Origin: a virus
Length of the DNA: 59,525 nt
Direction: 5' to 3' (one strand)
Virus record (IMG/VR): IMGVR_UViG_3300045988_114220
Below, one piece after another: positions 1-59,525 of this stretch (the stretch's first letter is position 1; each line of letters begins with the position of its first letter). The notes beneath the pieces are model-generated. The model was not told the origin of the DNA, ran no database searches, and saw only the letters and a list, made by a program, of their open reading frames with translations. Position numbers and translations under genes: made by a program.

Positions 1-55
1 ACATCGGTTTCCGCTCCGCTCTGCTGTTGTGCCGGGACAAGGTGAAAATCCTACG
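1..55. repeat. Terminal direct repeat identical to 59471..59525; this is circular-genome assembly overlap, not a biological LTR
   Basis: Exact 55/55 nt identity between window start and end. The repeat begins inside the DGR template repeat. Confidence 0.9.
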
Positions 56-203
56 GGGTATCACACAGCGCACAACACCAAAGGGGCATATTTCCGACCC
101 AAAACAGGAATTGTTAGGGAAAAGATTTAATTGCCGTGAAAACGCCGCAAGGACGGCGAGGCAGGAATGTCACGCACGGCGCAAAGGCTTAGGAGGAAAG
201 ATT
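1..203 (+). ncRNA. DGR TR 3' end (1..20) plus TR-RT spacer region, presumably part of the DGR RNA
   Basis: Continues the TR from 59375..59490 across the junction. It lies between avd/TR and the RT start at 204. An RBS AGGAGG at 191-196 precedes the RT ATG. Confidence 0.45.
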
Positions 204-1340
204 ATGGAACAGCAGGCAGAGAGTCCGCCGATTAACTATCTGACGGACGCATACGAGCGGATTTATGATTACGAGGAATTGTATAATTCATACCTCGAAG
301 CAAGGAAGAACAAACGATACCGGGACGACGTGCTGAAATACACGGACAACCTCGAAAGCAACCTCATTGAATTGCAAAACGAACTGATATGGCAGACCTA
401 CAAGGTCGGAAAATACCGTCCGTTTTTCGTATATGAGCCGAAAAAGAGGCTCGTTATGGCGTTGAATTTCAAGGACCGTGTTGCTCAATGGAGTGTTTAC
501 AGACAACTCAACCCGTATTATGACCGTCTTTTTATCGGGGATAGTTACGCTTGCAGGAAAGGAAAAGGCTCTCACGCGGCGGCGGACCGTTTGCAGTATT
601 GGTTACGGCAGACGGGAAGAAAGCCGGGAAAATGGTACTACTTAAAGTTGGATATAAGCAAATATTTCTACCGGGTAGACCATTCCGTACTACTCAATAT
701 TCTTTCAAGGAGAATAAAGGACGAGAGGCTAATGGGACTGCTCCGCACGATAATCAATTCAGAGGAGCAGGCTTTCGGACTGCCGGCCGGCGTAGCGCCG
801 GACGATTGCCCGGAGGACGAATGGCTGTATGATGTGGGAATGCCTATCGGCAATCTGACATCACAATTATTCGCAAACATCTACCTCAACGAACTCGACC
901 AACATTGCAAGCACGACCTACACCTCCACTATTATATCCGATATATGGATGATATTATTATCCTCCACAACAGCAAAAGTGAACTACAAGCAATCAAGGA
1001 CGATATAGAGGTGTTTTTGGCGGAAAAACTGCACCTCAGTCTGAACAACAAGACGGCAATACGCCCGACGAGCCTCGGTATCGACTTTGTGGGGTATCGC
1101 ATATATGCGACACACCGCAAACTGAAAAAGCAGACCGCCCGGAGGATTATCCGAAGCGTTACGGCAATGAGCAAATCACTTGCGGCAGACACACTCTCAC
1201 GGGAGGATTTCGACCGCACAGCAGCCTCGTACAAGGGTATATTTCAGCATTGCAACAGTTTCGGATTGCGGCGGAAACTCAACGCAATTTTCAAGGAATA
1301 CGCCTTGTGCGGGAAAGGAGGAACAGCAAATGCAGTTTGA
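204..1340 (+). CDS. DGR reverse transcriptase
   Basis: ORF-track 27..1340 trimmed to the ATG at 204, which has an AGGAGG RBS. The protein has the motif PIGNLTSQLFANIYLNELD (a DGR-type I/VGxxxSQ) and YMDD. Confidence 0.9.
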   Translation: MEQQAESPPINYLTDAYERIYDYEELYNSYLEARKNKRYRDDVLKYTDNLESNLIELQNELIWQTYKVGKYRPFFVYEPKKRLVMALNFKDRVAQWSVYRQLNPYYDRLFIGDSYACRKGKGSHAAADRLQYWLRQTGRKPGKWYYLKLDISKYFYRVDHSVLLNILSRRIKDERLMGLLRTIINSEEQAFGLPAGVAPDDCPEDEWLYDVGMPIGNLTSQLFANIYLNELDQHCKHDLHLHYYIRYMDDIIILHNSKSELQAIKDDIEVFLAEKLHLSLNNKTAIRPTSLGIDFVGYRIYATHRKLKKQTARRIIRSVTAMSKSLAADTLSREDFDRTAASYKGIFQHCNSFGLRRKLNAIFKEYALCGKGGTANAV

Positions 1341-1662
1341 TTTTTGGCAATTTGTAGCGGCACTCGGAATACCGACGGCGTTTACAGGTCTATGTGTATG
1401 GCTCTTAAAAAAGCACCTCGACAAAAAAGACGAAGACCACGAACGCAAAGAGGAAGCACGAAAAGAACTTGATGTTATGCTCTTGCGCGGAGTCAGCGCC
1501 GCTATTTCGCTTGGAGAGGCCACAGCGAGAGCGGTACAGTGTATTCCAGACGCACATTGCAACGGAGATATGCACGCGGCTTTGAACTATGCTACAAAGG
1601 TTAAGCACGAACAAAAGGACTTTATGACCGAGCAAGGCGTAGAGCATTTGCACGACGATTAA
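1330..1662 (+). CDS. Small single-TM protein, holin-like
   Basis: Internal ATG at 1330 with RBS GGAGGAACAGCAAATG. An N-terminal hydrophobic segment is followed by a charged region. It sits next to the endolysin. Confidence 0.4.
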   Translation: MQFDFWQFVAALGIPTAFTGLCVWLLKKHLDKKDEDHERKEEARKELDVMLLRGVSAAISLGEATARAVQCIPDAHCNGDMHAALNYATKVKHEQKDFMTEQGVEHLHDD

Positions 1663-1676
1663 GGAGGCGAAACCCA

Positions 1677-2051
1677 ATGCAGAAACCCAAAAAGAGTGTG
1701 GGCGTGATGAATATAATTCTCGTCATTATTGCCCTCACCCTCGTTACATTTACAGTCGTTATGATAAGAACATTTTGGCTGTACGGAGCAATCCCGGACA
1801 CGCTTTGTACTTGCGTTTTCGGCGTACTCGGAACGGAGTGCGGCGCAATGGCTTGGATAAAGACTAACAAGGACAAGCACCGCGACCGCAAATACGAATT
1901 GGAGGACCGGGAGTATTACGACAAGAAGAACGGAGGAATTTCTATGACAGACAAGAAAACCGAAGTAACAGAGGAAATCAAGGATTTCCCGACACAGGAC
2001 ACATTCAACAGCGAGGATATGGCAGCAGAAAACGACGAGGAGGCGGAATAG
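1677..2051 (+). CDS. Small membrane protein with two predicted TM segments; possible holin/antiholin
   Basis: RBS AAGGAGGCGAAACCCAATG. The hydrophobic N-terminal half is followed by an acidic tail. It is immediately upstream of the endolysin. Confidence 0.4.
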
Positions 2052-2052
2052 T

Positions 2053-3672
2053 ATGTTCAAAATGCGTACAACGAAACCCGAAAAGGGCAACAAATACTAT
2101 AACACCAAAGGGAACGGCGGATATTCAAACGCTATCAAGGGCAGTCCCACCGATAAGGATTGCAATGTGCTTTCCAACTGCGTAGGATATGCCTACGGCC
2201 GTTTCAATGAAATCGGAGGCTATGGCTGTTGTAAATACCTCGCCCCGGTAAATGCGGAGAACTTTATGCAGTATAAAGGCTCTTGCAAAACCGGGCAGAC
2301 ACCGAAAGTCGGCGCGTGTATGGTGTGGCAAAAAGGCGCGACGCTCAAAGGCAACGACGGCGCAGGACACGTTGCTATCGTTGAAAAGGTAATCAGCCCG
2401 ACGGAGGTTGTCACCTCGGAAAGCGGTTGGGGCTGTAAAAATCCGTTTTGGACGCAGACCCGGAGAAAGGGCGCAAACGGGAATTGGGGCGCAGGAAGCG
2501 GCTACAAATTCCTCGGATTTATCTACAATCCTGCCGTAAAAGATACCGACACCGAGCCGGAGAAAACCTACACCGCCGGAGCGAGCAACGAGCAGACAAT
2601 TTACAACTATCTGACACAGGTAGCCGGACTCAACTGTGCGGCAGCTTGCGGCGTTCTTGCGAATATCGAGGCGGAGTCGGCTTTCCGCCCGAACAATTTG
2701 CAGAATTCATACGAAAGAAGCCTCGGCTATACAGACGAAACCTACACGGCGGAGGTAGACAGCGGAGCATACGGCAATTTCGTAAAAGACTGCGCGGGAT
2801 ATGGGCTTGCACAATGGACCTATTGGAGCAGAAAACAAAAGCTGCTCGAATTTGCCAAGAGCAAAGGAAAGTCAATCGGCGATATGGGTATGCAGCTTGA
2901 ATTTTTCGTGCAGGAAATCAAGCAGTACAGCGGCGTTTGGAAGTGCCTTACTACGGTAGCAAACACAGCCGAGGGCGCATACAACGCCGGACACACCGTT
3001 TGTTATTCATACGAAGCGCCGGCCGCAAAGGAAACCTCCTCGGTGACACGCGGCAACCGTGCAAAGGTGTTATATGCAAAGTATTCGGGTGAGCCGACAC
3101 AGAGCGGCGGGACCGTGCAGGACGGCGACACCGTATATACTGTAAAGAGGGGCGATACCCTGTCGGGAATTGCCGCAAAATACGGAACAACATATCAAAA
3201 ACTCGCCGCCTACAACGGCATTAAAAACCCGAACATCATCAGCGTAGGTCAGCAAATCAAAATCCCCGGCAACACAGCGGAAGCGCCTACCCCTGCGGTT
3301 AAGCCTGCCGAGCCGCCGCAGACGACAAAGCCGACAACGGAAACGACCGAAACGGTCTACACCGTAGTCAAAGGCGACACGCTTTCGGGAATTGCGAAAA
3401 AGTACGGGACAACCTACCAAAAACTCGCCGCATATAACGGTATCAGTAACCCGAATGTAATCAGCGTCGGGCAGAAAATCAAGATACCCGGAACGGCGGC
3501 GAAACAGCCGGAGGCGAGCCGTACTTATACCGTAGTCAGAGGCGACAGCCTGTGGGGTATTGCCGCAAAACTGCTCGGCAAAGGCTCACGCTACCCCGAA
3601 ATCAAGAGCCTTAACGGACTCACATCTGATGTCATTACAGCAGGGCAAGTGCTGAAAATCCCGGAGAAGTAA
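2053..3672 (+). CDS. Modular endolysin: CHAP-like peptidase + phage lysozyme-like domain + 3x LysM
   Basis: The N-terminus has a Cys/His CHAP-like region ([15 protein letters not shown]). The middle has [15 protein letters not shown], which is phage-lysozyme-like. Three repeats of [29 protein letters not shown] are LysM domains. RBS GAGGAGG. Confidence 0.85.
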
Positions 3673-3857
3673 TGGCGAAATGTTCAGTATGCGGCAAGGA
3701 AATAACCGAGGTTAAACCTTGCCCATACAATCGCCGTTTCGGACCGACCTGCGACGAGTGCTGTGAGGATTGCTTTGAGAGCGAGCCTTTCTCTTGCCCG
3801 GAACACAGCGCCCGGAGCGAAAACAAATCAAATACAAATAAGGAGAAAAAGAAATGA
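3672..3857 (+). CDS. Small Cys-rich, putatively zinc-binding protein
   Basis: 61 aa with CxxC...C...CxxCCxxC...C and a Lys-rich tail. It is coupled to the endolysin stop. Confidence 0.4.
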   Translation: MAKCSVCGKEITEVKPCPYNRRFGPTCDECCEDCFESEPFSCPEHSARSENKSNTNKEKKK

Positions 3858-4225
3858 ATGTCGTTAATTTCATCATTGCAAATTGGGATTTTATCCTGCT
3901 CGTTGTAGCGGCCGTAGCCGCCGTTGTATTCGCCGTTTTCAAGGGAAACAAATCCGTCGTTATGAAAATGCTTTATGCACTCGTAACCGAAGCAGAGAAA
4001 GACCTCGGCGGCGGAACAGGCTCGCTGAAACTCGCTACTGTTATCGAAACTATTTACCCAAAACTCCCGACGATTATCAAGGCTTTTGTTACAGACGCTA
4101 TGCTTGAAAAGTGGGTCGAGGAGGCTCTCGCCGCCGCAAAGACCGCTTGGGAGAAAAATGCGAAGATTGCGGAATATATTAAGAAACCCGCAAACGAAAA
4201 CGCCGATACAGCGCCGGAAGAGTAA
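3854..4225 (+). CDS. Putative holin, resembling the LL-H family
   Basis: N-terminal TM helix followed by ...EAEKDLGGGTGSLKLATVIE..., which resembles the phage holin LL-H family. It is the last gene of the lysis cassette before a terminator. Confidence 0.5.
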   Translation: MNVVNFIIANWDFILLVVAAVAAVVFAVFKGNKSVVMKMLYALVTEAEKDLGGGTGSLKLATVIETIYPKLPTIIKAFVTDAMLEKWVEEALAAAKTAWEKNAKIAEYIKKPANENADTAPEE

Positions 4226-4308
4226 ACCTCTTGCTATCACCCGCGATACTGCACATTTTTGGTGCTGATGAATAATGTCGTCCCGGACCGCCACCTACGG
4301 GACGAAAT

Positions 4309-4350
4309 CACCCCTCTATCGTTCACTTGGTAGAGGGGTGTTATTTTTTT
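4309..4350 (+). terminator. Rho-independent terminator
   Basis: Stem cacccctcta / tagaggggtg with a 12-nt loop, followed by ttattttttt. Confidence 0.7.
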
Positions 4351-4390
4351 GCTGATTTTCGGGACAAGTGAGGACAAAACAAAGTAAATA

Positions 4391-4399
4391 TGCTATAAT
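4391..4399 (+). promoter_or_regulatory. Extended -10 promoter (TGcTATAAT) for the lipoprotein moron
   Basis: TGCTATAAT lies about 24 nt upstream of the RBS AAGGGAGG. No good -35 is present. Confidence 0.4.
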
Positions 4400-4422
4400 A
4401 AAAATTCAAGGGAGGCACGGAT

Positions 4423-4935
4423 ATGAAAAAAGCGCTATCTATTTTCGGAGCAATTTTACTGCTCGTTTCTCTTTCCGCCTGCGGTAATCTGGAAGAAGTA
4501 AAAAACGTAGCTGAAACGCAGAAAACCGAAAGCAAGTATTCTTACGACGAACTGAAAGAAATACAAGACTACATAAATACCGAATTATCGGTTTATGGAT
4601 TTAAGTACGGTGTTTCTGTTAATGAACGAGAAGAAAAAGTAGATATATATATATCACTCAAATTATCGTATTTTGGTGCAGAGGAAACATTTGCAGACAC
4701 CGTAGAATGGGGAGTCCCTATTGTAAAGCAAGCACAAGAAAACTACGAATTTGAACTCTCAAAATTGGATATTTCTTTCCTACTATATTCAGGCTCTCTA
4801 AAAGAAGACCCCGACGCTGCTATAACATATTCTACAAGCGATTTATCAGCAGGATTGCTCATAGATACAAAAACGAAAGTTACCAAATCATCATTACCCT
4901 ACGAAAATATACGAGAAGAACTCTGTGAGCAATAA
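4423..4935 (+). CDS. Secreted lipoprotein (moron)
   Basis: Signal peptide with lipobox LVSLSAC|G. It is flanked by a promoter and terminators. Confidence 0.7.
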   Translation: MKKALSIFGAILLLVSLSACGNLEEVKNVAETQKTESKYSYDELKEIQDYINTELSVYGFKYGVSVNEREEKVDIYISLKLSYFGAEETFADTVEWGVPIVKQAQENYEFELSKLDISFLLYSGSLKEDPDAAITYSTSDLSAGLLIDTKTKVTKSSLPYENIREELCEQ

Positions 4936-4939
4936 CGAA

Positions 4940-4964
4940 GCCGCCCTTTGAGGCGGTTTTCTCT
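4940..4964 (+). terminator. Rho-independent terminator
   Basis: gccgcc-ctttga-ggcggc-like stem followed by ttttctct. Confidence 0.5.
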
Positions 4965-5003
4965 ATTATGTGCAAAAAAATAAAAAAATTTTGGAAAAAG
5001 GCC

Positions 5004-5032
5004 TTGACTTTTTGGGATACAAATGTTATAAT
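5004..5032 (+). promoter_or_regulatory. Sigma70-type promoter TTGACT-17-TATAAT with a TGn extended -10
   Basis: TTGACT at 5004-5009 and TGTTATAAT at 5024-5032. Confidence 0.6.
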
Positions 5033-5090
5033 TAGACTACAGTCAAGGGAAACCAAGACGAGTACGCGGCAAGTGCAGAAAGGAACGGAA

Positions 5091-5231
5091 ATGGACGAAG
5101 AGTTGAACTTGGGCGAAATGCTCCGCGAAGTCACAGAGGAAAATCAGACGAGAAAAATTCTTGAAATACTTAATTCCTGCAAGGACCTCGACGAAGCGAA
5201 AGAAAAGGTAAAGGCTCTGCTTAATAAATAA
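5091..5231 (+). CDS. Small hypothetical protein (46 aa)
   Basis: ATG at 5091 with RBS GAAAGGAACGGAAATG, downstream of a strong promoter. The ORF-track 4968..5231 would start inside the promoter. Confidence 0.3.
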   Translation: MDEELNLGEMLREVTEENQTRKILEILNSCKDLDEAKEKVKALLNK

Positions 5232-5370
5232 ACAGAGCCAAGTGGTAAAAAGGTTTGAGCGGTACTTGCCGCCGCTCTCACCTATTCCATTATAGCATAA
5301 GATATTCAAAAAGGCAAGAGGTAAGGAGGAAATAGCGACGGCTTATGTAAAAAAGACGAACAACCCGAAT

Positions 5371-5538
5371 ATGGGACGACCCTCGGTAAATCCGAGAAAT
5401 AACGATTTGAGAGTCCGCCTTTCAGACGCAGAGGAAGAAATGTTGCAAAAAATACTCCGTCAAACGGGGCGCAGCAAGACCGAAATTGTCGTCAAGGGTA
5501 TTGCACTCGTCTACAAAGAACTGCAAAAACAAAAGTAA
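5371..5538 (+). CDS. Small ribbon-helix-helix-like DNA-binding protein (55 aa)
   Basis: Manual translation gives MGRPSVNPRNNDLRVRLSDAEEEMLQKILRQTGRSKTEIVVKGIALVYKELQKQK. This has a beta-strand then two helices, typical of CopG/Arc/MobC-type RHH. It is below the ORF-track length cutoff and lacks a strong RBS. Confidence 0.3.
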   Translation: MGRPSVNPRNNDLRVRLSDAEEEMLQKILRQTGRSKTEIVVKGIALVYKELQKQK

Positions 5539-5695
5539 AAGAAAACAACGGCAAATCCCCACCGTCGAAAAGTATGGATTTACCGTTGCCCGAAACACTC
5601 TTGAAAGAGCGATTTCTGTATTTATTATACTTAAAATCAATGCTCCTGTCAAGGGTGAAGCGGAAAATTTCACAATTTGAAAAGGAGTATTCATT

Positions 5696-6175
5696 ATGAA
5701 AACCTACAAAGAAGTATTCACTTTTTATGAGGACAAGGACATTCACAAGCAGATACAAGAGGTTGAGGAACTCGAACTCAAAGTCAGCAGCTTATACGGC
5801 GATATTCGCCGATACCTCAACGACGAAACAGTAGAACGGCTCGACAGCCTTATCGGACAGATTTCCCGTGCATACGAATTACAGGGCTTCGCTTTTGCAC
5901 AGGAAGTATATCAGAAAAAATCTGATGAAGACAAGGCAAAGGCGGAGGAACTCGCCCTGCAGGAATTGAAAATGAGCCGGAAAAAGAAAACGAACGCCAA
6001 AGGCAAAAAAGGCGTACCGACCCGAATGGTTACGAGCAACGGTCTGACAAAAACAATTTCGGAATGGCTGAAACTTTTGCAATGCTCCTCCGGCACTCTG
6101 TATTGCCACTTGAATAAGTCTACCGCCCATTTCGATAAGTGGGTATCACAGCGTATGGAGTTGGTGGGCGTATGA
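5696..6175 (+). CDS. Hypothetical protein
   Basis: RBS GAAAAGGAG. The protein has a coiled-coil and basic character. Confidence 0.5.
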   Translation: MKTYKEVFTFYEDKDIHKQIQEVEELELKVSSLYGDIRRYLNDETVERLDSLIGQISRAYELQGFAFAQEVYQKKSDEDKAKAEELALQELKMSRKKKTNAKGKKGVPTRMVTSNGLTKTISEWLKLLQCSSGTLYCHLNKSTAHFDKWVSQRMELVGV

Positions 6176-6372
6176 CCGAAGTTGAAGAATGCGCCTGCGA
6201 AATACTCGAAAAAGCGAACACGCCAATAACAACAGAGGACGCTCAAAGAGCCATAGACAACGCTCGTGCGATATACAATGACCTCTATTCCGATTTTATA
6301 CAAAGGAAAAGAGCATTACGCACAATAGAGGTTTACAGCACAATAAAATCTATGCTATGCGGGGTACGCTAA
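6172..6372 (+). CDS. Hypothetical protein
   Basis: ATG at 6172 overlapping the upstream stop. The RBS is weak. Confidence 0.3.
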   Translation: MTEVEECACEILEKANTPITTEDAQRAIDNARAIYNDLYSDFIQRKRALRTIEVYSTIKSMLCGVR

Positions 6373-6460
6373 TTTTTTTAATCAGTTATGCCGTGAAATG
6401 GGGCAAATTTGTTTCACGTGCAACATTATAGACGCTAATTGCGTCATAGGAGGACATTCA

Positions 6461-6838
6461 ATGGAAACTATCACACACACCGCACTCGGAGTAACACACA
6501 CATTTGAAATTGTAGACTATATTCCTTGCGGGTATAAAATATGGAATATCGGCAAGAACGCCCCGGAGGGGTATCTACCCTTGTGTTGCTTGGGTCGGCA
6601 AAAATTTGAGGGCGGCAGAGAAATAGACCCGGACACTCTCAAAGCAATTAAAGTGGACGGAGCGGAGGCAATTCTCGCCGCCGTTGGTTTCGGACCGGCA
6701 ACGCTGTCGGAAATGGTGCGATATGTTAAGCGCTACGGCAGCTCAAAAACACCTTATGTCAAAAGCCGTGTAGAGCGTTGCAGAAAAGCAATCTACTATA
6801 TGCAAAAAATCAAGGGTATCGAAAATCTTTCAAACTGA
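6461..6838 (+). CDS. Hypothetical protein
   Basis: RBS AGGAGGACATTCAATG. Confidence 0.5.
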   Translation: METITHTALGVTHTFEIVDYIPCGYKIWNIGKNAPEGYLPLCCLGRQKFEGGREIDPDTLKAIKVDGAEAILAAVGFGPATLSEMVRYVKRYGSSKTPYVKSRVERCRKAIYYMQKIKGIENLSN

Positions 6839-6852
6839 ACGGAGGAAACATT

Positions 6853-7338
6853 ATGGAAATCAAAATCACAGTTAAGCGCCGCCGCTCCTCGGTTACGCAG
6901 GGTATGGTAGATGTGCTTGTCAACGGAGAGAAGATAATGGATTTCGGCGACAAAATCGAAATTATCCCGCCCGGAGAAAAATATTACGGCGAGTTAATAG
7001 GGAATTGGGCAAGCGTAGAGCCGGACACTTCTTTTATAATCGGAGCGCTGTATCACCCTCACGACGAATGCTATAATTTAAGTGACCTCGTGAAAAAGGC
7101 TCTTGCCAAAGCGGAACTGCAGGAACGGCAAAAAGCGCCAACAGCACCGACCGAATTACAGCGAGCCGCGGAAAAACACGGTTGGCCTTTGAGGATAAAG
7201 GCTCGCGGCGAGATTGCTCGGCTTGTATCAATACAGCCTCTCAACGACGGGACCGTAGAGCCGATATACCGTTTCCCCGGAGGCGACAGCCTCGTAGACA
7301 AAAGAGAAATGATACCCGCAGAGGATGGCGACGAATAA
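6853..7338 (+). CDS. Hypothetical protein
   Basis: RBS GGAGGAAACATTATG. Confidence 0.5.
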   Translation: MEIKITVKRRRSSVTQGMVDVLVNGEKIMDFGDKIEIIPPGEKYYGELIGNWASVEPDTSFIIGALYHPHDECYNLSDLVKKALAKAELQERQKAPTAPTELQRAAEKHGWPLRIKARGEIARLVSIQPLNDGTVEPIYRFPGGDSLVDKREMIPAEDGDE

Positions 7339-7499
7339 TGATAATCGGTGAGGTTGTAGAAACGCTTATTTACATAAAGGACAGCCCGACGCTTTCCGAC
7401 CGCGAACGCGAGGCGGTAATCGAGGCCTGCAATCTACTCGACAAGCTGCCGAGATTGGCAGAGGCTACCAAGTACGAGCCGGAAGCAGAAAATAGGTAA
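7338..7499 (+). CDS. Small hypothetical protein
   Basis: ATGA overlap with the upstream stop. Confidence 0.35.
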   Translation: MIIGEVVETLIYIKDSPTLSDREREAVIEACNLLDKLPRLAEATKYEPEAENR

Positions 7500-7800
7500 A
7501 GCGTTTTCGGTGATTTTCGGGGAGAAAAAGAACGGAAACCTCCCCGAAATTTCTGAATTGGAGCAGATACCCTCTTTGACCCCGTTTCAAGCCCGAATTT
7601 GAACGCAAAAAGTTGCATAGGCGATTTATGTAATCGGAACGAAAAGTGCGTTTTGAGGCAGTTTTCGGAACGGAAACACCACCAAAGCGGAGTAACCGAA
7701 ACGAAAACACCGCATAAGCGAAGTTTTCGGAGATATTCGGGTAATCAATCCACAAAGTAAAGTAAAGTAGAGTAAATAAGAGAAAAGTAAAGTATAGTAA
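7500..7800. repeat. Non-coding repeat region: multiple TTTTCGG/CCGAAA motifs, a hairpin, and a 9-copy AGTAA pentamer tract
   Basis: TTTTCGG occurs at 7504, 7514, 7662 and 7724, and CCGAAA at 7543 and 7696. Hairpin cggggag/ctccccg at 7518-7546. Tandem AGTAA-like pentamers at 7756-7800. Confidence 0.55.
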
Positions 7801-7818
7801 AGGAGGAATATATACGCC

Positions 7819-8094
7819 GTGATTTACGACTACAATCACTACAACGACCCCGCAAAAGGAAACAAACACATATACGCATACGGCGGACGCGGTGAAAGTA
7901 TAGAGTTTTGCGGTTTTATACACGCTGACAACAGGACGCAGGCACAAACAGTATTAAATGCTCATAATCGGGCGTGGGACGACTACGAGAGCGTTTTGCT
8001 CGACTACGACGAGCGGACCTGCAGAGCCGAATTACAACGCCGAGAGTCGGCGCAAAAGACAAAGGACGCAAACAGCGGCACGGAATATCATTGA
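7819..8094 (+). CDS. Hypothetical protein (GTG start)
   Basis: RBS AAAGGAGGAATATATACGCCGTG. Confidence 0.35.
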   Translation: MIYDYNHYNDPAKGNKHIYAYGGRGESIEFCGFIHADNRTQAQTVLNAHNRAWDDYESVLLDYDERTCRAELQRRESAQKTKDANSGTEYH

Positions 8095-8133
8095 TAACCT
8101 ATTGGAGCGTATTCGTCTAACCCAACAGGTTAT
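8092..8133. other. Imperfect inverted repeat; candidate attP core for the adjacent serine integrase
   Basis: gataacctattgg ...16 nt... ccaacaggttatc, with 12 of 13 arm positions matching. It lies about 45 bp beyond the integrase 3' end. Confidence 0.3.
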
Positions 8134-8176
8134 CAATGAGAAAACGGCGGAAGCCGTAAAGCCTCCGCCGGGACCG

Positions 8177-9769
8177 TTAATCAGATTTCGGTATTTTCGG
8201 ATATAGCGTAATCTCAAAATCGTCGGGAGCGTTATTCCACCGCCCGTTTTTGGTTTTGAGGTAGACAACCTTTTCTAACACCTCTTTGAGCATATCATTC
8301 TTTGCTTTTGCGGACGGAAGCGAGTCGTAGACGTCGAGCAGCTTCTCCACTTTGGGGATAATCTGCTTCCGCCCCCGCTCCCGTTTCTTGTCGGCGGCAA
8401 TATCCGCGCCGAGTGTGGAACGGTCCGCCTCGTTCTTTTTGATACGCTCGGAGAGTTTACGGGAACGGTCGAGAAATTGCTCGGTGGTGTAAACGCCCTG
8501 CTCCAAAAGGTCGTGAGCATTATCAAGTTGCTTATTGAGAGTGTCGTATTCGGTAGCGAGCCGTCGGAGCGCCTTTTCTTTCAAATCCACCGCCGAGGCA
8601 TTGTCGGAGGTATCGTCAGCGGTTTCCCATTGCAGGCGGTATTCAGCGAGCCAATCACTCAAAGCCTGCAATACTCGCTCCTCGACATAAAACAGCGCCG
8701 AGGAAATGTTATCGCAAGCGGTATCGGCGCAGAGCAATGTATCTGCTTGGTTACGGTCGTTATACGGTCGGCGTACCATTTTCTTTCCGCATTTCGCACA
8801 GACGACAAGCCCGGACAGAGGATTTTTTACTTTGTTACGCTCGCCTATCGGGTGCGGCGGATTTTGAGCCATATATTCCTGCGCTAATGCGAAAGTAGCG
8901 TCGTCAATCAGCGGAGGGTGTTTCCCGTCGGCAAGAACGCAGTCGTCTATCGAGGAACGAGGACGAGCAATAACAACACGTCCGTCCACCATTTTCTTTG
9001 AGTCCTTGCGCCAATTCCAACGAATTTTGCCGATATACACAGGATTTATCAAAATATCGCGGATAGTCGCAGGCGACCAGTGGTTACTCTTTCGAGGCGG
9101 AATACGCATATCATTGAGCCGACGAACAATACGGGAAACGCCGAGGCGCTTATAAGAGCCGTCCTCTTGCTCCTCGCCATTTGTGTAGAGTTGGAATATA
9201 AGACGGACAATATCAGCCTCCGCCGGAAGCGGAGCGAGGGTGTAGCCTTTATCTCCGACAAGTTTTTCCCTCTGATAGCCGTAGGGCGACTGACTGCCGA
9301 CATATTTTCCCTCTTTGACAGAGGCAATGCGACCGCGCTGTAAACGGCGGTTAATCGTTTTGTATTCGCGCCGGGACATAAACAAGCCGAACTCAAAATA
9401 TTCCTCGTCAAACTCATTGTTCGGGTCATAGTCCTTAATCGGGGTAATGATTTTGGTATCGGAGAATTTGAAAGTCTGCGCTACAATGCCTTGGTCTACG
9501 GTATCACCGCGAGCAAGACGCTCGACCTCCATAACGAGAACGCCGTCCCATAGACCTTGCTCAACCTCGGAAAGCAACTGTTGCATAACCGGGCGGGCAG
9601 CTATGGTTTCGCCGGAAACGATTTCCCGGTAGATTTGCGTTATATCCAAATGCCGCCGTTTCGCAAGGTCTAAAAGGGCGTTGATGTGCCTGGTGAGAGT
9701 TTCGCCCTCACCGCGAGCCTCCGCCTCTGCGTCCGCTCTTGATTTACGGACATATAAGCAATACGGCAT
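8177..9769 (-). CDS. Large serine recombinase (integrase)
   Basis: N-terminal resolvase-type catalytic domain (YVRKSR... with Ser-10). It also has a recombinase domain, a Cys4 zinc ribbon (CAKCGKK...CADTAC) and a C-terminal coiled-coil. 530 aa. Confidence 0.9.
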   Translation of the reverse strand: MPYCLYVRKSRADAEAEARGEGETLTRHINALLDLAKRRHLDITQIYREIVSGETIAARPVMQQLLSEVEQGLWDGVLVMEVERLARGDTVDQGIVAQTFKFSDTKIITPIKDYDPNNEFDEEYFEFGLFMSRREYKTINRRLQRGRIASVKEGKYVGSQSPYGYQREKLVGDKGYTLAPLPAEADIVRLIFQLYTNGEEQEDGSYKRLGVSRIVRRLNDMRIPPRKSNHWSPATIRDILINPVYIGKIRWNWRKDSKKMVDGRVVIARPRSSIDDCVLADGKHPPLIDDATFALAQEYMAQNPPHPIGERNKVKNPLSGLVVCAKCGKKMVRRPYNDRNQADTLLCADTACDNISSALFYVEERVLQALSDWLAEYRLQWETADDTSDNASAVDLKEKALRRLATEYDTLNKQLDNAHDLLEQGVYTTEQFLDRSRKLSERIKKNEADRSTLGADIAADKKRERGRKQIIPKVEKLLDVYDSLPSAKAKNDMLKEVLEKVVYLKTKNGRWNNAPDDFEITLYPKIPKSD

Positions 9770-9852
9770 AATTACACCTCCAAAAGAGAAGCCGCCCCGG
9801 AGAGGCGGCAGCGGTTAATCTTTTTTACGATAGTTGCTCCAATCCACATAGA

Positions 9853-10455
9853 TTATGTTGCCTTCCGTTCGGAGTATTCGAGGTCTTCTTTTTTGACTTC
9901 AAAGGCGGTGTCAATGTCGGCTTGCATAAGTTTATCGAGGACGGCGCATACCTCGTTTTTGAGGCTGTTTTGCAAATTCATAAGTTCAGACAGCAGAAGC
10001 GGGTCGGTAACTTGTCCGCCGCAGGAGTCAATAGCATTGCGTATTTTTGCCCGTGAGTCCTGCAACAAAGAGAAAAGGTCCGAATATAGCGCGAGGCGCT
10101 CCTCGTTGTTTTTAATCATATCACGGGACAGCAGGACATAGAAACTATCGTACATCTTTGCCACCGTCTGTTTTACGAGCGGAGGCAGACTGTCGTAATG
10201 GCGCTTGAAATTATTTGTGTCATTTATGAACACCGCCTCGCTATGAGTGCGGCAATCATCAATACCGAGCAAGTAATCGGTAGACACGCCGAAATATTCA
10301 GCCAAAGAGCAAAGCATTTCGTAATCGGGTTCTTTACCCTCGGTTTCGTAGCCCGAAACGGTAGAACGAGTTTTATGGATTGCTTTTGCAAGGTCTGATT
10401 GAGTCATTTGTCGCTCTTTTCGGAGAGCGATAAGCCGTGAGGAAAATGTCTTCAT
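9853..10455 (-). CDS. CI-like repressor (XRE-family HTH)
   Basis: The N-terminal HTH is LALRKERQMTQSDLAKAIHKTRSTVSGYE. It is divergent from cro. ATG at 10455 with RBS AAGGTGG. Confidence 0.75.
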   Translation of the reverse strand: MKTFSSRLIALRKERQMTQSDLAKAIHKTRSTVSGYETEGKEPDYEMLCSLAEYFGVSTDYLLGIDDCRTHSEAVFINDTNNFKRHYDSLPPLVKQTVAKMYDSFYVLLSRDMIKNNEERLALYSDLFSLLQDSRAKIRNAIDSCGGQVTDPLLLSELMNLQNSLKNEVCAVLDKLMQADIDTAFEVKKEDLEYSERKAT

Positions 10456-10570
10456 TGTTTTTACCACCTTTATATTTAAAATATTATATCATAAATGCCC
10501 CGATTTGTGTAGCGGTTGCCCCCAAAATCGGCATTTCCGAAAAATTTTTTAAAAAAAATCCCGAAAAAAC

Positions 10571-10599
10571 TTGACATTGCCCCCGAAAGGGGCTATAAT
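10571..10599 (+). promoter_or_regulatory. Early rightward promoter TTGACA-17-TATAAT with embedded palindrome gcccccgaaaggggc
   Basis: Perfect consensus hexamers. TTGCCCCC repeats at 10525 and 10574. Confidence 0.7.
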
Positions 10600-10651
10600 A
10601 TAGTTAAGGTCGAGAAAAAAGACCCAAAGCGGAACGAAAGGAGGACACGAA

Positions 10652-10870
10652 ATGAGGGTCAAACTCGTAAAGCTGCGAGAGGGGCGCGGATATACGCAGG
10701 CAACATTCTCAAAAGCCGTCGGCATTTCCCGTTCGCATTACTCGCAGATTGAAACCGGGGAAAAAGAGCCGTCGCTCAAAGTAAGCCTCAAAATCAAGCG
10801 CGTGCTTGATTACCCCTACGACGATATTTTTTTTAACGCAAAATGCCCCGTTTCGGGACACAAGGCGTAA
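10652..10870 (+). CDS. Cro-like XRE-family HTH regulator
   Basis: 72 aa containing YTQATFSKAVGISRSHYSQIETGEKEPS. RBS AAAGGAGG. Confidence 0.7.
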   Translation: MRVKLVKLREGRGYTQATFSKAVGISRSHYSQIETGEKEPSLKVSLKIKRVLDYPYDDIFFNAKCPVSGHKA

Positions 10871-10940
10871 AGCAAGGTCACGAACAGCGTCATATCCCCT
10901 GTTCACGATTATATTTTACAACGAGAGGAGGCAAAGATAA

Positions 10941-11450
10941 ATGCCTAAAATGGCGACGAAAGCCGCAGGAAATGTCTTTTATCAAGCACGAAAAGAAGCC
11001 TCAAAGTGGAACGACAGATTATCGTCCCGTGAGGGCGCGTCGGAAGAAACGGGCGTAGACAGAACAAGGCTCGCCTACATAGAACTCAATACGGTAAATC
11101 CCCACCCGGAGGAGGTGCTGATACTTTCGGAGGTTTACAACGCCCCGGAACTGTGTAATCACTTTTGCAGTAAGATGTGTCCCCTCGGAGTTAAGACCGT
11201 AAACGGGGTCGAGGTAACAGAACTCGAAAAAACCGTGTTGCAGTTGCTGTCGGCGTTTCAGAGCCTCCCACAAGTAAAAGCCGAATTGATAGACATTGCG
11301 GCGGACGGCGTGATAGACAATACCGAAAAACCGAGAATGGAAAACATCATTTCAAAACTCGACGAAGCGGCGACCAAAATTCAAGCCTTAAAAATCTACT
11401 TTCAGAAGCAGTATGGGAATAGGACAAATTACCAAACAAATAAACTTTGA
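10941..11450 (+). CDS. Hypothetical early protein, possibly DNA-binding
   Basis: RBS GAGAGGAGG. No confident motif. Confidence 0.4.
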   Translation: MPKMATKAAGNVFYQARKEASKWNDRLSSREGASEETGVDRTRLAYIELNTVNPHPEEVLILSEVYNAPELCNHFCSKMCPLGVKTVNGVEVTELEKTVLQLLSAFQSLPQVKAELIDIAADGVIDNTEKPRMENIISKLDEAATKIQALKIYFQKQYGNRTNYQTNKL

Positions 11451-11466
11451 AAAGGAGGTGCTATGT

Positions 11467-11637
11467 ATGGTTGCAACGGGAAATGTAGTTAAGGAAATGA
11501 GCATAGGAAACACCCGGATAAAAATATGCGACGACTACTGCCGAGAAAAGACAAAAGCAGAGGTCGAGGAAATACTCAAACGGATTGCAAGGAACGCTAT
11601 CGGGCCGCTCACAGTTGCGACCACACAAAGCGTATGA
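11467..11637 (+). CDS. Small hypothetical protein
   Basis: ATG at 11467 with RBS AAGGAGGTG. Confidence 0.35.
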   Translation: MVATGNVVKEMSIGNTRIKICDDYCREKTKAEVEEILKRIARNAIGPLTVATTQSV

Positions 11638-12275
11638 GAAAAATCGAAATAATAAAGCGAAGATTTCAAATCGGAGGAGCGTTACTGTTCGGCTCATTAT
11701 TCGCACTCGTTATGTTAGTCGGATTTGACGCAAAGAGCAGCGCCGTATCCAATACGGCGGACAAGCCCAACAGCGGAACAGCATTTACGGTCAATGACCT
11801 TGTATACCGAACGACCGTGCCGGAGATTTCGACAGAGCCACACGCAACAGAGCCGGACAAGCACTATTACGCTATACCGCTGTCAACGGACCTGCAGGAC
11901 TACATATTTACGACCGCCGACGATTACGGAGTGCCGCCCGAACTGATAATCGCCATTATTCAAAAAGAAAGCGATTACAGAGCGAACGCTACGGGAGCGG
12001 CCGGCGAACAGGGATATATGCAAATCCACCCGGTCAATTTTGAATGGCTCTCAGAGGAACTCGGCATTACAAATTTTTACGACCCGGAACAAAACATTCT
12101 CGCAGGGACCTATATGTTATCGGGGTTATGCGAAAAATACGACACTATTAACGAAATTCTGATGTGTTACAACTGCGGCGAGGGAGGAGCGAAAAGATTA
12201 TGGAAGAACGGTATTACCGAAACAGAGTATTGCAGAAAAATCGCAGATATTATCCAAAGCATAAAAAAGGCTTGA
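11634..12275 (+). CDS. Membrane-anchored lytic transglycosylase (SLT domain)
   Basis: N-terminal TM segment. The SLT catalytic motif IQKESDYRANATGAAGEQGYMQI is present. Confidence 0.7.
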   Translation: MRKIEIIKRRFQIGGALLFGSLFALVMLVGFDAKSSAVSNTADKPNSGTAFTVNDLVYRTTVPEISTEPHATEPDKHYYAIPLSTDLQDYIFTTADDYGVPPELIIAIIQKESDYRANATGAAGEQGYMQIHPVNFEWLSEELGITNFYDPEQNILAGTYMLSGLCEKYDTINEILMCYNCGEGGAKRLWKNGITETEYCRKIADIIQSIKKA

Positions 12276-12505
12276 CAGCAACAGAGGTCAAACGGCTCGT
12301 CGTGCTATTCATCATAGCGGCAGTAGCCGGAGTGATTGCCGGAGGAATTATGGCGGCGGTAGTATTACCGATTGCATACGCAGAGCGCGGCTATTACGCC
12401 TGCGGCTCGGAATGGATTTTAATATTTGCGGCCGCATACGCAGGCTTTTCAGTTTTCAATAACTACATTTTCGGCACGAAAAAGAGCCGAAAAGAAAGGA
12501 GATAA
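12200..12505 (+). CDS. Small membrane protein
   Basis: RBS AGGGAGGAG. Two hydrophobic helices. It overlaps the SLT 3' end in another frame. Confidence 0.35.
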   Translation: MEERYYRNRVLQKNRRYYPKHKKGLTATEVKRLVVLFIIAAVAGVIAGGIMAAVVLPIAYAERGYYACGSEWILIFAAAYAGFSVFNNYIFGTKKSRKERR

Positions 12506-12507
12506 AT

Positions 12508-12684
12508 ATGCCGTATTATCACGAATGCCCTTTCTGCGGCGGAAGTCTTGACCCCGGAGAAAAATGCGACTGTCAGCAGAACAGTAAGGAGGTGAAAGCA
12601 GTTGCAGGCGGTGTTACAAAAAGACGAATTAAAAACGCTGTCGGAGGAGTACCTCGCAGAGCCTTTGTCGGACACAGAGTATAA
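12508..12684 (+). CDS. Small zinc-ribbon protein (58 aa)
   Basis: RBS AAAGGAGATAAATATG. Contains CPFCGG...CDC. It overlaps the downstream TTG-start ORF. Confidence 0.3.
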   Translation: MPYYHECPFCGGSLDPGEKCDCQQNSKEVKAVAGGVTKRRIKNAVGGVPRRAFVGHRV

Positions 12685-12931
12685 GGAAGCAAAGGCGCAG
12701 GCAAAAAGAAAACTCGCCCGAATAATCGAGCGAGAGGGCGACGACGACGGAGAAAGGAGGAAACCGTATTATTTAGCACAACTTATCGCAGAGGCGGTAA
12801 GGGCAGAACGCTTTTCGGCGTTCACATTGGAACTCGGCGAACTTTTCAGATATGCCGAGGAAGAACACAAACGGCAGATACAGCAGAGAAAAAAAGAAAT
12901 GCCCGCAGCCAAAGCCGCAGGGCAAATCTAA
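12602..12931 (+). CDS. Hypothetical protein (TTG start)
   Basis: RBS AAGGAGGTG 8 nt upstream of TTG. Confidence 0.45.
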   Translation: MQAVLQKDELKTLSEEYLAEPLSDTEYKEAKAQAKRKLARIIEREGDDDGERRKPYYLAQLIAEAVRAERFSAFTLELGELFRYAEEEHKRQIQQRKKEMPAAKAAGQI

Positions 12932-12988
12932 ATCCGTATCTCTATTGTATCACATAATTTTTGAAAATGCAATAGGAGGTTGCAAAAA

Positions 12989-13954
12989 ATGGCGAACAAT
13001 TCTTTAACAATTACAGCGCAGTACCCGACGGACCGCTACAATCTGCTTGTTTCTATGCAGACCGTAGCGGAGATTGCGTCAATTCATAAGCCCGTGATGA
13101 ATGTCGTTTCTATCAGCGCGGACCTCAACGACAAGGAAATCTATGTGCAGGAAAAAGCCTATGGTAAAGACCCTGCAAAGTACGCTATCACCAAAAAGGG
13201 ACTCACGAAACTTATGAGGGCAGCGGGTATCAAAATCCTGTCCTCTCGCCCGGTAGTCCCCTCTACCTGTCAGAAATGTGCCAACATTAACGCGGGTATC
13301 GGGAAAGCCGTGAGGTGCGGTGCTTGCCCGAACAAGGACGTCAAATACGAAGTGCGTATCAGCGTTCCGCAGCTTACAGGCGAAAATATCGAGGTAGTCG
13401 CTCACAAGGAGATTATAGTTGACGATGTTACCGCCTCAATGACCGACAAGCAGAAAGCGGAGTTTCTGAAATTTAGAAACGAAATGTGCGAAACGAAAGC
13501 CCTCAACAGAGCGCTCCGAGCCGCTATGCAGATTAAAGGGACATATCTCATTGAGGAGTTTAAGAAGCCTTTTGTAGTCGCATACCTCGTCCCTAACCTT
13601 GACAATGCAGAGGTTAAGGAAAAGGCGGTGGAGGCTATGTTTTCCTCCTCTCACGAAATTTACGGCGGGAATGTGGATAACAACAACCGTCGGACCGTTT
13701 TCGTCGAAGACGACCCGGAAGACGCAAGCGGAGGCGAAGCACAGCAGACACCTATTGAACCCGCACCCGCACCGCAGGCGTTGCCGCCGGAGCGTCCGCA
13801 GGCAACAACCGCAAGACGCGCCGCACCGCCCGACCCGAATATTTGCACAGATTGCGGCAAGAAGATTTCAAACGGAGTTTCGGAGTATTCCATTGAGAAC
13901 TACGGAGCGCCGCTTTGTATGGACTGTCAGAAGAAAAGAGGAGGAAATCAGTAA
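12989..13954 (+). CDS. Hypothetical DNA-binding protein with internal and C-terminal zinc ribbons; possible single-strand annealing protein
   Basis: RBS AGGAGG. Cys clusters CQKC...CGAC and CTDCGKK...CMDC. It sits immediately upstream of the SbcCD fusion. Confidence 0.5.
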   Translation: MANNSLTITAQYPTDRYNLLVSMQTVAEIASIHKPVMNVVSISADLNDKEIYVQEKAYGKDPAKYAITKKGLTKLMRAAGIKILSSRPVVPSTCQKCANINAGIGKAVRCGACPNKDVKYEVRISVPQLTGENIEVVAHKEIIVDDVTASMTDKQKAEFLKFRNEMCETKALNRALRAAMQIKGTYLIEEFKKPFVVAYLVPNLDNAEVKEKAVEAMFSSSHEIYGGNVDNNNRRTVFVEDDPEDASGGEAQQTPIEPAPAPQALPPERPQATTARRAAPPDPNICTDCGKKISNGVSEYSIENYGAPLCMDCQKKRGGNQ

Positions 13955-14346
13955 TGACTACGATTATCACGCAGAACAGACAGCACATAGTCACCGCAGA
14001 GGTGATTGAGAGAATTTCAGTAGAAAAATCGAACGAGGGAAACGAAATTGTCGCACACACAATCAACGGCGTTGAAATTTCACTCGGTATTTACAAAAAG
14101 GCGGAAAACGCCGCAAAGGTTATGACATATCTTTCGTTCTGTATCACGGACGACGGAAAAACGATCGTTGTTCCCACAGAGGAAGTCGTTTCCAACGACA
14201 AGAAAATCGCCACCGATTTTATCGGAAAGGTTATGGAGGACATTATCAAAAAAGGACCGCCCGCAGGCGTTAAGGCCGAAAAGGTTACTATCGACCCCAA
14301 TCTGAAAGAATTTCTCGAAAAGCTGAAAGGCGGTGACAAAGAATGA
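13954..14346 (+). CDS. Hypothetical protein
   Basis: TAATG overlap with the upstream stop. RBS GAGGAGG. Confidence 0.5.
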   Translation: MTTIITQNRQHIVTAEVIERISVEKSNEGNEIVAHTINGVEISLGIYKKAENAAKVMTYLSFCITDDGKTIVVPTEEVVSNDKKIATDFIGKVMEDIIKKGPPAGVKAEKVTIDPNLKEFLEKLKGGDKE

Positions 14347-17300
14347 AGATACTCCATACGGGAGATTGGCATATCGGCAATTTTCCCGGTCCCGAAAGAA
14401 ACGGCGAAAATGTGAGATTTAATGACATCTGCCATTGCCTCGACACTCTTGTAGTCAAGGCGGAGGAAGCCGCCCCGGACTTTATCGTTATAGCGGGTGA
14501 TATTTTCCACCAAGCAAAGGTGTGGAGCGACCGAGGGCTGAAAGAAAACCGCACGGCAACGCACTATATCAGACTGCTTGAAAAAATCGCCCCGGTCATA
14601 ATCGTAAGAGGGACACCAAATCACGACAGCGAGCAGCAGTACGAAAACCTCGTGAGCGCATTCGAGGGCGACGACAGCTTACACATCATCACCGAGCCGC
14701 AGACACTCAAAGTATATGGGTATCACAGCGGCGTTTCGGTACAGATTGCGGGCCTGCCCGGATTTGACAGAGGCTTTTACCGTGCCAAGCACCCCGGACT
14801 CTCCAAAGAGGAGGAAAACGAGGTGTTCACGGAAGAACTCGAAAAAATCATACTCGGATTGAAAGCGAGCTGCGACAATTCAGCACCGACGGTTTTGGTT
14901 TCGCACTTCACTATCCCCGGTTGCAATATGGAGAGCGGTCAGACGGCATTTTTCAGCGCATTTGAGCCTGTTGTTTACCCCTCGGCACTTATGGCGGCAG
15001 GATTTGACCTCAACTGTTTCGGGCATATCCACCGCCCACAGCACATTGACGAAGCCGGACCGACATATTACTGCGGAGCGGTAAGCGCCCTCAACTTCAA
15101 CGACGAGGGGCAGGAACGCGGATTTTACATTCACGACATAGAGGCGGACGGCGTACACAGCACATTCTACGCACTCCCGACGCGAGAATACAAGACCATT
15201 CGGCTCGAAGACGAGGACGTAGCGAAGATTATCGGTGGAGATATGGAATGGCTAAACGCCGAGAACAATTACTCCGAGAAAGTAGTCAGAGTCCTTTACA
15301 GTTGCACCGACGAGCATAACAAAGCGCTCAACAAAGCGGCGCTCGAAACATTCTTGTATGAGGGCGGAGCATTTTGGGTGCAGGAAATCACCCCGGCGAA
15401 AATCTCTATCACGGTAAACAAGGAGGCTATGTCGGACGACAACTCCCCGGAAGAACACCTCCGCAGATATTTCGGTGACAAGGAATACAGCCCGGAGAGA
15501 ATTGCGGAACTTATCGACACCGCCGCACCATTTATTTCGGAGGCGGCAGAGGCAAAAGGAAGCGGAGCGCACACAGGCGTATTTATTCCCCTCAAAATTG
15601 AGGTGAAAAATTACCGAAACTACCGGGACGAGAGTTTTGACTATGACGGAATTCGTTTCTGCACTATCAACGGCGAAAACGGCGCAGGCAAATCCTCACT
15701 CTTTATGGACACTATGCTCGACGCACTTTTTGAAGAGCCGAGAGAGGGTGATTTGACCGGGTGGATTTGCAATGACCCGGACGTGAGAAGCGGCTCAATT
15801 CAGTTTACATTCAGCATTGGAGAAGCCACATACCGCGTAACGAGAACGCGCACAAAGAGCGGTAAAGCGACTCTGAATATCGCCGAACTCGTAGAGGGCG
15901 AATGGGAGGACCGTTCGGCGGAACGTTACAAGGACACGCAGGCGATTATTTCCGACATTATCGGAATGGATAGCCTCACGCTGAAAGCCTGCGGACTGAT
16001 TATGCAGGACCAGTACGGATTATTCTTGCAGGCCGACAAAGAGGCACGAATGAATATTCTCGGCAATATCCTTGGACTCGGAATTTACGACCGAATGGAA
16101 GACCTCGCCGCCACCGCGCTCACAAACAAAAACCGAGAAATCAAAAGTATTCTCGACAAGGTAGCCGACATCACAGCCGCCCTCCCGGACGCAGGAGAAC
16201 TCGCCGCCGCTATCGAGATAACGAAAAAAGATATTGCGGACCTGCAGAAACAGGCCGACGAAAAGGCCACAGAGATTGACGGCACGAAAGTACGGCTCAA
16301 CACAAAGGTTGAGGCTATGCAAAGGGCGGTCAGAATTCAAGCGGAAATTGCAACGCTTGAAATGAAGAAAAACACCGCTATCACAAACAAGACAACGCAG
16401 AGTCTTATTGCAAACGGAGCAGCCGCCGCATTGAGTGAGGAGGCACAGATAAAGGCCGGCGTAGCAGAATATGAGCAGTTGCTCGAACAGGAAAAGGCTC
16501 TTATTTCCGCACGGGACCGTCGGGACGACCTCGCCGAAAGAGGAAAGGCGCTCACAGACGAGGCAATCACTCTTTCCGCCGCAAAAGAAAAAGCAGAAAA
16601 GGTTCTGCAACAGACAACTGAACGCATTGCGACAATCAACTCTAAACTCTGCGACGCTCCTTTACTCGAAGAAAAACACGCCGAATACCTAAAAGTACAG
16701 GCGGCGGTCGAGGAAATGCAGAAATCAGCGGAAGAATATACCTCGCTCACCAAAGCGCTCGCCGAAGCGCAGGCAGAATATGCAAAGGTGGAGAGTAAAT
16801 ACGCCCTCGAAAAACGGACTATTGACGGCGAGATAGCCGCTTGCGAGGCGGAGGCTACATTACTTGAAAACAGCGATTGCCCGATTTCGGAAAAAGCCTC
16901 TTGTAAATTCCTCTCAAAAGCCATTGCCGCAAAAGAAAAACTCCCGGAATGGAAAGCAAACGCCGAAGAACTCGCTACAAATGAGTCAGAAGCGCTCGCA
17001 GAAAAGCAGAAAGCGGTCGATTTAGCGAGAGCGGCAGTTGAGGCAAGCAAGTATACCCCGGAAGCGTTAAACGCTTTGAGAGCCAATTTGAGCGCTTTGA
17101 GGGCATACGAGGAAAGATACGCCGAACTTGCTACGCTCAACTCGCAAAAGGAAACCGCCGACACGCTTTTGAAGACATACGCAGCTGCGGTCGAAGAAAA
17201 CGAAAAGAAACTCCGAAACACCGAAGCAGAGCGCGACAAGGTTATGGACGACCTCGCAAAAGCGCAGGAAGCCGCCGGAGGGTACGACGCTATATCCGCC

Positions 17301-18185
17301 AAAATCACCGCCGCAAAGGTGTGGTTGGAAAAAGAGAAAGAACTCCCGGCTATGCGCGAGCGCCTCGCCTCGGCCAGTGTGCGTATGGGGGAACTCGAAA
17401 CAGAAATCGCACAGTATGACGCAGATATAGCGCAGAAACGCGAGGAACACGCCGCCGAGAAAATTGCCTCGGAGGGTGCGGCAGACCTTGAAAAACTCGT
17501 GAAACAGGCTGACGAAATTATCAACGGACTGCGTACTGAAATTCAGCAGAAGTCAATGAGCCTCGGCGCACTCACCAAGCAGGCCGAAACAGCCGAGCAG
17601 AGCCGACAGACTGCAAAAGAGTTGCAGAAACAGACCGAGAGCCTTGCTCACACCGCCTCGCTTTATGAAGACCTCAAAAAAGCCTTTTCGCAGGACGGTA
17701 TTCCGCACAATGTTATTCGCTCACTTATTCCGATTTTCGAGGCAACGGCAACGGGAATACTCGGACAAATGAGCGGCGGCAAAATGAGTGTTGAATTTGT
17801 TACCGAAAAGGTGCTGAAATCCAACAACAAAAAAGAGGTCACGACCCTTGACATCATCATAAACGACTGCACGACCGGGCGACTCCCCTATATGAGCCGG
17901 AGCGGTGGAGAAAGAGTCAAGGCGGCACTTTCGGTCATTCTTGCACTTTCGGAGATAAAGAGTACAAAGGCCGGCGTACAACTCGGTTTCCTCTTTATTG
18001 ACGAGCCGCCGTTCCTTGACGCACAGGGCGTACAAGCCTACTGCGACGCTTTGGAAGCTATTCAGAGCCGCTATTCTGCATTGAAGATTATGGCAATCAC
18101 TCACGACCCGACAATGAAATCAAGATTTCCGCAGAGCGTGGATGTGGTGAAAACGGCAGACGGAAGCAAAGTTATTTATCAGTAA
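14343..18185 (+). CDS. Fused SbcD(Mre11)-SbcC(Rad50) nuclease/ATPase (1280 aa)
   Basis: The N-terminus has calcineurin-like phosphoesterase motifs (GDWH, GDIFH, GTPNHD, GHIHRP). A Walker A GENGAGKSS follows, then a Q-loop MQDQ, a long coiled coil, a signature SGGER, and Walker B/D-loop FLFIDEP with H-loop ITHD. Confidence 0.85.
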   Translation: MKILHTGDWHIGNFPGPERNGENVRFNDICHCLDTLVVKAEEAAPDFIVIAGDIFHQAKVWSDRGLKENRTATHYIRLLEKIAPVIIVRGTPNHDSEQQYENLVSAFEGDDSLHIITEPQTLKVYGYHSGVSVQIAGLPGFDRGFYRAKHPGLSKEEENEVFTEELEKIILGLKASCDNSAPTVLVSHFTIPGCNMESGQTAFFSAFEPVVYPSALMAAGFDLNCFGHIHRPQHIDEAGPTYYCGAVSALNFNDEGQERGFYIHDIEADGVHSTFYALPTREYKTIRLEDEDVAKIIGGDMEWLNAENNYSEKVVRVLYSCTDEHNKALNKAALETFLYEGGAFWVQEITPAKISITVNKEAMSDDNSPEEHLRRYFGDKEYSPERIAELIDTAAPFISEAAEAKGSGAHTGVFIPLKIEVKNYRNYRDESFDYDGIRFCTINGENGAGKSSLFMDTMLDALFEEPREGDLTGWICNDPDVRSGSIQFTFSIGEATYRVTRTRTKSGKATLNIAELVEGEWEDRSAERYKDTQAIISDIIGMDSLTLKACGLIMQDQYGLFLQADKEARMNILGNILGLGIYDRMEDLAATALTNKNREIKSILDKVADITAALPDAGELAAAIEITKKDIADLQKQADEKATEIDGTKVRLNTKVEAMQRAVRIQAEIATLEMKKNTAITNKTTQSLIANGAAAALSEEAQIKAGVAEYEQLLEQEKALISARDRRDDLAERGKALTDEAITLSAAKEKAEKVLQQTTERIATINSKLCDAPLLEEKHAEYLKVQAAVEEMQKSAEEYTSLTKALAEAQAEYAKVESKYALEKRTIDGEIAACEAEATLLENSDCPISEKASCKFLSKAIAAKEKLPEWKANAEELATNESEALAEKQKAVDLARAAVEASKYTPEALNALRANLSALRAYEERYAELATLNSQKETADTLLKTYAAAVEENEKKLRNTEAERDKVMDDLAKAQEAAGGYDAISAKITAAKVWLEKEKELPAMRERLASASVRMGELETEIAQYDADIAQKREEHAAEKIASEGAADLEKLVKQADEIINGLRTEIQQKSMSLGALTKQAETAEQSRQTAKELQKQTESLAHTASLYEDLKKAFSQDGIPHNVIRSLIPIFEATATGILGQMSGGKMSVEFVTEKVLKSNNKKEVTTLDIIINDCTTGRLPYMSRSGGERVKAALSVILALSEIKSTKAGVQLGFLFIDEPPFLDAQGVQAYCDALEAIQSRYSALKIMAITHDPTMKSRFPQSVDVVKTADGSKVIYQ

Positions 18186-18193
18186 TTCAAGTG

Positions 18194-18215
18194 CCGGGGA
18201 GCGTCCCCTCCCCGG
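18194..18215 (+). other. Perfect 8-bp hairpin after SbcCD; possible weak terminator
   Basis: ccggggag-cgtccc-ctccccgg. No U-tract follows. Confidence 0.3.
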
Positions 18216-18242
18216 CTACTGCGAAAGCGGAGGTGAAGCAAT

Positions 18243-19046
18243 ATGGGACGACCGAAAAAACAGACCGTCGATTATTTTCCTCACTTTGTTACAGGCTCTC
18301 GACGCACTATATCAATCCTTGAAGCAAGGTGGAAGAATGACGGGTATGCGTTTTGGTTTAAGCTGCTCGAATTACTCTGTATAACAGACGGACACGCTTT
18401 CAATCTGTCAACAGTAGCCAATCAAGAGTATTTATACTCATACACCAAAACAGACCCGGAAACGGCCGACAGCATTATAGAAATGCTTGTTGACCTCGAA
18501 AATATCGACAAGGAACTATGGGAGCAACACAAAATTATTTGGTGTCAATCGCTCGTGGATAATCTCAAACTCGTTTACGACAAACGAACGACACCAATGC
18601 CGAAAAAGCCGTTTTCCGTGGAGAATATACCCGAAAACCCGCCGAAAACGGACGAAAAACCTCAATCAGAGGACAATTCGGAGCGACAAAAGCCGAAACG
18701 AGGAAAGTCCGCCCCGAAAAAACCGCAGAAATCAAAACCCGACGAGCCGGAGAAAATCAAATATGCCGAATTCGTCCGTATGACCGAGGAGGAACACCGA
18801 AAACTCGTAGAGCAGTACGGAGAAAATGCGGCGGCAAGAATGATAACCGTCCTCGACAACTACAAAGGACAGAGCGGGAAGACCTACAAGAGCGATTACC
18901 GCGCAATCCTTAATTGGGTAGTGGAACGGGTGCAGGAAGAATTCAAGAAGAACGGAGGCGGAGGCTATGGCAGAAATGAAGTCCCTGCGGGACATAATGG
19001 GCCAAACCCCGGAGGCTTCAAGCCGTCGGGAGGCTTCAAAAAGTGA
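18243..19046 (+). CDS. Replication initiation/organiser protein (DUF4373/Lin1244-like N-terminal domain)
   Basis: Begins MGRPKKQTVDYFPHF.... The C-terminus is basic and low-complexity. Confidence 0.55.
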   Translation: MGRPKKQTVDYFPHFVTGSRRTISILEARWKNDGYAFWFKLLELLCITDGHAFNLSTVANQEYLYSYTKTDPETADSIIEMLVDLENIDKELWEQHKIIWCQSLVDNLKLVYDKRTTPMPKKPFSVENIPENPPKTDEKPQSEDNSERQKPKRGKSAPKKPQKSKPDEPEKIKYAEFVRMTEEEHRKLVEQYGENAAARMITVLDNYKGQSGKTYKSDYRAILNWVVERVQEEFKKNGGGGYGRNEVPAGHNGPNPGGFKPSGGFKK

Positions 19047-19926
19047 GAAAAACGAGCCGCTCTATTTGACGCCGGAGGAAGCGAAAGCAAAGGGGTACAG
19101 ATTTAAGTCACCTCCACCGCCTCCCGACAAGTGCCAATTCTGCGGCAAGGAAAATCCCCGTTCGGGAATTCCTTTTGGCGGCGAAATTCTTTTTTGGCAA
19201 CCGTTTCCGTCCCGTTGCGACTGCCCGGAGGCTGTTGAGTATTGGAAAAAGTACGACGCAGAACAGGCGGCAAAAAAGGAAGCGGAGCGCATTGCAGAGG
19301 AGCAAAAACGAAAGCGCGAGCGCATAGAACGGTTGCTCGGAAAGAGTGGTATCAAAAAGCGTTTTCAGCGCAGGACTTTCGATAACTTCAAGGCAGATAC
19401 GCCGGAGCGCCAAAAGTGCTACAAAATCGCAAAACGGTACGCCGACACATTCAAGCAGAGGTATGAAAACGGCGACGGGCTTTATATCGAGGGTACGAAC
19501 GGGACCGGCAAAACACACCTCGCCGCCGCAATCGCCTTGCAACTTATTAACGAGGGCGTCCCGGTAATTTGCAAAACCTCAACGGATATGCTCCTCGATA
19601 TAAAAAAGACATTTGAACGAGGCGACATAAGTGAGAGCGCTGTACTTGGAATTTACAAGTCGGCGGATTTGCTTATTATAGACGACCTCGGAAAGGAACA
19701 ATGCTCCGATTGGAGTATGTCAATCCTCTACTCTATCCTAAACGACAGGTACGAGGATATGAAACCGACCATTATCACTACAAATTACAGCGCGGAGGAC
19801 CTTATACGGGCGCTCACGCCCAAAGGCTACGACGACACCAAAATCGTCGCAATCATAAGCCGATTGAGGGAAACCTCGACGGTCATAACAATGGCGTGGG
19901 AAGACTACCGCACCGCGCAAGAATAG
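18967..19926 (+). CDS. DnaC/IstB-like AAA+ helicase loader
   Basis: Walker A GTNGTGKTHLAAAIA and Walker B LLIIDDLG. N-terminal zinc-binding CQFCGK...CDC. Confidence 0.8.
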   Translation: MAEMKSLRDIMGQTPEASSRREASKSEKNEPLYLTPEEAKAKGYRFKSPPPPPDKCQFCGKENPRSGIPFGGEILFWQPFPSRCDCPEAVEYWKKYDAEQAAKKEAERIAEEQKRKRERIERLLGKSGIKKRFQRRTFDNFKADTPERQKCYKIAKRYADTFKQRYENGDGLYIEGTNGTGKTHLAAAIALQLINEGVPVICKTSTDMLLDIKKTFERGDISESAVLGIYKSADLLIIDDLGKEQCSDWSMSILYSILNDRYEDMKPTIITTNYSAEDLIRALTPKGYDDTKIVAIISRLRETSTVITMAWEDYRTAQE

Positions 19927-19935
19927 GAGGACACT

Positions 19936-20721
19936 ATGGCAAACATAAAAACGCTGAACGAGGATTTAATACATAGAGCAAACTCGGTCAGTTTCGGAGG
20001 AAAACGCGGAGATTTGTCGAGAAGCGAATACACGGGATATGCCGAAAAAATTTTGGGGTGGCCTATCTCGGACGAGAAGAAACAAAAGCTGCTCGACAAA
20101 CTCTACGACAAGTGGACGGAAATATTGAGGCAGGAAGCACAGCATATCAGCGTAATGGTTGCGGGACCTGCAAAGTACAACTCACGCAAACTCGACCACA
20201 GCGACCAAATATTGAGGCTTTCGTCAGAATTCGTGGAGTGGTTTAAGGATTTGGAGGCGCAGGTCGAACAGGGACAGCGGAAGAACGACAAGGCGGAACA
20301 TCTTATCCGTATGGTGGAGTTTTGCAAAAAACCGGACAACCCGTGCGACCCGACCTCCCACCTCGCCGAACTCGCAATATACGACCAAAAGGCGTTTATC
20401 AAATATTACGAGGAACTCTACCCGACATACAAGTGGAGAAAAAACAGCAATATCGTCAAACTCTACAACTATGCAAAAGAGGGCAAACTCGTAGAGGTGA
20501 AAAAAGAGGTGTTTTTCGAGGACGAAAACCTCACGGCGTTTAAGGAGGGCGACCGCATTTATATCAAATTCCTTATGCGTCCGAAACGGCAGCTTATAGT
20601 TGCGCTCAAAAGCCGCGGATATTGGTGGAACAGCGGCAAGAGTGCTTGGAGTACCTACCCGGACAGGCTTGACAAAGAATGGGTAGAGTCTATCAGCAGT
20701 AGATACGGACAGTATCTTTGA
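19936..20721 (+). CDS. Hypothetical protein
   Basis: RBS AGGAGGACACTATG. Confidence 0.5.
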   Translation: MANIKTLNEDLIHRANSVSFGGKRGDLSRSEYTGYAEKILGWPISDEKKQKLLDKLYDKWTEILRQEAQHISVMVAGPAKYNSRKLDHSDQILRLSSEFVEWFKDLEAQVEQGQRKNDKAEHLIRMVEFCKKPDNPCDPTSHLAELAIYDQKAFIKYYEELYPTYKWRKNSNIVKLYNYAKEGKLVEVKKEVFFEDENLTAFKEGDRIYIKFLMRPKRQLIVALKSRGYWWNSGKSAWSTYPDRLDKEWVESISSRYGQYL

Positions 20722-20731
20722 GGAGGGCGCT

Positions 20732-21178
20732 ATGATAGAGATTTTTGAAAAAGAACGCTATTACGACGACAGCCCATTCACAGGACAATGCTATATGTAC
20801 CCGACATATATGCGGAAAGACGGCAAAGAGGTGTTTATGTTCAACCGCAGAGAGCCGGACGACGCTTGGAAACTGCGTGAGAACGAGGAACGCAAAGCAT
20901 TTCTCATTGCAAACGACGGCAAGTATTTCAAATTCTGCGGCTTTTATGACGACCCATTTGAAATGCTCAAAGAAATGGTGCGTCGCAAACACACATTCAC
21001 GGAGTCAGAAGAAAACAACTATCGGTGTTCCTTTGAGAAAAACGGCTTTATCGACTTTCACAGCAACCGCCGGGAGGTGTCGGCCGCATTCCACTATCGC
21101 ATTTATGACCCCGAAATGACACAGAAAATCAAAGAGGCCGTCCACCGTATTCACAAAAAGGAGTGGGACGCAGTATGA
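20732..21178 (+). CDS. Hypothetical protein
   Basis: RBS GGAGGGCGCTATG. Confidence 0.5.
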   Translation: MIEIFEKERYYDDSPFTGQCYMYPTYMRKDGKEVFMFNRREPDDAWKLRENEERKAFLIANDGKYFKFCGFYDDPFEMLKEMVRRKHTFTESEENNYRCSFEKNGFIDFHSNRREVSAAFHYRIYDPEMTQKIKEAVHRIHKKEWDAV

Positions 21179-21564
21179 GCAAGAAACAGAGCCGCAAGGC
21201 AAATCTAAATCCGAAAATCAGAGAAATCGCAGAAAGCCTCGAATGGACCGTCAGAGAATATGACGACGGCACGGTAGAGTTTGAAAAATACTCGCCCGCC
21301 GGAGAGGATTTCATTTTCACAGTAAACGCAGAGAACGCCGAAACCGAAATCTACGATTACTACGATAGTTTTGACGTAGACGACCATATCGAAATGTGGG
21401 TCAAGGCAAAAGAAAATGGCGTTGCAGGAGTCCCGTCTATTCGCAGGATTGTAGAGGACGCGGAGGCAATATCCGAAATGCTGAAAGAATTAGCGGGAGC
21501 GGTTGACACAAGGACAACAATCGGAGAGCAGCTTGCCGCAGTAAAGGAGAATAACAATGATTAA
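21175..21564 (+). CDS. Hypothetical protein
   Basis: ATGA overlap. Confidence 0.45.
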   Translation: MSKKQSRKANLNPKIREIAESLEWTVREYDDGTVEFEKYSPAGEDFIFTVNAENAETEIYDYYDSFDVDDHIEMWVKAKENGVAGVPSIRRIVEDAEAISEMLKELAGAVDTRTTIGEQLAAVKENNND

Positions 21565-21871
21565 GAATTTATCACAGTTAAAAAAGGAACTCGTACCCGG
21601 CGCAAAATTCGAGATTTTGGAGCATACCAGGTCTGAATGTGTCGGGCAGACGAGAGAAATCAATATTGCGAATACGCAGGGCTTTTACAGCATTATCCCC
21701 GGAGAGCCGGGACACCGCATTTCCCTTGCAAATTGCGGAAAAGGCTCGTGGCTTGCGTGGAGCAAAGCACCGTATTGGAGTTTCGAGGGCGATACTGCTA
21801 CGCTTTACGGTGACGAAGCGCACACCGAGGAACACCTCATAATGAAAATCAGAGTCGGAGGTGCGGTATGA
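21557..21871 (+). CDS. Hypothetical protein
   Basis: Coupled start. Confidence 0.45.
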   Translation: MIKNLSQLKKELVPGAKFEILEHTRSECVGQTREINIANTQGFYSIIPGEPGHRISLANCGKGSWLAWSKAPYWSFEGDTATLYGDEAHTEEHLIMKIRVGGAV

Positions 21872-22440
21872 ATTGCAGATACTTAAAAGGCTCGGAGCAT
21901 AGCCCCGAAAGCGTCGAATTTGATACAGAAAACACGACTTGCGTTGTGAATGTCGATTTACTGTTATGCGGAATAAAAAAATTCCCTTGCGGCGACGGAA
22001 GCGACAAAAACCTCTCTACCAAAGAGCGCTACGACATTCTGAATTTTGTTGAGCGGGAACGAGGGGAAATTATCCATAAAGCAGGTCCGAAGTCAATGGC
22101 GAGTTGGGAGAACAGTGGACTCGGCTCGTTTGACGATTATTTTGTTCCCGGAGATATTGTAACGGAAGATGTTTACGATAACTTTCTGAATATCCTGCCG
22201 CCTGCGACAATGTGGAAAAACCTACTACAAGTCGGAGGGTCGGTCGCATACGAAAAAGACCCGGAAACAGGAAAGTACAGAGCCACATACACGACTTTCG
22301 CAAAGGCTGACGGTCAATGGTGGTATGTCGGAGAGTGCTTTATCAGAGAAACAACAAACAGACGAACTCGACCCAACAAACTCTCATTGAGGATTTCAGA
22401 GGTCGAAAAAGAATTAAAAGCGGAGGCAGAAAAGAAATGA
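21868..22440 (+). CDS. Hypothetical protein
   Basis: ATGA overlap. Confidence 0.5.
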   Translation: MNCRYLKGSEHSPESVEFDTENTTCVVNVDLLLCGIKKFPCGDGSDKNLSTKERYDILNFVERERGEIIHKAGPKSMASWENSGLGSFDDYFVPGDIVTEDVYDNFLNILPPATMWKNLLQVGGSVAYEKDPETGKYRATYTTFAKADGQWWYVGECFIRETTNRRTRPNKLSLRISEVEKELKAEAEKK

Positions 22441-23780
22441 GAAAATACACCGTAAATGACTTCTTCTGCGGTGCAGGGGGGGTGGCGCTCGGATTTATTA
22501 AAGCCGGATTTGATGTGATTTGGGCGTGCGATTTTGACAAGCATTGCGTAAAGACCTACGCCCACAATGTAGGCGATTGGGTGCGAGAGGCTGATGTAAC
22601 AAAGATTACATACAAGGATATTCCGAAAGCGGACGGTTGGACTTTCGGTTTTCCGTGCCAAGACCTCTCCGTAGCCGGGAAGCAAGCCGGATTTCAATTC
22701 CGTTGCCTCGACTGCGGAACAGAATGGAAACACGAACACGAGGGGCTTTCCCCTATCTGCCCCAAATGCGGAGCAACGAACTATACGGCAATCACCCGAA
22801 GCGCTTGCTTTTTTGAGATTATGCGCCTACTCGACGAAACAGAGCGAAACGCCCCGGAGAATTACCCCTCGTTTCTACTCGCCGAAAATGTAAAGGGGCT
22901 GAAACCGTATATCCCCGTTTTGACAGAGCAGCTCGAACAGAGAGGTTTTGACGTGCATATTCAACTTTACAATTCAAAGTATTGGAATGTGCCGCAGAAC
23001 AGAGAGCGCTATTTTATCGTTGCCACGCCGAAAGGAAAAGGAAATTTCAAATTCCCGGAGGAACAACACGAATATGTGCCGAAACTCTCCTCCGCCCTCG
23101 ATAAAGAGGTGGACGAGAAATACTATATCCCCGACGAAAAGGCGCAGACGATTATCCTACAAGCGTTGCAGAAAATCGAAAATCTCGGCAATGCTCACCC
23201 GTGCATTACGCCGGACCGTCTGAGCAAGAGGCAGAACGGGCCAAGAGCAAAAGGCGACGAGGCGGAAATGTTCACGCTCACCGCGCAGGACATTCACGGA
23301 ATTATAATTCAAGAGCGCAAGGGCGTGAGCCGGGACGCAATGAAATACATTTCGGACAAGCTGCTCGAATTTGTCGAAAAGAAAGGATATATCCCAAAGT
23401 TTTTCAATCCGTATAACTGCTCGGATTGCGGAGAACTCGCACCGACGGCAACAACCGCTTGCGGCGGACTCACAACCTCGGCGACGGTACTCGTGTTCAC
23501 GGACAAGAACAGCGGAGAGCCTGTCATTATTCAGTTACCGAGAGGCAAAAACGGAGGCAACATTCACGACGTCGCTCCGACCTTAACCGCCAACGCGTAT
23601 GAGCAGAACAACTATGTTTGTGAAAATATCGAGGCGGTCGAGAGCAAAATCTGCAACGAGAGCGGATTGCTTGACCCGGAGGGGCAAGGAAAAACGCTCC
23701 GCGTTGGCGGGGGGGGGTCGCTGACAAAGAAGCACAATTATCAGCACATTTTAGTGAAACAGTCCGAGGCGGAGTCTTGA
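22437..23780 (+). CDS. DNA cytosine-5 methyltransferase, N-terminal portion (motifs I-VIII plus several TRD-like TL repeats); reading frame terminates after a G9 tract
   Basis: Motif I FFCGAGGVALGF, motif IV GFPCQDLSVAGK, ENV (motif VI) and QNRERYF (motif VIII). TRD-like segments MFTLTAQDIHG and VAPTLTANAY. A Cys4 ribbon is inserted after motif IV. Confidence 0.85.
   Translation: MRKYTVNDFFCGAGGVALGFIKAGFDVIWACDFDKHCVKTYAHNVGDWVREADVTKITYKDIPKADGWTFGFPCQDLSVAGKQAGFQFRCLDCGTEWKHEHEGLSPICPKCGATNYTAITRSACFFEIMRLLDETERNAPENYPSFLLAENVKGLKPYIPVLTEQLEQRGFDVHIQLYNSKYWNVPQNRERYFIVATPKGKGNFKFPEEQHEYVPKLSSALDKEVDEKYYIPDEKAQTIILQALQKIENLGNAHPCITPDRLSKRQNGPRAKGDEAEMFTLTAQDIHGIIIQERKGVSRDAMKYISDKLLEFVEKKGYIPKFFNPYNCSDCGELAPTATTACGGLTTSATVLVFTDKNSGEPVIIQLPRGKNGGNIHDVAPTLTANAYEQNNYVCENIEAVESKICNESGLLDPEGQGKTLRVGGGGSLTKKHNYQHILVKQSEAES
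23709..23717 (+). repeat. G9 homopolymer inside the MTase gene (frameshift hotspot)
   Basis: ggcgggggggggtcg. The +1 frame downstream (23718..23896) is open and encodes ...GIFVGVSPTLIATDYKGPHLVIED. Confidence 0.9.
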
Positions 23781-23888
23781 AAAAGCAACGTAACGGAAAA
23801 GGCATATTTGTAGGCGTTTCCCCAACGCTTATAGCAACGGACTACAAAGGTCCACATCTCGTAATTGAAGACAAGGAGGACGGCAAAA

Positions 23889-24548
23889 ATGAGTAAAGAA
23901 TATCTCGAATGCGTCGTAAATGACAGAGGCTTTGTAAGCAAGCCCGCGCAGATAACACCAATCGCACCAACGCTCCGAGCGCAGGATCACGGAAATCAGC
24001 CGAAAGTCGTTGAGGTGAAAAGCGAAGCAACGCCCGGAATTGAAGTAATCGGAATGCTTGAAAACAGCGGAACAACACAGCAGCACAATAACCGGGTACA
24101 CAGCGTAGACGGAATATCGCCGACGCTCACGGCCGTTTCGGGCGGCACACATCACATTAAAATCTTTGATATTTCTCGGTTTAGAGTCCGCAAACTCACG
24201 CCGACGGAATACGGTCGCTTGCAGGCTTTCCCTGTTGACGACGGTTGGGAACAGGTCGTTTCCGACAGCCAAGCCTACCACCAATTCGGCAACGCCGTTA
24301 CGGTGTCGGTAGTCGAGGCAATCGGACAGGCAATCGGGAGTTATCTTGACAGCATTTTCGGAGTTGAGGCGGAGGCAGTCGAAGTCACCGACTTGTCCGA
24401 CGCACCGCAGGAAATCAAAGAACAGATTATATCCAATGCCGAGGCGCTCGAAGCAAAGGAAGAAAAGGCACATACAAGCGGGCTTGAATTCTTCTCAAAT
24501 GAGGAACTGCTCGCAGAACTCAACCGCCGAATGACGGTACACGCATAA
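23889..24548 (+). CDS. DNA cytosine-5 methyltransferase, C-terminal portion (TRD-like segments plus motifs IX-X)
   Basis: RBS AAGGAGG then ATG at 23889. Contains IAPTLRAQDHG and ISPTLTAVSGG. Motif X is RKLTPTEYGRLQAFPVDDGWE...QFGNAVTVSVVEAI. Confidence 0.75.
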   Translation: MSKEYLECVVNDRGFVSKPAQITPIAPTLRAQDHGNQPKVVEVKSEATPGIEVIGMLENSGTTQQHNNRVHSVDGISPTLTAVSGGTHHIKIFDISRFRVRKLTPTEYGRLQAFPVDDGWEQVVSDSQAYHQFGNAVTVSVVEAIGQAIGSYLDSIFGVEAEAVEVTDLSDAPQEIKEQIISNAEALEAKEEKAHTSGLEFFSNEELLAELNRRMTVHA

Positions 24549-24561
24549 GGAGGACAAAGAA

Positions 24562-25623
24562 ATGAAACTATTTAGCACAGAACAGGTATCAAAGTATCAC
24601 CCTGACAAATACGCAGACCAAATCAGCGACGCTATCCTCACCGCTTGTTTGAGAGATGACAAAAACAGCCGTGTAGCCTGCGAGTGTATGGTAAAGGGAC
24701 GGACTGTTATTCTCGCCGGAGAAATCACCACTACGGCAAAGGTAGACTATGCGGAAATCGCAAAGAGAGTCGGAAAGAAACTCGGATATGAGGTTGACAC
24801 CGTAATTCAGCAGATTTGCACACAGTCACCCGAAATCGCCGGAGGCGTAAAGAGCGGCGACGAACTTTGTGCCGGGGACCAAGGCATTATGTTTGGATAT
24901 GCCTGTGACGACACAGAAAGCGGCCTGCCCTACGCTTTTGATATGGCGAATAGAATTATCCGTCTATTGGAAAAAGACACGACAGCGCCGAATTCAGCAC
25001 TCAAAGGGGACGCGAAATGCCAAGTAACCGTAGACACCGAGAAACCCAAAGACGACCGCAGCCTCGTAGAAATCCTCGTCAGCGTATGCCACAAAGAACA
25101 GTATAAGCTAAAAGACATCAGAGAGTATGTGCGAAACCTTATCAAATACAGCGGAATTGACATTGGAGAAGCAACACTCAATATCAACCCGGCAGGCGTA
25201 TGGACTTTCGGAGGACCGGCGGCAGATTGCGGACTCACGGGCAGAAAAATCGTATGCGACCAATACGGCGGATTTTGCGCTGTTGGCGGCGGAGCGTTCA
25301 GCGGAAAAGACCCGTCAAAGGTTGACCGCTCGGCGGCATATATGGCGAATTATATCGCCCGCGACCTCGTAAAAAATCACGGACTGAAATCCTGCGAGGT
25401 ACAGATTGCCTACGCCATCGGAGAAAGCGCGCCTATGAGCGTTTCGGTAAAATCCTCGTCCCCGGTCGAAGACGCATATTTCGCAAAACTTGTAGAGGAA
25501 AAATACGACCTCACACCGGCCGGCATTATCAAATACCTCGACCTCCTCAATGTGGACTACGAGAAACTCGCCGAGGGCTGTCATTACAGAATGGAGCTGC
25601 CGAAAAGAGGAACAAACAAATGA
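24562..25623 (+). CDS. metK: S-adenosylmethionine synthetase
   Basis: HPDKYADQISDAIL, GDQGIMFGYA and GGGAFSGKDPSKVDRSAAY are hallmark MetK motifs. RBS AAGGAGG. Confidence 0.9.
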   Translation: MKLFSTEQVSKYHPDKYADQISDAILTACLRDDKNSRVACECMVKGRTVILAGEITTTAKVDYAEIAKRVGKKLGYEVDTVIQQICTQSPEIAGGVKSGDELCAGDQGIMFGYACDDTESGLPYAFDMANRIIRLLEKDTTAPNSALKGDAKCQVTVDTEKPKDDRSLVEILVSVCHKEQYKLKDIREYVRNLIKYSGIDIGEATLNINPAGVWTFGGPAADCGLTGRKIVCDQYGGFCAVGGGAFSGKDPSKVDRSAAYMANYIARDLVKNHGLKSCEVQIAYAIGESAPMSVSVKSSSPVEDAYFAKLVEEKYDLTPAGIIKYLDLLNVDYEKLAEGCHYRMELPKRGTNK

Positions 25624-26582
25624 GGGAAAACAAATACACGGTTGCCGATTTAACGGCTATGCAAGCGTGGCCCCTTTCTCGGAAAATTCAAGTAACACAA
25701 ACGCGCATTATTGAGTGGTACATAAAAAACGAGGGGCGGGTCTATGTGTCATTCAGCGGAGGCAAGGACAGCACGGTTTTGCTCGACCTTGTAAGACGAA
25801 TATATCCAGAAGTCCCTGGCGTGTTTTTAGATACTGGGCTTGAATATCCCGAAATTCGAGATTTTGTCAAAACAAAGGAGAATATTGTTTGGTTAAAGCC
25901 CGAAATGAATTTCCGAAAAGTCATAGAAACATACGGCTACCCACTTGCAAGCAAAGAAATTTCTAAACAAATAAGCGCAGCCCGGCGAGGTGCGAAAAAT
26001 GCAATCCTCGCTTTTGACGGCAAAGATGTCGCAGGAAACGAAACCGAGCACAGGAAGCGATATAAAAAATGGAAATTTCTATACGAAAGCAATATTCCAA
26101 TTTCGGAAAAATGCTGTGAAGTTATGAAAAAGAAGCCTGCAAAGAAATATGAGAAAGAAACCGGGAGAAAGCCAATTATTGCGACTATGGCGGAAGAAAG
26201 CACTTTAAGAGCGCAGGCGTGGTTGAAGAACGGTTGCAACGCATTCGACGGAAAACGCCCCACATCACAACCTATGTCGTTTTGGACCGAGCAAGATGTT
26301 CTAACATACCTCAAAGAATACCATATACCGTATGCGCCTGTATATGGAGAAATCGAGGAAATAAACGGAGCATTAAAGACTACGCTATGCGATAGAACAG
26401 GGTGCGTATTTTGCGGTTTTGGTTGCCATTTAGAAAAAGAGCCGAACAGATTTCAACGGTTAAAAATAACTCACCCGAAGTTGTGGGAGTATTGTATGAA
26501 GCCGTGGGAAGCCGGAGGGCTTGGAATGAAAACACCGCTTGAATTCATAGGGGTAAAGACAGAAACGGAGGAAGAATTATGA
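25620..26582 (+). CDS. PAPS-reductase-like ATP pyrophosphatase (PP-loop) with C-terminal Cys cluster (IbrA/DndC-like)
   Basis: PP-loop VSFSGGKDSTV. C-terminal CDRTGCVFCGFGC. Confidence 0.8.
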   Translation: MRENKYTVADLTAMQAWPLSRKIQVTQTRIIEWYIKNEGRVYVSFSGGKDSTVLLDLVRRIYPEVPGVFLDTGLEYPEIRDFVKTKENIVWLKPEMNFRKVIETYGYPLASKEISKQISAARRGAKNAILAFDGKDVAGNETEHRKRYKKWKFLYESNIPISEKCCEVMKKKPAKKYEKETGRKPIIATMAEESTLRAQAWLKNGCNAFDGKRPTSQPMSFWTEQDVLTYLKEYHIPYAPVYGEIEEINGALKTTLCDRTGCVFCGFGCHLEKEPNRFQRLKITHPKLWEYCMKPWEAGGLGMKTPLEFIGVKTETEEEL

Positions 26583-27283
26583 AGCCGATATACGAGCCGA
26601 AAGGCAAAGCAAAAGAATACGGCGACTATGCGCTGAATATCTACACAGGCTGTCCGCACCGCTGTTTTTACTGTTTCGCCCCGAATGTTTTGCATAAGGA
26701 CCGTGAGATATTTTACTCAAACATAGAGCCGAGGACAGATATAGTCAAGGCGACAAAGCGGCAGCTTGAAAACGAAATGATAACCGGGAAACTCATTCAT
26801 CTCTGTTTCACTTGCGACCCGTACCCGACAGGCTACGACACTACACCTACACGAGAAATAATCAGAGCCATTAAGGAACACGGGAACAATGTTCAAATAC
26901 TCACCAAAGGCGACGGGAGCAGGGATTTTGATTTGCTCGGCCCGGAGGATTGGTACGGCATAACCCTCGACGGAGCGACAACTCGAACAGGACATTTTGA
27001 TAACGCACCCCTTTTCAGATACACCAATCTCATAAAGGCACACGAAAAAGGCATAAGGACTTGGGTATCATTCGAGCCTGTGCTGAACGCCGAAAATGTA
27101 CTCGGAATGATAAAGGACATAGCACCACACACAGATAAGGTAAAAATCGGGAAACTGAACTACCACAAGTCAGATATAAATTGGGCGGAATTCGGGAGAA
27201 AAGCCGAGGAACTCTGTCAAAAACTTGGACTTGACTGTTATATCAAAGAAAGCCTACGAGCAGAAATGGAGGCAAAGAAATGA
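26579..27283 (+). CDS. SPL-type (DNA photolyase-like) radical SAM protein, copy A
   Basis: TGCPHRCFYCFA is a CxxxCxxC motif in the SplB-like GCxHxCxYCFA context. Confidence 0.6.
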   Translation: MKPIYEPKGKAKEYGDYALNIYTGCPHRCFYCFAPNVLHKDREIFYSNIEPRTDIVKATKRQLENEMITGKLIHLCFTCDPYPTGYDTTPTREIIRAIKEHGNNVQILTKGDGSRDFDLLGPEDWYGITLDGATTRTGHFDNAPLFRYTNLIKAHEKGIRTWVSFEPVLNAENVLGMIKDIAPHTDKVKIGKLNYHKSDINWAEFGRKAEELCQKLGLDCYIKESLRAEMEAKK

Positions 27284-27702
27284 AAACCCCGGAAGAAATA
27301 AAGCATTTACCAAATCTCCTTATAGCACAGACGAGCGAAGACGGAGGGTGTGGCGTACTGTTTAGGCTCGGAAAGAGGTTTGCCTCTGTTATTTGGAGTG
27401 ACGGAGGCGGTTGGGAACACGTCAGTATATGCCCGTTCAAACGCTCCTATATGCCCTCTTGGGACGATATGTGCCAACTCAAAGATATGTTCTTCAAAGA
27501 GAACGAAACCGTCGTGCAGTATCACCCGGCAAAGAGCGAGTATGTAAACAATATGGCAAACTGCCTACATTTGTGGCGACCGACGAATGGCGTACTTCCA
27601 ACACCGCCCTCTATTATGGTGGGAACGAAAAAGGGCCAAAGCAGAGCAGAAATCGAAGCAGCAATTAAGGAGGTTTGCGAAAATGAGCAGATACACAGAT
27701 AG
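27280..27702 (+). CDS. Hypothetical protein
   Basis: ATGA overlap. Contains the conserved-looking stretch WEHVSICP...SWDDM. Confidence 0.5.
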   Translation: MKTPEEIKHLPNLLIAQTSEDGGCGVLFRLGKRFASVIWSDGGGWEHVSICPFKRSYMPSWDDMCQLKDMFFKENETVVQYHPAKSEYVNNMANCLHLWRPTNGVLPTPPSIMVGTKKGQSRAEIEAAIKEVCENEQIHR

Positions 27703-28126
27703 CATTCAGAAACTTGTTGACCTTGCGAAAGAACACCCGGACCTGCCTATCGTTGCAATGGTAGACGGAGAAATAGTCGGTGGTGACGACTATGGGCGTT
27801 GGTTGGGGAGCGTCGGAAACGTGGAACTCGGCGAATATGTACTGTTTGACGACCGTTTTATCGACGACCGCGAGGAATTCAAAGAAAGGTATTATGACTA
27901 CAACGACGACGAACTCTGCGAGAAATTCGGATATGAGCCGGGTATCAATGAATACACCCTCAAAAACGGGCATTGTACGAGGAAGCGGTACGAGGAAAAC
28001 AAGGAAAACGAAAAACGCCTCGAAGCATACCTCGACGAAGTGGCGGAGCGAGCGTTCAAAGCGGCGATTATCGTCAACATTGACCTCCCGGACGACGTCG
28101 AAACATTTGAGGAGGGCGTCAAGTAA
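27683..28126 (+). CDS. Hypothetical acidic protein
   Basis: RBS AAGGAGG and ATG at 27683. Confidence 0.45.
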   Translation: MSRYTDSIQKLVDLAKEHPDLPIVAMVDGEIVGGDDYGRWLGSVGNVELGEYVLFDDRFIDDREEFKERYYDYNDDELCEKFGYEPGINEYTLKNGHCTRKRYEENKENEKRLEAYLDEVAERAFKAAIIVNIDLPDDVETFEEGVK

Positions 28127-28500
28127 TGAGAGGTGCAAAACCGGAACTGCTGAAAGAACTCTCTAAATACTCGAAAGAGGACATAATCGAGGCTCTCGGA
28201 CGGCAATACCAAGCGGATTTTATCATCAGCGGCATTGTAGGCGACCTTGAATATATAGCCTCAAAAAGACTGCTCGACGAACACGGTAAGGCTATTAAAG
28301 CACGCGAGGACGCTTTTGGAGCGTATGTGGAGTGGCGCAATCAAATGTGCATAGCCTACGGCGACGGCAAAAGCGTTAAATTGACAAATATACCGCCGAA
28401 AGAAATAACAAAAGGCACAGCCCTTGTAAGAGCGTTAAAAAGTGCAACCGAAGCCGAGCAGAAACTCGACAAAAAAATCAGCAAAATGCTGAAAATTTAG
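28126..28500 (+). CDS. Hypothetical protein
   Basis: Coupled start. Confidence 0.45.
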   Translation: MRGAKPELLKELSKYSKEDIIEALGRQYQADFIISGIVGDLEYIASKRLLDEHGKAIKAREDAFGAYVEWRNQMCIAYGDGKSVKLTNIPPKEITKGTALVRALKSATEAEQKLDKKISKMLKI

Positions 28501-28513
28501 GAGGACAATAAAT

Positions 28514-28837
28514 ATGAAAAACATATCAGAACTCTCCGACCTTATGTTGGAAATTCTCGAAAGCTGCCCGGATTTTAAGTTAAATCCGCGAGGGATTGAG
28601 ATAATCAATGAGATTGCGGATTACGCCGAGCAGACAGACATATTCAAAGCAAACAAGGAACGCGGCGAAATCTTTGACGGGCAGACTGCAAAAAACATAT
28701 TTTGTTATATGCTCGACCGCGTTGTAAATGCACCAACGGTATTACATAGAAATTCGAGCGTAATTCTTATTATGCCGTTTGTAAGAAAAAGACTGAACGA
28801 AGAAATGGCAGGAGGAAACGATAATGTCAAAAATTAA
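28514..28837 (+). CDS. Hypothetical protein
   Basis: RBS AGGAGGACAATAAATATG. Confidence 0.45.
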   Translation: MKNISELSDLMLEILESCPDFKLNPRGIEIINEIADYAEQTDIFKANKERGEIFDGQTAKNIFCYMLDRVVNAPTVLHRNSSVILIMPFVRKRLNEEMAGGNDNVKN

Positions 28838-29948
28838 AATCACAGCAGAAAACAACATTCAGTTTGAAGCGGAGGGCGAAGACCGTTTCGTGCAGGAAGA
28901 ACGCAGAGCCTTTATGGAAATGCTCGCCGACAAAAACACGGTCAAGGCGGTTAAAGCGGTACAGGAAGCAATCACACCCCGCACGGTCCGCCCGGACGGG
29001 CTTGCAGAGGAAACAGTAGTCATTTACGACGACTACGGTATTCCCTCGATTATGAGGAAAATCAGCAAGGTAACAAACGCAGAGTTATTCGGCGGCGCAA
29101 ACAAAACGCACTCGGCGTTTATTATCGACGGCGAGGAATACGACGAGATTTATATTTCCGTATATCCGAACTGCGTTATCAACGGCCGCCCCTATTCTCT
29201 GCCTTATATGAAACCGTGGACGGACCTGACAAATGACGCGGCAGCAAAGGCGTGTTTCAGCAAGGGCGACGGTTGGCATTTAATGACGGCGGCAGAATGG
29301 GGACTCGTAGCGAATATCTGCAACCGGGACGGCACATATCCGCACGGCAACACGAAACACGGTAAATATCACGCAGACCCGTCCGAGGAGGGCGCTACAT
29401 TCGACGGAGGCACAGGCAAAACCCTCACGGGAAGCGGGCCGGCGACGTGGACGCACAATCACAAGCCGGACGGCATACACGACCTCTGCGGCAATGTGTG
29501 GGAAATGATTAGAGGCCTCCGCATTATTAACGGAAAAATCGAAGTCGCAAAGGACAATAACGCCGCACTTGACATTGACCTCACCGAAGCGGGCGACGAT
29601 TGGCAGCCTCTCACCGCTCCGAACGGTAAGCCGATAAATTTCTCCGTAGGCGACGATTTCAAATTCACAACGGACGAGCCGGAGGACGGCTACAACGGGA
29701 CCGAATGGGAAAATGTTTACTCGGATTTCGGATTTTCGGACGAACTCAAAGAACTTGCACTCTACCCCGGAGAAGACAACGCCTATCTGTATGTAGATAG
29801 CACCGAGGGCGAATATCTGCCGTATCGTGGTGGCAGCTGGAACAACGGGGCGAATGCGGGCGTGTTCTACACGAATTTGGATGGCGGGCGCACGGCTGCG
29901 GGCGGCGGCGTCGGTTTCCGCTCCGCTTATTTCAAAAAGAAAGACTGA
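28824..29948 (+). CDS. Remote DGR target protein with an FGE/C-type-lectin-fold C-terminus carrying VR1
   Basis: C-terminal YRGGSWNNGANAGVFYTNLDGGRTAAGGGVGFRSAYF. The GDGWHLMTAAEWG core is paralogous to the tail-fibre target 57822..58892. Confidence 0.85.
   Translation: MSKIKITAENNIQFEAEGEDRFVQEERRAFMEMLADKNTVKAVKAVQEAITPRTVRPDGLAEETVVIYDDYGIPSIMRKISKVTNAELFGGANKTHSAFIIDGEEYDEIYISVYPNCVINGRPYSLPYMKPWTDLTNDAAAKACFSKGDGWHLMTAAEWGLVANICNRDGTYPHGNTKHGKYHADPSEEGATFDGGTGKTLTGSGPATWTHNHKPDGIHDLCGNVWEMIRGLRIINGKIEVAKDNNAALDIDLTEAGDDWQPLTAPNGKPINFSVGDDFKFTTDEPEDGYNGTEWENVYSDFGFSDELKELALYPGEDNAYLYVDSTEGEYLPYRGGSWNNGANAGVFYTNLDGGRTAAGGGVGFRSAYFKKKD
29819..29928 (+). repeat. DGR variable repeat VR1
   Basis: Aligns to TR 59382..59490 with 14 mismatches, all at TR adenines. 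The 3' block cggtttccgctccgct is identical. Confidence 0.85.
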
Positions 29949-29970
29949 CAACTGATTACTGAAAAACTGT

Positions 29971-29993
29971 CGGGGCGGTCGAAAGACCGCTCC
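29971..29993 (+). other. GC-rich hairpin (GAAA loop) 43 nt downstream of VR1
   Basis: ggggcggtc-gaaa-gaccgctcc. Confidence 0.5.
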
Positions 29994-30011
29994 ACAGAGA
30001 AAGGAAACGAT

Positions 30012-30431
30012 ATGCCCGAAAGAATTTATACAGCGCCGTACACTTGCGTATCGTGCGGCGGACCGAAGACGAGGACGGAGGACGACCTCTGCCCCGCTTG
30101 TATCGAAAAGGCAAAGCGGAGCGCGGAAATCAAAATGGACGAGGCAACCCTACGCAGAGCAATCGCCGCATACGGTAAAAACGCACAGGTGGATATGGCG
30201 ATAGAGGAAATGAGCGAACTGACAAAGGCACTATGCAAGGAGCGGAGGTATGAACTCGTAAAAGGGACACACGCCGAGGCTCACGCAAATGTTATCGAGG
30301 AAATTGCAGATGTGCTGATTATGTGCAGGCAACTGCTCATTATTTTCGACCGGGACGAAGAAATCCAAGCCGAAATCAATTACAAAATTCAGCGCCTCAA
30401 ACAGAGGCTCGACAAACGAGAGGAGCAATAA
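30012..30431 (+). CDS. MazG-like nucleotide pyrophosphohydrolase with N-terminal zinc ribbon
   Basis: Contains EEMSELTKAL...EEIADVLIM and CVSCGG...CPAC. Confidence 0.45.
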   Translation: MPERIYTAPYTCVSCGGPKTRTEDDLCPACIEKAKRSAEIKMDEATLRRAIAAYGKNAQVDMAIEEMSELTKALCKERRYELVKGTHAEAHANVIEEIADVLIMCRQLLIIFDRDEEIQAEINYKIQRLKQRLDKREEQ

Positions 30432-30434
30432 TCT

Positions 30435-30830
30435 ATGAATATGGTTGTTTTGGTAGGAAGAACTACCACCGACATTGAGTTAAAGACCACACCGAACGGC
30501 GTTTCGGTTGCGTCGTTCGTATTAGTGGTTGACCGCAGAACAAAAGAGGACGCGGCGGACTTTCCGACCGTGGTGGCGTGGAGGCAGACGGCGGAATTTG
30601 CCTCGAAGTATATCCAAAAGGGGCGCAAAATCGTCGTACAGGGCGAAATCCGTACCCGCAACTATGAAGACCGGGACGGAAAGAAACGAAAGGTCACGGA
30701 GATACACGCGACGAATATTGAGTTTGCGGATAGCAAGCCGACCACAGGCAACGGAAACAGCACAACGACCGCACCGGGACCGGCAGAGGGCTTTGACGAA
30801 ATCCCCGGCGACGAAGATTTACCGTTTTGA
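30435..30830 (+). CDS. ssb: Single-stranded DNA-binding protein
   Basis: OB-fold MNMVVLVGRTTTDIELKTTPNGVSVASF...VVAWR and an acidic C-terminal tail DEDLPF. Confidence 0.85.
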   Translation: MNMVVLVGRTTTDIELKTTPNGVSVASFVLVVDRRTKEDAADFPTVVAWRQTAEFASKYIQKGRKIVVQGEIRTRNYEDRDGKKRKVTEIHATNIEFADSKPTTGNGNSTTTAPGPAEGFDEIPGDEDLPF

Positions 30831-31045
30831 TTAGAAAAGTAAAACTCACGCCGGAGGACAAAAGGATATTCGCAACAGAGGTAAAGAAACTCTCCGCCCC
30901 GGAATTTGTGCAGCTGACAAAAGAACTTGAAATTTTCAAAGAACGATTTACCGCCGAGGATTGGAAATATATCTGCTCGCACACAGGACGGAGAGCGGAG
31001 CGGCTGTTGCGAAATGTAGCCGAGCATTACAGTTTTGACGATTAG
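30827..31045 (+). CDS. Hypothetical protein
   Basis: Coupled start. Confidence 0.4.
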   Translation: MIRKVKLTPEDKRIFATEVKKLSAPEFVQLTKELEIFKERFTAEDWKYICSHTGRRAERLLRNVAEHYSFDD

Positions 31046-31058
31046 GAGGAATAACACA

Positions 31059-31331
31059 ATGGCAAAGAAAAGAAATTGCAGACGAACCCCGGAAGAAATC
31101 GAAATTCACGAGGAGGCGGTAAAACTGCGTAAAATGACGGACGAGCAGCTCGTAATGGCGTTCAGAGCCTCCTCTGCCTCCTCTCGTGGCGTTTCGGAGA
31201 AACCCATAGAGAAGAACACGGACGGAGTGAAAATGCTGATTGAGGGGCTTTCTCGTGGCGATTGCAAGGGCGTAAAGGGAGCGACCGCATACAAGATTGC
31301 GGAATATGCCGAAGAAATGGGGCTGATGTAA
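31059..31331 (+). CDS. Hypothetical protein
   Basis: RBS AGGAGGAATAACACAATG. Confidence 0.4.
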   Translation: MAKKRNCRRTPEEIEIHEEAVKLRKMTDEQLVMAFRASSASSRGVSEKPIEKNTDGVKMLIEGLSRGDCKGVKGATAYKIAEYAEEMGLM

Positions 31332-31837
31332 TGGACGCAAAGCGACACCAACACACCATACAGGGGTATAGGAACAAATACAACGGGCAGTTATTTGAGA
31401 ATATCATAACCGCCTCCTGCCATTATTACTATCAGCAGAAAAAGGCGCTTATAATCAAAACGCCCGAACCTATGAAACCGATAAAAGACCTCGGCGGCGG
31501 AAAATTTGTCGCATATTACGAGAAACACGCACAGCCAGACTACAAAGGGACATTCAGCACCGGGCAAACGGTTATTTTCGACGCAAAGCACACCGAGGAG
31601 GACCGTTTGAAACAGTCGGCGGTAACCCCGGCGCAGACAGAGTCGCTGAACAAGCACTACGATTTTGGGGCGCGTTGCTTTATAGTCGTGTCATTCGGTT
31701 TTCAACAATTTTTCAATGTCCCGTGGGAAGTTTTCCGGGAAATGAAAGAGCGATACGGACGAAAGTACATAAAGCCGGAGGATATTCCCGAATACCGGGT
31801 ACAATTCGACGGAAGCATAGTAAAATTTTTAGGATAG
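31331..31837 (+). CDS. recU: RecU-like Holliday-junction resolvase
   Basis: IIKTPEPMKP...DYKGTF...VIFDAKHTEE...CFIVVSF matches the RecU core. Confidence 0.7.
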   Translation: MDAKRHQHTIQGYRNKYNGQLFENIITASCHYYYQQKKALIIKTPEPMKPIKDLGGGKFVAYYEKHAQPDYKGTFSTGQTVIFDAKHTEEDRLKQSAVTPAQTESLNKHYDFGARCFIVVSFGFQQFFNVPWEVFREMKERYGRKYIKPEDIPEYRVQFDGSIVKFLG

Positions 31838-31848
31838 GAGGAAACACT

Positions 31849-32100
31849 ATGAAACTGTTTCAAAAATGGCGTATCAGAAAGCACCGACAGGAAATTGAGG
31901 AACGCATAGAGGAATACAATACTGCGCTCGCCTCTCTTTCGGAAGCAGCCGCCGGACTGCTGAAAGTCGCCGAAAGCTGCAACATCTCCACCGAAACGCT
32001 ACGGCAGACGGTTGAGCAGATGAAAGAAATCGCAGAGAAAGCGGCAATCACGCCGGAGGACCTGCAGAGAGGAGGAACAAAGCATTATGGGAAAGAGTAA
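31849..32100 (+). CDS. Hypothetical protein
   Basis: RBS TAGGAGGAAACACTATG. Confidence 0.4.
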   Translation: MKLFQKWRIRKHRQEIEERIEEYNTALASLSEAAAGLLKVAESCNISTETLRQTVEQMKEIAEKAAITPEDLQRGGTKHYGKE

Positions 32101-32755
32101 ATCCGAACTCGAATTGCAGAACATAATTCAGACGGCCGTAACAGCAGCTTTTGAGGTTGCAAATCAGAATATCGAGGAGAAATTGCAGAAAGCGGTTGAA
32201 CTCGGAACAAAAATAGGCGCAGCCGTCGGAGCGGAAGTCGGAGCGAAAGCGGCGGTAAAGGCCGTGGAGCGCGAGAAAAAGAGAGTCAGAGAAAGACTGT
32301 ACGACAGACGCTATCACAACACCAAACTCCTCTTGCAGAATTACAGACACCTCAATGAGCATTTCAAGAACGCTATTTTTGAAATAGAGCAGGCAGAAGA
32401 ATTCGACGAAACATTCTACGACATTATGGAATGTATGAACAGCCGAGGATATGACGACGAGATTTATGTGGAGGGCATTAAGCAAAGCACTATCCGCACG
32501 AAAATCATAATGACGCACGTAAACCGTATGCTCGACATCTATGGGATTATGTGTGAAAGGTCAAGCCGAGAGGACGATAAGCGTCACTACCGTATTTTGA
32601 GGGCAATGTATATCGACGAAACACCAACCACAGCGCAGGCAATAGCAGACCGGGAGAAAATCGACAAAAGAACGGTATACAGGGACATTGACGCGGCTAC
32701 GGCCTGCCTCACCTCGTTACTTTACGGCGCAGACGGACTTGACAAAATGAAATGA
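32087..32755 (+). CDS. Putative late-gene transcriptional activator (ArpU/sigma-region-4-like C-terminal HTH)
   Basis: The C-terminus is TPTTAQAIADREKIDKRTVYRDIDAATACLTSLL. It precedes a strong promoter and the packaging genes. Confidence 0.45.
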   Translation: MGKSKSELELQNIIQTAVTAAFEVANQNIEEKLQKAVELGTKIGAAVGAEVGAKAAVKAVEREKKRVRERLYDRRYHNTKLLLQNYRHLNEHFKNAIFEIEQAEEFDETFYDIMECMNSRGYDDEIYVEGIKQSTIRTKIIMTHVNRMLDIYGIMCERSSREDDKRHYRILRAMYIDETPTTAQAIADREKIDKRTVYRDIDAATACLTSLLYGADGLDKMK

Positions 32756-32780
32756 CCCGCTCCGTGTCACAAACTCGCCA

Positions 32781-32810
32781 TTGACGTGTCAATACGGCGT
32801 GTGGTATAAT
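32781..32810 (+). promoter_or_regulatory. Promoter TTGACG-18-TATAAT
   Basis: TTGACG at 32781-32786 and TATAAT at 32805-32810. Confidence 0.55.
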
Positions 32811-32920
32811 GTAAACTGTAAAATTACAGATACGGCCGCTCGGCGAAAACCGGGCGGCTATATTTTTTACCTTGCAATGCCCCGAATTGGGACAATTCAA
32901 ACAAAAAGAGGTGCGTACCT

Positions 32921-33511
32921 ATGGAGATACGCAAAGTTAAAGTAAGCGATTTGCGGCCGGCGGAGTACAATCCGAGGCAGGACCTCAAACCCGGTGACCG
33001 CGAATACGAAAAAATCGCTCGCTCTATCGACGAGTTTGGGTATGTAGAGCCGATTGTGTGGAACGAAACAACGGGAAACATTGTAGGCGGACACCAAAGG
33101 CTCAAAATCCTTATTGAGCGAGGCGAAACCGAGGTGGAGGTTTCGGTCGTAAGACTGAACGAACACGACGAAAAGGTGCTGAATGTTGCGCTGAACAAAA
33201 TTACCGGGCGTTGGGACACCGGGAAACTGACCGACTTGCTGAAAGAATTGCAGGCGGAGGGCGCAATGGAGGTAACGGGCTTTGAAGATTGGGAACTCGA
33301 CGCATTGAGTATGCAGTACGACCATATCGACGATTTGCTCAACGAGGATTTCTCGGAGTTTGCCGCCAAAGAGCCGAAAGACACCTTTACAATGACATTT
33401 ACCCTCCCGGAAGATGTAAAAACCGCCGTACAGGAATATATCGAAACGACACCGAACGCAAAAGCGGAACTTGCTACGGCGATTATCAACAAGGTTAAGG
33501 GGGTGTCATAA
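32921..33511 (+). CDS. ParB/Srx-like nuclease-domain protein, paralog 1
   Basis: Contains DLRPAEYNPRQ and VGGHQRL. Confidence 0.75.
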   Translation: MEIRKVKVSDLRPAEYNPRQDLKPGDREYEKIARSIDEFGYVEPIVWNETTGNIVGGHQRLKILIERGETEVEVSVVRLNEHDEKVLNVALNKITGRWDTGKLTDLLKELQAEGAMEVTGFEDWELDALSMQYDHIDDLLNEDFSEFAAKEPKDTFTMTFTLPEDVKTAVQEYIETTPNAKAELATAIINKVKGVS

Positions 33512-34081
33512 ATGATTATCGCAAAGAAACGCATAGACGAAATGGACCGGGCGAAGTATAACCCGCGAATTGAACTGCGACCGGGCGACGACGAATACGA
33601 GAAGCTGCACGGCAATATTCTCCGTTTCGGAATGGTGTTACCTATCGTATGGAACGAGAGGACGAACACGGTCGTCGGAGGACATCAGCGCCTCACCGTT
33701 TTGGAAAACGACGGCGTGGAGGAGGTTGAGGTATCGGTAGTAAACCTCGACGAGAAGCAGGAAAAGCAGCTTAATATCGCCCTCAATAAGACGGGCGGTA
33801 ATTGGGACGAGGCAAAACTCACGGCGTTGCTCGACGAACTCGGCGACGACGCACTCGAAACGGGATTTAGCGAAATGGAAATTGAGGCGTTACAGAACGA
33901 CATTGACGACCTCGTAGACGGAGGATTTCTGAACGACGAATTATCGACGCTCGAAAAACTCTTTAACCTGTCACTCACATTCAATTCGGCGGACCGTGCG
34001 GACATTAACGCATATATCAAGGACTACGGAAAAGAGGACCTTGTGAAAGTGATTATCCAAAAAGTGAGAGGAGAGATATAA
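33512..34081 (+). CDS. ParB/Srx-like nuclease-domain protein, paralog 2
   Basis: Contains YNPRIELRPGDDEYEKL, VGGHQRL and LNIALNKTGGNWD. It is in tandem with paralog 1. Confidence 0.75.
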   Translation: MIIAKKRIDEMDRAKYNPRIELRPGDDEYEKLHGNILRFGMVLPIVWNERTNTVVGGHQRLTVLENDGVEEVEVSVVNLDEKQEKQLNIALNKTGGNWDEAKLTALLDELGDDALETGFSEMEIEALQNDIDDLVDGGFLNDELSTLEKLFNLSLTFNSADRADINAYIKDYGKEDLVKVIIQKVRGEI

Positions 34082-35100
34082 TGGGGTGCATTTGCGGAAG
34101 CCAAGCAATCCTATGCAACCTACCTATTCGCTTTGACACCTACAAGGGGTGTAGTCACGGTTGCCGATATTGCTTTGCACAGAAAAAGCAGGACATAGCC
34201 AAAATCGGAAAAGGTGAAACGGCGGAAAGCCTGCGGAATTTTATCGAGGGAAAGCGCACCGACACGACGAATTGGTGCGATTGGAAAATCCCCATTCATT
34301 GGGGCGGAATGAGCGACCCGTTTCAGCCTATCGAACGGAAATACAGAGTATCGTATGAGTGCTTGAAGCTGCTCGCCGAAACGAAGTACCCATTTGTCGT
34401 AAGCACAAAGGGCCGACTTGTGGCAACGCCGGACTACATAGAACTGCTGTCGAAATGCAACTGCGTCGTACAGATTTCTATGGTGTGCAGTAAATACGAC
34501 AAACTCGAAAGAGGTTGCCCGCCTTATGAGGAGCGCCTCGAAATGGTGCGGAAACTCGCCCCGAAAGTACAGAGAGTCGTTGTCAGAATTCAGCCGTATA
34601 TGTTGGAAGTATTCGACGACGTGATGAAAAACATTCCCCGCCTCGCAGAAGCAGGCGTATACGGAGTTGTCGTAGAGGGAATGAAATTTTTTAAGGCAAA
34701 AGAGGGTATGGTGAAAATCGGAGGCGATTATTGCTATCCTCTGCCGCGTATCCGCAGAGATTTTGAGGCTATCCGAGCGGAGTGCCACCGAAACGGCATT
34801 AAATTCTACGCGGGAGAAAATAGGCTGCGCGCAATGGGCGACAATATGTGCTGTTGCGGCATAGACGGCCTGCCCGATTTCAAGGGAAACGACTACAACC
34901 TATGTATGCTATTGAATGGTAAAAACCCACAGCCGACGGAACTTATGAAAACAGTCGGGACCGGCGGTTGCTTCAAGGCTCTTAATCAGAGCGCAGGAAG
35001 CAGCAGAAAACTCACGAAGCAGTCTTTTTACGGGCTTATGCAAGAAGAACTCGCAACAAAACTTGATTACCATAGAAAGGTGTTCGGACTTGACGAATAG
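34081..35100 (+). CDS. SPL-type radical SAM protein, copy B
   Basis: Contains YKGCSHGCRYCFA. Confidence 0.7.
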   Translation: MGCICGSQAILCNLPIRFDTYKGCSHGCRYCFAQKKQDIAKIGKGETAESLRNFIEGKRTDTTNWCDWKIPIHWGGMSDPFQPIERKYRVSYECLKLLAETKYPFVVSTKGRLVATPDYIELLSKCNCVVQISMVCSKYDKLERGCPPYEERLEMVRKLAPKVQRVVVRIQPYMLEVFDDVMKNIPRLAEAGVYGVVVEGMKFFKAKEGMVKIGGDYCYPLPRIRRDFEAIRAECHRNGIKFYAGENRLRAMGDNMCCCGIDGLPDFKGNDYNLCMLLNGKNPQPTELMKTVGTGGCFKALNQSAGSSRKLTKQSFYGLMQEELATKLDYHRKVFGLDE

Positions 35101-35935
35101 CCTCACCCCGGTACAAGAAATAAACGGACTGCTGATGAAGCGTGAGGACCTTTACGCTCCTTTCGGGAGAGGAGAGGTAAACGGAGGAAAACTGAGGCAA
35201 TGTATGATGTTGACGGATAGCGTCCTCGCTGCCGACAATGGCGTACAATGCCTCTTTACTTATTGTAGCATACATTCACCACAAGCGCCGATAACGGCCG
35301 CCTCTGCCCGTTCTCACGGCTTGCCCTGCTACATTGTATACGGAGGAGGAAAAGCAGAGAATGTTAAAACATTGCCTATGCCGCGATTGGCAATGAAATA
35401 CGGCGCTCAAATAATTATCGGAGCGAGGAGCGGGCGGCATAATGTTCTTTATGCGGCTACGAAGCCTCTTTCCGAGAAAAAACGCGGATTTATAGTACAA
35501 TACGGCATTAACCTCGTAGGCTATGGTGATGTACTTCTCGACGCTGTATCAGCACAGGTTGAAAATATCCCGAATGAGATAGAAAATCTTGTTATGACTT
35601 GCGGAAGCGGAATAACCGCCTCCGGCGTAATGATAGGACTACACAAATACGGGAAAAAGGTCAAGAATGTTCACCTCGTAGCAACCGCCCCAGACAGACG
35701 AGCGTTTATACACGCAAATTTAAGGCAATACGGAGCGGACAGAGAATTTCATTATCACAGTCTATTCCATACGCCCGGATTTGTATATGAAAAAGGCGCA
35801 AAGGCGGTATGGGGGGGTCTAACGCTTCACCCACATTACGAGGCGAAGACAATGCAATGGTTTATGCAAAGCGGACTCAACCCCTCCGACACCCTCTTTT
35901 GGATAGTCGGCGCAGAGCCGTCGAATAGAGCGTAA
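35088..35935 (+). CDS. PLP-dependent fold-type-II enzyme (ACC deaminase/D-cysteine desulfhydrase-like)
   Basis: Contains LMKREDLYAPFGRGEVNGGKLRQ. The start is uncertain: TTG at 35088 after AAAGGTG, with alternatives at 35063 and ATG 35135. Confidence 0.5.
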
Positions 35936-35948
35936 AGGAGGGAGGAAA

Positions 35949-36452
35949 ATGCCAAGTTATACCAATAGCACAGCCCCGTGGGAACGACAAAAGGGAGAAA
36001 GCGAAAAGGCATACGAGGCGTTTTCCTTGTATCTCAAATTAGGGGCGGAACGCACAATTTCGGCGGTGGTAAAAGAGTTAAAAAAAAGTAGGAGTTTAAT
36101 CGACCGTTGGAAAGACCGTTGGGATTGGGAAGAAAGAGTACGCGAATACGACAACGACACCGAGCGGAAAGCAAAAAAAGAAGCGGAAAAAGGACTGCGG
36201 GAAATGTATACCCGACAGGTCAAGGTCGCTATGACAATGCAGGCCAAAGCGCTGAAAGCGTTGGATATGCTTGATGTTGAGGCTATGTCGCCGAAAGACA
36301 TAAAAGAGTATATCAAGATAGCGACGGACCTTGAACGCCTTAACCGCACTATGAGCGCAGGCAAGGCAGACGAAGCGGCGCAGAATACCGAGAGCATAGC
36401 GGATATGATAACCTCCGCTTATGAAAAGCGCAAAGGAGGCGGCGGAGTATGA
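35949..36452 (+). CDS. Terminase small subunit (putative)
   Basis: Immediately upstream of TerL. HTH-like N-terminus. RBS GGAGGGAGG. Confidence 0.55.
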   Translation: MPSYTNSTAPWERQKGESEKAYEAFSLYLKLGAERTISAVVKELKKSRSLIDRWKDRWDWEERVREYDNDTERKAKKEAEKGLREMYTRQVKVAMTMQAKALKALDMLDVEAMSPKDIKEYIKIATDLERLNRTMSAGKADEAAQNTESIADMITSAYEKRKGGGGV

Positions 36453-37855
36453 GTATGAGCCAAGAGGCGATTTTATTTTATGCCGACCACCCCGTAGAGT
36501 TTGTAGAAGACATTCTACACGCCAAGCCGGACGAACAGCAGGCCGCAATCCTGCGGAGCGTTGCCGCAAATCCTATGACGACGGTGCGAAGCGGACACGG
36601 TATCGGTAAATCGGCTGTTGAGGCGTGGATAGTCATTTGGTTTATGATTACTCGCCCTTATCCGAAAATACCTTGCACCGCACCGACACAACACCAATTA
36701 TTTGATATTTTGTGGGCGGAAATAAGCAAGTGGAAGCGTAACAACCCGGTACTCGAAAAGGAACTGATATGGACGAAAGAGAAAATCTACCTCAAAGGAC
36801 ACCAAGAGGAATGGTTTGCAGTCGCCCGAACAGCAACGACCCCGGACGCTTTGCAAGGCTTTCACGCTGAAAATGTGCTTTACATTATCGACGAGGCAAG
36901 CGGCGTAAAGGACGCTATTTTTGAGCCTGTACTCGGTGCGTTGTCAACCGAGGGCGCAAGGCTATTGATGTGCGGAAACCCGACGCAGCTTCAAGGCTTT
37001 TTCTATGAGAGCCATACGAAGAACAGAGCCTCGTACAGCACCTTTCACGTTGACGGGCGAAAGAGCAGCCGCGTATCAAAGGAATATGTTGACCGCATAA
37101 TCCGAATGTACGGCGAGGAGAGCAATGTTTTCCGTGTGCGTGTCGCCGGGGAATTCCCACTCGCCGAGGACGACGTGTTTATTCCGCTTTATCTCCTCGA
37201 AAAGTCCATTATGACGGAGTTTTCTCCCCGAAAAAACCCGAATATCCTCCGAATAGGTTGCGACGTAGCCCGTTTCGGCGACGACAAGACCGTAATCGGG
37301 ACGAGAGTTGACGAAAAGGTTACTTTGGAGAAGAAGCGCAACGGGCAGGACACTATGAAGACGGCGGACGACATTGTAATGCTTTACTACGACCTACTGA
37401 AACGCTACCCGAACTACAAGGGCAGTATTATTGTCACGGTGGACGACAGCGGCGTAGGCGGCGGCGTTGTGGACCGTTTGAAACAAATGCAGAGGAACAG
37501 CCCCAAGCTGCTCGCTCAAATGCTCGTCGTTCCCATTATTTTCGGTCAGCGGATAAAACACAAATACTATCACGACAGCACCACCTATATGATGTCGTGC
37601 GTAAAGGAACTGTTATCACCGACCGACCAAGACGGCAAGGAAAAGCCGATAGAACTGATTTTACCAAACGACGACGACCTCGTGGCTCAACTGTCGGGCA
37701 GAAAATACGCCCTCACGGAAAACAGCAAAGTCAAGGTCGAAAGCAAGGACGCTATGAAGAAGCGCGGTATGCCCTCCCCGGACGAGGGCGACTGCGTATT
37801 ACTGCTTTGTGTGCCTGTAAAGACACCGAAGACGAAAGGAGTACAAGCAAAATGA
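36449..37855 (+). CDS. Terminase large subunit
   Basis: Walker A RSGHGIGKS and Walker B LYIIDEASG. C-terminal nuclease domain. Confidence 0.85.
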   Translation: MSMSQEAILFYADHPVEFVEDILHAKPDEQQAAILRSVAANPMTTVRSGHGIGKSAVEAWIVIWFMITRPYPKIPCTAPTQHQLFDILWAEISKWKRNNPVLEKELIWTKEKIYLKGHQEEWFAVARTATTPDALQGFHAENVLYIIDEASGVKDAIFEPVLGALSTEGARLLMCGNPTQLQGFFYESHTKNRASYSTFHVDGRKSSRVSKEYVDRIIRMYGEESNVFRVRVAGEFPLAEDDVFIPLYLLEKSIMTEFSPRKNPNILRIGCDVARFGDDKTVIGTRVDEKVTLEKKRNGQDTMKTADDIVMLYYDLLKRYPNYKGSIIVTVDDSGVGGGVVDRLKQMQRNSPKLLAQMLVVPIIFGQRIKHKYYHDSTTYMMSCVKELLSPTDQDGKEKPIELILPNDDDLVAQLSGRKYALTENSKVKVESKDAMKKRGMPSPDEGDCVLLLCVPVKTPKTKGVQAK

Positions 37856-38286
37856 AACGAATATTATCAATTCTTTTAGTGCTGATTATGCTGTCGCTCA
37901 CCGCTTGCGGCGCGACACCGAATAAGCAGACGGAAGCAGACCCGCCCGACGGAGAGCGGACGGAGGAATACGAAAGCGTATGCGTCGATATAGGCGTACA
38001 CGACGACGGATATTATGGCTTAATGGCGAATGTATCAATCCATTACAACGAGGACGGTACGCTCGGTTGGATAACCGTGCTTGACCCGGCTCTGCTCGCC
38101 TTTAATGTTTCCTCTACGCTCGGCGGAGGCGTTTATATTATCAACCTCCCGGACGGAAACAAGGCTATCGACGAACTATCCTCTGTTTCGGAGGCTCTGA
38201 AAGCCGCAGGAATGACCGATTATGCAGAGCGGATAGACGCTGTTATTGCTATTATAGGCTCACCTATTACGCAGGCAAGCACATAA
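37852..38286 (+). CDS. Lipoprotein
   Basis: MKRILSILLVLIMLSLTAC|G lipobox. Confidence 0.6.
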   Translation: MKRILSILLVLIMLSLTACGATPNKQTEADPPDGERTEEYESVCVDIGVHDDGYYGLMANVSIHYNEDGTLGWITVLDPALLAFNVSSTLGGGVYIINLPDGNKAIDELSSVSEALKAAGMTDYAERIDAVIAIIGSPITQAST

Positions 38287-38299
38287 GGAGGGCGGCAGA

Positions 38300-39856
38300 A
38301 TGAGCGAAAAGAAACTACCGAGGTACGGCGTAACGATTATAAAAGCGACGAACGAAAGCCCGGTAAAGAAGTCAAACAAAAGCGAGCAGCTTGACGCGAG
38401 AGAGGAACTCTCGGCGGCGGATTGGATTTCACCGCCGATTGACCTTATAGGGCTGAAAGAACTTGAAACAGAGTCCTCTATTCTGCCGCAATGTATCAGA
38501 GCCTACAAAAATAACATTGCGGGCTTTGGTATCGGCATTAGGTACAAAGACGACATTGAGGAAACGACCGAAATGGCGGCGGAGTACACGCGAGCGGAGG
38601 ACATCATTCAGTTGCTCAATTTGGAGCAGGACACCAAAGAGGTATTCGAGGACTTGATAGAGGCCCGCGAAACCTACGGTATCGCATATCTCGAAGTAAT
38701 CAGAAACCTCGCAGGCGAAGTTGTGCAGATTGAGTTTGTCAAGGACACCCCGACCGTAAAGAAAACAAAGCCATTAGAGCCGTATGTTGATACGGCGTTT
38801 TTCTATAAGGGCGAGGAAATTACCCGAAAGCGGAAATTTCGGAAGTATTGCCAAGACATTAACGGCAAGACGGTCTATTTTAAGGAATTCGGCGACCCTC
38901 GTGTTATGGATAAGCGCAACGGAGAGTATGTCGGAGAGGGCGGGACCGTTGACCTCGATAATCAAGCTAACGAGATTATGGAGTTTGCAATCGGCACAAT
39001 GCCATACGGCGAGGTGCGTTGGATAGGACAGATACTCGGCGTAGACGGTAGCCGCAGAGCCGAATATCTGAATAACAACTATTTCAAGAACGGCAGGCAT
39101 ACGCCGCTGATGATACTTATTAAGGGTGGAACGCTCACGGACGACTCTTTTACCAAACTCACGGAGTATATGAACGGTATCAAGGGCGAAGCCGGACAAC
39201 ACGCCTTTATCGTACTTGAAGCGGAGTCGGTAGACAACCGGGCAGGCTTTGACGACGAGCAAAAGCCGGAGATTGAGGTAAAGGACCTTGCCTCTATTCT
39301 GCAAAAAGACGAATTATTCCAAGACTACCTCGACAACAACCGCCGCAGGGTGCAGTCCTCTTTTCAGTTGCCCGATTTGTATGTCGGATATACAACCGAT
39401 TTCAACCGAGCGACCGCACAGACGGCAATGGAAGTCACGGAAAAGCAAGTATTTCAGCCGGAGCGGAAAAGCCTTGCGTGGGCTATCAACAACCGTCTGC
39501 TCAACGGCTACAATTTCAAGTATGTTGAAGCGTACTTCAAAGAGCCGGACATCAACAACCCTGACGATATGTATAAAATCCTCACCGTCGGCAACAACGC
39601 AGGCGGTCTGACACCAAACAAGGCGAAAGAGATTATCTATTCTTTGCTCGGCGATAATTACGAGCCATTCGACGAGGAGTGGGGCGATATTCCCCTCGCA
39701 TACGCAAAGACGCAACAGACGGCGAATTTCCCCGACCTCACGGCGCAGCTTGAAAAGCAGATAAAGAAAGCCGCCGGAGCGCAGGACGACGCTATCGTGG
39801 CAGTAATGAAAGAGGTGCGCTCCCTGCTCGTAAAAATGAGCGAGGAGGCGGAGTGA
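38300..39856 (+). CDS. Portal protein
   Basis: 518 aa. Sits between terminase and the Mu-F head morphogenesis gene. RBS AAGGAGGG. Confidence 0.7.
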   Translation: MSEKKLPRYGVTIIKATNESPVKKSNKSEQLDAREELSAADWISPPIDLIGLKELETESSILPQCIRAYKNNIAGFGIGIRYKDDIEETTEMAAEYTRAEDIIQLLNLEQDTKEVFEDLIEARETYGIAYLEVIRNLAGEVVQIEFVKDTPTVKKTKPLEPYVDTAFFYKGEEITRKRKFRKYCQDINGKTVYFKEFGDPRVMDKRNGEYVGEGGTVDLDNQANEIMEFAIGTMPYGEVRWIGQILGVDGSRRAEYLNNNYFKNGRHTPLMILIKGGTLTDDSFTKLTEYMNGIKGEAGQHAFIVLEAESVDNRAGFDDEQKPEIEVKDLASILQKDELFQDYLDNNRRRVQSSFQLPDLYVGYTTDFNRATAQTAMEVTEKQVFQPERKSLAWAINNRLLNGYNFKYVEAYFKEPDINNPDDMYKILTVGNNAGGLTPNKAKEIIYSLLGDNYEPFDEEWGDIPLAYAKTQQTANFPDLTAQLEKQIKKAAGAQDDAIVAVMKEVRSLLVKMSEEAE

Positions 39857-40818
39857 GTATGTGCAACTGCGAAAAGCTGCTGAAAGCGATTGATAACTAT
39901 ATCGCAAAGGCGGACGACGATCTCAAAGACGCTCTAAAAGACGAGGGATATGCCGAGCCGGGAAAGACGGTAAAACGCATATCTGACATTGAGGACGCTA
40001 TCGCCGAGGCTTTGGAGGAAGAAAGCGACCTGTTTATTACCAATGCGAACACCTGTATCGACGTCGAAACATTCGCCGCAAGAGTGTGGCCCGGAGTAAA
40101 ACTCGACGACCGCACGGCCGAGAAAATACGGGAGATTTTCATTGAGCAAATGCAGGAGTTTTTACCCGACCTTGTGAAACCGTACCTCAAACGGACGGAC
40201 AAGGCGCTCACGCTCACGACCATTTCAAAGCGAACCTCTGCGTGGGTGTCGGAATGGGGCGACCAACTCGGAAAACTGATGAAACTCACCTCGCATACGG
40301 AGTTGGAAAAGATACTCGACAAAAACCTCAAAGACGGCAAAGGCATACAGGACTTTATATCCGACATTCAGAACAGCGGCATTCGCAACGAGAGATACAG
40401 AGCGAGGGCGACCGCCGTTACAGAGGCTTTGCGGGCGCACAGCGTAGCGCAGGAAGAAGCGATACAGCAGTCCCCGGCTGTCAAAGAAAAAGAATGGGTA
40501 CACACCGGGTCGTACCGAAACGACCCCCGACCAAATCACGAGGCAATGAGCGGTCAGACCGTACCAAAAGGTCAGCCCTTTACCCTATATGGAGCAGACG
40601 GAGGCGTATATTACCCGCAATACCCCCGCGACTCTCTGCTACCCGCAAGCGAAAGTGTCAACTGCCATTGCATACACCGAGGCATTATTTCGGAGGATAT
40701 TCTCGGTTTGCCGCTCGCCCGCAGAAAAGAACTGCAGGCCGAGGCAATCGCCGAAATGGACGACGAATGGGAAAAGGAACTCAACGCCCGGAACAAATTA
40801 AAAGCAGGGATTTTATAA
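39853..40818 (+). CDS. Head morphogenesis protein (Mu F/SPP1 gp7-like)
   Basis: C-terminal ...SESVNCHCIHRGI.... Position is consistent. Confidence 0.7.
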   Translation: MSMCNCEKLLKAIDNYIAKADDDLKDALKDEGYAEPGKTVKRISDIEDAIAEALEEESDLFITNANTCIDVETFAARVWPGVKLDDRTAEKIREIFIEQMQEFLPDLVKPYLKRTDKALTLTTISKRTSAWVSEWGDQLGKLMKLTSHTELEKILDKNLKDGKGIQDFISDIQNSGIRNERYRARATAVTEALRAHSVAQEEAIQQSPAVKEKEWVHTGSYRNDPRPNHEAMSGQTVPKGQPFTLYGADGGVYYPQYPRDSLLPASESVNCHCIHRGIISEDILGLPLARRKELQAEAIAEMDDEWEKELNARNKLKAGIL

Positions 40819-40920
40819 TCCCCTAATTCACGGAAAAAGCGGCGCTATGCGTCGTTTTTTTATGTCGTCCTACGGGACGGCTTTATAACCTTAACACGCA
40901 CAGAGAGGAGGTGAAAGAAA

Positions 40921-42219
40921 ATGAATAACGTGCAAAAGGCAATCGCAATTACCGACGCGAGAATATCGTTTGTGTCGCTCGTAGACAAGGCGGCCAATAA
41001 AAGGTCATTCCTCATTACGAAAGCGACAGACGGTAAAGCGCAATTCTCCACCTACGGCCGAATTATCAAAGCCGACGCAGAACATCACTTCATTACGGGC
41101 ATTGTGTATGAGCCGAACACCGAGGACGCTCACGGCAATTTTATGACCGAGGAAGAAATCACCAAAGCGGCATATTGGTACGCAAAGAACGGTAACAATG
41201 TGGACCTGCAACACGATTTTGAGGCGCTCGAAAACGCCGATGTTGTGGAAAGTTGGGTAGCAAAGGCGGATTTCAAAATCGGCGAGGAAACCGTGAAAAA
41301 AGGAACTTGGCTAATGACGGTCGAAGTAACTGATGATGATATTTGGGACGCTGTTCAGAAAGGCGAAATCACAGGCTTTTCTATGGGCGGCGTTGGAAAA
41401 TACGATACGGAGGACACGGATTTGGAGAATGTCGAAAAAGGCGGCACACCCGCCACAAACGAGCAGGCCGAACGCAAGGGCATTTTTAAGAAACTCGCCA
41501 CTATGTTTGGCTTTGATGTCGTCGAAAAGGGCGAAATGAAAGACGAATACGAGAAGCGCAATAAGGCGTCTTCTTTTTGGAACGCCTTTTATACCCTCGA
41601 AGACATACTCTACCGCTACGACTACTCGCAGGACCGTTGGAGTTTTGAAAACGACGAGCAGACCATTAGAGAGGCTCTGTTGGATTTCAATAACATTATC
41701 TCCGACATTCTCGCAGGAAGCGGTATTGCGAAATCGCTCGCCCCCTCAAAGGGCGAAATGAGCGCCGGAAGAAAAACGGCGCTTGAAAATATCCAAAAAT
41801 CAGTCGGCACAATTCTTGCCGACGCAAACAACGAAACGGAGGAAATCGAAATGACAAAGACCGAAATCGAGAAAATCGTTGCGGACGCTGTCGCAAAGAG
41901 CCTCAACGCTCCTGCGGCCGGCGAAGCAGCACCCGAAACCCCTGCGGCCCCGGAAACCGAAAATCCTGCCGCTCCCGCTGAAATCACCCCGGAGAGCGTT
42001 CAGAAAATGGTTGACGAGGCTGTGAAAAAGGCTCTCGCCCCGGAAACCGAGGAAAAGCCTCTTACCGCCGAGGACGTACAGAAGTGCGTCAATGAGGCTG
42101 TAAAAAAGGCCATTGAGCCTATTATGAAATCCCGCGCTCTGCCTACCGCTATCGGCGGCGACGGCGAGGGACAGGTCGAAAAATCCGGCGAACAGCACTA
42201 TCTCGCCGGAATTCTTTAA
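40921..42219 (+). CDS. Prohead protease-like N-domain (XkdF-like) fused to an Ala/Glu/Pro-rich scaffold-like C-terminus
   Basis: ISFVSLVDKAANKRSF at the N-terminus. Repeated VxKxVxEAVKKA units and PAAPETENPAAPAE low complexity. Confidence 0.5.
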   Translation: MNNVQKAIAITDARISFVSLVDKAANKRSFLITKATDGKAQFSTYGRIIKADAEHHFITGIVYEPNTEDAHGNFMTEEEITKAAYWYAKNGNNVDLQHDFEALENADVVESWVAKADFKIGEETVKKGTWLMTVEVTDDDIWDAVQKGEITGFSMGGVGKYDTEDTDLENVEKGGTPATNEQAERKGIFKKLATMFGFDVVEKGEMKDEYEKRNKASSFWNAFYTLEDILYRYDYSQDRWSFENDEQTIREALLDFNNIISDILAGSGIAKSLAPSKGEMSAGRKTALENIQKSVGTILADANNETEEIEMTKTEIEKIVADAVAKSLNAPAAGEAAPETPAAPETENPAAPAEITPESVQKMVDEAVKKALAPETEEKPLTAEDVQKCVNEAVKKAIEPIMKSRALPTAIGGDGEGQVEKSGEQHYLAGIL

Positions 42220-42240
42220 TTTACAAGGAGGACAAACACT

Positions 42241-43287
42241 ATGAACAACAATGCAAGTATTGTCAAAGACGCAATCAAGACCGGGACGCTCACAAACGGA
42301 TTGCTCAATCCTGAACAGTCCCGCCGCTTTTTGCAGCAGACTTTTGACGCAACCCCGCTCGGCGCACTCGTTCGTCACGAAATCCGCAGAGCAAAGACTG
42401 GCGAAATCGACAAAATCGGTATCGCTTCCCGTATCATTCGCCGCAAGACCGAGAATACCGACGACGGCTACCGCGCAAGCGTAAAGACCTCTGCGGTAAA
42501 CTACTCCACCACCGCAGTCAGACTGCCGTGGGAAATCACCGAGGAAACTCTCCGCGAGAATATCGAGGGCGAGGGCTTTGAGGCGACGGTCACCAACCTT
42601 ATGACCCGTCAGCTCGGCGTAGACCTTGAAGACCTCTATCTCAACGGCGACGAAAGCACAAAGGACGCAGCTGCTTTTTCGGCAACTGAGGCATATTCTG
42701 TCGGTGATAAGGTTACTTATGACGGCGGACTGTATGTGTTCACCGCTGCCCACACCGCCGGAGCGTGGAACTCGGCACAGGTTAAGGAACTCGGTGCGGC
42801 CGGTGATGTTGATTTCTTGAAAATCAATGACGGTTGGATTAAGCAGATTAAGGCAGGCGGACACATCTACGACGCTTCCTCTGCTTCCTCTATGAGCCTT
42901 GACATTTTCTACAAGACCCTTGCCGCTATGCCGAATAAGTACAACAACGGCAAACTCCGTTGGATTATGTCGCCTCACAGAGCGCAGGAATGGGAACTGT
43001 TCTTGATGAACAAAGTTATCGGCGCAGGCGGCGCAGTACCCGACAATGTATACACCGCTCCTGCAAAAATCCCCACCGTCGAAGTACCCGCCCTTTCGGA
43101 CGACGTTATCCTGCTCACCGACCCGAAAAACCTCATTGTGGTAAACACCTATGATGTTAAAATCCGCAAGACGAACGAGGGCAAGGAGGCAATTATGATG
43201 GATAAGCGCTTCTACACCACTCACCTTGACTTTGACCCGATTATCGAGGAAACCGACGCAACCGCAATCATCACCAATTTGAAGTAA
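42241..43287 (+). CDS. Major capsid protein
   Basis: 348 aa directly after the protease/scaffold gene. RBS AAGGAGGACAAACACTATG. Confidence 0.65.
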   Translation: MNNNASIVKDAIKTGTLTNGLLNPEQSRRFLQQTFDATPLGALVRHEIRRAKTGEIDKIGIASRIIRRKTENTDDGYRASVKTSAVNYSTTAVRLPWEITEETLRENIEGEGFEATVTNLMTRQLGVDLEDLYLNGDESTKDAAAFSATEAYSVGDKVTYDGGLYVFTAAHTAGAWNSAQVKELGAAGDVDFLKINDGWIKQIKAGGHIYDASSASSMSLDIFYKTLAAMPNKYNNGKLRWIMSPHRAQEWELFLMNKVIGAGGAVPDNVYTAPAKIPTVEVPALSDDVILLTDPKNLIVVNTYDVKIRKTNEGKEAIMMDKRFYTTHLDFDPIIEETDATAIITNLK

Positions 43288-43305
43288 AGGAGGAGGGGTG
43301 ACGCT

Positions 43306-43662
43306 ATGTATCATTTGAGAATGATTAAGGGTCGTTCATACACGAGCGACGCTTTCAGAGCAACTGCAAAATATCCCGACGTTTACACCGAGGACGAGCA
43401 GGCGGCAATCGCCGCACTCAATTCGGGACACTTTGCAAAAATCGAGGACGAAACCGTAACCGACACTCCCGGCACGGAGGACGAGGCTCACCTCGACAAA
43501 GAGGACCTTAACAAAATGACGGTCGCCAACCTCACCAAACTCGCAAAGGATATGGGGATTGACACAAAGGATATGAAGAAAGCCGAACTCATTGAGGCTA
43601 TCTCCGCGCAGAGCGTCGCCCCCGGCCCGGAAACTTCTGCCGATTACGGTGAGGAAGACTGA
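43306..43662 (+). CDS. Head-associated protein with SAP/Rho-N-like motif
   Basis: Contains LNKMTVANLTKLAKDMGIDTKDMKKAELIEAI. Confidence 0.4.
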   Translation: MYHLRMIKGRSYTSDAFRATAKYPDVYTEDEQAAIAALNSGHFAKIEDETVTDTPGTEDEAHLDKEDLNKMTVANLTKLAKDMGIDTKDMKKAELIEAISAQSVAPGPETSADYGEED

Positions 43663-43685
43663 TAACGAGGAAAGGAGGGTGTGTT

Positions 43686-44072
43686 ATGGCTGAAAGACCG
43701 TGGGCTACCCCGGAGGAAGTCAAAGAATACACCGACTATCCCTCTGTCAAGAAGCGCGACGACGCAAAACTCAAAATCGACATAACGAGAGCGGAACAGT
43801 ATGTTATTTCCTACACGAATAACAAGTTTGAGGACTACGAAACAGTCCCCGAACAGGTCAAAACGGCCGTTATCCTTGTAGCGGAGGCGTTTGCCTATAA
43901 CACGGCGCTCACATCACGGGAAATGAAATCGGAGCAATTCGACGACTACTCCTACACGGTGTCGGACGCAGGACCGATTGACATATCGGGACTTGGACTC
44001 GGCTCTCTGCTTGAAGATTTTTGCGTTTCGGAGGCAAAACGCGGCTTAACCCTCCGAATGAGAGCATTGTGA
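43686..44072 (+). CDS. Head-tail connector (gp6-like)
   Basis: Position and size. N-terminal ...TPEEVKEYT.... Confidence 0.5.
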   Translation: MAERPWATPEEVKEYTDYPSVKKRDDAKLKIDITRAEQYVISYTNNKFEDYETVPEQVKTAVILVAEAFAYNTALTSREMKSEQFDDYSYTVSDAGPIDISGLGLGSLLEDFCVSEAKRGLTLRMRAL

Positions 44073-44084
44073 GGAGGACGGGCT

Positions 44085-44456
44085 ATGAGCATTGAGGCAT
44101 TATTCGACCATACTTGCGATATTTACCATATCGTAGAGGGCGAAAACAACCCCGGCTACAACTTGCCCTCCTCTCCCTCGTTTTCCTATCCCTCTGTTGC
44201 CGACGAGAATGGCGTACAATGCCATTTTACCGTTAGGGTAGGAAATAATACCTCTATGGTGCAAAACGAGCCACAGAACGAATATTCGGCGCGTATCAAG
44301 TTGAATTTACCCGTCGGGACAGATATAAGACTGCACGACAAGGTCGTAGATTGCGACACGAAACTCGAATATACCGCCGTAACACCTCCTCGAAACATAC
44401 GAGGAAATCACAGTATCGTTTACATTGAGAGGACACGGGAGCAGAAACCGCTATGA
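44085..44456 (+). CDS. Head closure/adaptor protein
   Basis: Gene order. Confidence 0.4.
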   Translation: MSIEALFDHTCDIYHIVEGENNPGYNLPSSPSFSYPSVADENGVQCHFTVRVGNNTSMVQNEPQNEYSARIKLNLPVGTDIRLHDKVVDCDTKLEYTAVTPPRNIRGNHSIVYIERTREQKPL

Positions 44457-44962
44457 AGTATGTCGATTTTGATACCGCCGGAGCGGATAAATTTTTCGAC
44501 GCGCTCGAAGCGGCCGCACGGGGCGGATTTCGCAAGGAATTGGAACTGTTCTTGGAGGGGCTCGGCAACGAATTTCTGCGTATAGTTGAGGACGAAATCA
44601 TACGCCGCAAGGTCCTCGACACCCGTTTGTTACTCGCCTCGTTCCATAAGGGCGACGGCAACAACCTATGGGAACTGACGGAGGGAAACCTCACGCTCGA
44701 AGTCGGCTCGACACTCGAATACGCAGGATATGTGAATGACGGACATTGGACCAACCCCAAAGGCGTAGACAGGCGGTTTGTTCCCGGCTATTGGCAGGGC
44801 GACCGCTTTATATACGACCCGACGGCGGAGGGCGGTATGGTGTTAAAGCAGCATTTTGTAGACGGAAAACCCTACTTCGACTCCGCTTTACGCATACTCG
44901 ATAAAATGCTCCCAGAATTCCTTGACAAGAAGCTACAAGAGTGGCTCGACAATTACTTTTAG
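44453..44962 (+). CDS. HK97 gp10-like tail component
   Basis: Gene order and size. Confidence 0.4.
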   Translation: MKYVDFDTAGADKFFDALEAAARGGFRKELELFLEGLGNEFLRIVEDEIIRRKVLDTRLLLASFHKGDGNNLWELTEGNLTLEVGSTLEYAGYVNDGHWTNPKGVDRRFVPGYWQGDRFIYDPTAEGGMVLKQHFVDGKPYFDSALRILDKMLPEFLDKKLQEWLDNYF

Positions 44963-44976
44963 CGGAGGTGGTGCAA

Positions 44977-45537
44977 ATGCTTGAACAGGAAATAGCAAGC
45001 ATTATCAAATTCACGCTCGACAGTGCGGGCAACCCTGCACCGTACTACAACGAAGTGAAAGAGAATTTTATCGTTCCGTCGTGCTATTTTCCGTCGCCGG
45101 AGATTGACACCGACGGCGAAACATTCCGCACCTACCGACTGCATTACGCTTGGTTTATCAAATTCTTTCACAAGACTACGGAGGACTCCTATGCTATGGC
45201 GTTGAGAGTCCTCCTCGCTTTGAAAGGCGCGAGAAACCTTATACCGCTTATCGGTACGGACGGAAAGAAGACGGGCGACGGACTGCGTATCAATGACCCG
45301 GAACTGAAAAAGGTCGATAGTGGCGTTTACCAAATCAAAATCGAATGGGACAGCCGCCGGCCGTACAACGACCCGGAGTATCTGTATATGCAGGACTATC
45401 ACATTGAGGGGTGGAGCAACCCGGATATATACCTCGAAAGGAAATTTACGGCGGAGGTACTCTCGGAAATAGAGTCCTATGTCGCAAATTATCATACCAC
45501 CGAGGGCAAAGCCGGGACCTATCCACCAAAGAAATAG
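44977..45537 (+). CDS. Tail completion protein (putative)
   Basis: ATG at 44977 after GCGGAGGTGG. Confidence 0.4.
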   Translation: MLEQEIASIIKFTLDSAGNPAPYYNEVKENFIVPSCYFPSPEIDTDGETFRTYRLHYAWFIKFFHKTTEDSYAMALRVLLALKGARNLIPLIGTDGKKTGDGLRINDPELKKVDSGVYQIKIEWDSRRPYNDPEYLYMQDYHIEGWSNPDIYLERKFTAEVLSEIESYVANYHTTEGKAGTYPPKK

Positions 45538-45549
45538 GAGGCTATCAAA

Positions 45550-45753
45550 ATGGCAAAAGAAACTAATGCAGCCGTCGAAAAGGCGGAGGCGACACCCAAG
45601 TTTACCATTGAGAAACTCCGCGAGAACTGCTATGCCGTTTTCGGCATTTCCAAAAGCACTTTTGACGGAGCGACTTATGGACTCGACGGCGAATATACCG
45701 TCGAAGAAATGAAAAACGCCATTGAGAAATGGCAGAATAAGGAGGCAAAATAA
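45550..45753 (+). CDS. Small hypothetical protein
   Basis: RBS AGGAGGCTATCAAAATG. Confidence 0.4.
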   Translation: MAKETNAAVEKAEATPKFTIEKLRENCYAVFGISKSTFDGATYGLDGEYTVEEMKNAIEKWQNKEAK

Positions 45754-45755
45754 CT

Positions 45756-47096
45756 ATGGCAGGCGGAAGATTTGACAAACTCGCAGGCAAGGTCAGACCC
45801 GGCACATATATCAACTTTGAAAGCACCCGTGTCGGAACTGTCGGAGTCAGCGAGAGGGGTATCGTAGTAATGCCGTTTATCGGTCACGACTACGGCCCTG
45901 CAAAAGAATTTATCCACATCACCAACGCCGCACCCGACGCAGAGAGCGCAAAACTCGGTCATAGCATTTATGACGACAACACCAATATTCTCCTCGTCCG
46001 TGAGGCGCTGAAAAATGCGTCGGAGGTGTATATCTACATTGCCGCCGCAGCAGGCACAAAGGCAACAGGAACGGGCGGCGGTGTAAAGGGTACGGCTCAT
46101 TACGGCGGCTCACGTGGCAACAAACTCGCTTATGCGATTGCTGCAAACCCGGTGAGCGGCTTTGACATCACCGTAACGCTCGACGGGGCGACCGTCAATC
46201 TTTATGAGGGCGTAGCGACTATTGCGGACCTCGTCGCAAAGAACGACGCATATATCACATTTGAGGCGGCGTCCGACTCGTCCACTCTTGCAGCCGTTGC
46301 GGGTGTAACCCTTGCGAACGGCGCAGACGGAGCAAGCGCCAACAATGATGTAACGGCATTCCTTGACGCAATCGAGGGCGTTAAGTTTAATGCGCTCTGC
46401 TTCCCGTCAACCGAAACTACACTCTGCGCCGCCGCAAAGAGCAAAATCAAGTATCTGCGCGAGAATGTCGGCAAGGGCGTAATTGGTGTTCTTGCGAACA
46501 CGGCGGCAGACTACGAGGGCATTATCAATGTTACGAACGGCGTTGTCGTAGACGGTCACACCCTCACAGCGGCGCAGGCAACCGCTTGGGTAGCCGGAGC
46601 GACCGCCGGAGCGACCTATGTGCAGAGCAACACCTACAAGCAGTACGACGGGGCGACGGCCATTAACGGCGTTAAGACTCACGAGGCGGCTGTTGCCGCT
46701 ATTCAGAACGGCGAATTTTTCTTCTCGTACTCCGAGGAGGGCAAAATCGTCGCAGAATACGACATTAACAGCCTTGTAACATTCACGGACAAGAAAGACG
46801 ACACCTACCGCAAGAACCGCGTTATCCGCGTGTTTGACACCTTTACGGAGAGTGTGCAGCTTAATTTCCCGCCCAATAAGTACCCGAACTCCCCGGACGG
46901 TTGGGATATTATGGAGGGTGTAGGACGCTCCATTCTCAAACAGTTTGCGGACGCAGGAGCAATCAAAAATGTTGACTACGACAACGATTTTCTCGTAGAC
47001 CGTGAAAAGAGTGTAGGCGACGAAACATATTTCAACGTCGGACTCGAAGCGGTTGACAGCGCCGAGAAACTCTACTTTACCGTAGCGACAAGATAA
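45756..47096 (+). CDS. Tail sheath protein (XkdK-like)
   Basis: N-terminal MAGGRFDKLAGKVRPGTYINFES. 446 aa, followed by the tube gene. Confidence 0.8.
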   Translation: MAGGRFDKLAGKVRPGTYINFESTRVGTVGVSERGIVVMPFIGHDYGPAKEFIHITNAAPDAESAKLGHSIYDDNTNILLVREALKNASEVYIYIAAAAGTKATGTGGGVKGTAHYGGSRGNKLAYAIAANPVSGFDITVTLDGATVNLYEGVATIADLVAKNDAYITFEAASDSSTLAAVAGVTLANGADGASANNDVTAFLDAIEGVKFNALCFPSTETTLCAAAKSKIKYLRENVGKGVIGVLANTAADYEGIINVTNGVVVDGHTLTAAQATAWVAGATAGATYVQSNTYKQYDGATAINGVKTHEAAVAAIQNGEFFFSYSEEGKIVAEYDINSLVTFTDKKDDTYRKNRVIRVFDTFTESVQLNFPPNKYPNSPDGWDIMEGVGRSILKQFADAGAIKNVDYDNDFLVDREKSVGDETYFNVGLEAVDSAEKLYFTVATR

Positions 47097-47109
47097 GGAG
47101 GACGACGCA

Positions 47110-47544
47110 ATGAGTATGAAGTATAACAAAAATCCTATCTCTCTGCGTGAGGGAAAGGTGTTCATTGACGGCGTAGAGGTACTTGATAGCGTAAAATGCG
47201 ACATTAAGTTTACCCCCGACGTGTGGACCGGCAGAGTAATCGGCGAGAGAACGCCGAGCAGCCGTTGGCTCGGATATGCGGTAAAGGGTAGCATTACCCG
47301 CCGCCGCTCTACTCCGTGGCTCAAAGAGAAGATTGCCGAGTATAAGAAAAACGGCTCTACGCCGGAAATGACTATACAGGGCATTATGAACGACGAGAAC
47401 AGCGACTACTACAAGGACAACGGCAATGACACCGTAACTTGTGTTGGGTGCGTTCTCACGGGCGACATTCCCCTCACCGCACTCGACAGCGCAGGCGAGG
47501 TTGTTGACGACGCTATTTCGTTCAACGCAAAGGATATTGTCTGA
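47110..47544 (+). CDS. Tail tube protein (XkdM-like)
   Basis: 144 aa after the sheath gene. Confidence 0.7.
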   Translation: MSMKYNKNPISLREGKVFIDGVEVLDSVKCDIKFTPDVWTGRVIGERTPSSRWLGYAVKGSITRRRSTPWLKEKIAEYKKNGSTPEMTIQGIMNDENSDYYKDNGNDTVTCVGCVLTGDIPLTALDSAGEVVDDAISFNAKDIV

Positions 47545-47556
47545 TAACGATTGAAG

Positions 47557-47593
47557 CCCCTCCGCCCTATGACGGAGGGGTATTTCATTATTC
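47557..47593 (+). terminator. Rho-independent terminator
   Basis: cccctccg-ccctatga-cggagggg followed by tatttcattattc. Confidence 0.7.
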
Positions 47594-47619
47594 AAAAAAC
47601 ATAAAGGAGATTTACCGCT

Positions 47620-48093
47620 ATGGCAAAGAAAGACTTGAAGTGGTTTATGCGCGAGCATAAGCAGGAAATTATCACCGTAAAAGGCCCGGACACCATTAAG
47701 GACGACGAGGGCAACGTTATCGAACTCGAAATCAAGGTGCTTTCGCAGGAGGAAATCACCCGCATTAACGACGCTTACAGAAAGCGCACTATCGCCACCG
47801 ATAAAAAGGGTAACCCCTATATCAATAACGGCGAGGTCGTATTCAAAACAGAGAGGGACAGCGCAAAGGCGACCCGCCACATCATTGTGGAGGCGTTGCA
47901 GTACCCCAACCTCAAAGACGAGGAACTGATGAAGTATTACGGTTGCGTAGATGTGACCGATATGCCGCTCAAAGTTTTTCCGTCCCCGGAGGAATTTCAG
48001 CACGTTTCCCGCGTTGTTTTTGCGGCGCTCGGTATCGGCTCTTTCACCGACGAGGACGAGGCCGACACTACGGTAGACGAAGCAAAAAACTAA
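47620..48093 (+). CDS. Tail assembly chaperone (XkdN-like), short form
   Basis: Position between the tube and tape measure genes. Confidence 0.6.
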   Translation: MAKKDLKWFMREHKQEIITVKGPDTIKDDEGNVIELEIKVLSQEEITRINDAYRKRTIATDKKGNPYINNGEVVFKTERDSAKATRHIIVEALQYPNLKDEELMKYYGCVDVTDMPLKVFPSPEEFQHVSRVVFAALGIGSFTDEDEADTTVDEAKN

Positions 48094-48245
48094 TCTCCCG
48101 CGAGGGGTCTGACGGCTTTTGGGCGCACATTTTATGGCAAAAACATAATCTGCGCCCGGAAGAATTCGAGGCTATGTCGGCACGTAAACGAGCGTTCTAT
48201 ATCGCCTCGGAAATCAAAGCCGCAGAGGACTCCCGTGGGAAATAA
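48082..48245 (+). CDS. -1 frameshift extension of the tail chaperone, starting at slippery A_AAA_AAC (48082..48088)
   Basis: Heptamer AAAAAAC lies 2 codons before the stop. The -1 frame is open to 48245 and encodes ...LISREGSDGFWAHILWQKHNLRPEEFEAM.... Confidence 0.55.
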
Positions 48246-48263
48246 AGAAAGGAGGCGGAATGA

Positions 48264-51200
48264 GTGGCAAGTATATCGGCAAAGTTTAAGCTGATTGATG
48301 AAATGTCCGCCAAACTCGACAAAATCGCACAGAGCGGGCGCTCCGCTCTATCCCAATGGGAAAAAGCGGGAGCGGCTATCGACGCGGCGTTTGACGGTGC
48401 GGCGACCGAAACCGCACAGACGGCGCAATCTATCAACACATCTACTGACGCAGTTGATAAATTCGGCGAAGCGACCGCACGAGCGGCAGACAAAGCCGAC
48501 GAATTCACGGCGGCAATGGACGAAATGGAGAACGCCACAAACGCCGCCTCCACCGCTTCTGATGAACTCGCCTCCGCCGGGAACGAAACCGAGGAGGCAC
48601 TCAACGGCGTTACAGAGTCGAGCGAACAGGCCGGCAAAAAGGTCAAGGACTATGGAGAGGAAAACGAGGAGGCTGGCCGAAAATCAAAGAAATTCGGTGA
48701 GGAAACAACCGAGGCTATTCAATCTATCGAGGACCTGCTAATTACTGTCGGCATTACAAAACTGCTCAAAGGTATCGGCGACGCTTTTGTAGACTGCGTG
48801 GGCGACGCTATCGAATTTGAAAGCGCAATCACGGGTGTTTATAAGACCGTTGACGGTACGCCGGAGCAGTTAGCGCAGATTTCGGACGAAGTAAAGGACC
48901 TTGCGCTGAACATACCCGCCACAACGACGGAAATTGCGGCAGTAGCAGAGGCCGCCGGACAGTTGGGCATTGCAACGGAAAATGTTATGGCGTTTTCAGA
49001 GGTTATGATAAACCTCGGTGAAGCAACAAACCTCACCTCTGACGAAGCAGCGTCGGCTCTTGCGAAGTTTACAAACATTACAGGTACATCAGCGGAAGAA
49101 TACGAAAACCTAGGCTCGACTATCGTTGCACTCGGTAACAATTTCGCCACAACAGAGGCAGATATTGTTGCAATGTCAACCCGTATGGCTTCCGCCGGAA
49201 CGCTCGCAGGAATGACGGAAAGCGACATTTTAGCACTTGCGGCGAGCCTGTCGTCCGTAGGTATTGAAGCAGACGCGGGCGGCTCGTCTATGTCAACGCT
49301 TATTTCAAAAATGCAGCTTGCGGTAGAAACCGGGAACGAGCAACTCGAACAGTTTGCGTCGGTTGCCGGGTATTCCGCAGACGAATTTACGAAAAAGTGG
49401 GGCGAGGACGCGGCACAAGCGCTGTATGCGTTTATCGCAGGACTGCAAGACACCGAGAGAAACGGAATGTCGGCGACGGCTGTACTCGACGATATGGGTA
49501 TCACCGAAATTCGGCTTTCCAACGCTATTAAGGCGCTGTCGAACAACAGCGACAGCCTCGGTCAAGCGCTCACATTTGCAAACGGCGCGTGGGAGGAAAA
49601 CACCGCACTTGCAACAGAAGCAAATACACGATATTCGACGCTCGAAAGCAAACTCGGAATGACAAAGAACGCCGCAAACAATTTGAGCATTGCTGTGGGT
49701 GATGTATTCACTCCGACGATTTCAAAGGCGGCAGGCGTAGGCCATTCGATTTTGACGGGGCTGACCGACTTTGTAAAGGCAAATCCGACCGTAGTAAAAG
49801 GCGTGGCGGCAATTACTATCGGTGTAGGCGCATTTACCGCCGCTATTGTGGCATATACCGTCGCAACAAAGGCGGCAAAGGTAGCGCAGGCGGCGCTGAA
49901 CGCCGTGCAACTCGCCAACCCCTACTACCTTGTAGGTGCGGCTATTGCGGCTGTTACAATAGGCATTGTTGCTTTTGCCGCTTCTATGTCGGACGCACAG
50001 AACAAAAGCCAAGAACTTTCCGCAGCTTCAAAGAAGCAGGAAGAACAACTCAAATCGCTTGAAGCGGAGTACAAAACCGCTTGCGACACATACGGTGAAA
50101 CCTCATATCAGGCGCAGGAATTGTCGTGGAAAATTGAGAGTCTTTCGGCAGAGTACGAAGCGAGCAAACAGACCGTACAGGAATTCTACGACTCACTCGA
50201 ACAAACCCACAAAGAGTATGAGGAGATGTGTGCAAGGCACGACGAAACTATCGAAAAAGCGAACAAAGAAAGTGCGAGCATTATGTCGCTTGCTTTCAGA
50301 CTTGAAACTCTCGCCGAAAAGACGAATGTTTCAGCCGGAGAGCAGGAAGAAATCCTCGCTATTATTCAGCGCCTCAATCAAGAAGTGCCGGACCTTTCGC
50401 TTTCATACGATAAGTTATCGCACAGTTTTTCCACATCTGCTGACGCAATAGTTAGTCTTGCAAAAGCCGAGGCGACATCGAGAAAGCAAAAGGCTCTTTA
50501 TGAGTCGCTTGTTGAGCAGATGTCGGAACTCGACGTACTCGAAGAGAAGAGAACGCAGGCGCTACAACAGCAAGCCTCGGAGCAGGAAAAAGTCAATGCG
50601 CTTGTAAACAGCTCAAAATACAAGCAAATGATGGACGAGGTCAAGAGCGTTGGAGACGAGGTATCGGGTAGAAATTACGCCTCGAAATGGGCGTCTTTCT
50701 CCGATGAAATCAATAAGGCTAACGAGGCTTTGGCAAAAGCCAACGGAGCAGTAGAACAAGCAACCGAAGACTACGACAACTGTTCAGATAAAATAGACGA
50801 GATAAAAGGAAAACTCGTTGAATTATCAGGCGGAATAGATGAGTCAAGCGACAAAATGCTTACCTACGAGCAGGCAGTCGAAAAATCGCTATCAAGCGTC
50901 AACGCGCAGATTACGGAACTCTGTCAAAAGTACGACGAGGCATACGAAGCGGCCCGCGAGAGTATCGACGGTCAAATAGGTTTGTTTGACAAAATCGTAG
51001 TCAAAGCGGAGTTGTCTATCGCCGATATGCAAGGGGCGTGGGAAAGCCAAATCCTGTACCTCACCTCTTATACGGAAAATCTCAAAAAGGCTATGGATTT
51101 CGGGCTTGATAGGTCGTTGGTAGAGAAATTGTCCGACGGCAGCGAGGAGAGCGCGGCTCAACTCGACACTATCATCAGCAAAGTCGAGAGCCTCGGAGGG

Positions 51201-52043
51201 AAAACCGAAGCGGCGAAGAAGTTTGTGGACGACTTTAACACAAAATTCCGAGAGGCAGAAAAGGCAAAGGACGATTTCGCCAAACAGGTAGCCGACATTG
51301 AAACGGATTTCACCGGGACAATGAAAACCCTCGAAGACCAACTCGACAGCACCATAGACGAAATGAATATGGAGGCGGACGCAGCTGCGGCGGCAAAGGC
51401 AACAATGCACGGCTATATCTCCGAGATAATCGCCGGAGGAAACTCGGCTGTTGCGGCGGCGGCAGACGCGGCGGCAAGAGTCAGAGCGGCTCTGCAATCG
51501 GGCGTTGCTACTACTGCGTCGGGCGGCGGTTGGGCCTCATACGCAGACGCGGCGGCAGCGGGCTATTCAAACATCCGAACGGCTTCTGAATTTGCAAGAG
51601 GTGGCGCAGACAAGAACAAATACGGCTCTTATCAAAACTACCTTGACGCAATGTATAAGCAGTATGGCGGATATGCAGAGGGTACAGATTACGCTGACGC
51701 AGGCCTGAAACTCGTCGGCGAACACGGTCCAGAACTCGTCGAATTTGCAGGAGGCGAAAAAGTCTACACCGCTGACGAAACCGAGGGTATTCTCGCAAGG
51801 TCGGCGGCAAAAGAATTCTACGCTACGCCGCAGGGCGATATAGGCAAGTCGGAAACGCCGAAAGACAGCGACGGTCCGAAGATTATCAGACTTGAAATCA
51901 ACGGAGCGGGCGCAATCGAGGTTGACGAGAATGTGGACGAGGCAACGGTCGTTGCAATTATGCAACAGCACCTCAAACCCGTACTCACGAGCATTGTCAA
52001 GCAGGAAATCTACGAGGAGGGAGATTTGTCCTATGATTATTAA
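48264..52043 (+). CDS. Tail tape measure protein
   Basis: 1259 aa, coiled-coil rich with central TM segments. GTG start after AAGGAGG. Confidence 0.85.
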   Translation: MASISAKFKLIDEMSAKLDKIAQSGRSALSQWEKAGAAIDAAFDGAATETAQTAQSINTSTDAVDKFGEATARAADKADEFTAAMDEMENATNAASTASDELASAGNETEEALNGVTESSEQAGKKVKDYGEENEEAGRKSKKFGEETTEAIQSIEDLLITVGITKLLKGIGDAFVDCVGDAIEFESAITGVYKTVDGTPEQLAQISDEVKDLALNIPATTTEIAAVAEAAGQLGIATENVMAFSEVMINLGEATNLTSDEAASALAKFTNITGTSAEEYENLGSTIVALGNNFATTEADIVAMSTRMASAGTLAGMTESDILALAASLSSVGIEADAGGSSMSTLISKMQLAVETGNEQLEQFASVAGYSADEFTKKWGEDAAQALYAFIAGLQDTERNGMSATAVLDDMGITEIRLSNAIKALSNNSDSLGQALTFANGAWEENTALATEANTRYSTLESKLGMTKNAANNLSIAVGDVFTPTISKAAGVGHSILTGLTDFVKANPTVVKGVAAITIGVGAFTAAIVAYTVATKAAKVAQAALNAVQLANPYYLVGAAIAAVTIGIVAFAASMSDAQNKSQELSAASKKQEEQLKSLEAEYKTACDTYGETSYQAQELSWKIESLSAEYEASKQTVQEFYDSLEQTHKEYEEMCARHDETIEKANKESASIMSLAFRLETLAEKTNVSAGEQEEILAIIQRLNQEVPDLSLSYDKLSHSFSTSADAIVSLAKAEATSRKQKALYESLVEQMSELDVLEEKRTQALQQQASEQEKVNALVNSSKYKQMMDEVKSVGDEVSGRNYASKWASFSDEINKANEALAKANGAVEQATEDYDNCSDKIDEIKGKLVELSGGIDESSDKMLTYEQAVEKSLSSVNAQITELCQKYDEAYEAARESIDGQIGLFDKIVVKAELSIADMQGAWESQILYLTSYTENLKKAMDFGLDRSLVEKLSDGSEESAAQLDTIISKVESLGGKTEAAKKFVDDFNTKFREAEKAKDDFAKQVADIETDFTGTMKTLEDQLDSTIDEMNMEADAAAAAKATMHGYISEIIAGGNSAVAAAADAAARVRAALQSGVATTASGGGWASYADAAAAGYSNIRTASEFARGGADKNKYGSYQNYLDAMYKQYGGYAEGTDYADAGLKLVGEHGPELVEFAGGEKVYTADETEGILARSAAKEFYATPQGDIGKSETPKDSDGPKIIRLEINGAGAIEVDENVDEATVVAIMQQHLKPVLTSIVKQEIYEEGDLSYDY

Positions 52044-52695
52044 AAACAAATATGAAGTATGGATTACATTCAATGGAGAGAAAGAAAAAATCCGACTCCC
52101 CGTTCTCCCGGAAGAATTCAATATGTCTATGGGGTCGAAAGACCAAAGCGTAGATATTATCGGACTCGGAGAAATCCTCGTGGCGCAAAGCAGACCGGCG
52201 ACGGAATTCAGTTTTTCGTCATTTCTCCCGGCGGCAACATTCCCCGGCATTCAATTTTCACGCATTTACGAGCCAAAGACCATTCGTGACAAACTTATCG
52301 GGTGGAAGAACAGCAAAAAGCCCGTACATCTGATAATTACGGGCTTAAATGTTGATTGTTATTGCCGTATCACGAAATTTCAGCCGACAGAAAAAGGCGG
52401 AGATGTAGGAACGGTGCATTACTCAATAGCGTTCAAGGAGTACCGGGAAACAAAAGTCCGTCAAGTCAAAGTTGAGGTCAAAACAGCGACGGCTACGGTG
52501 TCGTCAAACACGGCGCGGACAGATAATACCACACCGCCGAAGACCTACACTGTGAAGCGCGGCGACTGCCTGTGGAATATCGCAAAACGCTTTCTCGGAA
52601 GCGGAGCGAAGTACACGCAGATATACAATCTCAACCGCGATAAGATAAAAAACCCGAACTTGATTTATGTGGGGCAAGTCCTCACATTGCCGTGA
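52040..52695 (+). CDS. XkdP-like tail protein with C-terminal LysM
   Basis: C-terminal YTVKRGDCLWNIAKRFLGSGAKYTQIYNLNRDKIKNPNLIYVGQVLTLP. Confidence 0.7.
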
Positions 52696-52710
52696 TAAAG
52701 GAGGGGTTTT

Positions 52711-53949
52711 ATGGCGGACGGAGTTAATCTCATTGTTATCAAAGGGTCGCAGGGCTACGACGTTACGGACCTTGTGCAACAGGTAAAGTGGAGCGGGAGG
52801 AAAGGCTCGTCCTCCCGCTATATAGAGGTGTCAATGCTCGACGACGAGGACCGGGCAGACCGGGCAAATATCGACGTCGAAAAAGGACATCAATGTATTT
52901 TTAGCTACAACGGAGCGGAACTGTTCAGAGGTATTATTATGCGCCTGCAACAGACCGGGCGGAAGCAACTCACATTTAAGGCTTATGACAACGGTATCTA
53001 CCTCGCAAACAACAAAGATACATTCAATTACAGCAACAAAACATTGAGCGAAATTTTCAAAGATGTATGCTCACGATTTGGTATGCCGTATTCGGAATGT
53101 ACCGACACCAATTACAGAATACCCGAACTCACAAAGCCGAAAACGACCGCCTTTGACGCGCTCTGCGACGCTATGAGCCAAACATACGCGGCAAGCGGGC
53201 AAAGATACTATATCGACTCTCAAAAAGGCTCTCTGCGCCTTTTGCGGCGGCGAGAGAATGTTATGCAATGGGTAATTGAGCCTAATTCAAACTTAATCTC
53301 GTACACGAACAGCATTTCGATAGAGAAAGTTAGAACGAGGGTCAAGCTGCTCTCCGACGAGGGGACCGTACTCGCAGAAAAGTCAAATCCAACGCTCGAA
53401 AAGGCTATCGGCGTTATGCAGGACATTGACAAGCCGGACGAAACCCTCAATTCGGCGCAGCTTCAAACGCTTGTGTCAAGTATGCTCGCAGAAAAGAGCG
53501 CCCCGGAGCGTTCACTCAAAGTTGACGCTTTGGGAATACCCGAAGTAATCGCCGGACTCGGCGTATTCGTGATTATTCCGTCGCTAAACACATCAAAAAC
53601 CTACTATGTAGACGAGGACACGCATATTTTCAAGGACAACTACCACAAAATGAGCCTCACGCTCAATCTTGCGAACGACTCCGAATATGACAAATCCAAG
53701 AACAGCACCGCACAGCAAAGCGGCGGCAGCTACAAAGTCGGTGATGTGGTGAACTTCAACGGCGGAAATCATTACATTTCGTCCGTTTCGTCCTCACCTG
53801 TCGGCGGAACGAGAAAAGGCGGAAAAGCAAAAATCACATACACAGCACCCGGCGCAAAGCACCCGTATCACCTCGTCGGCGGAGCATACAACAACCTCGG
53901 AGGGAGTTGCAATGTCTACGGTTGGGTCGATAGTGGGTCATTCAGTTAA
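52711..53949 (+). CDS. XkdQ/late-control-D-like tail protein
   Basis: Gene order. 412 aa. Confidence 0.5.
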   Translation: MADGVNLIVIKGSQGYDVTDLVQQVKWSGRKGSSSRYIEVSMLDDEDRADRANIDVEKGHQCIFSYNGAELFRGIIMRLQQTGRKQLTFKAYDNGIYLANNKDTFNYSNKTLSEIFKDVCSRFGMPYSECTDTNYRIPELTKPKTTAFDALCDAMSQTYAASGQRYYIDSQKGSLRLLRRRENVMQWVIEPNSNLISYTNSISIEKVRTRVKLLSDEGTVLAEKSNPTLEKAIGVMQDIDKPDETLNSAQLQTLVSSMLAEKSAPERSLKVDALGIPEVIAGLGVFVIIPSLNTSKTYYVDEDTHIFKDNYHKMSLTLNLANDSEYDKSKNSTAQQSGGSYKVGDVVNFNGGNHYISSVSSSPVGGTRKGGKAKITYTAPGAKHPYHLVGGAYNNLGGSCNVYGWVDSGSFS

Positions 53950-53961
53950 AGGAGGCAGACT

Positions 53962-54441
53962 ATGGCGAACAATACCCCGGAAGAAAGCACAAGCATTAAG
54001 GGACTGTTTCAAGGACTTATCCCCGACGCTTGCGGCGTAATTCAAGGGACCGTCACCTCGGTTTCCCCTCTTTCTATTCGTGTAGTGAACGACGAAAAAC
54101 TTACCCTCAACGCCTCGATACTGATTGTACCGAAGCATTTGACGGACTATACGGCTACGGTCGATATAGTGCAAGGGAAAGGCTCAGTCACCGGCAAGAC
54201 GGCGACAGACGGCGGACACACGCACAAATACAACGGCAACACCGAGAACGGCGGAGAGCCGGACCATAATCACGGGTACAAAGGCACGACGGAGGAAACA
54301 AAGCACTCCCACAGCCTTGCGTCATTCAATATCTACAAGGCGACTATGACGGTTTACAATGCGTTGAAAGTCGGTGAAAAGGTACACCTCCTCTCCTTTG
54401 ACAACGGCAAAAAATACTATGTTTTGGATAGGGTGGTGTGA
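53962..54441 (+). CDS. Baseplate spike/XkdR-like protein
   Basis: Gene order. His/Gly-rich. Confidence 0.4.
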   Translation: MANNTPEESTSIKGLFQGLIPDACGVIQGTVTSVSPLSIRVVNDEKLTLNASILIVPKHLTDYTATVDIVQGKGSVTGKTATDGGHTHKYNGNTENGGEPDHNHGYKGTTEETKHSHSLASFNIYKATMTVYNALKVGEKVHLLSFDNGKKYYVLDRVV

Positions 54442-54851
54442 TTATGGAAAGCGTATTTATCCCTATACCCGTAACGGAGGTTACGGAAGCACAGGAGAAA
54501 CCGTCGCTGACCTACAAACTCGACCTCGACAAAGGGCGAATAGTGGGGACGGTAGATGGACTCGAAGCAGTAAATCAAGCAATACGGAAAGCGATTATTA
54601 CACCCCGGTTTAAGTGCTTGATTTACGATAATCAGTATGGCAGCGAAATAGAGGCTACGGTGATAGACAAAGACGCTACGCCGGAACTCATAGAGGCTGT
54701 TATCCCCGGCTTTGTAAAAGACGCACTCAAACCCGACACTCGAATATTAAAGGTCTACGACTTTGCATTTGAGTTTAAGGGAGAGAGCGCGTATATCTTT
54801 TTCAGAGCCGACACTATTTTCGGCGAAACCGAATTCGAGGAGGTGATTTAA
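54438..54851 (+). CDS. Baseplate wedge protein (gp25/XkdS-like)
   Basis: Size and position before baseplate J. Confidence 0.45.
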   Translation: MIMESVFIPIPVTEVTEAQEKPSLTYKLDLDKGRIVGTVDGLEAVNQAIRKAIITPRFKCLIYDNQYGSEIEATVIDKDATPELIEAVIPGFVKDALKPDTRILKVYDFAFEFKGESAYIFFRADTIFGETEFEEVI

Positions 54852-55939
54852 TGTTTTCGGAAGAGTACACATACGAGCGACTTTTACAAGATGTCCTCGA
54901 CAATGCGCCGGAGGGCATAGACACCCGACAAGGCAGTATATTCTACGACGCTATATCAGGCGTTTTAATGAAAGTCGCAAAACTCTATGTCGATATTGAT
55001 ATGATTGCCGAACTTGTTTATATCGACAGCGCAACGGGCGACTACCTCGACCGCAAGGCGTCGGAACATTCCGTAACACGCCTGCCCGCCACCTGTGCGA
55101 AATACTATGTTACATTTGAGGGCGTAACCCCCGACCTCGGAGAGCGGTTTTATACCGACGGCCTGTATTTTGTGTTAAAGCAGGACGACGAGGAGCGGCA
55201 TTACCTCGAAGCGGAGGAAGCAGGAACGGGCGCAAACGGCGTTTACAGCGGTACGGCCGCAATCCCGGTTAATAATATACCAGGTCTAACCGCCGCAACA
55301 TTCGGCGCGGCAGCGGAACTCGGCTCGGACGAAGAAAGCGACGACGCACTCCGTGAAAGACTACGCGAGAAAATGTCGGGACCTGCAGAAAACGGAAACA
55401 GACAGCATTACAGAACGTGGTGCGAGGAGGTAGACGGCGTAGGCAGAGCGAGAATTATCCCGCTTTGGAACGGCCCGAACACGGTCAAGGGCATTATTAT
55501 TGACCCAAACGGTTTGCCGGCCGGCAATGCCGTCGTTGAGCGTGTGCAGGAATATATAGACCCGGACGAAGATAACGACGGAGAGGGCGACGGACTCGGC
55601 GAGGGTGTTGCAAATCTCGGCGCACATTTTACGGCGGTCAGCCCGACAAAATGCACTATAAATGTGTCGTTCAATGCCGTACTGACAGGCGGAGCAACAC
55701 AACAGCAGGCGGCTGAGGAAGCACGGACGGCTATCGCAAACTACCTTAAAGACCTCACGCTCAACACGGAGGACGAGGAGAATATTGTGGTGCGTATTTC
55801 CGCCGTCGGCGCTATTATCAACGGTCTATCTTCTATTATCGACTACAATAACCTTACCTTTAACGGCGAAACGTCAAACATTGAGCCGAGCAAGGAAGCG
55901 GTTGCGGTCGTTGGGGAGGTGACGGTGAGTGTATTATAG
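54851..55939 (+). CDS. Baseplate J-like protein (XkdT)
   Basis: 362 aa. Typical order. Confidence 0.7.
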   Translation: MFSEEYTYERLLQDVLDNAPEGIDTRQGSIFYDAISGVLMKVAKLYVDIDMIAELVYIDSATGDYLDRKASEHSVTRLPATCAKYYVTFEGVTPDLGERFYTDGLYFVLKQDDEERHYLEAEEAGTGANGVYSGTAAIPVNNIPGLTAATFGAAAELGSDEESDDALRERLREKMSGPAENGNRQHYRTWCEEVDGVGRARIIPLWNGPNTVKGIIIDPNGLPAGNAVVERVQEYIDPDEDNDGEGDGLGEGVANLGAHFTAVSPTKCTINVSFNAVLTGGATQQQAAEEARTAIANYLKDLTLNTEDEENIVVRISAVGAIINGLSSIIDYNNLTFNGETSNIEPSKEAVAVVGEVTVSVL

Positions 55940-56618
55940 CAATGGATTTGACAGCGCCTATGAGGAACTTATCACCTTTTACCCTGTTTTTTACCGTGAT
56001 GTTTTTGAAATGCGAGCGATACTCGAAGCCGAGGGAAAAATCATTGACGAAGCAACGGCGACGATAAACGGCGTAATCGAAAACTCATTCGTAGAGTCAG
56101 CGGACGAGGCAACGATAACACGACTCGAAGCGTGGTTACACTTACAGACAGACACGAGCCGCCCTTTGGAGGAGCGCAGGAGGCTCGTGTATTCGTTTTT
56201 TGTTGGCTTTGGTAAATTATCCGCCTCAAAGTTAAAAGAGGCCCTGCGAGCGTTCACGGGCGCTGACAGCAACATTTATTTCAAACCGACGGACGAAGCG
56301 GGCAACAACACGCTCATTATCGAAATGGGGCGCGGCGAAAATGCGGATATAAGTTATTCCGACATAAAAACCGTACTCGATAAAAAGATACCCGCCCACA
56401 TTGCCTATAAAGCGTTTGTTACCTACTCCGCCGCTATCGCAATATCAAAGCGGAGGGCGCATTACAAACACGAATACAGGCTATGCGGTTTAGAGCCGGA
56501 TATTGCCCTGCTCGGTAAAAAGCAAACGAAAACCTCGGTAACAGAGAGCGACGCAGCCGCAGAGAGTTACGGCACGGACTATCGTTACTGCGGAACGGCG
56601 TTGGCGGGCAATGTTTGA
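55929..56618 (+). CDS. XkdU/YmfQ-like tail protein
   Basis: Gene order. Alternative start codon. Confidence 0.45.
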   Translation: MYYSNGFDSAYEELITFYPVFYRDVFEMRAILEAEGKIIDEATATINGVIENSFVESADEATITRLEAWLHLQTDTSRPLEERRRLVYSFFVGFGKLSASKLKEALRAFTGADSNIYFKPTDEAGNNTLIIEMGRGENADISYSDIKTVLDKKIPAHIAYKAFVTYSAAIAISKRRAHYKHEYRLCGLEPDIALLGKKQTKTSVTESDAAAESYGTDYRYCGTALAGNV

Positions 56619-56635
56619 GAAAGGAGGAGCAGGCT

Positions 56636-56938
56636 ATGTTTTGGAAAGACGAATTTCTTGCAAAGCGCAGAGCCGAATGGTTGCGAAGCCTTGACCGATT
56701 TCAGTATTTGACAAACGGCGAATGGAAAGACGCTGTTATCACGGAGAAAAAGGTCGAGGGCAACGCTATTAAAATCACGACCGTAACGAACGACGACGCA
56801 AGCGCCGCCAATATTACGGGAGTGCGTATTCTCGACCGGGACGGCATTGTAGCCGGACAGTTGACCGAGAATATCGAAAAGAAAGCAACGCAGGGCGTTT
56901 TGACGCTTTGGGAATTCCCACTATACGAAATCGAATAG
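56636..56938 (+). CDS. Hypothetical tail protein
   Basis: RBS GAAAGGAGGAGCAGGCTATG. Confidence 0.4.
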   Translation: MFWKDEFLAKRRAEWLRSLDRFQYLTNGEWKDAVITEKKVEGNAIKITTVTNDDASAANITGVRILDRDGIVAGQLTENIEKKATQGVLTLWEFPLYEIE

Positions 56939-56951
56939 GAGGTGAACAGAA

Positions 56952-57485
56952 TTGTATAGTATTCTCATTTGGAAAGACCACTCAATCAACCCGAACAACA
57001 CCTACACAGTCAAGGAGAATTCTGACGGTACTGTAACGCTCACCCCATACGGGACCGTGTTACAGCAGGGTACGAATATGTCGGCGACTAACTTCAACAA
57101 TATGGAGTTTGGAATTGCGGACGCAGACCTCGCCGCCCGAATTCTTACCATTGCCGTGAGGGACGCAAACGACCGTCTGACTGCAAATGCGGCAGACATT
57201 ACCGCCGCAGTCGCCGCATACACAAAAGAGTTTGCGGTGGAAGAAAAGACGATCACCCTCACCAACAGCGTAGGCTACCCGTTCAATAATTCCGTGCAGA
57301 CCGTGAGTATGACCCCTGTGCGGAAAAGCAAAAACTACCTTGTAGAATACAGCATTACAACGAAGAACGGCAACGTCGGAGAGGTTGAAATCTCTGACAA
57401 GCAGCTCAACGGTTTTAAGGTTGCATTTACGGGCAGCGCAAAGAGCGTAACGCTCAAATTATTTATCAAAGGAGGAACAATCTAA
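56952..57485 (+). CDS. Tail-fibre-associated protein (TTG start)
   Basis: RBS GGAGGTG then TTG. Confidence 0.4.
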   Translation: MYSILIWKDHSINPNNTYTVKENSDGTVTLTPYGTVLQQGTNMSATNFNNMEFGIADADLAARILTIAVRDANDRLTANAADITAAVAAYTKEFAVEEKTITLTNSVGYPFNNSVQTVSMTPVRKSKNYLVEYSITTKNGNVGEVEISDKQLNGFKVAFTGSAKSVTLKLFIKGGTI

Positions 57486-57808
57486 TGATTATCGTAGAAA
57501 AGAATGTCGGCCCGAAAATCGGGTATGAGGTAAACAACAAATCCGTGTGCCTCGACGACGACCTCACAATCAATCTTGCAAAGCGTCAGAAAGACTGGCC
57601 CGTGCATATCGACGTGTGCAGCGACGAGGACGGCGCACTCGTTATCGGCGCGGAAAGCGGTCGTTTCTATGTGGTGCAGTTTGATATTCCTACAACGGAA
57701 TACAGCGAGCCGGAAACCGAGGAGGAAACTCCGACCGCCCTGCCGCTTGATATGGATAAGGTTACAATGACCTTGTGGGCGCTTGAAAACCGCCCGACGG
57801 AAGAATAA
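57485..57808 (+). CDS. Hypothetical tail protein
   Basis: Coupled start. Confidence 0.4.
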   Translation: MIIVEKNVGPKIGYEVNNKSVCLDDDLTINLAKRQKDWPVHIDVCSDEDGALVIGAESGRFYVVQFDIPTTEYSEPETEEETPTALPLDMDKVTMTLWALENRPTEE

Positions 57809-57821
57809 GGAGGAATAAGCA

Positions 57822-58892
57822 ATGAGTAATTTTGACCTTACGGGGCTTGCCGTTAGTTCGGTATTCCCGACAAACAAAGTAATCACCGACGACAAGGGAC
57901 TCCCCTCTGTTATGGTGTATATTCCGAAATTCAAGATGTCCGACGTTATCACGGGCGGAAGCGACAGCGTACACCCGGCGTTTATCGTAGACGGCGTTGA
58001 GAAGAACGGTATCTACATCTCGAAGTATCAGAACAAGGTATACGACGGTCGTGCGTACTCTCTCCCCGGAGAAGACCCGGCCACAGGTATCAACTTTGAT
58101 AATTCTATCGCCCGCTGCACCGCAAAGGGTGCGGGGTGGCACTTAATGACTGCTATGGAATGGGGCGCTATCGCCTTGTGGTGCAAGAAAAACGGTTGGT
58201 TGCCCTACGGCAATAACAACTACGGCAAGGACACACGCGAGAGCCTCTATAAAGCAGTACCGACGCTCTACGGCTCTGACGGCAAAATTAACCGCGTAGC
58301 AACAGGTACAGGCCCGGTCGAATGGAGTCATAATAAGCAGCTCGACGGTATATACGACCTCAACGGCAATGTATTTGAATGGGTCGGCGGTATGCGTCTT
58401 GTCAAGGGTGAATTACAAATCCTTGAAAACAACAACGCCGCAAACGGAAGCAACTCGCAGACGGCGGCCTCGGCGCAATGGAAAGCGATTGACGGAACAA
58501 CGGGCGAACTCATTACGCCGAACGGGACCGGCACAACCGAAAACTCCCTCAAACTTGATTATGTATCAAGCAAGTGGAAGTGGATTACGGGTACTATCTC
58601 CTCGGCGACTGACGAGGCGCGCGGCTGTACTTTTGCCAATGTGAGCGCAGACGATAATGTTTGCGCGGAGGCAAAAGGACTCCTTTACGCGATTGCAATG
58701 CTACCCGATAGCACCTCGTTCGATTACGAGGGCGACTACTTCTATGCCAACAACGGCAACGCAGAGCGGTCGCCGAGTCGTGGTGGCAGCTGGGGCTACG
58801 GGACGTATGCGGGCGTGGTCTACTCGGATTTGGGTCACGGGCGCGCGAGTACGAGCATCGACATCGGTTTCCGCTCCGCTTTTTATGATTAA
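57822..58892 (+). CDS. DGR target: tail-fibre/receptor-binding protein with FGE/C-type-lectin fold and C-terminal VR2
   Basis: C-terminal RGGSWGYGTYAGVVYSDLGHGRASTSIDIGFRSAFYD. It is the last tail gene before avd. Confidence 0.85.
   Translation: MSNFDLTGLAVSSVFPTNKVITDDKGLPSVMVYIPKFKMSDVITGGSDSVHPAFIVDGVEKNGIYISKYQNKVYDGRAYSLPGEDPATGINFDNSIARCTAKGAGWHLMTAMEWGAIALWCKKNGWLPYGNNNYGKDTRESLYKAVPTLYGSDGKINRVATGTGPVEWSHNKQLDGIYDLNGNVFEWVGGMRLVKGELQILENNNAANGSNSQTAASAQWKAIDGTTGELITPNGTGTTENSLKLDYVSSKWKWITGTISSATDEARGCTFANVSADDNVCAEAKGLLYAIAMLPDSTSFDYEGDYFYANNGNAERSPSRGGSWGYGTYAGVVYSDLGHGRASTSIDIGFRSAFYD
58765..58880 (+). repeat. DGR variable repeat VR2
   Basis: Aligns to TR 59375..59490 with about 15 adenine-site and 2 non-adenine mismatches. 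Confidence 0.85.
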
Positions 58893-58919
58893 CTGATAAC
58901 TGCATACTGAACGACTGAC

Positions 58920-58941
58920 GGGAGGGGCGGTAGCCCCTCTC
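58920..58941 (+). other. GC-rich hairpin 39 nt downstream of VR2
   Basis: gggaggggc-ggta-gcccctctc. Confidence 0.5.
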
Positions 58942-58964
58942 TATTTCGTTGGAAAGGAAAGACT

Positions 58965-59351
58965 ATGGATATTGAGAAAATCAATTATGGCAAAGACACA
59001 ACCTCTTTTATTCTCAAAGAAAAGATTGCCGATATGATAGCATACGGCAAGCCCGCCGTAGACAACTTTCCGAGGAGAGAACGGCAGACCGCCGACGAGA
59101 TACGAGCAACTATGCTGAATATGCTCCGACTGTCTATCAAGATTGAGAAAAAGTATTATTCCAAAACCGACTTACGGGACCTTGATATAGAACTCGACAC
59201 CCTGCGTCATTTTATCCGCTTTGCGCAGGATAAGAGATACTATAACCCAAATGTCGCACCGCCTCTTGCTTTCAAAAAGTACGAGGTGTGGAGCAAAATG
59301 CTGAACGAAATCGGCAGGATAATCGGAGGCTATATGAAGTACCTCAAATAG
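58965..59351 (+). CDS. avd: DGR accessory variability determinant
   Basis: 128 aa basic helical protein between the target gene and TR. Confidence 0.8.
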   Translation: MDIEKINYGKDTTSFILKEKIADMIAYGKPAVDNFPRRERQTADEIRATMLNMLRLSIKIEKKYYSKTDLRDLDIELDTLRHFIRFAQDKRYYNPNVAPPLAFKKYEVWSKMLNEIGRIIGGYMKYLK

Positions 59352-59374
59352 TGCAAAGCGGGAATATGCCATTT

Positions 59375-59490
59375 AGCGGTCGCCGTATCGTGGTGGCAAC
59401 TGGAACAACGGGACGAATGCGGGCGTGTTCTACACGAATTTGAATAACGGGCGCACGAATACGAGCAACAACATCGGTTTCCGCTCCGCT
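59375..59490 (+). repeat. DGR template repeat (TR); its 3' end is duplicated at 1..20
   Basis: Adenine-rich invariant copy of both VRs. It lies between avd and the RT. Confidence 0.85.
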
Positions 59491-59525
59491 CTGCTGTTGT
59501 GCCGGGACAAGGTGAAAATCCTACG

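Follow-up and report, generated by a model that had tools for sequence, protein, structure and literature searches.

Genes and repeats of the DGR locus

The window, which is the whole 59,525-nt stretch of the IMG/VR virus record IMGVR_UViG_3300045988_114220, carries at its two ends the parts of one diversity-generating retroelement (DGR): the right end has a target gene, avd and the template repeat (TR), the left end has the spacer and the reverse transcriptase (RT) gene, and a second target gene lies far from both. All features are collected in Table 1.

Table 1. Features of the DGR and its target genes in the window, by position.
Feature	Position	Strand	Details
Left terminal repeat copy	1..55	.	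Last 20 nt of TR and first 35 nt of spacer; exact match to 59471..59525
Spacer (Sp) RNA between TR and RT	21..203	+	Alignments A1/A2; first 35 nt repeated at 59491..59525
Spacer stem-loop	22..80	+	UACG tetraloop at 52..55
Invariant AAAGG in spacer	80..84	+	
Stop-duplex strand in spacer	85..96	+	Pairs with 59359..59370
Spacer stem-loop, then AAAAG	98..119	+	
A-rich single strand in spacer	120..132	+	
Long stem in spacer	133..180	+	
RBS in spacer	191..196	+	AGGAGG
DGR reverse transcriptase, 378 aa	204..1340	+	RVT_1 E 2.4e-24; IGNLTSQ 846..866; YMDD 942..953
Target gene 2, 374 aa, paralogue of target 1	28824..29948	+	37% identity, BLASTP E 3e-64; PHROG 2889
VR2, second variable repeat, 29.5 kb from TR	29818..29927	+	110 nt against TR 59381..59490, 14 mismatches
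Four ACTG motifs after VR2	29943..29970	+	
GC-rich inverted repeat, GAAA loop, 44 nt past VR2	29972..29993	+	Fold
Target gene 1, 356 aa, CLec/FGE-type DGR variable protein, last gene of the tail/baseplate module	57822..58892	+	TaqVP match; PHROG 2889
VR1, 3' end of target 1	58765..58880	+	116 nt against TR, 17 mismatches
Four A(A/T)CTG motifs, 7-8 nt apart, after VR1	58891..58918	+	
GC-rich inverted repeat, GGTA (GRNA) loop, 39 nt past VR1	58920..58941	+	Fold
avd, accessory variability determinant, 128 aa	58965..59351	+	Pfam bAvd E 5e-23; NCBIfam DivGenRetAVD
5' strand CGGGAAUAUGCC of RNA duplex with 85..96; analogue of the avd:Sp 'cPRT Stop'	59359..59370	+	Minimum-free-energy fold and covariation
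TR, template repeat	59375..59490	+	29 adenines; last 17 nt UCGGUUUCCGCUCCGCU without adenine
Right terminal repeat copy	59471..59525	.	Exact match to 1..55

Regarding the RT, the original prediction placed its start at position 204 and recognized the IGNLTSQ motif, and both hold, as an ATG is found there, preceded by the RBS, with a YMDD motif further along the frame; the HMM search that had been proposed as a check returned RVT_1. The best match in the PDB is the bRT of the Bordetella phage (8ub7, E 1.8e-48, 168.7 bits), which has the PIGxLTSQLFAN motif in common with the RT of the window, whereas group II and retron-type RTs reach at most 76.9 bits (E about 1e-20). The [I/L/V]GxxxSQ and YxDD motifs by which the DGR clade is recognized are also present, and these score gaps and motifs together indicate a DGR-clade enzyme. 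A different origin, with the RT belonging to a group II intron, a retron or an antiviral defence system and lying beside an unrelated repeat, is suggested by NCBIfam, where the top match is group_II_RT_mat (TIGR04416), with weak matches to Drt3a, the retron St85 RT and AbiA. However, all of these scores fall far under their cut-offs (131 bits against 300, 67 against 200, 43.7 against 235 and 23.7 against 250, respectively, with Drt2, Drt4 and Drt5 below 40 bits), and Rfam at gathering thresholds matched nothing in the whole window, including group II intron and retron RNAs, the DGR spacer RNA being unmatched as well. Both the group II intron and the retron or defence (DRT, AbiA) candidates were rejected on these scores. 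Moreover, the bRT match stands about 90 bits above any other solved RT, and the locus combines avd, a spacer RNA and a TR with adenine-only mismatches, leaving a non-DGR origin with hardly any probability. A tRNA scan detected none.

The avd gene was found where it had been predicted, and its product exceeds the cut-offs of Pfam bAvd (82 bits, cut-off 40) and NCBIfam DivGenRetAVD (91.1 bits, cut-off 80); a plain sequence search of Avd against the PDB gave no match. It represents the accessory gene, avd or HRDC, that adjoins the TR and RT in a DGR. The mechanical ORF of the RT is longer than the gene, running from a TTG at 27 to 1340, and had been considered an artefact of linearisation. The extended ORF does exist, but its supposed cause does not stand: in the rotated genome, the nearest stop upstream in the RT frame is at 59374 and the mechanical ORF becomes longer still, starting from a GTG at 59425, so the extension is due to an open frame through the spacer and the TR and not to the split.

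The TR shows a 116-nt match to VR1 and lies where it had been predicted. When TR and VR were compared for mismatches at adenines, as also had been proposed, 15 of the 17 mismatches of VR1 and all 14 of VR2 fell at TR adenines, the two remaining ones lying at TR thymines (58776 and 58818) and occurring only in the allele shared by the window and the ENA scaffold L138. Similar proportions are seen in relatives (20/20, 14/15 and 13/14) and in contigs with an identical RT (12/12 and 16/16). All 29 TR adenines occupy codon positions 1 or 2, with 10 AAY codons, and a stop codon cannot arise at any variable codon; the stop of each target follows 12-21 nt after the end of its VR. The 3'-terminal 17 nt of the TR and the VRs are identical and free of adenine, resembling an IMH.

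The cassette had been called complete on account of avd, TR and RT, which were all recovered; the targets and VRs that completeness requires went unlisted, yet both are present. Target 1, bearing VR1, lies just upstream of avd and aligns over its full length with TaqVP (PDB 5VF4, E 2.6e-46, residues 21-354), in addition to a sub-threshold match to Pfam FGE-sulfatase. It is this sequence match to 5VF4 that settles the fold of the targets, and the full-length homology points to a ligand-binding scaffold with a C-terminal VR in a CLec fold. Target 1 is probably a receptor-binding protein of the tail. Meanwhile, target 2 sits amid replication and nucleotide-metabolism genes, with a MazG-like protein, an SSB and a Holliday junction resolvase as neighbours, and no avd occurs within 3 kb of its orthologues in relatives.

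Contiguity across the contig ends and fold of the spacer RNA

The two termini of the window share an exact direct repeat of 55 nt, leaving 59,470 nt of unique sequence. This overlap had been taken as a sign that the ends are contiguous; the repeat is exact, and contiguity was shown independently by related sequences. The ENA scaffold L138 (59,474 nt) of sample SAMEA2338707, found via a look-up of the RT protein, is identical to the window over 9,137 nt spanning the junction and carries the cassette internally, being the sole exact confirmation of the junction and possibly derived from the same sample as the window. A more distant assembly, L001, spans the junction over 10,022 nt at 97.3% ungapped identity, and at 101 related loci the RT is preceded on its own strand by an avd 300-400 nt upstream. 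A 95-nt exact junction probe had no match in IMG/VR or JGI metagenome contigs. Thus, avd, TR and RT form one contiguous unit once the contig is closed, as predicted, and the split look of the cassette is a product of the site where the contig was cut. From the expression 'circular phage genome', the closed contig is retained, while circularity is an assembly-level inference, as a circularly permuted or concatemeric template fits equally well.

A conserved RNA fold spans this cut. The duplex between the sequence upstream of the TR and the spacer has 12 pairs, nine of them with changes on both sides, and 94.9% of cells are paired among 28 relatives. Considering the whole RNA, 42 of 53 pairs show compensatory change and 86.5% are paired, compared to 41-48% in slid controls. 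In the first spacer stem-loop, the basal helices have compensatory change at 5/6 and 5/5 pairs, while the apical part aligns poorly and is 69.5% paired; its helix 22..29/73..80 covaries and ends in a near-invariant U-A pair, and the invariant AAAGG, whose adenosines at 80-82 are candidates for the priming nucleotide, is placed directly 5' of the stop duplex. Two other pairings were discarded. A template:primer pairing of TR GCUCC with spacer GGGGC, proposed by RNAalifold from the spacer alone, overlaps the better-supported covarying stop duplex and was not adopted, as the duplex of the spacer with the bases preceding the TR gives a better account of the spacer Gs. A check by hand showed that the invariant AAA and the UUU at the 3' end of the TR would pair in the wrong orientation.

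Some tailed phages have terminal direct repeats, and from sequence alone a k-mer overlap is indistinguishable from a real 55-nt repeat. If the latter were present in linear virion DNA, avd-TR and RT would be joined only upon circularisation, in concatemers or in the prophage. Nevertheless, 55 is a common largest k-mer of assemblers and a typical length for the de Bruijn overlap that remains after a circular path is output as a contig. Against a genuine terminal repeat, L138 starts at another point, with the cassette internal and a length close to the 59,470 unique nucleotides, the assemblies L001, L137 and L139 also carry the junction internally, and a genome end within a covarying RNA stem-loop would be odd. 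A true terminal repeat is thus considered unlikely, and the functional DGR unit would be unchanged by it.

Another explanation is that the closure itself is a misassembly, in which the TR/VR repeats joined the RT to a foreign avd-TR end, since the overlap starts within the TR, whose last 20 nt nearly match the ends of VR1 and VR2. However, 35 of the 55 overlapping bases belong to the unique spacer and not to the TR/VR repeat, and no exact match between TR and VR is as long as 55 nt. The same adjacency occurs in several independent assemblies and the 101 relatives, and the RNA covariation ties both sides together, which reduces misassembly to a negligible probability.

Variation of the repeats and signs of activity

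An identical RT protein is encoded by 14 public contigs, which allows the repeats to be compared on a constant background. Among contigs of this kind, VR1 differs at 20-21 sites and the TR at none, and three distinct VR1 alleles occur among genomes with the identical RT. A near-identical pair is formed by the window and L139, where 22 of 6,961 nt differ; VR1 accounts for 20 of these differences, each at a TR adenine, and the TR for none, and identity is therefore 99.97% outside VR1 and 83% within it. This pattern, divergent in VR1, nearly identical elsewhere and unchanged in the TR, requires a recent, localised and adenine-specific change. VR2 alleles also differ in L081 and L082, where the non-adenine sites carry the TR bases of their own lineage, and in the L001 lineage five base changes of the TR are mirrored in both VR1 and VR2. 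The substitutions lean from A to G (10/15, 13/14, 10/12 and 12/16).

From these differences between assemblies, the DGR looks active, and the population-level evidence argues for a directional and ongoing transfer of information from TR to VR, that is, mutagenic retrohoming. An intact-looking relic whose VR differences are old, fixed polymorphisms might also be considered, as consensus assemblies are what was compared and the strong A-to-G lean could mean selection on old alleles. Such a relic is difficult to reconcile with the L139 comparison, and the RT, Avd and spacer RNA are intact and conserved, so it is regarded as quite improbable.

The locus is very likely one canonical, active DGR that belongs to a temperate phage of gut Clostridia with a contractile tail, and it has the order target 1 (VR1)-avd-TR-spacer-RT, cut inside the spacer when a circular assembly was written out. 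By analogy with BPP-1, the RNA from the avd end through the TR and the spacer would fold around the RT-Avd complex, the spacer would then prime reverse transcription of the TR with misincorporation opposite adenines, and the mutagenised cDNA would replace the homologous VR in two paralogous C-type-lectin-fold genes, the adjacent VR1 and the distant VR2. The expected outcome would be 18 variable codons, none of which could turn into a stop, and about 10^16.6 protein variants. In this scheme, cis-priming, the nucleotide that primes, integration and the role of both variable proteins are inferred.

Elements downstream of the variable repeats

The 3' end of each VR is invariant and GC-rich and is followed by a GC-rich inverted repeat with a GRNA-type loop, as in other DGRs, in contrast to the TR, downstream of which no GC hairpin is found. 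A hairpin or cruciform after the VR was described by Guo et al. 2011 within a range of 4-34 bp (PMC3240598), and the spacing of 39-44 nt seen here is slightly beyond it. The GGTA hairpin after VR1 possibly doubles as the terminator of target 1.

Between VR and hairpin lies an array of A(A/T)CTG motifs, whose pattern has four matches in the window, all following the two VRs, against 0.01 expected. The array, of three or four motifs, is kept after the VRs of relatives, and it seems to be the sole feature of the locus that looks undescribed. A role of the ACTGA/TAACTGA arrays as stops in all frames was rejected, as distant relatives retain the CTG but as CTGG, which gives no stop. Tentatively, and with considerable doubt, the array may serve a large DGR lineage as an undescribed, conserved element for recognition on the target side. 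It could bind the RT-Avd ribonucleoprotein or a host factor and, if so, would let one TR serve a target 29.5 kb away.

Comparison with known systems and relevance for annotation

The prototype DGR of BPP-1 (mtd-avd-TR-brt) has the same gene order as the window, a homologous RT with an identical PIGxLTSQLFAN, an accessory protein of the Avd family, and a VR at the 3' end of a CLec-fold gene followed by a GC hairpin with a GRNA loop that is missing after the TR. Compared to the RNA architecture of BPP-1 (bioRxiv 10.1101/2023.10.23.563531), the elements also come in the same order, namely a UNCG-capped stem-loop, the duplex between the sequence upstream of the TR and the spacer, a short stem-loop with adenosines, a single-stranded stretch and a long 3' stem. 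Comparative evidence thus indicates that the spacer RNA architecture of the Bordetella phage holds in gut Clostridia phages. Besides these similarities, there are differences: the DGR of the window has two targets, one of them 29.5 kb distant; its TR and VR are identical to the end of the homology, without a distinct IMH and IMH*; the hairpin lies further from the VR, with the motif array between; the spacer has 183 nt instead of 140 nt; and the host is a Gram-positive gut anaerobe.

TaqVP, the variable protein of a Thermus aquaticus DGR identified with PDB 5VF4 in bioRxiv 10.1101/432187, is cellular and thought to be intracellular, whereas the gene of target 1, which aligns with it over nearly the whole length, closes a phage tail module, and a second copy lies in the replication region. 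Targets that are not adjacent but within 50 kb were reported as common in phage-associated DGRs (Wu et al. 2018, PMC5758913; Baykov et al. 2023, PMC10743442), and in the two-target phage systems of both studies one TR serves two VRs, as in the window. The 'tentaclin' type of Baykov et al. 2023 is a CLec-plus-Ig protein, while the two targets here are paralogues of the same architecture. The element itself is ordinary, and it offers a well-supported case of one TR diversifying two paralogous TaqVP-like proteins, one of them encoded amid replication genes.

The prediction that the unit would escape a linear annotation is reasonable: MyDGR, a standard DGR finder, searches for TR and VR only up to 10 kb from the RT (PMC6602519), and in the linear window 203 nt lie to the left of the RT, while the TR and both VRs are 28-59 kb away, none of them within 10 kb. 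As a complete, active DGR with two targets would be missed if the contig were taken as linear, surveys that neither rotate nor wrap circular viral contigs would undercount DGRs and misjudge the number of their targets.

When the RT region was compared by megablast with 50,697 deposited phage records, no match was obtained, so the phage has no close relative among them. At the protein level, the RTs of two cultured gut-Bacillota phages, Clostridium phage Saumur (ON453901) and Faecalibacterium phage FP_Lagaffe (MG711461), are 59% and 52% identical to that of the window, respectively; in view of the megablast result, these are different phages. Both are syntenic with the window, with baseplate, small ORFs, a target of about 360 aa, Avd, TR, RT, two small ORFs and endolysin, and both have a CTG-repeat array and a GC hairpin after the VR, so the conserved array could be tested in these cultured relatives.

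Architecture of the retroelement

The diversity-generating retroelement (DGR) is arranged as target 1(VR1)-avd-TR-spacer-RT with one remote target, an architecture that follows from the identities of the template repeat (TR) and variable repeats (VR1 and VR2), both targets, avd and the reverse transcriptase (RT) listed in the table. All the testable defining features of a DGR were found. The original prediction had described a complete avd-TR-RT cassette, and avd, the TR and the RT with its IGNLTSQ motif all lie where it placed them; however, both targets, which are present in the window, were missing from it.

Regarding the RT, it aligns with the 328-aa RT of PDB 8ub7 at 168.7 bits (E 1.8e-48), having the stretch PIGxLTSQLFAN in common, while the next-best solved RTs (retron-type and group II) score no higher than 76.9 bits. 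The 8ub7 protein is the Bordetella phage enzyme bRT, an identification based on the cryo-EM ribonucleoprotein paper (bioRxiv 10.1101/2023.10.23.563531), its entry in the PDB table reading only 'Reverse transcriptase'. A group II, retron, DRT or AbiA identity was rejected, the respective NCBIfam models all scoring far under their cut-offs, and a scan of the whole window with Rfam gave no family at its gathering score.

The mismatches of VR1 fall at 15 adenines and two thymines of the TR, and VR2 was found by scanning the window for matches to the non-adenine positions of the TR. All 29 TR adenines are located at codon positions 1 or 2, and a stop codon is unreachable by mutation at any of the 18 variable codons (10 of them AAY), giving a theoretical repertoire of approximately 10^16.6 proteins. 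Both targets are paralogues (37% identity, E 3e-64), and target 1 has a nearly full-length alignment (E 2.6e-46) with PDB 5VF4, the Thermus aquaticus DGR variable protein TaqVP, which possesses an FGE-type C-type-lectin fold with a C-terminal VR (bioRxiv 10.1101/432187). Target 2 is 29.5 kb from the TR, its neighbours encoding an SbcCD-like nuclease, a PAPS-reductase-like protein, MazG, SSB and a Holliday junction resolvase, and in other phages, too, its orthologues lack an avd gene within 3 kb. DGRs with multiple targets, as well as phage targets non-adjacent within 50 kb, are already documented. Target 2 also carries an N-terminal stretch of its own (about 57 aa) and lies outside the tail module, among genes of replication and nucleotide metabolism.

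Coordinates of the DGR, its RNA and the surrounding phage genes (window positions unless a locus is named)
Feature	Coordinates	Strand	Details
avd	58965..59351		128-aa ORF; Pfam bAvd E 5e-23; NCBIfam Avd 91 bits, cut-off 80
TR	59375..59490		follows avd
RT	ATG at 204		378 aa; AGGAGG at 191..196 just before; RVT_1 E 2.4e-24
RT motif IGNLTSQ	846..866
RT motif YMDD	942..953
VR1	58765..58880		3' end of target 1 (57822..58892, 356 aa); 17 mismatches to TR
VR2	29818..29927		3' end of target 2 (28824..29948, 374 aa); 14/14 TR mismatches at adenines
Four A(A/T)CTG motifs, 7-8 nt apart	58891..58918; 29943..29970		after VR1; after VR2
9-bp GC-rich inverted repeat, GRNA loop	58920..58941; 29972..29993		GGTA; GAAA
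Three/four-motif A(A/T)CTG arrays, cultured relatives	L143 2547..2571; L144 2629..2647		Saumur; FP_Lagaffe
Stem-loop	22..80		UACG cap at 52..55
Invariant AAAGG	80..84
Spacer strand	85..96		duplex with 59359..59370
Stem-loop, then AAAAG	98..119
A-rich single-stranded stretch	120..132
Long composite stem	133..180
Terminase	36449..37855
Portal	38300..39856
Tail sheath	45756..47096
Tape measure	48264..52043
Baseplate proteins	54851..56618
Endolysin	2053..3672
Large serine integrase	8177..9769	minus	PHROG 95, E 1e-100
Repressor-like gene	9853..10467	minus

Contiguity of the two ends

The split look of the cassette is an artefact of the site where the contig was cut. That the two ends are contiguous, as originally proposed from a 55-nt terminal overlap, is upheld by four lines of evidence that agree: the overlap, contigs with the same RT, relatives and RNA structure. 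Positions 1..55 are exactly identical to 59471..59525; the first 20 bases of this overlap are the last 20 of the 116-nt repeat, and the other 35 are unique in the window. Thus, the TR/VR repeats do not explain the overlap, because it is exact and contains 35 nt absent elsewhere in the window. The identical RT protein is present on 14 public contigs, and in four of these loci (L137, L138, L139 and L141) the baseplate, target, avd, RT and lysis genes follow in order, internal to the contig. L138 (ena:ERZ28595552, scaffold_374) is an ENA scaffold whose 59,474 nt exceed the unique length of the window (59,470 nt) by 4 nt and which has a different start point. It is 100% identical straight through the junction over the 9,137 nt compared, and looks like the same phage in another rotation. 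Since its source sample may be that of the window, L138 is independent in assembly and rotation but not necessarily in its DNA. In addition, L001, a 54,976-nt IMG/VR contig, aligns ungapped across the junction (97.3% over 10,022 nt), 101 related loci have a same-strand avd at 300-400 nt upstream of the RT (322 nt in the closed window), and a conserved RNA helix bridges both ends. 'Circular' here describes the closure of the assembly, an outcome to be expected from a template that is circular, circularly permuted or concatemeric.

The RT ORF at 27..1340 had been ascribed to the linearisation. Its N-terminal over-extension stands; the cause does not, as the RT frame is open through the spacer into the TR. 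Once the genome is closed, the nearest in-frame stop codon 5' of the RT is at 59374, and the mechanical ORF, then starting at 59425, would be even longer. Linearisation therefore shortens this artefact and is not its cause. The closest cultured relatives, Clostridium phage Saumur (L143; RT 59% identical) and then Faecalibacterium phage FP_Lagaffe (L144; 52%), have the same local synteny. The public annotations of both contain the same artefact: the 437-aa RT CDS of FP_Lagaffe (L144 3303..4616) runs back through the spacer, and the TR/spacer RNA region of Saumur (L143 3096..3440) is annotated as two 'hypothetical protein' CDSs.

Spacer RNA across the cut

The 183-nt spacer between the TR and the RT start (21..203) is strongly conserved where the RTs of relatives are only 55-80% identical. 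An RNA structure was built from a minimum-free-energy fold, RNAalifold and inspection and tested on 28 sequences, being somewhat favoured in the test as it was partly derived from the window sequence. Over its 53 pairs, 86.5% of cells are paired, compared to 41-48% with partners slid 1-3 columns, and 42 pairs are changed on both sides, compared to 21-27; moreover, the covariation score observed was not equalled in any of 500 column shuffles. The best helix joins CGGGAAUAUGCC (59359..59370), just upstream of the TR, to GGCAUAUUUCCG (spacer 85..96); it is paired in 94.9% of cells, and changes are compensatory at nine of its 12 pairs.

The elements of the window follow the same order as in the RNA of the prototype DGR of Bordetella phage BPP-1, where cryo-EM of the ribonucleoprotein gives an Avd-binding stem-loop, the primer strand, the avd:Sp 'cPRT Stop' duplex (Sp, spacer RNA), a short stem-loop with A-minor adenosines, a thumb ring and an RT-binding stem (bioRxiv 10.1101/2023.10.23.563531), which lends comparative support to this architecture in a distant lineage. 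The cut in the contig falls within the first stem-loop, so that each end of the window holds part of a single functional transcript. The near-invariant adenosines 80-82 lie three to five nt 5' of the stop duplex, and from this position we infer that they are candidates for the priming nucleotide.

Sequences downstream of the variable repeats

The last 17 adenine-free bases of the TR, VR1 and VR2 are identical, with divergence immediately after; discrimination between VR and TR must therefore rest further downstream, a case anticipated by Wu et al. (PMC5758913). An array of A(A/T)CTG motifs, followed by a hairpin, is present after both VRs and absent after the TR. The GC-rich hairpins are the element that efficient retrohoming was shown to require by Guo et al. 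2011 (PMC3240598). The CTG array is unmentioned in the searched text of both papers, within a non-exhaustive literature search. Its pattern occurs only at these two sites of the window (four matches, 0.01 expected). Related loci totalling 1.35 Mb contain 156 such arrays, 66 of which are found no more than 40 nt past the end of a VR. It is kept in relatives down to approximately 40% RT identity, including Saumur and FP_Lagaffe, which is evidence from sequence comparison for a real, conserved feature, of modest interest.

Evidence that the retroelement is active

L139 (Logan run SRR27452099), with the identical RT, shows 22 differences from the window over 6,961 aligned bases, 20 of them in VR1 and none in the TR, and every difference between its VR1 and the TR is at a TR adenine. 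With a third VR1 allele, found in L137 and L141, 24 of 29 adenine positions are variable. In the 97%-identical L001 lineage, the TR differs from that of the window at five sites, and the L001-type bases appear at non-adenine sites in VR1 (L001) and VR2 (L081, as well as L082 from the L001 contig), the other differences from the TR being at adenines save the first aligned base of VR2. Since these bases are shared by the TR, VR1 and VR2, TR information has been copied into both targets.

The thymine mismatches of VR1 at 58776 (T to A) and 58818 (T to G) are confined to the window/L138 allele, the TR base being present at these sites in other alleles, and are either rare non-adenine RT errors or ordinary point mutations; sporadic changes at sites other than adenines are known for DGRs (Wu et al. 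2018, PMC5758913). Considering VR1/VR2 of the window, L137, L139, L081 and L082, adenine substitutions in the alleles near the window are skewed to G (10/15, 13/14, 10/12 and 12/16), by either enzyme bias or selection.

Detection and genome context

The original prediction reasonably expects the unit to be overlooked in a linear annotation, as MyDGR searches for TR/VR pairs within 10 kb either side of the RT and the TR, VR1 and VR2 are linearly 58, 57.5 and 28.5 kb away, a practical lesson for DGR surveys of circular contigs.

The DGR is flanked by the tail module on one side and the lysis genes on the other. The integrase, the repressor-like gene and the presence of relatives inside long Clostridia MAG contigs (e.g., L097, in a contig of 224,946 nt) indicate that the phage is temperate and belongs to gut Clostridia. 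A single 1,280-aa ORF at 14343..18185, matching SbcD-like proteins over residues 1-409 and SbcC-like ones over 257-1279, is apparently a fused SbcCD nuclease. A 504-aa minus-strand ORF from crude ORF picking (41800..43314), having no PHROG match and lying amid the plus-strand head module, is probably spurious, masking the real gene(s) where the major capsid gene is expected. The endolysin contains internal direct repeats (3123..3269 and 3348..3491, about 75% identical), which correspond to its tandem LysM domains.
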